Assembly (NCBI RefSeq): GCF_902459465.1
Contig: NC_047069.1
Span: 6,386,001-6,450,000 of the forward strand
DNA: 64,000 bases
From: Asterias rubens
Taxonomy: Eukaryota
Direction of reading: 5' to 3'
Shown one piece after another: positions 1-64,000 of the stretch. Under the pieces are notes generated by a model. That model was not told the origin of the DNA and ran no database searches. It was given only the letters and a program-made list of their open reading frames with translations. Position 1 is the stretch's first letter; the number at the start of each line of letters is the position of its first letter. The translations under genes and the position numbers were made by a program.

Positions 1-3000
1 TTACTTCAGTGTGGAGAACTTAGTGAAGGATCTCTTCCTGCGGAGAAAGGTAATAAATCAAACTCCAGAGACAATGGATTTTTATTCAAAAGTTTTACAA
101 AAGTTATCTTACAAGGTTGGTAGAGCTGATAACAGTTGCAGACAGTGTTCATGTTTTGTGTGATTGGCCAAATAAATGCAACTACCAAGCTTAAAAAATA
201 TATAGGCTAAATCCGTTGTGTGAAAAACCATGCACACATTTTCAGCACATTGTCATTAATTTTGGATGTGTCAACCCAAACCATTTTTTTTTTTAGTTGA
301 TGGATTTAAACAAAGAATTAATTGACTGGAGCGGAACTGAAACCAATGACTGATGAGTTGGCCGATGATTATATCCTTTGCTGTTCACATTCTGTATTGT
401 TGGGCACTCCTTGTGCCCACCATGTCGATGTACACTGTTAAAATGAGGCCAAATATTGACTCGGTACGAGATCAGAAGACACGTACATATATTTTTTTGC
501 TGAAGGAAATACTTGCCGGCAGTCGTACTATTGCCGCAATTACTGCGGTGATGCCATGCTGTGGTTTGTCTTTGGTGGACACGCTGAGCCAGTCTCTTCG
601 AGCTTCAATTTACGTGTTCCATGATAAAAGGAATCCCTCCTATAGTTGACCAATGGGAATCATGCTCTCTACATGTTTATCCAATCACTGTTTAGATGGA
701 TGCAGAGGGATACCTGCCTGTGAGTTTGATAGCCAGCTTCCATCGGGTGCAGAAGTTGACCAGTGACAACGTCATTATCATCGAGGTAAAACCAACTGTA
801 GTTATTTATAGCAACCCGTTTTTGAGATACTGGCATATGTTAATTTTTTTTACACAATTGTTTTAATCCAATATAATTATACATACATACATAAAAAAGA
901 ACCTGTGAAATTTTCATTTAAAAAGCTGGTAGTGTTTTTAAAATATAGCCAGAAATCCAGAGCTGTTGTGTCCATGCTTATTGGAATACATAATCTGAGA
1001 AACATATCTGACAGTAACGTTTCTGCTATTCAAATTTTCCTAGTAGAGATATCGCCGAAAATCCAGAGTTGTTGTGCCCCCCCGCAGAAGGAATAAACCG
1101 TATTTTGAAAACACAATCTGAGAAATGTATCTTTCGGGAATGTTTCTCAAATTCAAATTTTCCTGTTTATGGCTGATGATTATATCCACTGCTGTTCACA
1201 TTCTGTATTGGTAGGCACTACTTGCGCCTGCCATGTAGATGCACATTGTTAAATGAGGCCATAAAGAGTGCTTAAAAAGGGATTAGTGGCAAGAAGCTTA
1301 AGAAGGGATTAGTTGCACTAACCAGTTTTAAATATTGAAGAGCGTTAACGGTTTACTTCATGCATCAATCAGAGCAATTATTATTATTGTGATTTCTTTT
1401 CAAAGGCGCTGGCTGACAGTGAAGAGGTTGAGCTCTCTCCGGATAATATGAGGATCCGACGCCGTGATGACCCTCTACAGTGGATCATTACCGGCCCCGC
1501 GCTACCCTCGACCGTCACATCGGTTCTCTCCTACGACAGTCCAGAGTTTGTTCCCGGCAAGCCCTACCCTTACGTGAATACACATGACACAGGTTTGTGG
1601 AGAATTACAGTTTCAAGGGTTGTGGTACTTGTTGTACTGCACACAAACTCCACTGATTTACATTAAACTTACATGGTTTGAAGATAATGATAAAATAAAG
1701 CTTCCCTTAGTTGAAGACAGTGGACATTATTGGTAATTGTCAAAGACTAGTCTTCACAGTCGGTGTATCTCAACATATGCATAAAATAACAAAGCTGTGA
1801 AAATTTGAGCTCAATCGGTCGTTGAAGTTGCAAGATAATAATGAAAGGAAAAACACCCTTGTCACAGGAAGTTGTGTGCTTTCTGATGCTTGATTTTGAG
1901 ACTTCAAATTCTAAACTTGAGGTCTCGAAATCAAATTTGTGAAAAATTACTTCTTTCTCGAAACCTACTTCACTTCAGAGTGAGCTGTTTCAATTCTCAA
2001 CCTCTACCCATTACTCGTAATCAAGAAAGGTTTTATGATGATAATTATTTTGAGTAATTACCAAATTTTAAAAAATGTGCAAAAGATTTTTAATTGAGAT
2101 AAAATTATTCTAGCATTTAAACAAACAAAAAATTCTCTAAAATTTGATGACTGAAGAAGCTGAAACTTCTACAGGTAAATTATATAACATACTGACTGTT
2201 TACAGCCAACACTAATATATATTTTTGTATCTTAGAGTTAATTCTTCAAATGATGATTTATCAAAAATACATGAAAGTAACGCTTTTGTCTATCAAGTCA
2301 TTGCATTCCTAGAACAGTTTTTATCTGTTGGAAGTTTGTAGACTGCGTAATTGGCCGATGATTATATCCTTTGCTGTTCACATTCTGTATTGTTGGGCAC
2401 TCCTTGTGCCCACCATGTAGATGTACACTGTTAAAATGAGGCCAAATATTGACTCAGTACTATCCAACTTCATGGTCAATGTGTGTGCTGGTCTATACAT
2501 GGGGATTGATTATCAGGTGGGCTTTGTAGATCCTTTTGGATTGAGACCTTGACGTGAATCAATATTACTATAACAGATTTGTAAAGGTGGATATTTTTAG
2601 AATTTATACCCACTTTTCAGAACCATTTCAACTCATTTAGAGATTATCAATACATGGTGTAACAGCAAACCTTGATGTAGGTTTCCACCATGCAAAGTTT
2701 CAAATCCTACTCAAGTCTGATTTCTGATTATTCTTGTTTTTGAAAAATCAGAAAATATGTGATTAAACAACCTGAAGTCTTTAATGGATGTTAAATTTGC
2801 ATCGGGGATAAAGAATATTAATTTTTGGTTTTTACCCATATATCCCACCCGAGTAAAATGCCTGTGATTTTTTCTTACAGGACTCAGGAAAGTACTGAGT
2901 ATATAGTGCTACATACATCGGTGTATATGGGTAAAAACCAAAAGTTAATAACCTGAAGTCTTTTTTTTTTTCAAGGGCCAATTATCATGCCTGTATTAAA

Positions 3001-6000
3001 CAATGATTGGGTTTTTGTGTTTGAACAGAATCGGCTCCGACTTCACCGACTCCAGCCCCTGACGCCCAGAACGTAGTTAACAATCTGAATGACGAAGGCA
3101 TGGAGATCTCCATGGAGAGGAAGGACAGCATGAATGGGTTTAACATGACCCCTGGCCTGTCCACCAGCCTGCCGGAGAAGGAGTCTAGCATATGGACAGA
3201 GGTACGACGGCGGCACAGGAGCCCTGCAGCAGCCAGCAAACCAAAGGTGAGCTCTTGAGGCCTTGAGGATTTTTCCATCCAGTACTGTGCCTCTCCTCAA
3301 TGAACCCATGTCTCACACTCCTGAGGTGATAGCCCTTGATTTCACCAAACTCTTCCTAACTTAGGATTAATCTTAGGACTTAGGACGAGTTAAGTTCCGT
3401 ATCTAAAGACGCATTTAACCATCCTAAGTTAGGAGGGGTTACTCGTCCTGAATTGATATAGGATTAATCATAGAATTTCGTGAAACCAGCTGCAGGTCTT
3501 TTTTGTTCAGCTGTGAACGCATCTGGAACTCTTTACCACTTAATCTTGGATCTTAAATTCAAATCTCTCAAACCTTGATCTTGTGTTACAAGCTTTCAAG
3601 GACTGATACAAATTCAAACGTCATGATAACTTTACTTATAATATTGTTTCCGTTTGGTTTTGTCAGACACCTGGCTCCCCTGAGCCCAACTCGGACTTGT
3701 TCGGAGGACAGGAGGAACTAGACTTCCAGTTTGACGAGGAGCTGTCCAATATAACAGGTAGCGGAAGGAAAAACACCTTCTCAGAATGGTAAGTTATCAC
3801 CCGTTTTTTTGTTTTATTTGGCCAATATGTCTTAGTCATTTTTTATGTTTATCCACTTTGAGAAAAGTCTCTCTCGAGATAAGTGAACGCAAACAATTCA
3901 GAAATATATTTCCAGATCTGAAGATATGACAGTGTACGGCTCAAGGGAGGAAAGTTGAAAAGACTGCAGGGGTTGCATCCCAAAATGTTTTACTTGTCAG
4001 AGTTTTCAAAAGACCAGAATTAAAATGAGGTTGAAGAAGCCGTCATGAGAAGATCTGTTTCATCTGTGTTTATGTGTTAATGTACTTGAAAGAGAATTGA
4101 AAGATAATTATCTTCATTTACAATGAGTAGGGATTCATTTCATGGCCCAAAACGTGACCTACAAAAGGTATCAAAACCATTGAAACAGTATTGTCTGCTT
4201 ATTAAAGCAATCGCACAACATCGGTAAACAGTATTGTCCAAAGGCCCACACTTTGTGTATCACAACTTATATAGAAAATAACAAACCTGTGAAAATTTTG
4301 GCTCAATCGGTCATCGGAGTCGAGGGAAAATAATGGGAAAACCCACCCCTTTTCCGCATGTTTCGCTATGACATGTGTCATGACATGTGTTTAAAATAAA
4401 TCTGTTATTCTCGATATCGAGAATTGATACATGGTTTAATGTTTTCTCAAAAAGTAAAGCATTTCATGGAATAATATTTCAAGGGAAGTCTTTCACCATT
4501 ACCTTCTGTATTTGTAAATATGGAACTTTAAATTTTTGTTCTGTTTGGATTGTGTGCAATGGCTTTAAATGTATGAAACTTGGCCCTGGAACTGCAAATT
4601 GCTAGAAGCTTGAATTGTTTTGCTTGTTTTGACTGCACAGGTCGGACGACTCTGACGATGAGATCACGGACCACGAGGTGAGCAAGATCATCATCGTGAC
4701 TCAGACGCCGCCATGCTACAAGAAGCACCCAGGGGGCGACCGGACGGGCTACCACGTATCCCGCTCCAAGATCACCAACAACCTGGCCAAGATCATCAAC
4801 GACGGACTGTATTACTATGAGATGGACCTATGGATGGACGATGAGATTCCTGTTCCAAAGGTTACTATTTGAATATTTGAATTTGACCGGTCAATTATTT
4901 CCCTTTAACACACCTCTTGCTTGTTCTGTATTCTGTTTGGCTGAAACTCTGTCACGTTGGGTGAACTATTATAGTGTAGTGATAGGTTACAGCGCCCTCT
5001 CTTGACGCGAATCGTGTACAGCAACTAAAAACTTCCTTTCTTTTCTTGTTTCACATTTAAGATGTGTTATAAAACATGTATTGACTGGCATAATTCAGTA
5101 ACCAGTGCACATCTATTCCCCCTCATTGCCAGTCGATATGTGTACACTAATGCTCTTGTTACAGCCAGCTAAATTAAAGACTAAAATGTTGAGGGAGGCT
5201 TATAATATTATGTAATCACATTTTGTTCCCCCTACATGGGATGAGGGTGCCAGTTTTTATGATCTTCAATGTGTAATATTTTCTTTTGCTGCAATTGTAT
5301 AGACTTTTTGGTCTGCTTGTTATGTGTTTTTTATTTGCTGTAATTTGTATGGAATTTTTGTGTAATTTGCGCCTTTGAACATATTCGAAAGGAGATAAGT
5401 TATTATTATAATATTTTATTTTGTCCTTTCGCTTCAGACTGAATTAATTTACAAGAAGATCAACACCATCAGTCAGGAAGACTTCTCCACCCTGGCACCG
5501 AGGGCCGAGTATCGGGAGCAAGAGGTACCCCCTGCCCCGCCGATCCAGGAACCGGAGGAGCAGAAAGAGGAAGAGCTATCGGTAAAGCCAGAACAAGACG
5601 TCAGACCCAAGGACATTACGCCCATCAAAGGTATGTTGGCCAGGGTTTAAAGAAGAAGAAAAAAGCTGCGTGGCAGAAAATGGTGCTTAGTACAGACCTT
5701 GAAATGACCCATGGCACCCAAAGCAATGCTCTTATTTTTGACTGCGTGAGGGCGCTATGAATAGTACTTTTATCACTTCCCGGGGTGTACGCGATTCGCC
5801 CTGTACAGATTAATCGGCGTTCTGTCACTTTTGTTGCGACGTAGTTTCAATTTGCTTAAGAGGTGGCAGCTCCTTACAAAAGTCTTCTTGTCCGTGATGG
5901 ATTAGATGTCTGTGATGGTAATGTGTTCCAATCTGTATTAACTGTTTTGGGTATGAATAAATATCCCCCGAAAGTGACTGAGAGCACCCTCACTCGGTAA

Positions 6001-9000
6001 AAAAATATGGCCCATTGCTGTGGTGTTTTTGCTGTGGGGCCCTATGCAAAATTCCTGTACAAATGTACGTTTTCCCTAAAGAAGTGCCCCATATTAGAGG
6101 GTAATTGCTTTGCTCCTTAAATAGAGAAGTTCAAGGCCTGTTAGTAAATGCCAAAATTAGCAGGTGATCTGCACTCAAAGAGTATTCATTACATAGTATT
6201 TGGCTGGTAACCTGAACGTACTAAGCGTGTTGTCTGTGCTAACCATTTTTAGGGGGTGCTAAATAACGTCCGTCGATAAATCGAAAATACTAAAAAACTC
6301 AATATTTTGTTGACATCGAAATCGCCGATGTCACTTTTATAATCATATCGTAATATCGGATTTTAGATATATCGAAAATTTCGATGTTTTGAAAAGTTTG
6401 ATGTTCCTAAATGATATCGAAAATACCAAAAGAGTGTCCGATTACTTAAAAGAAATCTGTGTTTGAGTATTAGAAAGGCCGTCGTCGTTATGTAGTTTCA
6501 TCATTTTGAGTTGCCCTATTAAATAAAATATGTTTTACAACCAAGTATGTCTGCTTGTTCTTTGTGTTTTCGCCATCAGCCGACGGCCCGCCGCAGAAGT
6601 TCACGACCTCGCGGCGAGCGCACGGTAAAAGCTCAAAAGAAACCGCCGCTGCTGCCCCAGCAGCCTATCGGCTGTTTAAGATGCAACTTCCCATTGTGCA
6701 TGTGATCAAAAATCAATGCGTCTCCATCACAGCATTACTGACTTTGCAAAAATACCCCGCAAAAACTTCCCCGAATCAACAAGACAAAACAAAACATGGA
6801 TGAAAACAATCTTACGTTATACAGTAAAATAATCTTTCTATCAATCCAAGGTATCGTAATGGCGTCATTTTGGTCAATTAAAGCCTACACGTTGTGTTGT
6901 TTTCGTAAACAAGCTAACATTTCCGAGGAACTATATGCTTCGCAGACCACGCTGTCGGCAGCTATTGCGTGCGTACCAGCGAAGACTATGCTTTTGTACG
7001 GTTTAAGCGTGCACACCAGCGTGTGTGGTTAATGCAATTCGGGGGGAAAACCCGTTTGCCCAAGTTTGGTCAAGGCGGTATCGCGTGATGCACTGCGTTA
7101 TTTCGACAAAAAAAAGGGCGTTCTAGCATTCAATGTTTCTTGCCTTTATTATAGAGTGCAAAGTAAAAAGACGAGCCTTTATTGGAGACTATGTGATTGC
7201 ATGCTGCGTGCGTTGTATATTGTGATCGCGGAGTGGTAGGTCTGTGTTTTGCGGGACTTTCTAGTGATTTGTTTTCGATGATTATCTCAACCATTTTTAA
7301 CCGGAAAGGTAGTGTAACATACCAGCGGACATTTATTATGTATCTAACAATATTGCCGTGAATTGTCGTTATTTTGGAGGGCATTAGACTCTGAAAAAGT
7401 TTAGTAACTAATTCATTAAGTGTTGACAAAGTTTGAAGCACCACGCTCCTAACACTCTTCACTCTCCACATAGAACAGCGGGCCTGTCTACCTAATTGTA
7501 GTTCTAACTGCACCAAATTAGATTTTTTTCCCACACCATACCAAAGATCTCAACTCAAAGCCGCCCACCGGCGCCCGTCGGACAACTTGATTGACACTTC
7601 TACGTCAATGCATCAGCAACTGACACCTTTTGTCAGCGAGTCACGCAACTCACAAAGGCTCTGTGTCATTTTGAGACGGCCAATCATGGCCAATCACGAA
7701 TCGAGAATTGTGGTGACTGTCACCAATTGGCCATGCCAGCGGTAGCGGCGATCAATTCATACAAGTTCGGAGGATCAGACAAAAACAGGTTTAAATGTAA
7801 CCCTATTAAACTGTCAGTCTACGGTATATATATTTCTACCTCCGTGAGTATACCAAGTGCTGTTTTTAGGCTTCATCTTGCGCGCGGGAAATACTCGATA
7901 TATTGAGTAAACTCGATATTAAATTTTCGATATGGGAAAAAAACTACATCGACGGACGTTAGTGCTAAATAGGTCTGTTTAAAGCCAAATTTGACTCAGG
8001 ATTACTGTGTGCTTTTTGTAATGACTAAAATGTTGAATCTGTAATGTGACATTTCGATTTAATGTTTAAAATTGTGAAAATTGTCATCGTAAATGTTGAT
8101 GTAATTTTGTTTTAGGTATACCCCAGGCAATGATGAAATCGGAGAGGCAGATCTCACAGTCGCTACCCACTGCCGTCGCCAACGCAACAACCCCTGCTAG
8201 GGAGTCGATGAGACCCATGGGGTCCCGCACCCCTAGGACCAAAGATGCCCAGTCAACACCCAGGTTCTACCCAGTCATTAAGGACTCGAGACCTATCGAT
8301 AATAAGGTGAGCATGTACCCAGAATCCAGTTGCATAGATCTAGGTGAGCATGTACCCAGAATCCAGTTGCATAGATCTAGGTGAGCATGTACCCAGAACC
8401 CAGTTGCATAGATCTAGGTGAGCATGTACCCAGAACCCAGTTGCATAGATCTAGGTGAGCATGTACCCAGAACCCAGTTGCATAGATCTAGGTGAGCATG
8501 TACCCAGAACCCAGTTGCATAGATCTAGGTGAGCAGTGTACCTCAGAACCCAGTTGCATAGGATCTAGGTGACATGTACCCAGCAACCCAGTTGCATAGA
8601 TCCTAGGTGAGCATGTACCCTGAACCCAGTTGCATAGATCGAGATGAGCATGTACCCGAGAAACCCAGTTGCATAGAGCTAGGTGAGTCATGAACCAGAA
8701 CCAGTTGCATAGATCTGAGTGAGCAGTGTACCCAGAACCCAGTTGCATAGATTCTAGGTCGAGCAATGTACCCAGAAAACCCAGTTGCAATAGATCTAGT
8801 GAGCAGTGGTAACCCATACCCAGTTTGCATAGATCTTAGGTGGAGCAATGTACCCAGAACCCAGTTGCATAGATCTAGGTGAGCATGTACCCAGAACCCA
8901 GTTGCATAGATCTAAGTGAGCATGTACCCAGAACCCAGTTGCATAGATCTAAGTGAGCGTGTACCCAGAACCCAGTTGCATAGATCTAGGTGAGCATGTA

Positions 9001-12000
9001 CCCTGAACCCAGTTGCATAGATCTAGGTGAGCAAGTACCCAGAACCCAGTTGCATAGATCTAGGTGAGCATGTACCCAGAACCCAGTTGCATAGATCTAG
9101 GTGAGCATGTACCCAGAACCCAGTTGCATAGATCTAAGTGAGCGTGTACCCAGAACCCAGTTGCATAGATCTAGGTGAGCATGTACCCAGAACCCAGTTG
9201 CATAGATCTAGGTGAGCATGTACCCAGAACCCAGTTGCATAGATCTAGGTGAGCATGTACCCAGAACCCAGTTGCATAGATCTAGGTGAGCATGTACCCA
9301 GAACCCAGTTGCATAGATCTAGGTGAGCATGTACCCAGAACCCAGTTGCATAGCTCTGCTTGGGACGCACAATTGATTAGCTCAGGCAAAACAATTATTG
9401 ACTAGTTTGTTTTCTGTGGTGACTAAGCTCAGTGATGAAAGTTTTCAGGGACAACATTTGCAGCTCTAGATTTTGTACTATTACTTATAGTTAATTCTTT
9501 TGAGAAGCAACATTTTGGAACTTCAATCAAAAATTGTGTACCCCTCAAATTTGTAAAAATTGATTTTTCTGTTTTGACCCTGTAGACGCCAAGAAAGCGG
9601 AAGACCAAACACAGTGACAACCCACCGGTGGAGAGCCACGTAGGTTGGGTCATGGACTCAAGAGAACACCCTAGTAGGTCTAGGAATACATCTATCGGGT
9701 AAGTTCGGGGTTCCAATCCCTCTTGTGTAGATAACGTTGTCATGAGTTCTTCATCATGTCCATTTGGCCCGTTGTGTCAAGAGGGGGCTGCCATCAAGAA
9801 CCCTTGATATTGTTGTTGTTCAATAGGTGGATTGCAGTACACGTCGTCGACTGCCATCTTTGAAGTATTAACAAGAAAAGTGCATGTGTTGCGCGAACAC
9901 GCGTGCACTTTTCCCTTGTTCATGCATCAAAGATGGCTGTCGATGACGCGTATTGCAGTCCGTATATTGTTAGGGATGTGCTTCCATCTTTTCACATATT
10001 TTACATGCATTTTGTGATATTTTTAGGACTCCTTTGAACCTTTTCACATATTTTACATGCATTTTGTGATGTTTTTGTCGTTCAATTGACATTAGAGGTC
10101 TTTTTGCATTTGAAATGTTGATTTTTATTACATGCTTTACATCAATATCATGAAATTGTTATTATCCAATTGTCATTCATATTTTTGCATTTTCGTCACA
10201 TATTTTACATGCATTTCATGATATTGTTATTGTACAAATGTCTTTTTGTTTCTTTTCATATGCTTAACATGCATTTTGTGATGTATTTTTGTCAAATTTG
10301 TGTGTGTATTTTTGTATATTTTCACATATTTTACATTCGTGACATTATTGTTCAATTGGTAGGGGTCTGTTGCAACTTCTCACATATTTCAATGCACATC
10401 ATTTTGCGATGTGTCTCTTTACATACAATATTTGTTGAGTTTGAGGTGTGTTATTATTCTGGTTATAATCATACTTGACATTCCTTCTTGGTTTTGTTTG
10501 TTTGTGATGATTGAATGATAAATGTATTCTGCTATTGTCGCTTGTAAACAATGACTTTTATCATAAAGTCATAATAGGCTTTATCTCATTTCCTTTGCAG
10601 CTTTTTATTTCAGGTAACATTTAGGAAAAACATTATTTCAATACTTATTTTGTCATTCTCTGATTTTTCATTCCCCAATTGTCTTAAGTGTTTTTTTTAG
10701 ATTTTTGTTTGTGATCAATTGTTCTAATTTGGAACACTGAGTAGTACTGTAAAATTATTTGCATATTCTACTCTTATATATTCTGTTATTTGATTAGTGG
10801 AACACATATCACATGGCATACTTTGTTTCAATATTGGAGTCCTATATTGATAAATATTGGACGCTTCACAACTTACCTCCACACGTAGAATTAAACTTTA
10901 CATTGAGTAGGCCTACTGTTTGTATTGATTGTTTTGCACACAAGCTTACACACACTTGCAAAAAACATTCAGGTATGACCACACATCAGCCTTAATCGTG
11001 TCATGATCAGTTGTTTTAGTATCTTGTTGGTGAAATTTTTAAATTCTAAATTTTTCGATTAGTATTTTATGAAATAAAGTATGTTTTACCAGTCAAAGTC
11101 ATTTTAAATTTTATAGGAGTTAGGCTTAGCTTAGTTAGGCTTAGTGCTATGAATATCTATCAAAAGGCATGAATATTTATCAAACGGCATCAGTTACTGC
11201 CAAAAGTTTGATTGTTATTCATTTTAGTTCTTGTCTAAACTCGTGGCCCTCAATGATTAAACCACCAGGTCACCATCGGAGGGTAGTTTGGTCAGCACAA
11301 GCTACGGTACTCCGCAACCGATACCCAAGTTTGAACATCCCTCCCATGAGCTATTGAAGGATAATAACTTCACGCAGCATGGCTACCACAAGTACCATCA
11401 AAAGTGTCTGAAAGGTAAAAAGTCTTGAGAATTATTGCCACAGTACTGTTTGCCGTCTCTGTTCTTATAAAATATGGCTATATCAAAATTGACAGCTGCT
11501 GCTACGACTATGACAATAATAATAACAATAATTAACATTTATATTGCGCCCTTACATACAAAATGATCAAAGGCGCAGAACACATGTTAAAAAGCACAGA
11601 GTGGAAGAAAAAGACAAAGAAAAAAGACTGGTCACCATGCCAGTGCCCAAACAAAAGTATGGTATACATCTGTCCCGCCAACAGAGAACTAAAAGGTCTA
11701 TCCCTGCTGGCATCGGTAATGTTTGACCTTTGCAGGAGACAGATGCCCCTAACCAAATGACTGTTGCTAAGTGTGCTACTAAGAATATTCCATACTATAA
11801 TGAATGCAGCTGTAGCTGTAGCTATAGCCGCCACTTTGGACACAGCCTTGCAATTTTATCTTTTGACACCGTATTTATGAGCTGAGAAAGATTTAAGAAT
11901 CACTAATGGCCCAGTGACTTGGGGTGGATTTCACAAGGAGTTATGACTAGTCTTATGTCGAGTTAGGACGAGTTTACTTTGGCGCTAGTCTTAAGTTTTA

Positions 12001-14073
12001 ATATCTCCTAGGACTATTTCTAAGTTAGGACTAGTCCCAACTGTCGGTAAAATTGGCCTTGGGCACTAATGTGAGGCGCATTGGGCAGTTCTTGTAAATT
12101 GTACTGTACAAGAACTAGTTATTATAAGTTATCACACAAGCCCGAGTGGAATACGAAAAAATATAGCCAAAGGCCTCGTTGGATATGGGACGCAGAAGCG
12201 CTATATTTTTTGGTATTTCATGAGTGTGCGTGTGATAACGAATTTATCTTCCAGTCTCACTTGCAACGTGCAAAATTTGAAATTTCAGAGCGTTATTTTA
12301 CGCGCACAAACTTTAGAATATAAGTTTTGCACTGTCCGTATACGGAGCGTGACAAAATGACATTTCACAATACGCACTGTGTAATAAAAACAGAGGAAGT
12401 AGGATATAAAACAGAGGTTGTAGCATATATGTTTTTATCCCCATAGTAGTTTGAGCTTCTGATTGGTGGATAAGCGCGTACTGGAAGATAATATTTATAT
12501 TAGTAGTAGTAGTAGTAGTAGTAGTAGTAGATGTCTGATGTAGAAGAAAAATAAGGAAATGAATGAAAAGAGAGGATTTGTAATTGTTTGAAATTCAGAT
12601 CGCAAGAAGCTTGGCATCGGCAAGTCCCAAGAGATGAACACACTCTTCCGGTTCTGGTCGTTCTTCCTGCGCGGCAACTTCAACCGCAAGATGTACGAGG
12701 AGTTCCGCAACCTGGCGGTGGAGGACAGTAAGCACGGGTATCGCTACGGCGTGGAGTGCCTCTTCCGCTTCTACAGCTACGGCCTCGAGAAGAAGTTTCG
12801 CGCAGACATCTTCAAGGATTTCATGGCCGAGACCAAGAACGATTACAATTTTGGTGAGTAGAGATCGGCATGAATCTGTGATTAAGAGGCTGGTTCATAT
12901 AACGGACACTGCGTGCAGACCCTTTTATTGCAGTTTGCAATATGAAAACGGAAGCATAAATACACAAAAACGCAGTGCATAGTCATTTTCAGTACTTTTT
13001 CTGTTATGGTTGTTAGTTGGTTGTATGAAATATTTCATATTTCATTTTCATATTCGCTGTTATTCATTTAATGTGTTGTATGGTTATTTTTGATATCTGT
13101 TTACTCTTTTTATTTGTTTGAATTATTAATTTGTTACACCTATTACTATTTTTATTTGCCTAATTTTTTTAAAGTATGTTTTCCTTTTCTTTGGCTGGAT
13201 TATTGCCATTTTTGCTTCACTTGTCTAGCTCCTGTTTTCCTTAATCACTTCGTACTGCGTATCAATACGTTTTGTTTATGCGCTTCATTAATGTGTGATA
13301 GTATTATTATTGGTAGTAGTAATTGTAGTATTATTTCAAGTATGCCCAATGAAACAGGGATAATAATGTTGTTGTATAGTGCCTTTAGTGAGCTACTAGG
13401 ATCTGTGCACTATATAAGAACCAATTAGTCTAACTATAATCACTTAATACTCAATGTTTAATTCTTTAACAGGTCAATTGTACGGTTTGGAGAAATTCTG
13501 GGCCTTCCTCAAGTACACCCGCAAGAAGAATCTAGGGGTTGACCCCGAGCTTAAAGAAACACTAGAGAACTATAAGACACTAGAAGATTTCAGAGTACTG
13601 GTGAGTGACCTCTCAACTTTGACCTTGACCCCTTTAGAACTCACACATTATGTACATGTAGACATCATTACGGCGTAGCTCTTTCAGAAAAGTATGTATT
13701 TGTTTGTTTTTCTCTTCTATAAGTGATTATTTTCTATTTCGTGTTCATTTTAGTGTGTAGTTTATTGAATGTTGTAGAGAGAAATAAGATGATATTAATA
13801 ACAACGTTAATTAGATTCTGATTTATGATTAGTAGCTGTTATTATTCAAGTGGTTCAGTAAACTATTTGGTTTAACTTTTTAATTTTTTTTTTGCACAGC
13901 CTCCCATTGGGGAAACTCAGACAGAGGGCGCCGTTGGCGGTGCTGAGGTTGCCGAGGAAAGCACCCACAAGAAGCCAAAACACCAGGACATGACGTCGTC
14001 AGGGACCGAAACAAGCACAACAACAAAAGCCAAAACACAAGAGGGCGCTTCAGGCGGTCAGGACGACTCGTGA
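1..14073 (+). CDS. LARP1: La-related protein 1 (LARP1/LARP1B family), 5'-partial; join(<1..49,696..785,1406..1592,3029..3246,3667..3788,4641..4860,5438..5630,8116..8306,9586..9698,11269..11414,12599..12853,13473..13600,13900..14073)
   Basis: Exons translate to the La motif ([16 protein letters not shown]|[22 protein letters not shown]), conserved central blocks ([46 protein letters not shown]) and DM15 repeats ([47 protein letters not shown]). All junctions are GT-AG with matching phases; about 694 aa visible; stop TGA at 14071-14073. Confidence 0.96.
358..452 (+). ncRNA. Intronic box C/D snoRNA, copy 1 (28S rRNA 2'-O-methylation guide)
   Basis: Terminal stem TTGGCC/GGCCAA; box C variant ATGATTA; box D variant ATGA; guide TGCTGTTCACAT before D'-like CTGT; internal hairpin GGGCAC-TCCTT-GTGCCC; 95 nt, in intron 50-695. 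Confidence 0.8.
1166..1265 (+). ncRNA. Intronic box C/D snoRNA, copy 2 (diverged paralogue)
   Basis: Extended stem TTTATGGCT/GGCCATAAA; same C (ATGATTA), D' (CTGT), C'-like (ATGTAGA) and D (ATGA) boxes; 14-nt guide ACTGCTGTTCACAT; compensatory change in internal hairpin (AGGC..GCCT); in intron 786-1405. Confidence 0.8.
1711..2063 (+). mobile_element. Non-autonomous TTAA-target DNA transposon (MITE family A, Kolobok-like), right end truncated
   Basis: Starts with a degenerate AGGCAGTGGACACTATTGGTAATT terminus; body matches copies at 19.2, 38.0, 41.5, 41.9, 48.3, 49.6, 61.1 and 63.9 kb. Confidence 0.75.
2351..2445 (+). ncRNA. Intronic box C/D snoRNA, copy 3
   Basis: Differs from copy 1 at one position over 95 nt; same boxes, stem and guide; in intron 1593-3028. 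Confidence 0.8.
3337..3494. mobile_element. Short palindromic MITE (TTAGGA-rich family)
   Basis: GATTTCAC..GTGAAAC ends; related copies at about 11920-12058, 21470-21578 and 38570-38632. Confidence 0.55.
4206..4564 (+). mobile_element. TTAA-flanked MITE, family B
   Basis: TTAA at 4202-4205 and 4565-4568; body closely matches the copy at 24047-24411. Confidence 0.75.
6264..7961. mobile_element. Non-autonomous hAT-type DNA transposon (1.7 kb)
   Basis: Perfect 14-bp TIR TAACGTCCGTCGAT (6264-6277) / ATCGACGGACGTTA (7948-7961); perfect 8-bp TSD GTGCTAAA (6256-6263, 7962-7969); dense subterminal ATCGA/TCGAT motifs; no transposase ORF recognised. Confidence 0.88.
8307..9353 (+). repeat. 37-bp tandem minisatellite, about 28 copies
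   Basis: Unit GTGAGCATGTACCCAGAACCCAGTTGCATAGATCTAG; starts on the first intron base; central ~350 bp degenerate with indels. Confidence 0.97.
9821..9969 (+). other. Long imperfect inverted repeat (hairpin)
   Basis: Outer 34-bp arm with 2 mismatches and 3 G.U pairs, inner ~21-bp arm, small loop near 9890-9895. Confidence 0.8.
9985..10410 (+). repeat. Degenerate AT-rich repeat (about 6 copies of TTTTCACATATTTTACATGCATTTTGTGAT, variable spacing)
   Basis: Copies near 9989, 10041, 10190, 10253, 10319 and 10378. Confidence 0.7.
12119..12495. mobile_element. Non-autonomous element, Crypton-like
   Basis: Internal palindromic arm CGAGTGGAATACGAAAAATATAG..CTATATTTTTTGGTATTTCATGAG; TTATCTTCCAGT / ACTGGAAGATAA inverted pair; CTGATTGG motif near the end. 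Class inferred from architecture only. Confidence 0.4.
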
Positions 14074-15663
14074 GATTCACAGGGGTCAGGGGTAAAATCA
14101 TGTCAGACCAAGGTCAGAAGGTCTTGGTCGACTTTTGGTGAGGCGGGAGGCACATAATCATGCAAGAGGTTTATACTTGTGCAAAGGGCAGCAGGAGGAA
14201 ATGTGTATAAATACTGAGAAAGGTAATTCCTTGGGCCAAGGAATTGTTCGGTGTTGATAGGTGAAGTGCTCCGGTTTCTTTTGATTTCAATTCTCACAAA
14301 TTGTCTTGGTTTATTCCTTGGCTGCGGTGTATCCAGAGAAAACCAACTGCTTGTCGACTTCTTAAATGTCAAGTCCACAAGGCAGGTGCTGTTGATGTTG
14401 CTTTGAGGCTGCCTTGAAACAAGTGTTATCTGATAATAATGGTGGGAAACAGTTTCGTTATTGATTAGTGCATCAGTAGCCACTGAGCGTGGTGCTGGCT
14501 GAGTGGGGAAATATAGCCAGATATCCATGACTAATGCCAGGCCAGTCAGCTTTAAGAGTTGGGATACTATACTACTAAGGAGCTCTATGCAATTGACTGC
14601 TGCCGACAGTGTGGTGTCCCACTTTCCAATGGTACAAATTGTTGGAAAGAGATAACGATGATAAAATGTTTTATAGCCCTCGTCGTATCACAATGTGATA
14701 CAGCAAGTTTTGCTGCCGAATTACGGAATCAGCTGCAAGCCATGCTATGTTTCACAAAGTATGTGTGTTTGTGTGAACGTAACCGAAACCTTCAGCTTAA
14801 CGACCTGTCGTCTGGACGTAGATGGTGTCGTTTTTTAAGAACGGACTTTTTGGTTTCGCAGTAAACCAAGGAACTGATGGTAGAGGGAGGGGTTGAGGCG
14901 GGTCAGCGCAAGTATTGACTGCTGTCAAATATTGCCAAACCCTGGCAGCCTTGTTGCTGACTAGCCACCCTGAATCGAGTGTCTATCAATTGCAATAAGT
15001 TTTAAATTTGTTGACGGCCTATTTCATAACGGAAGTACCCCTGTATTTTGAAGAGATTTTTGTTATTTTAATCTTTCTCTTTGTCGTTCAGAGCTTTGCA
15101 GGTAATCTTAAAGTGACTTTTAATTTAAACTGTTTCTTTGAAAGTGTCCCCCTCCTCAAGTACATGTTTACATTTTTGATATGATTCAAAACTATTGGTG
15201 TAAATTTTGGTTCGTTTATCTCAATAATTGCTATCTCCACCTTTAAAAAAAAAAAGTATAAAAAAAATGTAAAAGCAGAAATTATATTTAAAAACAAAAA
15301 CAATCCAGGCAAATAGAAATGGATTTACTTATGACTCTGATGTTGTAAGGTTTTGCAATGATTTTAAATATATACATTTCCCCTTCGTTATTTATCATAA
15401 AAAAATTATATTATTATTTACGCATACATCAATAACAAAAAATAGTGTTATTTCTGTTCTGAAAGTTGATATTTAAATAGATCGTATTCTTTAAACACAT
15501 TTTTTTGGTTTATGAAAAAAGTATTATCCAGTTTACTTTTGGGTTGGAGTTTGTTTTTAAAAAGTATGATTTAAAATGTATGGATTCGCAATCGACAAGT
15601 AATGAGCACTGAGCACAACATGGTGCACTGTGGTCCATTATTAACTGGTTTCAATTAACGACG

Positions 15664-16059
15664 ATCAAACCTTTCGGGTTTTCAGAAAAGGATTGAAATA
15701 ACAGTCATGATGATTGGTCGATGTGCTCCTGTCAATTTCAATCCCAGCCAATCAGCAGATTGTTGTATGGAGTTGATCTCATATTGAGAACAGTTTGGCC
15801 AATCAAACCTTTGATTTTATCAGTTAAAGGATTGAAACAACGGTCATGATGATTGGTCGATGTACTCCTGTCAATTTTAATCCCAGCCAATAAGCAGATT
15901 GGTGTATGGAGTTGATCTCATATTGAGAACAGTTTGGCCAATCAAACCTTTGGGTTTATCAGTTAAAGGATTGAAATAACAGTCATGTTGATTGGTCGAT
16001 GTTCTCTTGCAAATTTCAATTCCAGCCAATCAGCAGTGATGTTAAATGGAGCTGATCTG
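15664..16059 (+). repeat. 138-139-bp tandem repeat, about 2.9 copies, CCAAT/ATTGG-rich
   Basis: Units start ATCAAACCTTT at 15664, 15802 and 15941. Confidence 0.9.
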
Positions 16060-16539
16060 TTGCTGAAAAAATGTACTAAATTGTAAGCTCAGATAGACCT
16101 TTTGTTTGTTCTACACCTCGTAAAATCTACAACTTGAGACTGGTGCTTTCAGGTTTGACTATCCCATTAGTAATTGTGATTGGAGGAGTCTATGAGCTAT
16201 ACATGCTAAGATTCCCTAAAATTAGTGGCCTTGTTAAAGGTGTTTTATTAGCAGAAGTTATTTTTACCTTCGTGGAAAAAAGAATTTGATTGTGAAAGGG
16301 CCTTGAGGTCACTCCCGAATGCATCAAAATCCACTAGAAGGTTTTGCTTGAATTGTTTTGCTTGAATTGGTACGGCACAGCCATTATACATTGCATGATG
16401 CCAGGCATGCCAGTGTTGTGTGTTGGATTCAGAAAAGCTTCCCATGAGGGGGTCAGGGGTCAAGTCTTGAGTTAGGAACGTGTGTTTTGTCCCAGAGTGA
16501 GGAATTCAAAAGTAGGTTCTTGATTTGTGGGAAATCATC

Positions 16540-17795
16540 CTGTCGATGAGTGGAATTAGGATCATTCCAGTGGAATGGGACTGAGTTTAGGGGAATTTGG
16601 ATCTCTAGATGATTGCAATTGGGATTTATGATGGATGTATGGGATTGGGAACTTGCTGTCTATTTGCTGAGTGATAGTTAGATCTCATCGCTGAGTAGGA
16701 TAAGGTGCTTAACGCCGAGTGACTTTTGGATTAGGTGATCACTATTGCTGAGATGGACTAGGGATAGGAGCCGACCATCGCTGAATCAGATTGAGGGATC
16801 TAATGCCAAGTGGGATCTGGTTATTGCTGAGGGGCATTGAGATATCACAATTACCCAGTGAGAATAGGGCATTGTTAATCACCTTGATCAGTATTCACTA
16901 TTACTATAAGGTGGATTTGGATATTACTATCCCAAGGGGGATTAGGATCCCACTATCCACTTGAGGGGTTAGGATCTCACTATCCCAAAAAAGGATGAGG
17001 GTCTCACATTCTCTGAGTGGGATTAAGATCTCGCTTTTACCGAGTGGGATTAGGATCCCCTTATCCTTAAGTGGGATTAGGATCTCAGTATCCTTGAATG
17101 GGATAAGGATCTCACTATTCTTAATTGGGGTTGAGATCTCGTTATCACTGAGTGGGATTAGGATCCCACTATCCCTGAGTGGCATTGGGATCTCACTATC
17201 ACTGAGTAGGATTTGGATCTCACTTTCACTGAGTGGGATTAAGATCTCGTTTGTACCGAGTGTGATTAGGATCCCCTTATCCTTAAGCGGGATTATGATC
17301 TCAGTATCCTTGAATGGGATAAGGATCTCGCTATCATTGAGTGTGATTAAGATCCCACTATCACTGAGTAGGAATGGGATCTCACTTCCACTGAGGGGAT
17401 TAGGATCTCGGTATCCTTGAATGGGATAAGGATCTCACTATTCTTAATTGGGGTTGAAGTCTTGCTATCACTGAGTGGGATTAGGATACCACTATCACTG
17501 AGTAGGAATGGGATCTCACTTCCACTGAGGGGATTAAGATCTCGCCTTATGTGGGATTAGGATCTCAATATCACCGAGTGGGATTAGGAACTCCTTTTCA
17601 CTGAATGGGATTAAGATCTCACTTGCACTGAATGGGATTAAGATCTCACTATCACCGGGTGGGATTAGGATCCCACTATCCTTTAGTGGGATTAGGATCT
17701 CATCCTTAAATGGGATAAAGATCTCACAACCACTGAGTGGGATGTGGATCTCACTTTCACCGAGGGGGATGGGGATCTCGCTAGAGTGGGATCTC
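16540..17795 (+). repeat. 27-bp minisatellite with 216-bp (8-mer) higher-order repeat
   Basis: Consensus about GGGATTAGGATCTCACTATCACTGAGT; variant block repeats at 17019 and 17235 (216 = 8 x 27); increasingly degenerate toward 16540. Confidence 0.9.
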
Positions 17796-18922
17796 CTTAG
17801 AGTCTTCTTTGTAAAAGTTTTGATTCCTTTTCATGGTGTAACTCTAATCTTTCAAAAACACCTCTTGTTGCTCTTGTACATTTTTGGATGAAAGTAGTTT
17901 AGCTTTGGTAGAAAAAAAGCGTAGTTTTCCATTCATGGTTTTCTTTTTTGTAAGTTTGGACAAGCTGAGCACTCGTTTTAATTTCTTACTTGTACATATA
18001 TATATATAAATGCAACCCTTAGCGGAATGAAGTTTCATGTCGTCGGTTGGGTTGTTTGAATTTTATTCAGGGGACAAAAATCGCCCCATAATTTATGATT
18101 AACAATAGACAAAAACTAATGGTAAAAAAAAAAATGATTGTTAAACAGTCGTTATTGTTTAATGGAGTATACAATCAAACGTTGGGTGTTTTAATGCTGT
18201 TTGGGGTTTGGTGGGATTTTAATTTTTTTTTCTTTCTTCGGGTAGCTTTGTGCAGTGTTTCTCTTCTGTGTTTTATTCATCTGCAACTGTTGAAGTTTGC
18301 GACTTATTATGCAAGAAACGTCAGAGTTATCCAAATTTTCATGTAAATACAATGTTTGAGAATCACTCACCTTTTTGCAAATGTGGATCTCTTAAAAACA
18401 AAATCTATTTTTGAAAGAAAAAAACAACACCCAGCTTTTCAATTTCTCTTTAATTACAAGTATGTACTCATTTCAAGTATTCGGAGTTTACTTTATGGTG
18501 ATTTATTACTTCTTAATATTTCTGCTTTCTCGTTTTATTTCTGTAAAGGACAAACAAACAAAAAGAGTTGAAAAAAATAAAAACAAGGAAAATTTATGTA
18601 GATGAGAGCGAAATGAACATAAGCCAAAATTTGGTGCTTTGTTTAATTCATAAAGCATTTCATTTGCAACCCTGTTCAATTCTATGTAAAATTGTGGTTA
18701 TTTTAAATGTCCTTTTTTGCTGCAGATTGTTTTAAAAGTGGTACCGAAGTTAATTTCCTTTACCAATTTCCAGCAAAAAAAAGAAGAAAAAAAAAAGAAG
18801 AAATCTTTATGAAAAAGATTTGAGTGTTCTGCCAAGTTCTGTTTTTTTTTATGCATGCTTAGTTTTGCCATTTTATAAAATTCACAAGCACATTTTATTT
18901 TATTTGAAGTAATAAGAAAAAC

Positions 18923-18928
18923 AATAAA
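18923..18928 (+). terminator. Candidate LARP1 polyadenylation signal (implies ~4.9-kb 3'UTR)
   Basis: AATAAA followed about 35 nt later by GTTTTGTTTTT; ends a U-rich UTR-like tract. Other AATAAA hexamers occur upstream. Confidence 0.4.
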
Positions 18929-19210
18929 CAGGACATATGTATAAAGCGTTAATAATTGAAGTTTTGTTTTTAAAAGAAATAGACCGATTGATCTCAAAGT
19001 TGTTAAAGTACTTGTGTTTCAATTGATCTCTTGCAATGCTGTCACCCACGGCTAACGTCTACAGATGTTGTGCCATTTTGGGAGTGAACATACCTAGACA
19101 GGGCGGTTGCATAAATTGCTTGTTCGTTTACTCTAGGCTCAGATTTTCGCTTGAAATTAATCTATCCTATGGTATGAGCAGCTAACTGCTTTCTGTGACG
19201 CATCCTTAAA

Positions 19211-19584
19211 GGTAGTGGACACTATTGGTAATTACTCATAATAAATATTAGCATAAAACCTTACTTGGTAACAAGTAATGGGGAGTTGTAAGTTGAAAAC
19301 ATTGTGAGAAATGGCTCCCTCTGAACTAATGTAGTTTTTGAGAAAGACGTAATTTTTCACGAATTTGGTTTTGAGACCTCAGATTTAGAACTTGAGGTCT
19401 CAAAATCAAGCATCTGAAAGCACATGACTTCATGTAACAAGGGTATTTTTTTCTTTCATTATTATCTCGCAACTTTGACGACCAGTTGACTCAAATTTTC
19501 ACAGGTTTGTTATTTTACGCATATGTTGAAATACACCAAGTGAGAAGACTGGTCTTTGACAATTACTAATAGTGACCAGTGTCA
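19211..19584 (-). mobile_element. MITE family A, reverse orientation
   Basis: TTAA-AGGTAGTGGACACTATTGGTAATT left end, AATTACTAATAGTGACCAGTGTCA-TTAA right end; body is the reverse complement of the 1711 and 41515 copies. Confidence 0.8.
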
Positions 19585-20900
19585 TTAAGTTAAGTACAGG
19601 TTTGCAAATTTCCCTGAAGATGGGTACTTTGTCCATGTGATGTTCACTGTAATTCTAAATCTCTCCCGATTGTTGGACAAAATCTCTGTGATTGCAAGAT
19701 GCAAATGTTGGCAGCTCTGCTTCAAATCTGTAAACATAAATTTCTAGTTCGGTCTTCTTAGCAGAAATGAGCAGGATACAAGTCACAATGTTGGTGTTTT
19801 GGCTTGTAACCCCTGTTCTGGTGAGCAAAATTTGTTGTGCTAAGCTACTTTTTTGTGCTTGAGCAGCTCTATAAGATTGGGCCTTGTTCGTTGTTGGTGT
19901 AATTGTATACTGTCTTGATTGGGGGATTATATGAACTGAATCAGAGTTCTGTAAACAGAGTGGAAAATAATCAAATAAAGAACGGAAATTTAAGTTGAAA
20001 TGCAATTGGTTAAGCTCACTAGGTTGCTTAAATCTATTTTACAAGGTCAAGATCACAAGACCCAAGATTGCACGAACATTTCAAACGCTGATATTAAATA
20101 ATTTGTTATTCTTCAACTGTTAACTTTTTGTCCACGTGAACCAGGGTTGGTTGAATATAAAATGGTGAAACATATAAACCAATATATGGTTAAACTTTTA
20201 CTGGATAATTTTGACTACCTTTTATTAAGCTGTGTGTACATATCATATAGTCGTAGTTTTCTCTCTTGTTTCTTTATTTTGAATCGGTAGAATAGTAGAA
20301 AAAGATTTCGTTTTGTTTTTGATGTTAATCGGCAACATTTATCCTCGCAAAAGCTATCTGAATATTTTATTGTCTTCATAAGATTAAGAGTGTATTGATA
20401 AGAGTCCAATAATGTTTATGGTTTTCGGTTCCACATTTTTGTTTTTTCGTTTCTGTACAAAACTTACTTTTAAGACTTAACGATAATGATAACTAAAAAA
20501 ACATTAGTTGATATGATATTAACAAGCGAGAAAAGTAATCCTACAATGGCTGTCCATAATTCACTAGCGATATAATAAACATTTAATTTTGATGAATCAT
20601 AAATGAAATGTGGTGCTTTTCTTATGTATTTGGTGTGAATAGTTTGTGTTCAACAGTAAGCCTGTTTAACTTGTGTCTAAGTCGCAACTACTGATCGCTT
20701 AGTCGAGTCATAACTACCGTTTTTCAACTACGCGGTAAGTCGTGCCTCTAGTTTAATACAAAAATAGTTTGTCCTGATGGTGTCGGCGGCAACTATATTA
20801 TGCATCTTGGAAATTATAAATAAGTTGTGAATAGTGTTGAGGGTGTCTATTTGAGGCGCGATTAGTCGAGAAGTAAATTTCACTTCTCACCCAGGCTTAA

Positions 20901-21374
20901 AAGAACACGCTGCCTTGGATCGGTCGAGTTGGTCTTTGAAAAGCGTTTCTAACCTTTTGTTATAAAATGCATATGGTAAGAAAGATATTTTAAAAGTAGA
21001 ATATAATAATCCACACAAGTATCATTCAAAATTGCGTGGTTTTCCTTTTACCTCGTCGACTAACAAGGTCGGCCATTTATGGGAGTCAATAAATTTATTG
21101 ACTCACATAAATGGCCATTTATGGGAGTCAATAAATTTATTGACTCCCATAAATGGCCGCCATTTATGCGAGTCAATAAATTTATTGACTCCCATAAATG
21201 GCCGACCGTGTTAGTCGTGTTAGAGGTAAAAGGAAAACCACGCAATTTCGAGGCAAATTTGTGTGGATCATTGTATTCTACTTTTAAATCATTTTTCTAA
21301 CCATTGCATTTTATACAAACGGTTACAAATGCTTTTCAAAGAACAACTCGACCTATCCAAGGCAATGTGTTCCT
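20901..21374. mobile_element. TTAA-flanked foldback MITE with three internal tandem palindromes
   Basis: TTAA at 20897-20900 and 21375-21378; imperfect ~30-bp TIR; arms complementary over most of the length; diverged relative at about 24749-25012. Confidence 0.85.
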
Positions 21375-21864
21375 TTAATTAACAGTACTCAAATTTAGGG
21401 TAAACTCCACACAGCAGGGCTTGAAGTTCAAATGAATAACCAGACTATAATTTTATTTTACAAGGCCAGCAGCCGATTTCCTGAAATGCTAGGAGTAATC
21501 CTATCTCGAGTTAGAACGAGTCGATGCGTCTTAAGATTGATCCTAAGTTAGGAGGAGTTTAGTGAAATCAACAGCAGAATCTAAATAGAAAAAGCTTTCT
21601 ATAAAATTAAAAATTTAAACATGTTTTTATTTGAACCAAAGATATCTCATAGATGTTAAATTTACATTGAGAAAAAAGAATTTCAATTTTGGTTTTACAT
21701 TTTTCTTACCAGACTCGGGGTAAACATTTTAACGTAATTTCTTGTCATGACTTTAATCCGCATAAAGTTTCCCTGAAAATCAACAATCTGTCCATGTCTG
21801 ATGAACAAATTTGAAAATTTACCTGAGTATGGAAACTATTTCCCTGCTTTTTTTATGTAAATCA

Positions 21865-22272
21865 GAAGTGTCGGAAGTTAAGAGCACCGAACTCTAACTC
21901 TGGTGTTTCTGATCAACAGAGTGTGGGTTCAAATCCCCAGCCGTGACACTTGTGTCCTTAAGCAAGACACCTAACCATTGCTTCGCCCTTCGGATGGGAC
22001 GTAAAGCCGTTGGTCCCATGTGTTGTGTAACGCATGTAAAAAAACAAAAAAAGACTGCACTTAAATAAAAGAGAAGGGATTCGCCCCGGTGTTCCTAGCT
22101 GTGGCTGCTTAACGTGCTGTAGCACCTTGTAAACCATTATAAGGTGCTAAATAATTGGGTCTCGGAATTAATAACTGCAATAACCTATTTTTCTGAAAGT
22201 TTGTATATACTCAGTGCCTCGAGTACCTTGTTTGGTAGATACGTGCGCTATATAAGACTTCGGTATTATTAT
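21865..22272 (+). mobile_element. tRNA-derived SINE
   Basis: B-box GGGTTCAAATCCC, central GTGTCCTTAAGCAAGACAC block, (TAT)n tail; closely matches 28164-28566. Confidence 0.8.
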
Positions 22273-23084
22273 CTAGATATCTCCTCGTTTGGTGGACAAA
22301 ATCTCCCTGACTGCAACATGCAAATGTTGGAATCTCTGCTAAAGCCTTGTTTTTGGAAATAAAATGTGAATCTTTTTACCGCTTCACGACTGACTTTGCC
22401 CTCTGCGCTGTGTTAATTTTTTAGAACTTTTCCGCAAAACCAAATTAAAAATTTGAGAATATCGTCATACACAAAGAATGACCTGCAAAGTTACAAAATT
22501 AAGTTAACTGGTTTTGGGGATTCTCTTTTGAGGAACTAAAGAACATCTTCAAAGTAAATCAGCCAAACTTCAGTTTCGATTAGTGACATAAATTTTGTGA
22601 ATGTTGTTGCCGCCATTGCAACATGATTTACTGAAGAGATATCTGTATCACACAAACAACTGGTCCAAAGATAGCCCTATCTATATAGGACTCTTTCTCT
22701 GTACACAGATACAGAATACAAAAGTGTAAGGCCGCCAGGGCTAGTTCAAAACTAGCTGATTTAATCCAGACAAGTAGACTTGCTCCAGTCCTTCCGAGTC
22801 AGGCTCTATTACGGTCCAAACCTTAATAGCCGAAAGTCATGGCCATCAATCAGCTAAAGCTTCATACTATAAACTAAGCCTTGCCTCCCATATGCCAAAA
22901 TAAACAAGGGTGGCAGCCTACATAATGTATCTCTGGTAATGCTAATTTTTTTTACAACAACAGAGGGTAAAGGTCTGGAATCCTATACCCATGGAGATTT
23001 GGAGCATGCGTTCCAGTACCTTTTGTCTCTCTTTGTAAGCAGGGTGTATGCCTGTGCACGCTACACTTTTGAAATGTCGGGGTC

Positions 23085-23430
23085 TAATTATAAGCATGTC
23101 AATTTTGGTTTTTACCCGCACACCGATGTGTGTTAGCACTGTATACTCAGTACTTTCCCAAGTCCTGTGAACAAATATCACAGGCATATAACTCGGGTGG
23201 GATTCGAACCCACAACCCTTACATTTCTAGAGCAGTGTCTTACCAACTAGACTACCGAGATTGCCGGGTAGCTAGAGGCAGTTCGAATCCTATGTTTTGG
23301 CAGCGGCCGGGTACCGCAACGATACAAGAGATTTTGCATCGGGAGTAAAGAATATTAATTTTTTTTTTACCCATACACTGATGTGTGTTAGCACTGTATA
23401 CTCAGTACTTTCCCCGAGTTCTGTGACTCT
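23085..23430 (-). mobile_element. tRNA-head SINE-like element, reverse orientation, with ~60-bp direct duplication at both ends
   Basis: GGGATTCGAACCCAC (reverse B box) and ACCAACTAGACTACC (reverse A box); TTTTACCC..GATGTGTGTTAGCACTGTATACTCAGTACTTTCCC occurs twice; relatives at about 2805-2950, 28760-28930 and 49105-49280. Confidence 0.6.
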
Positions 23431-24046
23431 CTTATATAAGCATGTCAATCAACATGACCGACCCGACCAAAAGAGCCATTCTAAAACTGTTCACATTATA
23501 AACATACAGTGGAAAAATCTTAATAAATGAGATGTCCAATGTCGTTGCCAAACTGGCTCCCATAAGGGACATTTGGTGCTTGATTTCGTTCATGGTGTAC
23601 ACCCCTCTCCCCATTTTGTTCACTGTGTGCTCAGAAGCACAGGAATTTTACTAGAGCATTTTAGGGGGGGGGGGCTACTGGGGGGGGCGTAGTTCTATTG
23701 GAGCATTATAAGAAGGGGGGCACTTTAGTGCAAGTGGAATATTTCATGTTATAACAATGGAGCTCCATAACAAGTAGTTTACTTCAAACACACCACCACC
23801 ACCATCCCCCCCATCCCCCAACCCCCCCCCCCCCCCCCAACAAAAGAAATGAAGGATTCTGACTGAGCACATTTATAAAAGGAGCACTGGGTACTGTTTA
23901 TTGTGTACTCTGGCAAGTTTGAATAAAGCGCCTTCAGTAGTAAGATTCGTGGCTCTAGGCAAACAAATTAACAGCACTGATAACTGTATGTATTCTAGCT
24001 TGTAACCTACGTGGATGTTTATGCATAGCAAAAGCATACATTTTAA

Positions 24047-24411
24047 AGCCATTGGACACTTTCGGTAAACAGTATTGTCCAAAGGCCCACACTTCGTGTA
24101 TCACAATTTCTATATAAAATAACAAACCTGTGAAAATTAGGCCCAATCTGTCATCGGAGTCGGGAGAAAATATCGGGAAAACCCACCCTTGTTTCCGCAC
24201 ATTTCGTGGGTCATGACATGTGTTTACTATAAATCCGTAATTTTCGATATCGAGAATTGATATTGTTTTAATGTTTTCTCAAAAAGTAAAGCATTTCATG
24301 GAATAATATTTCCAGGAAAGTCTTTCACCATTACCTTCTGTAAACCCTGTAAGTTATTTGTAAATCTGTGAACTTAAAAAATAAAATCTGTTCCGAAAGT
24401 GTCCAATGGCT
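24047..24411 (+). mobile_element. TTAA-flanked MITE, family B
   Basis: TIR AGCCATTGGACACTTTCGG / CCGAAAGTGTCCAATGGCT; TTAA at both sides, sharing one base with the TIR on the right. Confidence 0.8.
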
Positions 24412-26192
24412 TAAGGGGAATTAGTCAGTCTTGAAAGTACTATGTTTAGAAAAACACTGGCCCAATGCTTTTGATACTGGACTCTTGGTGGTCCAGTGGG
24501 TATTCGAGCCCCACACTACGGGGAAAAAGCCTTACAGAATCATATGTCTTTCTTGCATTTAAGATAAATTATGTGCGACAATTTTCTTTTTCTACACACT
24601 AAAACACACCTTGAACTTTCTTGTTTCAAAAACTTTCACAGCTGCTGTAGAGTAGTATAAGTACTTGTATTAAGTTTCAATGGTAACATAGGAAGACATT
24701 TCAATCAATTTTTTTCCATTTTCTTTTTAAAGAAAAGAGTAAACTTAAAGGGACATGTTGCCTTTGTATTAGGCGCTCCGGCTATAAAAAGCATTTATTA
24801 TGAAATGAATAGGGTTGGAAAAAAGTAGAATACAGTGAATTATGCAAATGTACCCGAACATTGTATGGTTTTCTTTATACTTTGTGAACTATTACACGGT
24901 CTGCCATATTGCTGAACCAAATGTTTGACTCCACAAAATGGTGGACGGTGATTGGAGGGATATTTGTGTGGATCTTTTTAGTTCAATTTTAATCAGAAAG
25001 CAACATGTCTCTTGAATTGGATTGATTGCCCCAATGCAAAAAGCTGTCCAGCATTTTTTAACATTACTTCGTAACGTAATTTGCTAAGCAATAATTTTGG
25101 ATAGTAACCTGCTTTTTGCTAGGTTAGTTTTTTGTGCTTAACAAATTAAAAAGAACCATTTTGTCGCTACTTGTATCTGAACCGTAAAAAAAAGGAAGCA
25201 CATTTTTTTTTTCTTCTTCAAGTTTATAATAGAAAGCATTTTTTTCAAATCCTCATATTATTATTTAAGAACCAATGAAGTAGATAACTAACAAATTAAG
25301 CTCCAGCACAACTATCAGATTTATATTCATCTCCACGACTGGTAATCTTTGGCTTTGAAGTTGTAACCAAATAAAATATGTCTTGCTTGCAAACTTCAGA
25401 CTTATTAAAAAAAAACTTTTAAAAAGATGGAAAAATGGCACCAGTTCACGATAAAGACAAACATGCTTTCCAGTCAACTTCTCTCTATAATGCATTGGCA
25501 TCATCCAGCCGCCATCTTAGAGGTGAAACGATGACGAAACAATCAAAACCACAGATTTGTACGCGCAGTGCACAGGTTTGGGCAATGAACAGCTGTTTTT
25601 TCACCTCTACGTGAGGGTGCCCAACTGATACGACATGATGTGCTTACAAGGTCTATTCTCTTGTTAGAAAGTCATAACATCAGTGTCATTTACAGCTAAA
25701 GAGGTTGCTATCTCTAACACAAAAGAGTGTTTATCTTTCTCCCTGTGATAAACACCATCAAGGTTGCATTGAAATCATAACAACAATGCTATCTTGACTC
25801 AAACACCACGGCCCAATTTCATAAAGCCTGTAAGCAAAAAATTTGCTTAGCATAAAATTTCTTCCTTAATAAAAACAGGATTACCAACCAAATTTCCATG
25901 TGATTTTCAGGATAAGCAAACAACAGCTGAATGCCAGTAACAAGCAATATGCAACAAATTAAAATTTGGTTGGTGACCTTGTTTTTATCAAGGAAGAAAT
26001 TTCATGCTAAGCAAATTTTTCCCACAGCAGACCTGACCTTAATCTTAGTCCTTTATCTCTATGTGATAAAACATTAGTCTCGCTCATGATGCTACCTTGT
26101 CTTGTACTTCACAACAGATTTTATCTTAGTCCCTTATCTTAAACTATCTCTCTGTGATGAAACGCAGTCTCGCTCAACACATGCAGGTGATG

Positions 26193-29100
26193 CTACCTCG
26201 TCTTGTACACCACAGCAGATCTTATCTTAGGCTTCTTATTCTTCTCTCTCTTTCTCCGATCATACTCCTCGTAGTCATCGAGACGAAACTTTGTGTCCTG
26301 AATGACGGCAGACTTAAGCCTAGATCTGCCTCTAATTTTCTGCCTGAGGCCTTCTCTCTTCTTCTCCTGCTCCTGTTCCTCTCGAGTCTTGAGGTTCTTT
26401 GTCAGTCTCTGCTTGAGGTGCGCCTCTCGGCGTCTCAGCTCTCGCCTCTTTCTCGCCTCCTCCTTCAACTTCATCTTCTCTTCTTCCTCCTTCCGTTGCT
26501 TCTCCTCTTCGAGTTGTCTCAGTCTTTCTCTCTCTAGCTCCTCAAGACGCTGCTGAACCTCCTCTTGCTGTCTCACAACCTAAAAGAATAATGATTAGGA
26601 ATTAAAGAAGTACAGTTAGTGGAGATTTGAATGCGGTATGTTGTGGTTGAGCGGATAAGAACACCGAACTCAAGCCCTGGTGTTTCTAATCGAGTCCCAG
26701 TCGTTACACTCGTGTCCCTGAGCAAGACACTGAATTATTCCTCTCTCTAACCCAGGGGTAACTGGTTACCTGTGAGGGCAGAGATGATTCTTGTGATTGA
26801 TTAAGCTTGGTAGCGTTTATTTGCTGTACATTTCCCAGTAAACAGGGGTTACAATGTTGGAAGCGCTTTGAGACGCCCTTCGGGTGTGTAAAGCTGCTAC
26901 ATAAAAACCGACTATTATTACAATTATTATTGCCCTGTTCAGCGGTGCGCTTGGCATAACATACCTTGACTCTCTCAAGAAGCTCAGTCAGCAACCTGAT
27001 TGACTCTAGCTGCCTGAGTGCTATGAGAAGCTTGCGTTCCTCCAGCGCTATCCGACGCTGCAACTCTGCCTCCTGTTTGATTCTCTTCTTCTCCTCTTGA
27101 ATTCGTCTTCGTTTCTTTTCTCTTTGCTGCCTCCGTTCCTCGCGCCGTGTCAGCTTGGCCTGTTTGCGCTGCTTCTTGTACAACTCCTCCTGCTCTTTCC
27201 TCCTCCTAGAAGGAAAATCCAAGATGTCAAATACAAACAAACTTAGTTATTAGAAGTACACTTAAAGATATTCAGATCATCACAATTTAACACAGGATGA
27301 AGAGAATGTCTCCTGACGATGACTGGAGCAAGCTTGTCTAAACATTTAGACCAATTTTAAAAACTCACTCCGTGGCAGTGCAGTTGAGTTAACAATCCTT
27401 CAACTAAGCTAAAGTAGTAGTCCCAGCCGTTTTTCCACCCAAGCAGTAGTTAATAAGCAGGACAGTTCTTTTCAGAACTGAGAAGTCTCCCGAAAACCCA
27501 ATAAAATCTACTCCGCAGTAGTAGAATATAGAGCAAGGCAAGTTCTCTAAAGAACAAACTCTTCCTGGCAAGTAGTATACACACATGGTGTTACCGCAAA
27601 CCAAAATACCTCCAATGCAATGCCTCAAATCATATGTGAAAAGAATGGTTTGGTCTTCTAAAACGCATTGTCAATCATCAAAAGGTAAATTTGAATTTCT
27701 TGTAAATTTGCTCTCATTGTCTTCTGATCGTCTTAATTATCCTGAAGACGATCAGTCAAAGCATGCTAATTGAAACTTTGAGTTGTCAACCACTCGTTCT
27801 TTTCAGAACCAACACTACTCAAAAGAGATTTCTACGTGGTGTGAACACAAAACCCCGTCTAGGAGTAGTCTTCTTTACCTTTCGTCTTCCAGTTTCTTTT
27901 CTTCCTCTTCTCTTTCTAAGCGTTTCTGGTCTTCTCTGGCTTTCTCAAGTTCAATCAGTCTCGTTCTTTCTTTCTCTCGTTTCCGGATGGCTTTGGCACT
28001 CATGTGACGAGTTTTGTCGAAATCAACCTGAAGTGAAAAATGTATGTATAAAATAAGTGGAAGATTCAATTTTTTTTAACACATTTATTTCAAAAATTTA
28101 ATCACAGCAGGTATTGTAAGGCAAAGGGTAGGCAAGTATGTGCTACGTGAGGGTAATGAAAGTGGAAGTGTGTGGCCGAGCGGTTAAGAGCACCGAATTC
28201 AAACTCTGGTGTTTCTGATCAGCAGAGTGTGGGTTTGAATCCCCAGCCATGACACTTGTGTTCTTAAGCAAGACACTTAACCATTGCTTCGTCCTTCGGA
28301 TGGGATGTAAAGCCGTTGGTCCCATGTGTTGTGTGAGTGTGACGCATGTAAAAGAACCCAGTGCTCTTTTCGAAAAGAGAAGGGGTTCGCCCCGGTGTTC
28401 CTGGCTGTGGCTGCTGTATGCGCCTTGTAAACCCTTATAAGGTGCTAAATAATTGGGTCTCGGAATTAATAACTGCAATAACCTATTTTTCTGAAAGTTT
28501 GTATACACTCGGCGCCTTGAGTACCTTGTTTGGTAGATACGTGCGCTATAAGACTACTACTACTATGAAGAATTACTCTGTGATGAAACTGAGCTGGGAA
28601 TGGCCGGAGTGCTAGCCTTGAGGTTGACCGGGATAGGGCAGTCGTATCAGACCCCAAAAGTGGCTTACTTGATGGTGATAAAATATTGCAAAGTTATTGA
28701 ATCCATTTAACCATACCAGTACAGCAATTTACAGGCATGAAAATTATTGGTACTTATCCCCATGTGTACAACGGCAATGCATACTCAGTACTTTCCCGAG
28801 TTCTGTTAAAAAAAAAACATCAACCGTTTAATGCAAGAGCAGGACAATTATACTGTTTAATTTTAGGGGGATTCAAACTTGGGTCAACTGTGATGTAAGG
28901 CAGGGAAAGAAACCGCTGAGCCACCCTGAATAGTTAACGAATAAGAAACCAGACTGTTTCCCTGTTAACCTCGCTTTAGATCTCATGAATTTGTACGGGG
29001 AATCTTGGTGCTTGGTAAAGGTGACTAAGGTCTAGTACCTTGATGTCTGCTGTATAGGCTTTGCCCTCCTTCCCTTCCTCCGAGCTCATTTCTTTCTTCA

Positions 29101-29818
29101 GTAGCTTCATGCCCTTCAGAGCATCCATCGCCTTCACAAATCCAATGTACTCGCTATACTGAACGTAGACTTCAAATGTCAGCGTACTGAAGGATGAAAA
29201 CGTTCTGAAGTTTCCCCCGATGACCTGAGACTCATGTCTGTACGGATCAAGCATTGGAACATCCACGTTTCTTATCTCCCCGAAAAGCTCAAATATCTTC
29301 TTGATGATCAGCTCACTGGGTTTGTCTGGCTCTGCCGTTGAGGAAAACCATTTGCAAGGTAAGCCTTCCAGTTTGATTGTATCTGGTCGCTCGCCGTGAT
29401 TGCTCTCATTCATGTTTTTGGCATCGCGGAAGAACGAGTCCCAATCGTGACGGTTGGGGAAGTTTATCTTCGCCTCAGCTGCTCTGACCTTGAGCGGCTC
29501 TGGGAATCCACTGAGCTTGATGACCTTCCCGTCGAGTCTAAGGATCAGGACTTTGATAAGACTTTTGGCTTCCACCTCAGCCTCAAAGCGGAGGAACTCC
29601 AGGGAGCTCTTGCTGACTCTCAGGACCAGGAAGGAATCAGGCTTGGCCATCCGCTTCAGCTTCTCCATGACCTCCCAGTTGCTGATGGACTTCCCTTCTG
29701 TCTTCATCTGCGGCAGCGTTACGGAGATGTTGAGCTTGGCGATAGGTTTGATGTACAGCCCATGGGGACCATGGAGCTCGACTGCCTCTGACTGGTTGAA
29801 ACATAGCTGTGTTGTCAT
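26193..29818 (-). CDS. AKAP17A: A-kinase anchor protein 17A (XE7/SFRS17A), 518 aa; complement(join(26193..26579,26965..27205,27879..28027,29039..29818))
   Basis: N-terminus LYIKPIAKLNISVTLPQMK..GKSISNWEVMEKL, NFPNRHDWDSFFRDAKNMNE..GERPDTI, RRM-like FEVYVQYSEYIGFVKAMDALKGMKL, VDFDKTRHMS, EERKLLIALRQLESIRLLTELL; phases 0, 2, 0 consistent; TAG at 26195-26193; 5'UTR acceptor at 29897-29898. Confidence 0.96.
26633..26932 (+). mobile_element. tRNA-derived SINE, second subfamily
   Basis: A-box-like TGGTTGAGCGGATAA, GTGTCCCTGAGCAAGACAC, CCCAGGGGTAA..CCTGTGAGGGCAGAGATG core, (TAT)n tail; relative at about 56265-56440. Confidence 0.7.
28164..28566 (+). mobile_element. tRNA-derived SINE, near-complete copy
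   Basis: A box TGGCCGAGCGGTTAA, B box GGGTTTGAATCCC, (TAC)n tail; diverged copy at about 58810-59140. Confidence 0.82.
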
Positions 29819-30848
29819 GATGACAGAATTGCCCAGAATTGTTGGTCAGAGATGACCCACTGCAACATCAACTGAAGTACCTCAGGCACGCATCCACTGG
29901 AATATAAAATAGAAAACAAGTCTTGTTCTTTATTTAAAACACAACAGAATCAAACATCCATAACAAAAATCAAATGCAATCTTTTTTAGTATTAATAAAG
30001 CTCTTTAGTTAATCTTCCTATACTATACGCTTTTAGTATTTGCCTACAAAAGTACATGGAAGGAGGTCCTGTTTTCAAGGTGTCCCTAAAATCGTGGCAA
30101 ATCTTTTACCTCTCTGTGCGTGATGTAAACAGTCCATAGATACATAAAATTTGGTGTTATTTGCCAAGCAAAGAGTCTGCTCTGCCTTGACCAAAAGTTA
30201 GAAACACGTAAGGCTCCACTGGTTATTTGAACTTGTAGGCCTAACTTTAATATGCAACAAGTTTGGTATTTTAGGCATTTCTACAAGGTACAAAAATGTG
30301 TCATTGTTGAGGCCATATAAAACAAAAATTGCTCACCGAAAAAGTTTCATCAAACACTAATTCAATTCACAATTTACGATGATCAAATCATGCTTGTTAA
30401 TGTTACTGAACATTCTGCTGAGCATTCTGGGGCATTCTGGTGTGTGGTGTGAAAATTTCAATGTCCATAAAGTTTTAATTAATTAGGAGGGCATATCGGT
30501 TGTCTTGATATATCGCATCATTATTTATTTCCCAATTCAAAGAAAAAGGCAAAATACCGTGAAAACTGGTAAGAGTAGGATACTGGTATAAATTGATTTC
30601 AATTTTAAAAGCCACCTGCACGCGCTATATCAATCAAAGTTTCAAAAACAAATGGAAATTCTCACGATACTGGTGCAGTTGTCAATGAATGACGACTGGC
30701 GTAAACACGATCGGACAACCATGGATGCACGAGGCAGGGACAACGAACTAATGCAAAACAATGATCTACACTTTCCAAGTTTCCTGAGCATGCTGGGGCA
30801 AAAGCACTTTTCAAACGGGTAAAGTATTTTCGTTTTTTTCATACTTAC

Positions 30849-30910
30849 AATCACATCGTATTTTTCAAGTTTTCACTTTTTAACCATAAAGTATAAAAAT
30901 AATGTTGTAT
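30849..30910 (-). other. Probable non-coding first exon of AKAP17A
   Basis: Strong minus-strand donor ATT|GTAAGTATG at 30848; lies just downstream of an oriented TATAA-containing motif (30915-30951). 5' boundary is approximate. Confidence 0.5.
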
Positions 30911-30960
30911 TGGTTAGTTTAGTTAACGGTCTCATTATATAGCGCCATCCTACGCATTTA

Positions 30961-31087
30961 GGCCGTGTCCGAAACGGCGACTTCGACTTGAGCTACGGCT
31001 AGATCACCGCGTCTGCACGCGATGAAGAATAAGCAGATGCGTGCGATATAGTCGTATCTCTAGCCGAACTCACCGTTTCGGACACTC
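30961..31087. mobile_element. PIF/Harbinger-like MITE; inverted partner at about 31640-31747
   Basis: TTA|GGCCGTGTCCGAAACG ... CGTTTCGGACACTC|TAA; the second copy ends CGTTTCGGACACGGCC|TTA. Confidence 0.6.
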
Positions 31088-32582
31088 TAACCGTACGTAA
31101 TGTTTATTATGCACATGTTGTCAAATTGTGGTCGAGAACCAAACATTGGGTGCACATTTCTTAACTTTATTTATAAGAGGTCCACGTAACTAGTAGTAGC
31201 CCTCTCTGTTCGTGGTTTCTTAATAAACCTACTTAGTTACTCATTATAACGTAAACTTTACTCATAACATAAACTTAAGTAGGTAATTTAATTAACGGTG
31301 ACATTAAATAGCGCCCTCTAGTGATGCTGGTCTAGTGCGCACGTGCAATTATTAATACTAGACTTAACCACCCAATGCCTAGGAGGGCGCTATATAAGGG
31401 GACCGTTAACCAAACTAAACAACCCAATGCCTAGGAGGGCGCTACACACAAGGGGACCGTTAACTAAACTAAAATTTAGTACCCGGTTCGTAGGATCGAG
31501 AGCCAGGGTGCTTGCAATTGCTGTGTGATGACAGGTGGTCAATTCTGCTCTATTGCTCCATGGTCGACCGGTGTCTGTTGCGTGCTGGTTGTTGGGTAAG
31601 TACCTAGGTTTTTCCTTTTTTTTTACCGAGTGTTTTTTTCTACCTCTAGCTACGGCTAGATCGCGCGCGTCTGCCTATTCTTCAACACTGGTAGACGCGC
31701 TGATCTAGTCGTAGCTGTAGCCGAAGTCGTCGTTTCGGACACGGCCTTACTACTATAGATTGAGTTTCATTCTGCTTTAGTCACTAGATGGATCACGTGA
31801 GGTGGTTACTATTTGGGGTTCTATGGTGCGCAAATGTGGTGGGGAAAATATTAAACTATTTTAAGTGAAAATGACAACAATTTGTTTTATTTATTTACTG
31901 CATAACTGTTATAAATTCTGATAAGCGTAAACTAATAAATATTAAGTCTACATTTAAGAGGAAATATCATAGATTGGTTTCTTATCTCCTGAAACCAAAC
32001 ATGACTGGTCTGAAATGGGGGAAACGGATTGTTATGAAGTGTCAGTGCATCAAGGGGGAGGGGGGGTGGGGTGTTTTACTTTCATGCCTTATGATATCTC
32101 TGGATTCTAATATAGTAGCCATAATGCCTTAGGACAAAAATGTAATTAAATTTGTTAAGTACTAATTGAATAACATTTTTGATTTACTTTGCACGCCATA
32201 CTAACTTCTGAATATTCAATAAAATACCAACCAATGAAAGGTGTGAAAACATATGACGTTGCTCCAATGTCGTGCATGCACAAGCACTGTTAATGGCGGG
32301 CTGTCTCTCGCAACGTAAAACCAAAACTTTAAAAATTTCAACACACCATGAAGTGAAAGTGTTATTGTTAAAAAATTGGATAGATGATTTGAAACAAAAA
32401 TATTTAGTTTTTGATTGTGAACAATTTTCCTGTTATCCTACTGAAAACACATGACACCAGGAAATAAATACTCATTTCATCATGTTCATTGTGTGTTGAG
32501 TGAATAGTAATAGTAAATGCGTCTTGTTCCAAGCATGGTCTTGCGTCTTGACGCACAGTCACAGAGTCATGGACACGACCAG

Positions 32583-32830
32583 GGCCCAATTTCATGGCTC
32601 TGCTTACCGCTGAATTATGCGCTTACGATCACGATTCCTCAATTAAGTGCAAGCGCCGAATTTCTGCACTAGCCTTGTAAGTGTAGAATGCCTAGTAACG
32701 CGGAGTATGCACACGCAGAAGCCAAAATTTGCCACTAACCCATGACATACGCTTGCAGTATGCACATAATTTCTTGCTTCCGTAAGCGCCTATTCTGTGC
32801 TTAAAGTTACACTGAGCCATGATATTGGGC
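32583..32830. mobile_element. Harbinger-like MITE with CAG target duplication
   Basis: CAG|GGCCCAATTTCATGGCT ... AGCCATGATATTGGGCC|CAG; family members at about 25810, 33000, 37973, 55412, 58146 and 63006. Confidence 0.7.
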
Positions 32831-34445
32831 CCAGCTAGAGCCCAATTTCATAAAGCTGTTTACCGTACTCTGTTTGTCGTACTCTGTAGCAGAAAAGTGT
32901 GTGTTTAAAAAGCATAGACAGATTTCACCATGATTTTTCGAGAAACCAGATAATTTCTAGGTGCGCATGCACGTTGACCTAAATTTGCTTTGTTACGCAG
33001 CTCCATAATTTCATAGCCGTGCTTAGCGGGCAATTTTGTGCTTACTGTGCAACTTCTATTTCAAAGCGCTGCTAACCGTAAGCACACGAAAAGGCATGCT
33101 TACCTTCATGTGCTCACCGCAACGAAACTAAATGACGTCACAATGCAAACCATTGTTAAAAACGCCTTATGGCCGCCCAATTTGTCTGCCAACTTGTGAA
33201 ATAGGCTTATACCATAGCAAATTTTTCTGCTACAGTAAGCACGAAAAATTTGCTTACCGTTAAGCAGCGCTATGGTATTGGGCCAAGCACTCATGTGCTA
33301 ACCGCGATTAGCCAGCATTTTCCTTTGCTTATATATAAGGGTAAACAGCTATTTAAAAAAAAAAATTGCTTTAAAAAGAAGGGATGCATAGTGCCAGTGT
33401 AATCATTGTCAAATGTTGGTTGGGGAAGTGCATCCTTACTAATTCTCTGAAATAGTGCCGACATCAAAACCTCCTTTTCAATTGCATAAAGTGTACATTC
33501 TGTACCGTTGATTTTTTATATTTGTATGCATGATTTACATATGAGTGGATGACTAAATAAATTGATTTCAACGTCATTCTGTCTCAAATTGTAGATATTG
33601 TGTTTTAATTTACACATCAGCATGAGTTTTCTTCCTCATAAGATTGCACAATTTTGTATCCCCCCCCAAAAAAAAAAAAAAAATATCCCTTTTTGGTTTT
33701 TGGATCAGTGTGTTTTAGATGATCAGATGTTGTGTTAGCTGTACTATTTTATGGTTTTCAAGGAAGGCCCATAAATCACAGAGTAATGACAGAGAGTTCT
33801 ATGAACAAAATGCAGCACAAAAAACATTGATACATTTGTACAGCTAGTACTCCCTAAGGATGCAGTGCAGGAAACAAGGATGTGAACTTTGCGACCTTTC
33901 TAGGCTGTGGAATTTAAATTGTATTCACACTAAGGGTATAGCAGTAAGTATTTATAAATTATTGCCAGCCTCATGGTCATGGTTGAGCGGTAAAAAAACA
34001 CACACACAGGAATTGCACTTTTGTTTTTTTTAGATCTGAGCAGACGACAATCGAAAGTGTGCAAAAGCTGCAGTAGTAAACTCCATCAAACATCGGACCA
34101 ATCATAACGCATAATGAAAAGCTTACGTCACTGTCGTTATCCAATGAAATCATTGCATCTAGTAAAACCACTGGGCCTGTGCATGTCTTTACCATTGCGG
34201 ATACCAGTTAAAGATAAGGGACCAGTCTAGGCTGACCTCCTCCTCCGTTAGAGGGCGCTGTATAAGGAGACCGTTAATTTGGTAAACTGAGGTCAAGGGT
34301 TGGGGGTACACGTGTTTTTGTGTGACTTATGTCGTCAGAAAAAAAATGATACAAATTGTCGTCCGTGAAAACAAGACGTACAGACTCTGCTGGCTTTCGG
34401 TTCGGCATCAAATGAACTTCAACTTGTGACCTTACAAATACAACA

Positions 34446-37400
34446 ATGTCGGATGTTGTTACCAAGTACGCGGAAGTTGCTGCTCGGCAGGTAATTCTTC
34501 ACATTCTTTCAATTTTAATTTACAAAACTGGAAAGGAAAAGATTCTGCCAACGCAACGTTCTTCACAAAACTAGCGCAATTGGCTGCATTCTCAGTGTTG
34601 TGTACAATTGTAAAATGTCTTTTATATAATTTGATGTATAAATTGGGGTCCTACTAGCTACTTGCCGTCAACTCGCCGTCAACTCACTTGCGCCGTCAAC
34701 TCGCCGTCAACTCCACCAATATACATTTAAAATTCACAAAAGAAGCATAGAACTGTAAAGTATCAGCTCAAAGAGCATTCGCGTAAGTTTTAGGTCATAT
34801 TTCGGAATAAAAATTGATTTTTTTTCTCGTGAAAAAAAATTCTCGAAGCCAAAAAACTGTCGGCCGCCATCTTGCTTTTTCACAATGATTAGTCTTGGCC
34901 CAAGATGTCAATGATTGGTACTTTTTTTTTATCAACACAAAGTTGTTTTTGTGAATGAATTTGTACCGAAAACCATGAGAAATATGTAGCCCAGACTTAA
35001 CACTTCCGTGCCCCCTTTTTATAGATTTTTCATGTAAATTTAATGAGTTGACGGCACGAAAATGAGTTGACGGCGAGTTGACGGCAAGTCGGCGAGTTGA
35101 CGGCAAGTAGTAGGACCGATAAATTGTTCTGTGTTTGGTATAGTTGGACCTACCTCCATGGTTGGACGGACGGTTTAGACCATGGTTAGCTACCTCCGTG
35201 ATTAGACCATGGGTGTTCTGAATAAATAAATTGTCCCAAGCTCAGTCAAGCAAGCAAGGAAGGAAGACATACAATCATAAAATCATGGGATAACTTTCCG
35301 TATGGCGCCACCACTTTTTCACTCATTTTTACAAAAAGGGATATATCAATCAGGTAAATTAGATACTATATTATTTTATTTCGAATGAAAAAGTGGTGGC
35401 GCCATACGGAAACTTTTCCGAAACGGAGGAAGAATCATGATGTGCAGTCCTACTACTTGCCGTCAACTCGCCGACTTGCCGTCAACTCATTTTCGTGCCG
35501 TCAACTCATTAAATTTACATGAAAAATCTATATAAGGGGCACGGAAGTGTTAAGTCTGGGCTAAACTACATATTTCTCATGGTTTTCGGTAAAAATTCAT
35601 TCACAAAAACGACTTTGTGTTGATAAAAAAAAAGTACCAATCATTGACATCTTGGGCCAAGACTAATCAATGTGAAAAAGCAAGATGGCAGCCGACGGTT
35701 TAACTGCTGCGAGATAATTTTTTCACAACAAAAAAACTCAATTTTTATTCCGAAATATGACCTAAAAATTACGCGAATTCTCTTTGAGCTGATACTTTAC
35801 AGTTCTATGCTTCTTTTGTGGATTTTAAATGTATATTGGAGGAGTTGACGGTGAGTTGACGGCGCAAGTGAGTTGACGGCGAGTTGACGGCAAGTAGTAG
35901 GACCCATGATGTGTGCTGTCATGTTTCTACGCCTTCAGTTTAGTCAGTGACATTTTAATGGGGGTTATTGTGTTCAGGCTGGTGTGTGTTGTGTTAATTG
36001 AAGTATTCACCTTATTTTATTTGAGAAGATATCTCTACCTTTTAAAATAAAATAAGGCCATCCATGGGCTTATTCTTAACTCTAGTAAGATAAGAATAAG
36101 CCAATGGATGGTTAGACCTTTTTTGTTGTGCTCTGAAGTAGTCTTTAAATTTGGTTGCTGCATCGTGCACAGCATCAGAGAACTGCTCCAAACAAGATAA
36201 TTTCTCAAACATCTGCTGAAAACTTACCTCTGTATTTATTAATTTTTGTAAAGCTTTTGTGTGAAGCTCTATTATATAAGTGCCGTTTATTATTACATTA
36301 ATTATTTTTAATATTTTACTAATTTAATAATGTTAATAGCCTTTTCATGAAGGGTCTGTTTTACATGTTTGGTAACGATTCTGAAAACTAATGGCAATAA
36401 AACCTTCTCTATCTATTCTTCCTACATGTACATGGAATCTTTTGGTAAGAAGTACATCAGCTTTGGAGAGTATTGCATTTTGAGAAGGGTTTCACCTCAA
36501 AGTACTACCATTATCCAAACGCATTACTCTATTCAACAATTTTTTAAACAACACATTGTGTATTTCACAGAAACTATTCTTCTTGCGTGGACATTCGCTA
36601 AGCAGTTTCGGCGATATCTCAAAAACGCCACTGCCATGCGAAATGATATTTCCTGAGATTAATTTAAATAGACACAACTACACAGTACATTTGATTAAAA
36701 CAATCAAATGGTAAATAAAAAAAGTTAAGATTGCCTTTGAAGTTCTATCCTTCTAATGGAAGATTACATTTGGAATTACATAAATTGGTTTTGCTAGCAA
36801 ATAAATGCTGGCAGTGTAAACACTTGCTGTCATCCACTTACATAAACTGACAAACCTGAAGTAGTTCGAGATCAATCAGCCATCTGGGTCACAAGAGAAT
36901 AGTGAAAAACCAATTACAAATTTTGCATTGCATTGATGCCAAAACGGAAATGAATAGAATCTTTGTATTAACCTATTCTGAAACGTTCCTTTAAAACTAG
37001 CTCCATAAATGGACATACACCCCGGCCCTGTACATGTAAATAATACCGATATGCTTGACTCCCTCCCTCCCTCTGCTTCTTGGCTCTACGCCCAAGTTCC
37101 TTCCGAAGGGGAAATGTTTTTTTGAAGGGGAAATATTTTTTTTCAAAATTTGAACAATTACCTTGCCTCCAGATGTTATATTCCCTCTGTACTTCAGACA
37201 AAAAAGAACTGGTTCAATAATTCGCTCATCCCAAGGTGCCTTTCTACTGAATATATAGGCTCTGTTCTCATTTTAAACAACCCTGACATTCACATATTTG
37301 TACTAGATGCAATGTCAGAATTGTAAAAAATTAGTACAAAGCCCCAGTGACTTGGTCAGATGCTCTCTTATTGAATGAGCTCATATTACAATTTTCACTT

Positions 37401-40400
37401 TTGTTACTTTTGTTTTTAAGTTAACATTTCAGTGTCCATTGTACTTACTTTTTTACGCAATATCTGTGTAATTATGATTCAGTTGCAGATTTCAAGCTCT
37501 GTTTGATTGTCTTTTTATCAAATTTGTTTCTTTGCCATGCCTTGTGTGTTTTTGTTGATGTATATTGTGTAATAGTATTGCAATTTTCTTGTTGCATATA
37601 TTTCAATCCGATAATTTTTTATACTAAGTGACATTCCCCCATTGTTTGATTCAGTTGAGTTTGGTATGAAATTAAATATCTTGTGTTTTATCTAAATTTT
37701 TGTAGGAGGCTGAGATTGCAAAATTGAAAGAAGAAATTCTTGCTTTGCAAAATGGAGAGGTTGAGTTATCTCCGGAGGTTGAGAAACTCAAAGTTGAGAA
37801 CCAGAAACTCAAGTATCGTCTTGGACACCTACTCAGGGTGAGTTTTTTTCAGCCTTGGTGATGTTTTACATGATCACCTCTCCATATAAACATTATCTGA
37901 CTTCTTTATTTGTTTCCCTGTCACAAAAAAATGTAGAGGCTGATATATTTTACAAACTGGAGTAAAACATCTGGTCCCAATTTCATAGAGCTGCTAAAAG
38001 GCATTGGACACTATTGGTAATTGTCAAAGACCATTCTTCTCGCCTGGTGTGTTTTAACATATAAGCATGAAATAGCAAACCTGTGAAAATCTGAACCCAA
38101 GTGGTTGTCAAGTTGCGAGAGAATAATGGGGAAACGACACCCTTGTTGGACAAGTTGTATGCTTTCAGATGCCTTGAAATCAAAACCTCAACTCAGGTCT
38201 TAAATTAAATTCAAATATTTTAGTGAGAAATTACTTCTTTCTCAAACACTAATTACTTCAGAGGGAGCTGTTTCTCACAATGTTTAATACTATCAACAGC
38301 TTATTGCTCTCCATTGCTCTATAAGTTTTTATGCTAACAGTTATTTTAAGTAATTACCAATAGTGTCCTTGCTTACCAGCAAATGAGGTTACCAGCCAAA
38401 CTACTATGCCACACATAAAATTCGTGACTGGTATCCTGCTCATTTCTGCTTAGCAGAAAATTGGTAAGGAATTTTTTTGCTTAAGCAGACACATGGAATT
38501 GGGCTCTGAAGGCAGGTCTGCTTCTCCACGGAGGTAATTCTTGGTGGCCATCAAACGTATGGCTGTTCCTAAGTTAGGATGAGTAACTAACTTGAGATAA
38601 GAGTAGACTTAACTCTTTGTGAAATACACCCCAGGTCTACGATGGAGCCTATTCAATTTTCAGACCTGGAATTTCATCTTTGAAAGGGCAAGGCCATTTT
38701 CAATTGGCAAAGGGCTCTTCCGTAGGAAAATCTTCAAGTTTTCCAGTTTCTGGGACACTTTTGATGGGGCACTTAGGTAAAGACCAGGGGCAGCACTCCA
38801 ATGCCTTTGTGTTGCTCCTGTAATAAAGATCCCAACCCCAGTTTAGTAATGAAATAATTATTCAGTTGACGTGTGTTTCCATCCTTGCCTTTAGAGCATT
38901 GCTGAAGAAGAAAAGAACACGGCTAAGGCTTCTTCAGATGACGCCAACGTGATGACCAACATCAGCCAGAAGCTGGAGACTGTGTTTGCCACGGCAATCA
39001 AAGCTTCGTTCCCAGAGCTTCCCAATCCGTCAGTTGCTGTAGAATCCAGCAAGAATGATCGCTTTGGCGATTACCAATGCAACAGCGCTATGGCTATTGC
39101 TCAGGTAAAGTAACAAAGTTTCATTCCTTCTGCCAAGGTAGTACTTGTAAAGCAGGACAGTTCTTTTCAGAACTGAGAAGTCTCTAAAATTCTGAACAGC
39201 AAGACAAGTTCTCAAAAGAATATAATCTACCAGCAAGATACACGCACACAGTGTTACTGCAAACCACATTTTATTGATACCTCACCATGCAATCCCTCAA
39301 ATCTTATACAAGATAAGAAAGTTACGGAGAATGACTTAAAATGATTGCTGATAATCAATAACAGGGCCCAATAAGCCATAGTTTGCAGTCCGATTTGAAT
39401 AAAGTCTGGTACAATGAATTGGTTGATCACAATTTACAAAGTAAATTTGAATTCCTCAGACTATAGAGAAGTTGCCTTTTCACAAGATTTTTACTTGAAT
39501 TTTGACCTCCGAATTAACATTCCACATGCCATTCATTGGTAGAGTTTTATTTCATCATTACCTAATTATTTATATTTTTAAGAAAATGCCCATAGTGTAT
39601 TTTATTGTATTTTCTCTCTACCCCTCTCTCTATGTAGCAACTAAGAGCTATTGGAAAGAAGACTTCACCAAATGAAATTGCCAGGGAAGTCGTGAAGAGC
39701 TTGCCACCTAGTGACATCATAGAAAAGGTTTGTGGAAACACTTATTATGTTGGCAACTTTATCTGTAAAACAGAGAAACTTTTGGATTTTATTCACGCTT
39801 TTATTTAACCAAGAATGGAATACAATGATGAAATAAAAAGGAAAAATTGTCGGTGAAATGTTTGACCATTTTTTTTAGTCCGCTTCACTTAAATATTTCA
39901 ACACTGACAGCTAACTGAGTGACGTAACTGCCTGTTATCTAACAAGTCTTCACAAACCGATAATTCAAACCGACTGTGGCGTCACATAAACAGTGCCCTC
40001 ACGCATGACAAAGGAAAAATCAATCGTAGGCTGGTAGTTATGCGTGGCACGTACATAACTGCGAGTTTCCAATGGTCATCTTAACCAATGAAGCCTTTCA
40101 AAATTTTTCCTCCGCCAATCGGAACCTTCCTACTAAGCCTCTTTTTTATTATCCTGGCTCTTCGATGGATAAGCATCCAATTCAAAGTTGGAGTAGCATT
40201 TGTCATCCAATCGGAACCTTAAACCTTAAAAGGTTTCTTTCCTTGCCTTCCACCTTTAGGATACTAGTTTGAATTCCCCTGGAGGCACTTTGTGGATTGG
40301 GTTTTCCAGTCACTAACTGATAACATGGGGTTTCCACCACATATTATAAAACTGAAACTAACTGTTTTGTCGTCTCTCCATTGGGGTTCTTGGCTTCACA

Positions 40401-43400
40401 ACCAGAATAATTGATATGAATAAAACTAAAGCATCACTGCATATCATTATTGGCTACATAGGATTTGAAACTTTGCACGGTGGAAATACGATATAGAAAG
40501 GTTTGCGGTAACACCATGTAATGACTATCTCTAATGAGTAGGAGTGGTTCTGAAAAGAACCGTTGGTTAAACTCGAAGTTTCAATCAGTATCGTCTTTTT
40601 TTTTCTCCTTTTTTTTTTTCTCTCCAGAAGAGGATCAGAGCATACTGATCAAAACGTCGAGTTAAACCAACGGTGGTTTTCAGAACCACCCCAACTCATT
40701 AGAGATAGTCATTACATGTTGTTACGGCAAACCTTGCCATATATTATTGGCTACCTTAATATTCCTTCTTGTTCTTCAATTATTTTTTTCAGGTTGACAT
40801 TGCTGGCCCTGGTTTCATCAATATCCACATCAGACGTCCCTTTGTTTCCACAGTGATCAGTGACATTCTAAACAAGGGAGTCAGGCCGCCAAAGACTGGC
40901 GGCAAGCGACGGGTTGTCATCGACATGTCCTCGCCAAATATTGCTAAGGAAATGCATGTGGGTCATCTAAGGTCAACCATCATTGGTGAGAGCATCTCTC
41001 GACTGCTGGTTTTTGCAGGTGAGTACGGTATACCAGTTAATAAAATGATTCAAAAATCCAAACAAATATTCCTGATGATTGACCATTTGAAATCTTCCAA
41101 AATTTGATCGTTGACAGATCAGTATCCATATGTGTGTCTTTGGACTTCCAAAGCCTCTCTTATAAAATGATTTGATATTGAGTTGGCACCTTTCTATCTT
41201 GTAGGTCATGAACTCGTGAAGGTGAACCATCTGGGTGACTGGGGTACCCAGTTTGGGATGCTTATCGCCCATCTACAGGACCGTTTCCCAAATTACTTGA
41301 CTGAGTCGCCCCCTATCTCCGATCTTCAGGCATTTTACAAGGTACTGTATTATTCTATTTGAAAGATTTGCCAAAAACAACAAGCACTCTAACCAAGGCC
41401 GGAATACAACAGTGTAGAGAAGATGATAAAGAAATTACCAGTTTTCTAGTCGTGGGAGGAAAACCTTCTGCTTCATATTATTTTGACTTTGTGTATATTG
41501 TTTTCTTGTATTAAAGGCAGTGGACACTATTGGTAATTATCAAAGACTAGCCTTCACAGTTGGTGTATCTCAACATATATGCATAAAATAACAAACCTGT
41601 GAAAATTTGGGCTCAATCGGTCATCGAAGTTGCGAGATAATAATGAAAGAAAAAAACACCCTAGTCACACGAACTTGTGTGCCTTTAGATGATTTCGAGG
41701 CCTCAAGTTTTAAACCTGAGGTCTTGAAATAAAATTCGTGGAAAATTACTTCTTTCTCGAAAACTACATTGCTTCAGAGGGAGCCGTTTCTCACAATGTT
41801 TTATACCATCAACCTCACCCCATTACTCGTCACCAAGAAAGGTTTTATGCTAGTAAATATTTTGAGTGTTTACCAATAGTGTCCACTGCCTTTAAAGACA
41901 CTGGACACCTTTGGTAATTGTCAAAGACCAGTTTTTTTACTTGGTGTATCTCAACATAATCTTGTGAACATTTTGACTCAATTGGTCGTCAAAGTTGGGA
42001 GATAATAATGAAAGAAAAAACACCCTTGTCACACTGAGTTGTGTGATTTCATATGCCTGATTTTGTTACTTCAAAATCTAATTCTGAGGTCTTGAAATCA
42101 AATTCATGGAAAATAACTTCTTTCTCGAAAACTTTGCTACTTCAAAGGGAGCCAATTCTCACAATGTTTTAAACTATCAAACGGCTCTCCAAGTTATTTT
42201 TTATGCCAAACAATTATTTTGAGTAATTACCAATAGTTTCCAGTGCCCTTTTAAAATAGCCAAATAAATAACAATAATAACAACAATAAAAACATTAAAA
42301 AAAAAAGTTATTTTATTTTTCATCACATAAGTTTGGTTCATACATACGCGCGTAAACAAAATGTGTGAGTTGATGTGTAGATTGATGTAAACACATATTT
42401 CCAAAGATCAGTCTTGTTGACTTGGTTTTTCTTCATCCTGTAACTATCTCAGGAGTCTAAAGTTCGCTTTGATGAGGATGCTGAGTTCAAGAAGCGTGCC
42501 TACTCATTGGTTGTCAAGCTACAAGCTAAAGATTCAGACATCATCAAAGCATGGACCATGATCTGTGACATCTCATTCAAAGGTAACAGCTCCCGAGTAA
42601 AGAGCAAAGCACTCTCAGGGCTTGAATTTTACACTGGACCCTGGGCTTGATGCCACTGGTTTTAGTGTTGGGCCAGTATAGTTATGACCAGAAAAGTCCG
42701 ACTATCTTGTGTAAAAAAAAAATCATAAATACCTAAGACAATTGATCCATTCTGATTGGTCGAGAGGGCATCACGAGGTGTTGTTTGAACGGATGATATA
42801 ACACCAGTAAAAAGTGTTATAATATGGGCGTGACACGCTCGCTTGCACCTGTGCACATAAGACATTTTTTTTATTCCTATTGGTCGAGAGCAACAGCTGA
42901 AACAGTTGTGCCACATCACGCGATACGCGTTATAAGGAGTTGTTTACCCGTGGGCCTAACCATTTTATAGCTGGAGTAGCCTTGCTCAAGGCAGTCGCAT
43001 TATTCGCTCCAAAAGACGCCGCTGTAAACCCATCCGTATACCCTGTGCGTGGTGCGTGCGATCACACCGCATGACCCACCCGTATACACACTGTCACATT
43101 GTACGACTACTGTGCACACAAGTCATCCGCACTCGTACCACTAACCGCATGCGGAGGCCGTCAGACCAACAGCCCTGTCGGGTCTGTAACACCCGGGTTT
43201 AATGTGTTTCATTAAATAATTTCCACTAGTGGAAAAAAATGTGAGGCAAATGAATTATTCATTTTGACGTCCAGTCACGCACTTCCCTTATCACAACCTT
43301 TGGACCCTATCATGCTCGCTGAGCGTCCGTGGTGGTGGTGTGTGATGTAAACATGTCTCGTCTTTCGCGGGCATTATGGTAATGAGCTGACCGTGGGAAC

Positions 43401-46384
43401 TCTTCGCTTATTATAGTAATGAGGTCAGTGGCTTCAACACAGACCCTACAAGGCTGACGGCCTGAGGGCTGACGCATGCGGATAGTGTACTGGGGCATTG
43501 TGTCGTGCGATGTTACGCACAGTGAATACGGGTGGGTTTTTATACAGTGGTGGTCTTTTTTCGGAGTAAATAATTTGACTGCCTTGAGCAAGGCTATAGC
43601 TGGGGGGTGTTGTGTTGAAAGAAATTGAACAATTATAATTTTTGCATTTATTTTACCTTTTGACCAAAAAGTGTTAATGTTTTTTGACTAAAAAGGTATT
43701 TATGAATGGGAATCAAAGTGTGTTGACTTTGTCTCTGTAAAATGATCAAGTCCAGTCCTCGGCGCGGGTTTAAACCACTAGTTGAAAACCTCTTCACCAC
43801 ACGTTGATTCCCTTATTTTCTTACTATGTATAATCTTGCATGCTCCTTTCCCCCTTGATGGTAATCATGATTCTCTTAATGCTGGTCTAGTGGCCCTCCT
43901 ATCATCAACTTTTTTTAACTCTTTCTTTGTTGTTTCTGTTTTGGTTTTATGGTTCTTTGATTTGCTTTGTATTTGTTTTTGTATTTATAAGTAGATTTAA
44001 TTTTTTTGACATCACAAAAAAAGGTGTTTGTGAGTGATGATGATTAGGCCAAACAAAATAATATGTGTGTTTCCGGTTACCCGACCGACCCTAGAAAAAC
44101 ACGCCGACCCTACGGAATTTTATACATTTACAGACAAAATAAAATAAAACAACCCCGCTCCCACTCCCACCGCACGATTTTAACGTTATTATATTTGATG
44201 TTTCCTTTTTTCTAAAACGTTTTCACATTTAAAATAAAGCATTAGAAAATACACATTTTCTTATGAGAAAAGACGTCGTTGATCCATGGTTGATCAAGTA
44301 CTAGTATTGCAACGACTGACGGACGACGTGTGTAGCGTGTGTTGGGAGGTCGCAGCATGCATTTACACGTGCGAGTTCGTAATGCTAGCAATCTGTTAAT
44401 TGCGCTGCTCAATCTTGAGATTGCACAACAGATGTTGATTGAGCGATGTACGCCGACGAGCTGCGCTACGCCCTCGCATTTGCGCCGCCTGGAAACCCGC
44501 TAAAATTCCCACGTGACACGTCGAGTCTTGTCTCAATGCGTTTATTGCTGGTTCGCGTAGATTTTACTAATAGAGGGCGTTTTATCTCACTGTATTGCAT
44601 TGTTCCAAAACGACCTCTAGCGTTCAATGTTTCTTGTATTTTGTTGCCACACGCAAAGTAACAACGACTACAGGCGTAGAATCTGCTTTCGCGTTACGTG
44701 AAATTTACAGACCTCGAAACGGTTGCTTTTTGGGGCTTATTTTCTGTGTCATTTTAAGAGATTTTCGAGTCGAACTTGGACATCGTTGAATTTACATGCA
44801 AGGGCAAAAATATTTTTAACATTGGTTCCTACCCTAAGTTTTGAAGCAATAAAATAATTCAACAAAATAAAATGTGTTTTCGTCCCTACCGACCCAAATT
44901 TTTTGGCCGGTGTAATAGGAAACACATATATTATTTTGTTTGGCCTTAGGTGTATTGTTGAGGACAGCTTACCTCATCAATCCAATTGCTGGATTGCTAA
45001 GCAAGATTTGTCTGTGCTAAGCAGTTGTGCTTAACAGCTTATAGGCCAAGGAAAGAATGAACAGAATTATTATTTTGATCTTTGCAGCTTTTGAGGAGAT
45101 CTATGAGCGACTTGGCGTCAAGAACCTCATTCCCCGTGGGGAGTCTTTCTACCAAGACATGATGGTATCAACAGTTGAGACCCTGGAGAGCAATGGTGAG
45201 CAGAACATACAAGTCAAGTGGTTAGACCGCAGAACTTGCAATCACAAGGTTGTGGGTTCCAATCCTACAAAGCTAACCACTGATTTCACAATGACTAGAA
45301 TAAGTTATGTCGTCTAGTTACTGAATCACAATTTCTTGATTTGTGCACTTCATAATGGTAGACGCTAGACCAATGTTTGTATGTGACAGACTGGCTGATG
45401 TCAGCTTGCAGTTTAAATACCCTTATCGGAGTTTGCCGAAAAATCTTTTGGGCAACAGCACTCTGCAGGAATGATGTCACATTTGCCCTGAACACGGCAT
45501 GAACACGGTGCTCGCCGCAAACCGCAATTAACCTTGGATGTTGTTTTCTTGTTGATATTGACACAGGTTTTGTAAAGCTGGATGAAGGGAGGAAAATCAT
45601 GTTCACAGATGCCGGCAAAGTGCCATTGACGTTGGTCAAGTCTGACGGAGGGTTCACATACGACACATCGGACATGGCCTGTATTAGATATAGGATTTTC
45701 GAAGACAAGGCAGACTGGATCCTGTATGTTATAGATGCGGGACAGGTAAGATAGCCGTGTGGGGGGGGGGGGGTAGGAAGGGGAAGGCTCTGCTTGCCAG
45801 AGGGCAATAGGTGTCTTTTGGACATTATGTTTTAAACATTTACAATAATATTTTTGCGTTCGTTATTGTCAAGTTTTGATTGAATGCATTTGATGATAAA
45901 TGAACTTTAATCTATGCATCACTGTTTTGTTGGTGTTAAGGTACATGTAACTGCAAATATTTATTTTCAATCCATTGTCAATTTATTGTATTGATGTGTA
46001 CTTTCTTCCTCCTGTCCTTTCAATTCTATTTTATTTTAATTGTGCTATGTCAATTATATTCATAAGTTGTCATATGAGACCTGTAATCTCTCATACGTAC
46101 TTATATTCACACTGTCTCTTTTTGCAGAACGAAGAATTGTTTAACTTTGATATTGTTTGTTTGTATAGTGCCCATGAATATTACTAAAAATGCATTTGAA
46201 ACTATAATGCATTGCTGTTTGTATTATTTTATTGATTGATTGTTCTTTGATTTGATATAATTGATTGATTGGTTGATTGAATCGCGATATTTATCTTTAA
46301 ATTATATTTGCTTGCCCAAATTGCCTATTCAACTCTCTTCACATTCATTGTATTTATATTGATTGTATTTGGAAGCATGTTGAC

Positions 46385-46428
<44 letters not shown>

Positions 46429-46547
46429 CGATTTAATTTAATCGCAATATTTGTCTTTAAATGTTATTTTCTTGCCCCCATTTCCTATTCCACTTTACCA
46501 TCTTTATTTTCATTGCATTCATTGATTGGAATTGGAAACAATGTTGA

Positions 46548-46580
<33 letters not shown>

Positions 46581-47657
46581 CTGATTGATTGATTGATAAT
46601 TAATTGATTTATTGATTGAATCCCGATCTTTGTCTTATTTGTATTTGCTTGCCTCCACCATTTCCTATTTTACTTAATCCTCTTTATACTCATTGCATTC
46701 ATATTGATTGGAATTGGAAACAATGTTGATTGATTGATCGATTGATTGATTGATTGAATTTTGCTCTTTGTCTTACCGATATTTGCTTGTCCCTATTTCC
46801 TATTCTTCTTTGTCTTTATATTCAACCCATTGCATTCATATTGGTTAGATTTTGAAGAAAATGTTGATTGATTGATTGATTGATTGAATTTTTATCTTTG
46901 TCTTATTGATATTTGATTGCCCCTTTTTCCTATTCTTCTTTACTCTCTTTTTATTCATTGCATTTGTATTGATTAGAATTGGAAACAATGTTGATTGATA
47001 GATTGATTGATGATTAATTGATTGACTGATTGAATCCTGATCTTTGTATTATTGATATTTATTTGGCCCTATATTTATTCCACAATCTACTTTATCCTCT
47101 TTATATTCATTGCTTTCATATCAATAATTGAAAATAATGTTTTTTGAATGATTGATTGATTGATTGATTGATTGCTTGTTATCATCACTAATTATAGCAC
47201 AGTGAATTCTACTTTTTTTGTATTTATCATACCATCTTTTCGCTCTTCATTTTCAGTGTACTCAAACCAAGGCTGGGAAGCAAATACAGAGTCTGTCCCC
47301 CTTGACATACAATTAGTATTAGAACTATCTCTGGCATAGTGTATACAGGGAGCCAGTCTTAGAAAGATAGTCACAGTAGTCAAAGTATAATGTTAAACTT
47401 TGTGTTGGAACATCTGTACCGTGCCTAAATGAACTTTGATTTTTATGTCATCAAGCGCACATATGAACAATGATTGCATCATCTCGATTTTAACTTCTAA
47501 TTTTACATCCTGCTTTCACTTTCTTTCATTAATTTATACGTAAGTTTTGTTACAGGATATTTTGTTATGACACTCTCTTGTGCTTTGCTCTGTTTCCTTT
47601 CTGTTTAAGGAACCTTTGTTTCCCGATACTTTCATTAACCCCTACCCCAACTTCATA

Positions 47658-47688
<31 letters not shown>

Positions 47689-50600
47689 TAAGTCTATTAA
47701 ACTCAAAATCTTAGCACAGGCTTAGCATAGGTGACCAGCCAAAATGCTATGTAATGGTCATTGCTTGGAAAAGGTGTTTTTCCATTTTTTTATGCTGATA
47801 TGTACAATGAAGTTTCTAAGTAAGTTTTTGTCTTCTAAAATTAGGCCTCAGACCTTTAAAGGGATTAATTAGTAGTGTAGGCTTACCTCTTTTATTTTAA
47901 AATATTTTTCAAAAAACAAACAAACCTGTTTTCACAGTTCAATTTTTACAAACAACAATTACAAATAGGGATTGATAAGTATGAATAATAGTAAATATTT
48001 TGTTTGTTTACTTGAATCTTTGCTGCTATAGAGCATACACATGGAGAATATATTTGCCGGAGGGAGGATGGCAGGTTGGTACGACCCAGCCAAGATGCGA
48101 ATTGAACATATCAAGTTTGGGGTCGTCTTAGGTGAAGACAAGTAAGACCAGGATGTTCATCAATTTTATGAAATGTTTCTCTCATGCTGGTTGTATGTTA
48201 TTTAATTGAAGATTAGCATCATAGAATGAAACTACTATCCTTGACAGTACTTTACTTTTTACAAAGTTGCGGTTTCTTTTTTCGGAAGTGGTTATTATTC
48301 GTATTACTTTCTCTAAAAGGCACTGGACACCTTTGGTAATTGTCAAAGACCCAAATTCTCACAAGGTGTATCCCACCATATTCATAAAATAACAAATCTG
48401 TGAACATTTGGACTCAATTGGTCATCACAGTTGCAAGAGAAAAACTAAAGAAACAACACCCTTGTTGCACAAATTATTTGTGCTTTCAGATGCCTAATAA
48501 AATGTTTCAGCTAAAGTCTTTTATTATTTGAGTGAGAAATTACCTCTTTCTCAAAACTTGTTACTTCAGAGGAAGCTGTTTCTCACAATGTTTTACACTA
48601 TTAACAGCTCTCCAATGCTTGTTATGCTAACGATTATTTTGAGTAATTACCAATAGTGTCATGTGCCTTTACTTTGATAATTTTTATTTTATTTTTGTTT
48701 CAGGAAAAAGTTCAAAACTCGCTCTGGTGATACTGTACGGCTAGCAGACCTCTTGAACGAGGGAATGAAACGATCATTGGATAAATTGAAAGAGAAAGAA
48801 AGAGACAAGGTAATGACGATGAGAAGCTGAACTAATTAAAGGATAGGATGTCTATATTTCTTGGATGTGGAATCTAATTGCTTTCATTAAACACACTCTG
48901 TGGTGGTTAGACTGCAGGACATGCACTCACAAGGTTGTGGGTTCAAATTCATCCAAGTTACCCACTGATTTCACATTTCCCCCGATGCCTGAAGTTGATG
49001 ACACAACCAAACGAAGCTTAGTAATTGAAGACTTCTTAAAACTCATTAGAAACAAATTATTGACTTTATATCCTAGATGCAAAATTAATGTATATCAAAT
49101 TGTTGCGGTACCCGCTGCTACCACATAGGATTCAAACTGCCTCCAGCCACCAGGCAAGCTCTGGGGTCTAGCTTAGTATTGCAAGTTGTGTGCTCAAATC
49201 CCACCCGAGTGATTTTGCTCGTCTATTTTTTTTCACAGAACTTGGGAATGTTTAATACACATTGGTGTAAAGGTAAAATACAAATCATATTTTTTATCTT
49301 TGATGCAAAACTGACATCTTTGTCATGTGAACTTCCAATTTCTATCTTAAAGGTATTGACTGAAGAGGAACTGCTGGCAGCCCAGCGTTCTGTAGCCTAT
49401 GGCTGTATCAAGTATGCTGACTTGTGCCACAATCGTATTTGTGATTACGTCTTCTCATTTGATAAGGTAAGGCACAAGTTGGATTTTGTGTTCTGTTACA
49501 GAGCAGGTGCGAAAGCAATTTTGTGTGTGCGAGTAAGAAATTAACCCACCCATATCACACAAGTCATTTGTTTTTAGGTGCTGTGAATTCGAGACCTCAG
49601 CTGAGGTCTCGAATTCTCTTCAAATATTTAAGTGAGAAATTACTTCTTTCTCAAAAACTTCGCTACTTCAGAGGACGCCGTGTTTCACAATGTTTTTTAC
49701 TATCCAACAACTCTATATTGCTTGTTACTAAGTAAATTTTTATGCTAACAATTATTTTGAGTGATTACCAATCGAGTGTAGTGCCTTTAAGTACAAGTTA
49801 ACATACAAGACCCTTATTTTTGAAATGTTTGTCTTGTTTGTGGTATGGAATCACAATTCGATGCACATTTGAAGCTCAGTGCAAAGGTGGTATTTCAAAA
49901 ACAATTACTCTTGATTCCTTTGTTTTACTAATTGTCCTTTTTGTCCTGACTAGATGTTGGATGACAAGGGCAACACGGCTGTGTATCTTCTGTACGCATT
50001 CACCAGAATCAAGTAAGAATCAGATATCAACTTTATGTCTCTCTAAACAGTAAGCCCGCAATCGGCTCTTACGGTTGCTCAGAATTTTGTGCTTTAGATA
50101 ACCATATTTCATAGGTTGACCACAAAATCTTGCTTTTAAGCCTGTATTTGGGTTTGATTTTGTTTTGGGGAAAAACTCATTTGCAATAGCAAGCAAAATT
50201 AAACCAAAATAAATAAACAGCGGTTATGCATTAAGCAAAGCAATTGACGATCCACACGTTGCGGCATTGTTAGAATGAAAAGACAGTCTGGGGGATTGCG
50301 GCATTGTTGGAACGAAAAAACGGTCTCAAGGAGCCTTGTTTTTTTAATGACAAATTTTGTTGTGTCTGTTTTTGTTTGTGTTGTGTTTTGTTGTTGGTTT
50401 TACTGCGCCTTGAACACCCAGCAGGGTGGAGATGTNNNNNNNNNNNNNNNNNNNNNNNNNNNNNNNNNNNNNNNNNNNNNNNNNNNNNNNNNNNNNNNNN
50501 NNNNNNNNNNNNNNNNNNNNNNNNNNNNNNNNNNNNNNNNNNNNNNNNNNNNNNNNNNNNNNNNNNNNNNNNNNNNNNNNNNNNNNNNNNNNNNNNNNNN

Positions 50601-53600
50601 NNNNNNNNNNNNNNNNNNNNNNNNNNNNNNNNNNNNNNNNNNNNNNNNNNNNNNNNNNNNNNNNNNNNNNNNNNNNNNNNNNNNNNNNNNNNNNNNNNNN
50701 NNNNNNNNNNNNNNNNNNNNNNNNNNNNNNNNNNNNNNNNNNNNNNNNNNNNNNNNNNNNNNNNNNNNNNNNNNNNNNNNNNNNNNNNNNNNNNNNNNNN
50801 NNNNNNNNNNNNNNNNNNNNNNNNNNNNNNNNNNNNNNNNNNNNNNNNNNNNNNNNNNNNNNNNNNNNNNNNNNNNNNNNNNNNNNNNNNNNNNNNNNNN
50901 NNNNNNNNNNNNNNNNNNNNNNNNNNNNNNNNNNNNNNAAGGATTCTTCCAACAAAGATGTTGATTTTAACTGGACTATAGGTATTATTTCACGCAGTGA
51001 TCAGAAAAGAAAAAAAAATCAATCATCAGCAGACAAGGTGCACCAAAAGATAAACTGAACCGATGTTTTGGGGTGTCTAAAAAATCAGATAAGACTCGCC
51101 TTATCCGCAGGATAATATACACATAATGAATGTTTATGAGTGCAATGGTGCAAATATGTTCATGAGTTGAAAGATGGAATGTTCTATTCAACGAGGCGGA
51201 GCCGAGTTGAATGGAACATTCCAGCTTTCAACGAATGAACATATTCGCACCATTGCACGAATGAAAAACATTCATTATTTGTTTTATATAACATCCAAGT
51301 AGATCTTTGTCATTTTGATTGAAAGATACAACTTTCAAAACAAACAAAGCGTAGGCCTCCAATTTTTAATTGTAGAAGACGAATGCTAGTAATTTTACTT
51401 ATATGCTTTGCTGCGTTACCGAAGACAACGCGCACGCAGTGATGTTTTTACTCAGCTTTTTCATTCCATCCGAAAAGTACCATTGCACGCTGGCAGCGTG
51501 CAATGGTACTTTTCGGATGGAACGAAAAAGCACGGTCAGTGACTCAGCGTGCAATGGTACTTTTATTTGCTATCACGTGACGGACAATCCTCCAATCAAA
51601 TGGCAAGGATCTGCTTGGGTGTTATATAATATGGTAAATTACACAAGGTACAATAAATATTCTGTTGCATTGAATTTATTAATAATATATTATTCAGACA
51701 GCATGGGGTGTAGGCTTGCATGCACGGAGATGTAAGCTGAAGTAACAAAATATAATGCAAAAGATACGAGTACCTCGAAAAAGACGACGGTCAGCAAGAG
51801 AAGAAGTCTCTTTAATTTTCGGGTATCGAGTTCCTTCAAAGCCTCTCCTTCAGCTTTCTTCACGCTATTCTGCTGGTCTGCCAAAAGTTGAGCTAATCCC
51901 TTTTTCTGGAGTTTGGAGACAGTCATCGATTCTGATCTTCTTTTGCTCAGCAACTAACTCTTTCGGCCTCCAGAAGCACTTCTATCGCTGAGTCTTGATC
52001 TTCAGCCTTGTTTATCAAGGCCAGCTTAGCCTTCTCTTAAGTTATTTATAATATTATTTTCCCGGAGAACTGGAATTGTTGCCTCTTTCCAGCTCATTGG
52101 CCTCTACATGTAGCTTTTTTTAAAGTTCTTTTATGGACGTTGATTCCGTTTTTGAAATAGAAATAACGTCAAAACGCTCACCAAAGAAGTGTTTGAATTT
52201 CTCGAACACTCAAGCAGTATCATGAGTGTGTCTCTCATCGATCGACATATTATCAGCTTTCAAAAACTTAGGATACATTAGTATAAGAGCAAATCGAGTG
52301 AACAGCGAACCAGCATTTGTGTGCATGAGCATGAAGTGAAAGGCGTAGGCCAGAGGTTTGGTGTTTGGCATGTTGAACTTATCGGACAGCAGGTCGGAAA
52401 CCATTGCTAGACAGTCCTCATTTATTTCTTGTGTGATTCGCCGACTCAAATGTGTGGTCAGAAATATGCTTTTCTGCATTTTCCAGTATTGGTGTAAGCT
52501 TTCCCAACTCTTTTATTCTTCCTTTTTGACTTAAACCAAATAGATGTTTTGAAGCTTTCCTCTAGCTTGTCAATTCGATGGTAGATGTCTCAGTCTTCAG
52601 TGAGGCTATCACAAACAAATTGTTGAATCTCACCATCATCACTGGTTATGGGTTTGTTTGTCGCTGAGCCTGGTAGACATACATGGTCTCCTGAGGTCAC
52701 AGATTACTTGATTTTGCCTTTCTAGTGGTCATGTTGAAGATCTCTTGTTTATGACAGTGGTGGCAGTGGTTAGTTGACTAAAGGATTGTTCGAGGATTTG
52801 ACAAAAAAAAAACAGCTAAGGAGCGGAAATTCACAGAAAACTACATGTTTGGGGGGAGCCAGGATTTGACCAAATAAAGCAGCTAAAAAAATGGAAATTT
52901 ACAGAAAATTTCATTTTTAAGGGGGAGCTCAAGGAAGAGGCGTGTTCGTAGCCACGTGATCTCCTCTAAACCAGTGATTGAATGTATAAACTGTACCGTG
53001 TATTTGTGAATGACGAGTAAATAATTGTTTACATTGCTTACAGATCCATTGCACGTCTTGCCAAAATAGACCAAGCAGCCATCCTGAAAGCAGCAGCCAC
53101 GACCCCCATTGACCTGACCCACGCCAAGGAGTGGAAACTGGCCAAGTGCCTGTCCCGCTTCCCTGAGATCATCACACGCATCCTGAGTGAGATGCTCATG
53201 CACATGCTATGTGAGTATCTGTATGAGCTGACCACGACATTCACCGAGTTCTACGATGTGTGCTACTGTGTGGAGAAAGACAGGCAAACAGGTTGGTGAA
53301 CAATGAGCCACAATCGTCACAACAATTGCATCTTAATACATGTAAACTAAATAAACTCCTTTTATTAGCACATTGTAGGGTTGACAACACTTAGACGAAA
53401 GTGTTTGATTCTACTTTTGTCTTTTTCCTAGGCAGCCCATCTATTGTTTTCTCTGTGCCAGCCCCCCCCCCCCCCAATCAGTCTCTGGGTTAAAATAGAC
53501 AATATTCTTTATCTCTGATGCAAAATAAACATCTAGTAACGAGACAGACAGTGCATAGCACTAACCACCGATTATTTCTCAAATACCAAGATATTTCCAT

Positions 53601-54148
53601 AACAATAAAAATTAAAAGCATTTTATTTTTAAGTAAAATCATTTGAAGTGAAACATCAGCGAATGTCAATGTTTATTTAGTGTCTGTGGTAACATCATGT
53701 CTGTGCATCTACTTTGATGTGTAGATTGATTATTAAATCAGGGAGGGCTACAGATAAAACAATAGGTGCAATGTAGACTGCATTGGAGAAAGACAAAAGG
53801 GGAATCAAACACCATCATCAACAGGGTATGTCACCCTTACATCATATGATGCTATATATCTATGTGAGATGATTTACATGTAAGACACACTATCTTAGGA
53901 CTGTGTTCTAGTATTACTGTCCTTTGTTATGAGATTTCTATTAAACTATATTCAGTATATAAAGTTAAAGATAAATTTAAGCAGTATTTTTGCTAGTTGG
54001 GTTTTTATTAATTCATTTCCGTTATTATTTTGTTGAAGGTGAAATTGTGAAAGTTAACATGAGTCGGATTCTTCTGTGTGAAGCCGCAGCGGCTGTCATG
54101 GCAAAAGGGTTTCACATCTTGGGACTTGAACCTGTCAACAGAATGTAA
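34446..54148 (+). CDS. RARS1: Arginine--tRNA ligase, cytoplasmic, 667 aa; join(34446..34490,37706..37837,38895..39104,39638..39727,40793..41018,41205..41341,42453..42582,45088..45195,45567..45745,48032..48141,48704..48809,49353..49466,49954..50012,53044..53291,54039..54148)
   Basis: [23 protein letters not shown], class I HIGH motif [104 protein letters not shown]-terminal [16 protein letters not shown]; N-terminal leucine-zipper extension. 15 exons sum to 2004 nt, in frame. Confidence 0.98.
34647..35117 (+). mobile_element. MITE with GAGTTGACGGC sub-repeats in its TIRs (copy 1)
   Basis: TIR GGTCCTACTA(GCTA)CTTGCCGTCAACTCGCC / GGCGAGTTGACGGCAAGTAGTAGGACC. Confidence 0.85.
35288..35420. mobile_element. 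Small palindromic MITE
   Basis: TTTCCGTATGGCGCCACCACTTTTTCA / TGAAAAAGTGGTGGCGCCATACGGAAA. Confidence 0.8.
35446..35904 (-). mobile_element. MITE copy 2, inverted relative to 34647-35117
   Basis: Reverse complement of copy 1 over its whole length, with scattered substitutions. Confidence 0.85.
37973..38495. mobile_element. Harbinger-like MITE (CTG TSD) carrying a nested family-A MITE (about 37997-38368)
   Basis: CTG|GTCCCAATTTC ... GAATTGGGCT|CTG; internal AGGCATTGGACACTATTGGTAATT ... AATTACCAATAGTGTCC. Confidence 0.65.
40498..40737. mobile_element. Palindromic MITE
   Basis: AAGGTTTGCGGTAACACCATGTAATGACTATCTCTAATGAGT / ACTCATTAGAGATAGTCATTACATGTTGTTACGGCAAACCTT; related fragments at about 27410-27860 and 39110-39300. 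Confidence 0.8.
41515..42250 (+). mobile_element. Two family-A MITEs head-to-tail sharing one TTAA
   Basis: TTAA|AGGCAGTGGACACTATTGG (41515) ... CCAATAGTGTCCACTGCCT (41891)|TTAA|AGACACTGGACACC (41896) ... about 42250. Confidence 0.85.
42977..43596. mobile_element. Foldback DNA transposon with ~9-bp TSD, nested in an older element (about 42720-43740)
   Basis: Perfect 20-bp TIR TAGCCTTGCTCAAGGCAGTC with degenerate arms extending ~200 bp; TSD TAGCTGGAG (42968-42976) / TAGCTGGGG (43597-43605); host element has CATAAATACCT / AGGTATTTATG ends. Confidence 0.75.
44047..44945. mobile_element. Non-autonomous PIF/Harbinger element (899 bp)
   Basis: TIR GGCCAAACAAAATAATATGTGTGTTTCC / GGAAACACATATATTATTTTGTTTGGCC; TTA TSD at 44044-44046 and 44946-44948. 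Confidence 0.88.
46220..47178 (+). repeat. Compound satellite: (GATT)n tracts separated by a ~90-120-bp repeated spacer, about 7 units
   Basis: Recurring TTTCCTATT..TCTTTATATTCATTGCATTCATATTGATTGGAATTGGAAACAATGTTG followed by (ATTG)n of varying length. Confidence 0.88.
48317..48670 (+). mobile_element. MITE family A
   Basis: AGGCACTGGACACCTTTGGTAATT ... AATTACCAATAGTGTCATGTGCCT; partial copy also at about 49575-49790. Confidence 0.75.
50436..50938. other. Assembly gap (503 N) in RARS1 intron 13
   Basis: Run of N; preceded by a SINE-tail-like sequence. No RARS1 coding sequence is missing (the exon 13/14 junction is in frame). Confidence 0.99.
51095..51645. mobile_element. Non-autonomous element, Crypton-like
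   Basis: Large internal palindrome centred on TTCAACGAGGCGGAGCCGAGTTGAA; TTATATAACA / TGTTATATAA inverted pair; CCAATC motif near the end. Class by architecture only. Confidence 0.5.
51690..52730 (-). pseudogene. Decayed coding-like segment, tentatively LINE ORF1p-like
   Basis: Interrupted frames give [41 protein letters not shown] and [15 protein letters not shown], loosely resembling the coiled-coil/RRM/CTD layout of non-LTR ORF1 proteins; multiple stops and frameshifts. Confidence 0.3.
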
Positions 54149-55012
54149 TTCATCAGGGTTCACATCCAACCAGCCCCCATCAACAAAAAGCAACAAATGA
54201 AAAGAAAAAATGGAATGTGGTAGAAACTCACCATGGTTTAAGCTGGCTGGAAGTATAATTAATTGCTGTACTGGGTTCAAATCTCACCATAGTATCGGCT
54301 TAAGAGTCTGTCGATTTAGTTGCATAATTTTTTAGGAAGCCATAAATGATGTTGATAAATTTCTTTATATAAAACAATAGATGCTAATCAACAGTTTTGA
54401 TCAATTTCCACAGGTTGGTTGAACGGTGTGTTCGTTTTAGCTAGAGGATGGGAATGAATTTACCCCTCTGAAAACCTAGTGTACTTTTCCTTCAAGAAGA
54501 GAATTTGGGAAGGAGGGTCTTGCGATATCAATTGGTTCACAATAGGTTTACTGCTGTTAGAACGTTTCACTTTAGGGATTGACATAATCAAAGCATATAT
54601 ACAAACTAAAAGCATAGCTATAAGGGTCTGATTTACTTTGGTAATTCGTTAGTGAAGATTGTGTTTAAAATGAACAGGGTGATCAATTCAAAGCACTTTC
54701 TTGTCGGTCTTCAAAAGTTGTCAAATGGTTATGAAGTGGTACAGAGAGTAGTTTGTTATGTACACAAAAACGAATCAATGACTTTCAAAACTACCTAATT
54801 CCTTTTGTTAAAGACCTTTCCTTTGACAGGTAGCAACCCACACTATTTGGACTTCAGTGTAGTTCAAAGGTTGAAAGAATCTTATGAAATACTTTGTAAT
54901 ATAATCCAGTGCTAAGATTTATAAACAAAAATGTGAAATTGGTCAACACTTTTTTCATGTTCTGTACTCCTACAGACATTGAGACCAGACTGGATTTGAT
55001 CCTTTATTTTGC

Positions 55013-55018
55013 AATAAA
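55013..55018 (+). terminator. Candidate RARS1 polyadenylation signal
   Basis: Overlapping AATAAATAAA ~870 nt after the stop, with GU-rich GTTTCTGTCTTGTTG downstream. Confidence 0.45.
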
Positions 55019-56527
55019 TAAAACTGAGAAGTAGGATACAAAGTGAGGTTTCTGTCTTGTTGCTTTATCCACTGCTTAAGGTTCAGCTTTTAAGTAGGTG
55101 CCTTGCTAACATTGGATGCACTCACAGTTTTACTCATGTACTGTACTCCTGGGCGAAGAGAAGTATTTATGGTCAATCATTCTGACTTAATTTATAAACA
55201 ACTTGTTTATTTAGTAACTTGTAGAAAACATCACTTTGTGAGCAAGTGCATCAAACACATATTTAAAATAATGTGATCCACCACAGTAATCTGATCTGGA
55301 AAGTTGTTCCAGATTTTAGGGCTGTCCTGTAAGTTGTGAATGCTGTAGTATCAGCAAACTAGGAAAAGCAACAAAATCTGGGCTCAACACAGTGTCGGAA
55401 ATGAGTGTACAGGGCCCAATTTCATAGCTCTGCTTACTGCTGGACTCTACGCTTGCAATCAAAATTCTCTACTTACTGTGCAAACGCCGACATTCTGCGG
55501 TATCTTTGTAAGCAAAGAATGCCTATTAATGTGGAGTATGCGCGCATACAAGCCAAAATTCCCTGTTAACCTGTGAAAAACGCTTGACGAGAGTGCTGAA
55601 GTCCTACCTCTGTAATCGCCATTCTTTTGTGATGGTGAGCAGATCCATGTTATTGGGCCATGAAGTGAGGTTGTTGAAGTGGCCTCTGTTTGAGGACTAT
55701 AAACTTTGTCTGGAGCATGTCTATATTGTCATTAGGAACTTGTGTCCAGAGAGCTTTAAACATGATATTTTCTTCTATTAACTTGATTGATTTTTTGTGT
55801 GCGATGGGTAGCCAGTGCTGTTTGATATGAGTTTGGGGGAGGCGTAATGGAGAAGTACAGATTACCCAATTTTAGAGCCTATACAGTGAGGGAAACCGTA
55901 TTTTGTATTCCTCGGTGGTTTAATACTTCTTTTTTCGGTAGACCGCATTGTTACTGGCAAGACTTTCTATTCACCAAGGACAAAATGGCAATGGCCTTTT
56001 TTTCTTCTGGCTGTATATATTGAGTGTCTTGGGTGCCTATACTTAAGATGTCATCTAAGTTTAAAACATGTACATGTATAGGAAGTGCTGAACTAATAGT
56101 ACGAAGAGAAAAAACAGCAGATACAGACTTCATTTCAAAAAGACGTTTTATTCTCATGAAAAGTGTTATGTAATTTGTTTTAAAAGATGTGTAGTACAGT
56201 TTTCTTTTACACCTCAAGTTGTTTCTCCAAAATTCCTTTCTCCGTCTCTATCCAAGATTTTATAGCAGTCCTGTGCAAGTTCTGGTCTTAAAGTCGAAAA
56301 GGTGTGGATTTGAATCCCAGTCATGACACTTGTGTCTATGAGCAAGATACTTTATTACTTTAGTTTCTTCTCTCCATCCAGGGGTAACACCTGTGAGGGC
56401 AGAGATGGTTCTTGTGATTTACATGTATTTAAATTGGCGTGCTACATTTCCGTATGTCACAATCACTGCATCTGCCATGTACAACATTTGCTTAAATGTT
56501 GACTTTTCCCCATTCACTGTATCGATG

Positions 56528-56638
56528 CAGAGCTGCCAACAATTTGCATCTTGTATTCAGGGAGATGTTTTAGAATTACATTTAACATAATAGGGAAAGT
56601 TTCCATAATCAGGGAGAACGTATTTATTGGCAGCTCTG
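56528..56638. mobile_element. Small MITE with CAGAGCTGCCAA TIR
   Basis: CAGAGCTGCCAA / TTGGCAGCTCTG; fragments at about 19655-19722, 22272-22340 and 63230-63280. Confidence 0.6.
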
Positions 56639-57928
56639 GGGGGTTGGCAGCTCCGCCGATGAGCAACCCATAGCGGCTTTGCGTCTGATGTCACAAGCTA
56701 AAGCAACGCCCTCACTAAGGTCAGAAAGTAACGCTGACCGAACAGTAGTGCCTCTTTCCAATGTTTGCCCATGGCACTTTAGCAGGCCCAAAATACACAC
56801 AGCTGGTACAACATCTATTTGTATATTACTTCCTTTAACATGTGAACAATTTCTTGACTTTCTTACCGACATAAATTCTTATATTTTTTAAAATCAACTT
56901 GAACAAAATCCCTTTCTTGACTATATATCCTTGTTGTGTCTGGTTTTAATTTGGTCATAAGTAGGACATTTTGTCGAAATTCAATCTGAAAAACTAGTGT
57001 CCCCCCCCCCCCTTCAAATATTATTTTTCCCCGTGGCAGCACTCTGCATGCTTCCCAGTTCAAAGACTATACAAATGTAGTGTGAAATTAACACTGAAGT
57101 ACCAGTGCCAAAGAAAACCAGTGTAGCACCAGTCTGTGTTGTGATGTAAAATACATCAACACAGACTGGATGAAGGATGGTTATCTTTGTTCCAATATAT
57201 TTGTTGCAATACAGTTTCCATTGTAATGTTTTTCAGGTGTGACACTGATCAAAATCTGGTCTTACAAGTTGATACATTTTTATAAAGTTTTACTTTGTTA
57301 CAAACGCACTCATTTACTTTTCTATAACAAAAGAGTCAGTAATGTAAATTTCTTTCAAGTTGATATTTAAGGAAACAACAACCAGATCTAAGGCATTCAG
57401 AAGATTAACTTCAAACAATAAACATTTCAATAGCTATGCAGCATTTACAATCATTTCAGAAATCAAACATTATCGTAAACTTACAGCATCTTCAAACGAC
57501 GAACATCCCAAAATAAAGAAATTGAACAAGTAATTCCACATGGGAAAAGATCAATTTTTTTCCATTTTACTTCTTGCTCAAAAGCTGGACTGTACATTTG
57601 TGTCCACTTTTACCAAAAATCGCCTAATTCATCAATCAAAGGTATTTCTTATAGCAAAAACTTTATAATTCTGAGAAGACCTCAAATCTTAGAAGTATGT
57701 ATGTAAAAGTCCAATTCTTGCATAAATCCTCAAACCAAAATTCAATCCCATCCCTAAGGTCCTCTGGGGATCAATTGAGCCAGTAGAATTTGGTCACACT
57801 TACTAATAGGACAGGCATCTGACGCCAATAAATCCTGTGGTCCTTGCAGTTTCTGAACGAGATTGAACAGCTGCCCCCCCCCCCTCCTCACTGTTGTTGG
57901 AACCATTCTTCTAACTTCACATCCACCA

Positions 57929-63796
<5,868 letters not shown>

Positions 63797-64000
63797 CTGA
63801 AAAAGACAAGCATTAAAAGCAAAGAAACTCTGGTCAAAGCTTACAATTCACACTATAACTATTTACGGATTTGTTCAGGCTTGAGAGCTACAGTGATTAA
63901 AGGCAGTGGACAGTATTGGTAATAGCATAAAACCTCACTTTGTAACAAGTTATTGGGAGAGGTTGATAGTATAACACACTGAGAAACGGCTCCCTCTGAA

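What the first reader, a model, noticed from the sequence alone, without database searches (positions are those of the whole stretch)
30915..34288. Bipartite, fixed-spacing promoter module pointing at each predicted start site
Seen, written in motif orientation: AGGATGGCGCT-ATATAATGAG-ACCGTTAACTAAACT (minus, 30915-30951); AGAGGGCGCT-ATTTAATGTC-ACCGTTAATTAAAT (minus, 31286-31324); AGGAGGGCGCT-ATATAAGGGG-ACCGTTAACCAAACT (plus, 31381); AGGAGGGCGCT-ACACACAAGGGG-ACCGTTAACTAAACT (plus, 31433, 52-bp tandem with CCAAT); AGAGGGCGCT-GTATAAGGAG-ACCGTTAATTTGG (plus, 34250, about 160 bp before the RARS1 ATG). The spacer is 10 nt in four of five copies and TATA-like in those four. Minus copies face AKAP17A and plus copies face RARS1. 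Lone GAGGGCGCT sites elsewhere (about 4990, 5750) lack the second half. The left half resembles the CTCF core and TAACGG resembles a MYB site, but I do not recognise the composite. Inference: a lineage-specific directional core-promoter element, or the footprint of one long zinc-finger protein.
Basis: partly seen in the sequence, partly recalled or inferred. Interest (0 to 1): 0.75.

Follow-up and report, generated by a model that had tools for sequence, protein, structure and literature searches.

The report
Repeated TATA promoter cassette, sea star
Five copies of a 27-base cassette (a TATA-like box held between two fixed flanking sites) lie between the back-to-back AKAP17A and RARS1 genes of the sea star Asterias rubens. 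Three copies sit just upstream of first exons, so this is best read as a locally multiplied promoter; a genome-wide promoter code is not shown.

Summary
GGCGCT-N10/12-ACCGTTAA occurs five times at the stated places, with none expected by chance. The window is Asterias rubens.

Copy 1 lies about 34 nt upstream of the 5' end of AKAP17A transcript contigs. Copies 3 and 4 lie just upstream of an annotated alternative first coding exon of RARS1, with its ATG at 31560. Copy 5 lies at most 79 nt upstream of the RARS1 contig starts.

The spacer is a TATA box. The left half, GAKGGCGCT, looks like the 3' part of a CTCF core or like a BREu element, and it also occurs alone (8 sites against 0.19 expected). 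The right half is a perfect OVO/MYB-type TAACGGT on the other strand.

Copies 1, 3 and 4 are paralogues of one 52-54 nt unit. That unit varies in number between A. rubens and A. amurensis. Copies 2 and 5 share only the core. Between copies the halves are invariant, the spacer half-variable and the flanks random, which suggests constraint.

The composite is absent upstream of AKAP17A in Acanthaster and in a crinoid.

The genome-wide distribution could not be tested. My best reading is a locally duplicated TATA promoter cassette. A lineage-wide element remains possible, at about 0.2.

The parts
30915..30951 (-). Copy 1. GATGGCGCT runs 30949->30941, the TATA-like spacer ATATAATGAG 30940->30931, and ACCGTTAA 30930->30923. 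This is the working AKAP17A promoter.
   Evidence: RNA contigs carry 46-59 nt upstream of the exon-2 junction at 29896, and bin depth fits an exon 1 at 30849..~30907.
30849..30907 (-). AKAP17A non-coding exon 1. Its donor GTAAGT starts at 30848 and it splices to the acceptor at 29897/29896.
   Evidence: record 17 of run X3 has 59 nt beyond 29896, and a depth of 2.97 in bin 30700-30899 equals 51 nt at depth 11.6. One search shows the splice sites. The exact 5' end is inferred, because the contig letters were not shown.
31286..31324 (-). Copy 2. TCACTAGAGGGCGCT matches the CTCF 15-mer consensus at 14 of 15 positions; it is followed by ATTTAATGTC and ACCGTTAA. No transcript was seen from it.
   Evidence: RNA depth is 0 in 31100-31299 in all four runs. 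It is conserved in A. amurensis.
31357..31473 (+). A 52-bp tandem array of 2.2 units that carries copy 3 (31381-31417, intact TATATAAGG) and copy 4 (31433-31471, degenerate TACACACAAGG, 12-nt spacer). Each unit has a CCAAT box.
   Evidence: (D3, D6). A. amurensis has 2.7 units and three modules, all with 10-nt spacers.
31475..31595 (+). RARS1 alternative first exon 1a. The ATG at 31560 opens 12 codons, the donor GTAAGT is at 31596, and the exon is in phase 0 into exon 2 at 37706. The 5' end is only estimated.
   Evidence: the annotated RARS1 coding range (667-aa product) starts at locus position 8259, which is window 31560. Searches show the phase. The frame is kept in A. amurensis. The four RNA runs gave no clear depth here.
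34250..34286 (+). Copy 5. CCGTTAGAGGGCGCT matches the CTCF consensus at 13 of 15 positions; it is followed by GTATAAGGAG and ACCGTTAA. This is the proximal RARS1 promoter.
   Evidence: RARS1 contigs of two runs start at 34340 with no mismatches. In the sister organism no difference is listed between 34192 and 34278 (table 3).
34340..34490 (+). RARS1 exon 1b as seen in RNA contigs, with the ATG at 34446 and the donor at 34491. The true 5' end may lie upstream, near 34291-34295.
   Evidence: records 21 and 29.
31319..31382 (.). The 64-bp core between the divergent copies 2 and 3. It holds TGCGCA and CACGTG (NRF1/P3A2-like and E-box-like strings).
   Evidence: Read directly (I10). The factor assignments rest on general knowledge and were not tested.

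Best explanation
The module is a TATA-box RNA polymerase II core-promoter cassette that has been copied several times within one intergenic region of Asterias.

Anatomy. Each cassette is 27 bp long. The left site, GAKGGCGCT, abuts a TATA(-like) box, and the right site, ACCGTTAA, begins 10 nt after the left site. The left site sits at about -43 to -35 from the start site. It looks like the 3' two-thirds of a CTCF core and, in position, like a TFIIB recognition element (BREu). The right site sits at about -24 to -17. On the other strand it reads TAACGGT, the core site of OVO/OVOL and MYB proteins.

Mechanism. Initiation occurs about 30-35 nt downstream of the TATA box, so the cassette is directional.

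What is shown:
- Five copies exist, with the stated orientations.
- A transcript 5' end lies at the expected distance from copy 1.
- RARS1 first exons lie downstream of copies 3/4 and of copy 5.
- The cassette is conserved in A. amurensis, where the tandem array has a different number of units.
- Copies 1, 3 and 4 are paralogues of one unit.

What is inferred:
- TBP binds the spacer.
- Separate sequence-specific proteins (CTCF-like, and OVO- or MYB-like) bind the two flanks. They may keep the promoter open or switch it, since binding there would compete with the pre-initiation complex.
- The fixed spacing is mainly inherited by duplication and then kept by selection.
For: - Five exact matches against none expected.
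- The AKAP17A exon-2 acceptor is exactly at 29896/29897, where the contigs end on the genome. The contigs carry 46 and 59 further nt. Bin depth fits an exon at 30849-30907, which begins 34 nt after the first T of TATATAAT in copy 1.
- The annotated RARS1 coding range begins at 31560, 97 nt after copy 4.
- RARS1 contigs start at 34340, 79 nt after the TATA of copy 5.
- Copies 1 and 3 align over 54 nt at 85%, and copies 3 and 4 form a 52-bp tandem. A. amurensis has three tandem modules.
- Between copies 2, 3 and 5, mismatches are 0 of 17 in the halves, 2-5 of 10 in the spacer, and about 66% in the flanks.
- GAKGGCGCT also stands alone: 8 sites in the window against 0.19 expected.
- Copies 2 and 5 match the CTCF 15-mer consensus with 1 and 2 mismatches.
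- TAACNGT is the OVO core and is enriched near start sites (PMC11410370). CCGTTA is bound by both OVO/OVOL and A-MYB (PMC11789646).
- RNA-contig depth over the modules is about 0. Over the neighbouring mobile elements it is in the thousands. The module is therefore not part of an abundant transcribed repeat.
Against: - The four RNA runs gave no RNA support for copy 2 and no clear support for exon 1a.
- Copy 4, the module nearest exon 1a, has a degenerate TATA in both species.
- The RARS1 contigs start in an A-run at 34340, 49 nt past the predicted start. A low-depth contig of the sister organism runs through copy 5. The start site for copy 5 is therefore not pinned down.
- The contig letters for AKAP17A exon 1 were not shown, so its placement rests on length, splice sites and bin depth.
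- The A. rubens to A. amurensis distance is too small (about 5%) to show extra constraint on the modules.
- The halves were defined after seeing which blocks are invariant, so the contrast is biased upward.
- No binding protein was tested.
Confidence: 0.55

Rival explanations
1. The composite is a genome-wide, lineage-specific core-promoter element of Asterias or forcipulatid sea stars. A fixed set of factors would read GAKGGCGCT, TATA and ACCGTTAA at fixed spacing at many promoters, and this locus would simply hold several instances.
For: - Copies 2 and 5 share only the 27-32 nt core with the others. Their flanks are as different as random sequence, yet both halves and the spacing are intact.
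- Each half resembles a known stand-alone factor site (PMC11410370).
- Acanthaster has the left half plus a T/A-rich stretch at a similar place upstream of AKAP17A.
Against: - There is no further copy in the 64-kb window or in the remaining ~23 kb of the A. amurensis locus.
- Three unrelated instances within 3.4 kb are unlikely unless they arose by duplication.
- The right half alone is not enriched: TAACGGT occurs 7 times against 4.5 expected, and 5 of the 7 are in the modules.
- The composite is absent from the Acanthaster and crinoid loci.
- A search of 5.8 billion predicted proteins with the translated module found nothing, and a strict pattern scan of metagenome contigs found nothing. Both blanks are weak evidence.
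Confidence: 0.2
2. The module is a non-functional local repeat. A minisatellite-like 52-bp unit, or a remnant of a mobile element, happens to contain TATA-like sequence and lies near the real promoters without driving them.
For: - The tandem unit number differs between sister species, 2.2 against 2.7.
- Copy 4 has suffered a 2-nt slip.
- No RNA was seen from copies 2-4 in four runs.
- The region is full of mobile-element insertions.
Against: - The 5' end of AKAP17A contigs lies at the canonical TATA distance from copy 1.
- An annotated coding start lies 97 nt from copy 4.
- There is no terminal-inverted-repeat plus target-duplication structure. The inverted homology simply follows the tandem unit (I2 and I16).
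- RNA-contig depth over the modules is about 0, against thousands over true repeats.
- The halves stay invariant while the flanks of copies 2 and 5 have randomised.
Confidence: 0.1
3. The 27-33 bp block is the footprint of a single long tandem zinc-finger protein, such as an extended CTCF mode or a lineage-specific factor. The TATA resemblance of the spacer would then be incidental.
For: - The conserved block runs from TAG to TTAA[CT], about 32 bp, roughly 9-11 fingers.
- The spacing is fixed at 10 nt in nine of the ten Asterias copies.
- The left part resembles the CTCF core.
- G/T interchange at the K position of AGRKGGC occurs in copies 1 and 2 between the two species.
Against: - In the known CTCF-DNA geometry only fingers 1-2 (about 6 bp) extend 3' of the core. 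CTCF alone cannot reach a site 11-18 bp away, and echinoderm CTCF has lost two fingers (PMC13317027).
- Spacer positions vary by 2-5 of 10 while still keeping T-A-rich, TATA-like sequence.
- A transcript 5' end lies at the TATA distance.
Confidence: 0.07
4. The module is an snRNA-type or RNA polymerase III type-3-like promoter. A PSE-like Myb-domain (SNAPc) site at fixed distance from a TATA box would drive a small non-coding RNA downstream of copies 3/4. T-runs lie at 31608-31625.
For: - ACCGTTAAC loosely resembles the ACCGTAAC part of the human U6 PSE (recalled from memory).
- Fixed spacing between a TATA box and a second element is typical of snRNA promoters.
- A T-rich run follows about 135-150 nt after copy 4.
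Against: - The order is wrong: the PSE should lie about 25 bp upstream of the TATA, whereas this site abuts it downstream.
- No Rfam family matches the region.
- The downstream sequence has a strong splice donor and an annotated coding start.
- Copies 1 and 5 drive mRNA genes.
Confidence: 0.03

Closest known systems
TATA box with upstream TFIIB recognition element (BREu, SSRCGCC) in RNA polymerase II core promoters
   Same: A G/C-rich heptamer, GGGCGCT, matches SSRCGCC at 6 of 7 positions and lies directly 5' of a TATA-like box. A transcript 5' end lies about 30-35 nt downstream. The element is directional.
   Different: - The register to the TATA box is off by 1-2 nt.
- The conserved left block is longer (TAG(G)AKGGCGCT).
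- The left block also occurs alone, far from any TATA.
- The downstream 8-mer ACCGTTAA does not fit BREd (RTDKKKK) or any named core element.
CTCF core motif (CCASYAGRKGGCRSY) near promoters
   Same: - Copies 2 and 5 match at 14 and 13 of 15 positions.
- All copies carry AGRKGGCGCT-like sequence.
- G/T variation falls at the K position.
- CTCF motifs are reported as enriched in echinoderm open chromatin and boundaries, and weakly near start sites (PMC13317027; bioRxiv 10.64898/2026.10.19.760054).
   Different: - Copies 1, 3 and 4 lack the 5' CCA part and have G in place of the conserved A.
- The full 15-mer is not enriched in the window (3 against 2.3 expected).
- No known CTCF mode reads a site 11-18 bp 3' of the core.
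OVO/OVOL and MYB sites (TAACNGT / CCGTTA) close to start sites
   Same: All five copies hold a perfect TAACGGT within about 25 nt of the inferred start site. OVO is known to bind unusually near start sites, and OVOL and MYB compete for CCGTTA (PMC11410370, PMC11789646, PMC1865076).
   Different: In Drosophila, OVO sites have no fixed distance to the start site, and OVO-bound promoters are depleted of TATA boxes. Here the site is locked 10 nt from the left half and abuts a TATA box. No sea-star binding data exist.
snRNA gene promoters (PSE plus TATA at fixed spacing, read by SNAPc with its Myb-type subunit)
   Same: Both are bipartite and depend on spacing, both include a TATA box, and the second element is Myb-type-like.
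   Different: The element order and distance are wrong, the genes are protein-coding, and no snRNA lies downstream.
Alternative promoters created by local promoter duplication (tandem promoter repeats)
   Same: A 52-bp promoter unit is repeated in tandem and in inverted orientation. The unit number varies between species. The copies serve different first exons of one gene and the neighbouring gene.
   Different: The same cassette serves two unrelated, divergently transcribed genes. Two copies (2 and 5) keep only the 27-bp core.

Membership tests
TATA-box Pol II core promoter | A TATAWAAR-like box | tested here: met
   Copies 1 and 3 have TATATAAT and TATATAAG, copy 5 has GTATAAGG, and copy 2 has the weaker TATTTAAT. 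Copy 4 is degenerate, TACACACAAGG.
TATA-box Pol II core promoter | Transcription start about 25-35 nt downstream of the box | tested here: inconclusive
   Copy 1: the contig 5' end is inferred at 30907, 34 nt after T30941. Copy 5: contigs start 79 nt after the box, inside an A-run. Copies 2-4: no 5'-end data. Assembled contigs are not 5'-end mapping.
BREu (TFIIB recognition element) | SSRCGCC immediately 5' of the first T of the TATA box | tested here: inconclusive
   GGGCGCT matches at 6 of 7 positions, but only in a register 1-2 nt off. In the strict register the match is 3 of 7 (read).
CTCF binding site | Match to the 15-bp core CCASYAGRKGGCRSY | tested here: inconclusive
   Copies 2 and 5 match with 1 and 2 mismatches. 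Copies 1, 3 and 4 need more than 2. Window-wide there are 3 hits against 2.3 expected.
CTCF binding site | Occupancy by CTCF protein | not testable with these tools
   No ChIP or footprint data for Asterias were available here.
OVO/OVOL or MYB site | Core TAACNGT / CCGTTA | tested here: met
   TAACGGT is perfect in all five copies. The core definition comes from PMC11410370 and PMC11789646.
OVO/OVOL or MYB site | Enrichment of the site beyond chance, and binding by the factor | tested here: not met
   Outside the modules TAACGGT occurs twice in 64 kb, while 4.5 sites are expected in the whole window. Binding itself could not be tested.
Transposable element or MITE | Terminal inverted repeats with target-site duplication, and many dispersed copies | tested here: not met
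   The inverted homology I2/I16 follows the tandem unit and has no flanking duplication. RNA-contig depth over the modules is about 0, against thousands over the adjacent MITE and SINE-like repeats. No copies occur elsewhere in the window or in L003. The genome-wide copy number was not measured.
snRNA-type / Pol III type-3 promoter | PSE about 25 bp upstream of the TATA box, and a small RNA gene downstream | tested here: not met
   The 8-mer lies downstream of the TATA box, and no Rfam family is found at 30000-35500 or in the whole window near the modules.
Genome-wide core-promoter motif | Recurrence at many unrelated promoters at a fixed position | not testable with these tools
   Only about 64 kb of Asterias sequence, plus about 20 kb of non-overlapping sequence, could be read. 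No whole-genome scan of a eukaryote is offered.

The most novel reading that the evidence does not exclude
Asterias, or forcipulatid sea stars more widely, use a previously undescribed fixed-geometry core promoter. In it a CTCF-like site and an OVO/MYB-type site clamp the TATA box at exact distances. That would point to dedicated factors that gate TBP access, possibly in a germline- or stage-specific way, at a class of promoters across the genome.
Probability: 0.2. Interest if true: 0.7.

Novelty: new variant of a known kind. Interest (0 to 1): 0.38.

Why it matters
If the cassette is only local, it is a clear example of new and alternative promoters arising by copying a 27-52 bp core-promoter unit. 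One unit type now serves two unrelated, divergent genes and two alternative first exons of RARS1.

If it recurs across the genome, it would be a new composite core-promoter architecture outside flies and vertebrates. It would tie CTCF-like and OVO/MYB-like sites to the TATA box at single-base spacing. That bears on the open question of what CTCF did at promoters before it became a loop anchor.

Tried and rejected
1. Mobile-element ends. The inverted arrangement of copies 1 and 4 looked like terminal inverted repeats. The homology continues into the CCAAT part of the tandem unit and there is no target duplication, so I rejected this.
2. Small-RNA gene downstream of copies 3/4. T-runs lie at 31608-31625, but there is no Rfam match, and the sequence has a splice donor and an annotated start codon. 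Rejected.
3. Conservation test against A. amurensis. The species are about 95% identical here, and the neighbouring MITE is just as conserved. The test is uninformative.
4. Orthology of copy 2 with the Acanthaster upstream site. The best local alignment is exactly this site, but it scores 28 against a shuffle mean of 24 (sd 2.1, maximum 31). This is only suggestive.
5. Wider occurrence.
   - A strict pattern scan of JGI metagenome contigs gave 0 hits.
   - A search with the translated tandem module against 5.8 billion predicted proteins found no candidate.
   - Four look-ups of the scan's notebook (three by motif words, and one by sequence) returned no note on the motif; two of them ended in errors. 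All are weak blanks.
6. Literature string search for the 8-mer returned only primers and unrelated constructs.
7. More sea-star orthologues of AKAP17A. Only A. rubens, A. amurensis and Acanthaster were available. RARS1 orthologues could not be reached, because no full-length query could be given by reference.
8. A marginal Rfam hit to the histone 3' stem-loop has no histone reading frame next to it.
Full report
**What is there.** The pattern GGCGCT-N(8-14)-ACCGTTAA matches five times in the 64-kb window, and none of 100 dinucleotide-preserving shuffles gave a match. The matches are 30923-30946(-), 31292-31315(-), 31386-31409(+), 31438-31463(+) and 34254-34277(+). The spacer is 10 nt in four copies and 12 nt in copy 4. 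I number the copies 1 to 5 from left to right.

**Organism and genes.** The 280-aa reading frame at 28976-29818(-) is 100% identical over 261 residues to the AKAP17A-like protein of Asterias rubens. It is 92% identical to that of Acanthaster planci. Looking that protein up returns A. rubens chromosome record LR699099.1. The neighbour on the other strand is a 667-aa product with Arg_tRNA_synt_N, tRNA-synt_1d and DALR_1 domains, which is RARS1.

**Relation to transcripts: AKAP17A.** I laid contigs of four RNA runs on 29500-35499. AKAP17A contigs of two runs stop matching the genome exactly at 29896. A polypyrimidine-AG acceptor lies there on the minus strand. The contigs carry 46 and 59 further nt. 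A GTAAGT donor on the minus strand starts at 30848. The depth of these runs in bin 30700-30899 (2.97 for a contig of depth 11.6, which equals 51 nt) fits an exon 1 that spans 30849 to about 30907. That 5' end is 34 nt after the first T of TATATAAT in copy 1. The letters of those 59 nt were not shown to me, so the placement is an inference from length, splice sites and depth.

**Relation to transcripts: RARS1.** Contigs of two runs match without mismatch and both begin at 34340, 79 nt after the TATA of copy 5. The start lies in an A-run, where the assemblies of the sister organism also break. A low-depth contig there runs upstream through copy 5. The proximal start site is therefore bounded but not fixed. 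The annotated RARS1 coding range begins at window 31560. That is an ATG in an exon just downstream of the tandem copies 3/4. The exon has a GTAAGT donor at 31596 and is in phase 0, as is the exon that holds the ATG at 34446. Both can join exon 2 at 37706. RARS1 thus has two alternative first coding exons, each preceded by a module. The four RNA runs gave no depth at 31100-31499, so copies 2-4 lack direct RNA support here.

**Anatomy of the module.** The spacer is a TATA box in copies 1, 3 and 5, weaker in copy 2, and degenerate in copy 4.

- *Left half.* The left half is really 9-12 nt long, TAG(G)AKGGCGCT. Copies 2 and 5 match the CTCF core consensus CCASYAGRKGGCRSY with one and two mismatches. 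The other copies match only its 3' part. GGGCGCT also resembles the TFIIB recognition element SSRCGCC at 6 of 7 positions, but 1-2 nt out of register. GAKGGCGCT is a motif in its own right. It occurs 8 times in the window against 0.19 expected, three of them alone, and twice in the 23-kb Acanthaster locus. The lone sites at 4991 and 5748 share flanking sequence, so they are probably carried by a repeat.
- *Right half.* On the other strand the right half reads TAACGGT. This is a perfect OVO core (TAACNGT, PMC11410370) and a CCGTTA site of the kind bound by OVO/OVOL and A-MYB (PMC11789646, PMC1865076). Outside the modules it is not enriched.
- *Positions.* Relative to the inferred AKAP17A start, the left half lies at about -43 to -35, the TATA box at about -34 to -27, and the right half at about -24 to -17.

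**Are the five copies independent?** No. Copy 1 and copy 3 align over 54 nt at 85%, including a CCAAT box (I2). Copies 3 and 4 are units of a 52-bp tandem. Copies 2 and 5 share only 31-35 nt with the rest (I10-I12). Between copies 2, 3 and 5, mismatches are 0 of 17 in the halves, 2-5 of 10 in the spacer, and about two-thirds in 41 flanking positions. This three-tier pattern is what constraint on both halves and on the spacing would give. However, the halves were defined after the fact, so the p-values are biased.

**Other species.**

- *A. amurensis.* All modules are present. The tandem array has 2.7 units with three modules, and all spacers are 10 nt. The 12-nt spacer of copy 4 is therefore a CA slip in A. 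rubens. Copies 1 and 2 show reciprocal G/T differences at the K position of GAKGGCGCT. Overall identity is about 95% and the adjacent MITE is equally conserved, so this pair cannot show selection.
- *Acanthaster planci.* The 10 kb upstream of AKAP17A has no composite. It has only GAGGGCGCT followed by CTTTAATT and GTCAC, 680 bp before the ATG. This is the best local alignment with the Asterias upstream region, but it is only marginally above shuffles. RARS1 is not found within 10 kb there.
- *Antedon (a crinoid).* The locus has nothing comparable.

**What it is not.**

- No Rfam family matches.
- There is no terminal-repeat plus target-duplication structure.
- RNA-contig depth over the modules is about zero. 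The palindromic MITEs at 30961-31085 and about 31640-31750, and the repeats at 32570-33300, reach depths of thousands to over 100,000. The module is therefore not part of an abundant transcribed repeat.

**Reading.** The best-supported explanation is a TATA-box core-promoter cassette with two conserved flanking sites. Local duplication, both tandem and inverted, multiplied it within an intergenic region that mobile elements have expanded. It now serves AKAP17A and two alternative RARS1 first exons. Copies 2 and 3 face away from each other 64 bp apart, around TGCGCA and CACGTG strings. Their predicted starts would be about 150 bp apart, the usual layout of a divergent promoter. This pair may be the older core.

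Proteins bound to the flanks would overlap the space needed by TBP, TFIIB and the polymerase. I therefore infer that they gate or pre-set the promoter and do not form part of the initiation complex. That step is inference only.

One long zinc-finger protein is less likely, for three reasons. The spacer keeps TATA character while varying. A 5' end lies at the TATA distance. And CTCF cannot reach 11-18 bp beyond its core, with the echinoderm protein two fingers shorter (PMC13317027).

**What remains open.** I could not test whether the composite recurs elsewhere in the genome. None of the tools scans a eukaryotic genome. A strict metagenome scan was blank, and so was a search with the translated module. 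Both blanks carry little weight. The window holds too few other promoters to judge.

**Earlier notes of this scan.** They identified the genome as a sea star and mention CTCF-like motifs in MITEs elsewhere in it. None describes this composite.

Noticed in passing
window 31560-31595 and 34446-34490, joining at 37706: RARS1 appears to have two alternative first coding exons. One encodes 12 codons starting MVDRC, the other 15 codons starting MSDVV. Both are in phase 0 into exon 2, and each has its own promoter module. The short exon-1a frame is kept in A. amurensis despite a shifted donor.
   Followed up: partly
window 30961-31085 and about 31640-31750: Two copies of a palindromic MITE (ends GGCCGTGTCCGAAACGG...) are present. 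One is inserted 10 nt upstream of copy 1 and is shared with A. amurensis. RNA-contig depth over them is in the hundreds to thousands, so the family is abundant in transcripts.
   Followed up: partly
window 32570-33300: A block of repeats with internal inverted copies shows extreme RNA-contig depth, up to about 127,000 in one run. It is probably a very abundant SINE-like family.
   Followed up: no
window 30947 and 31312; L003 8376-8381 and 8746-8754: There is a reciprocal G/T difference at the same motif position. Copy 1 is GATGGCGCT in A. rubens and GAGGGCGCT in A. amurensis. Copy 2 is the reverse. This could reflect tolerance at that position or gene conversion between the copies.
   Followed up: no
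window 4991(-), 5748(+), 14041(+): Lone GAGGGCGCT sites occur here. The first two face apart, lie 750 bp apart inside LARP1, and share a nearby GTACRCGATTCGC string. They are probably carried by a foldback repeat like those noted elsewhere in this genome.
   Followed up: partly
window 40521-40566 (-): An Rfam histone 3' stem-loop hit lies just above threshold (35.5 against 34 bits) inside a RARS1 intron. No histone reading frame lies beside it, so it is likely a chance hairpin.
   Followed up: yes
window 23189-23261 (-); L003 16738-16810: A tRNA gene lies downstream of AKAP17A and is conserved in A. amurensis.
   Followed up: no
window 35288-35419: A 37-nt inverted repeat at 92% forms a hairpin that gives sub-threshold hits to several plant MITE-derived microRNA families. 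It is another foldback element, in RARS1 intron 1.
   Followed up: no
window 34653-35488: Clusters of an 11-nt unit, GCCGTCAACTC, occur in direct and inverted orientation around the hairpin element in RARS1 intron 1.
   Followed up: no
window 37997-38368; L003, several places: A ~380-bp repeat in RARS1 intron 2 has six copies, at about 72-76% identity, within the 23.6-kb A. amurensis locus. Extra insertions there push RARS1 more than 10 kb from AKAP17A in that species.
   Followed up: no
window 31608-31625: Two T-runs lie right after the exon-1a donor. They would terminate RNA polymerase III, but no small-RNA family matches the region.
   Followed up: partly
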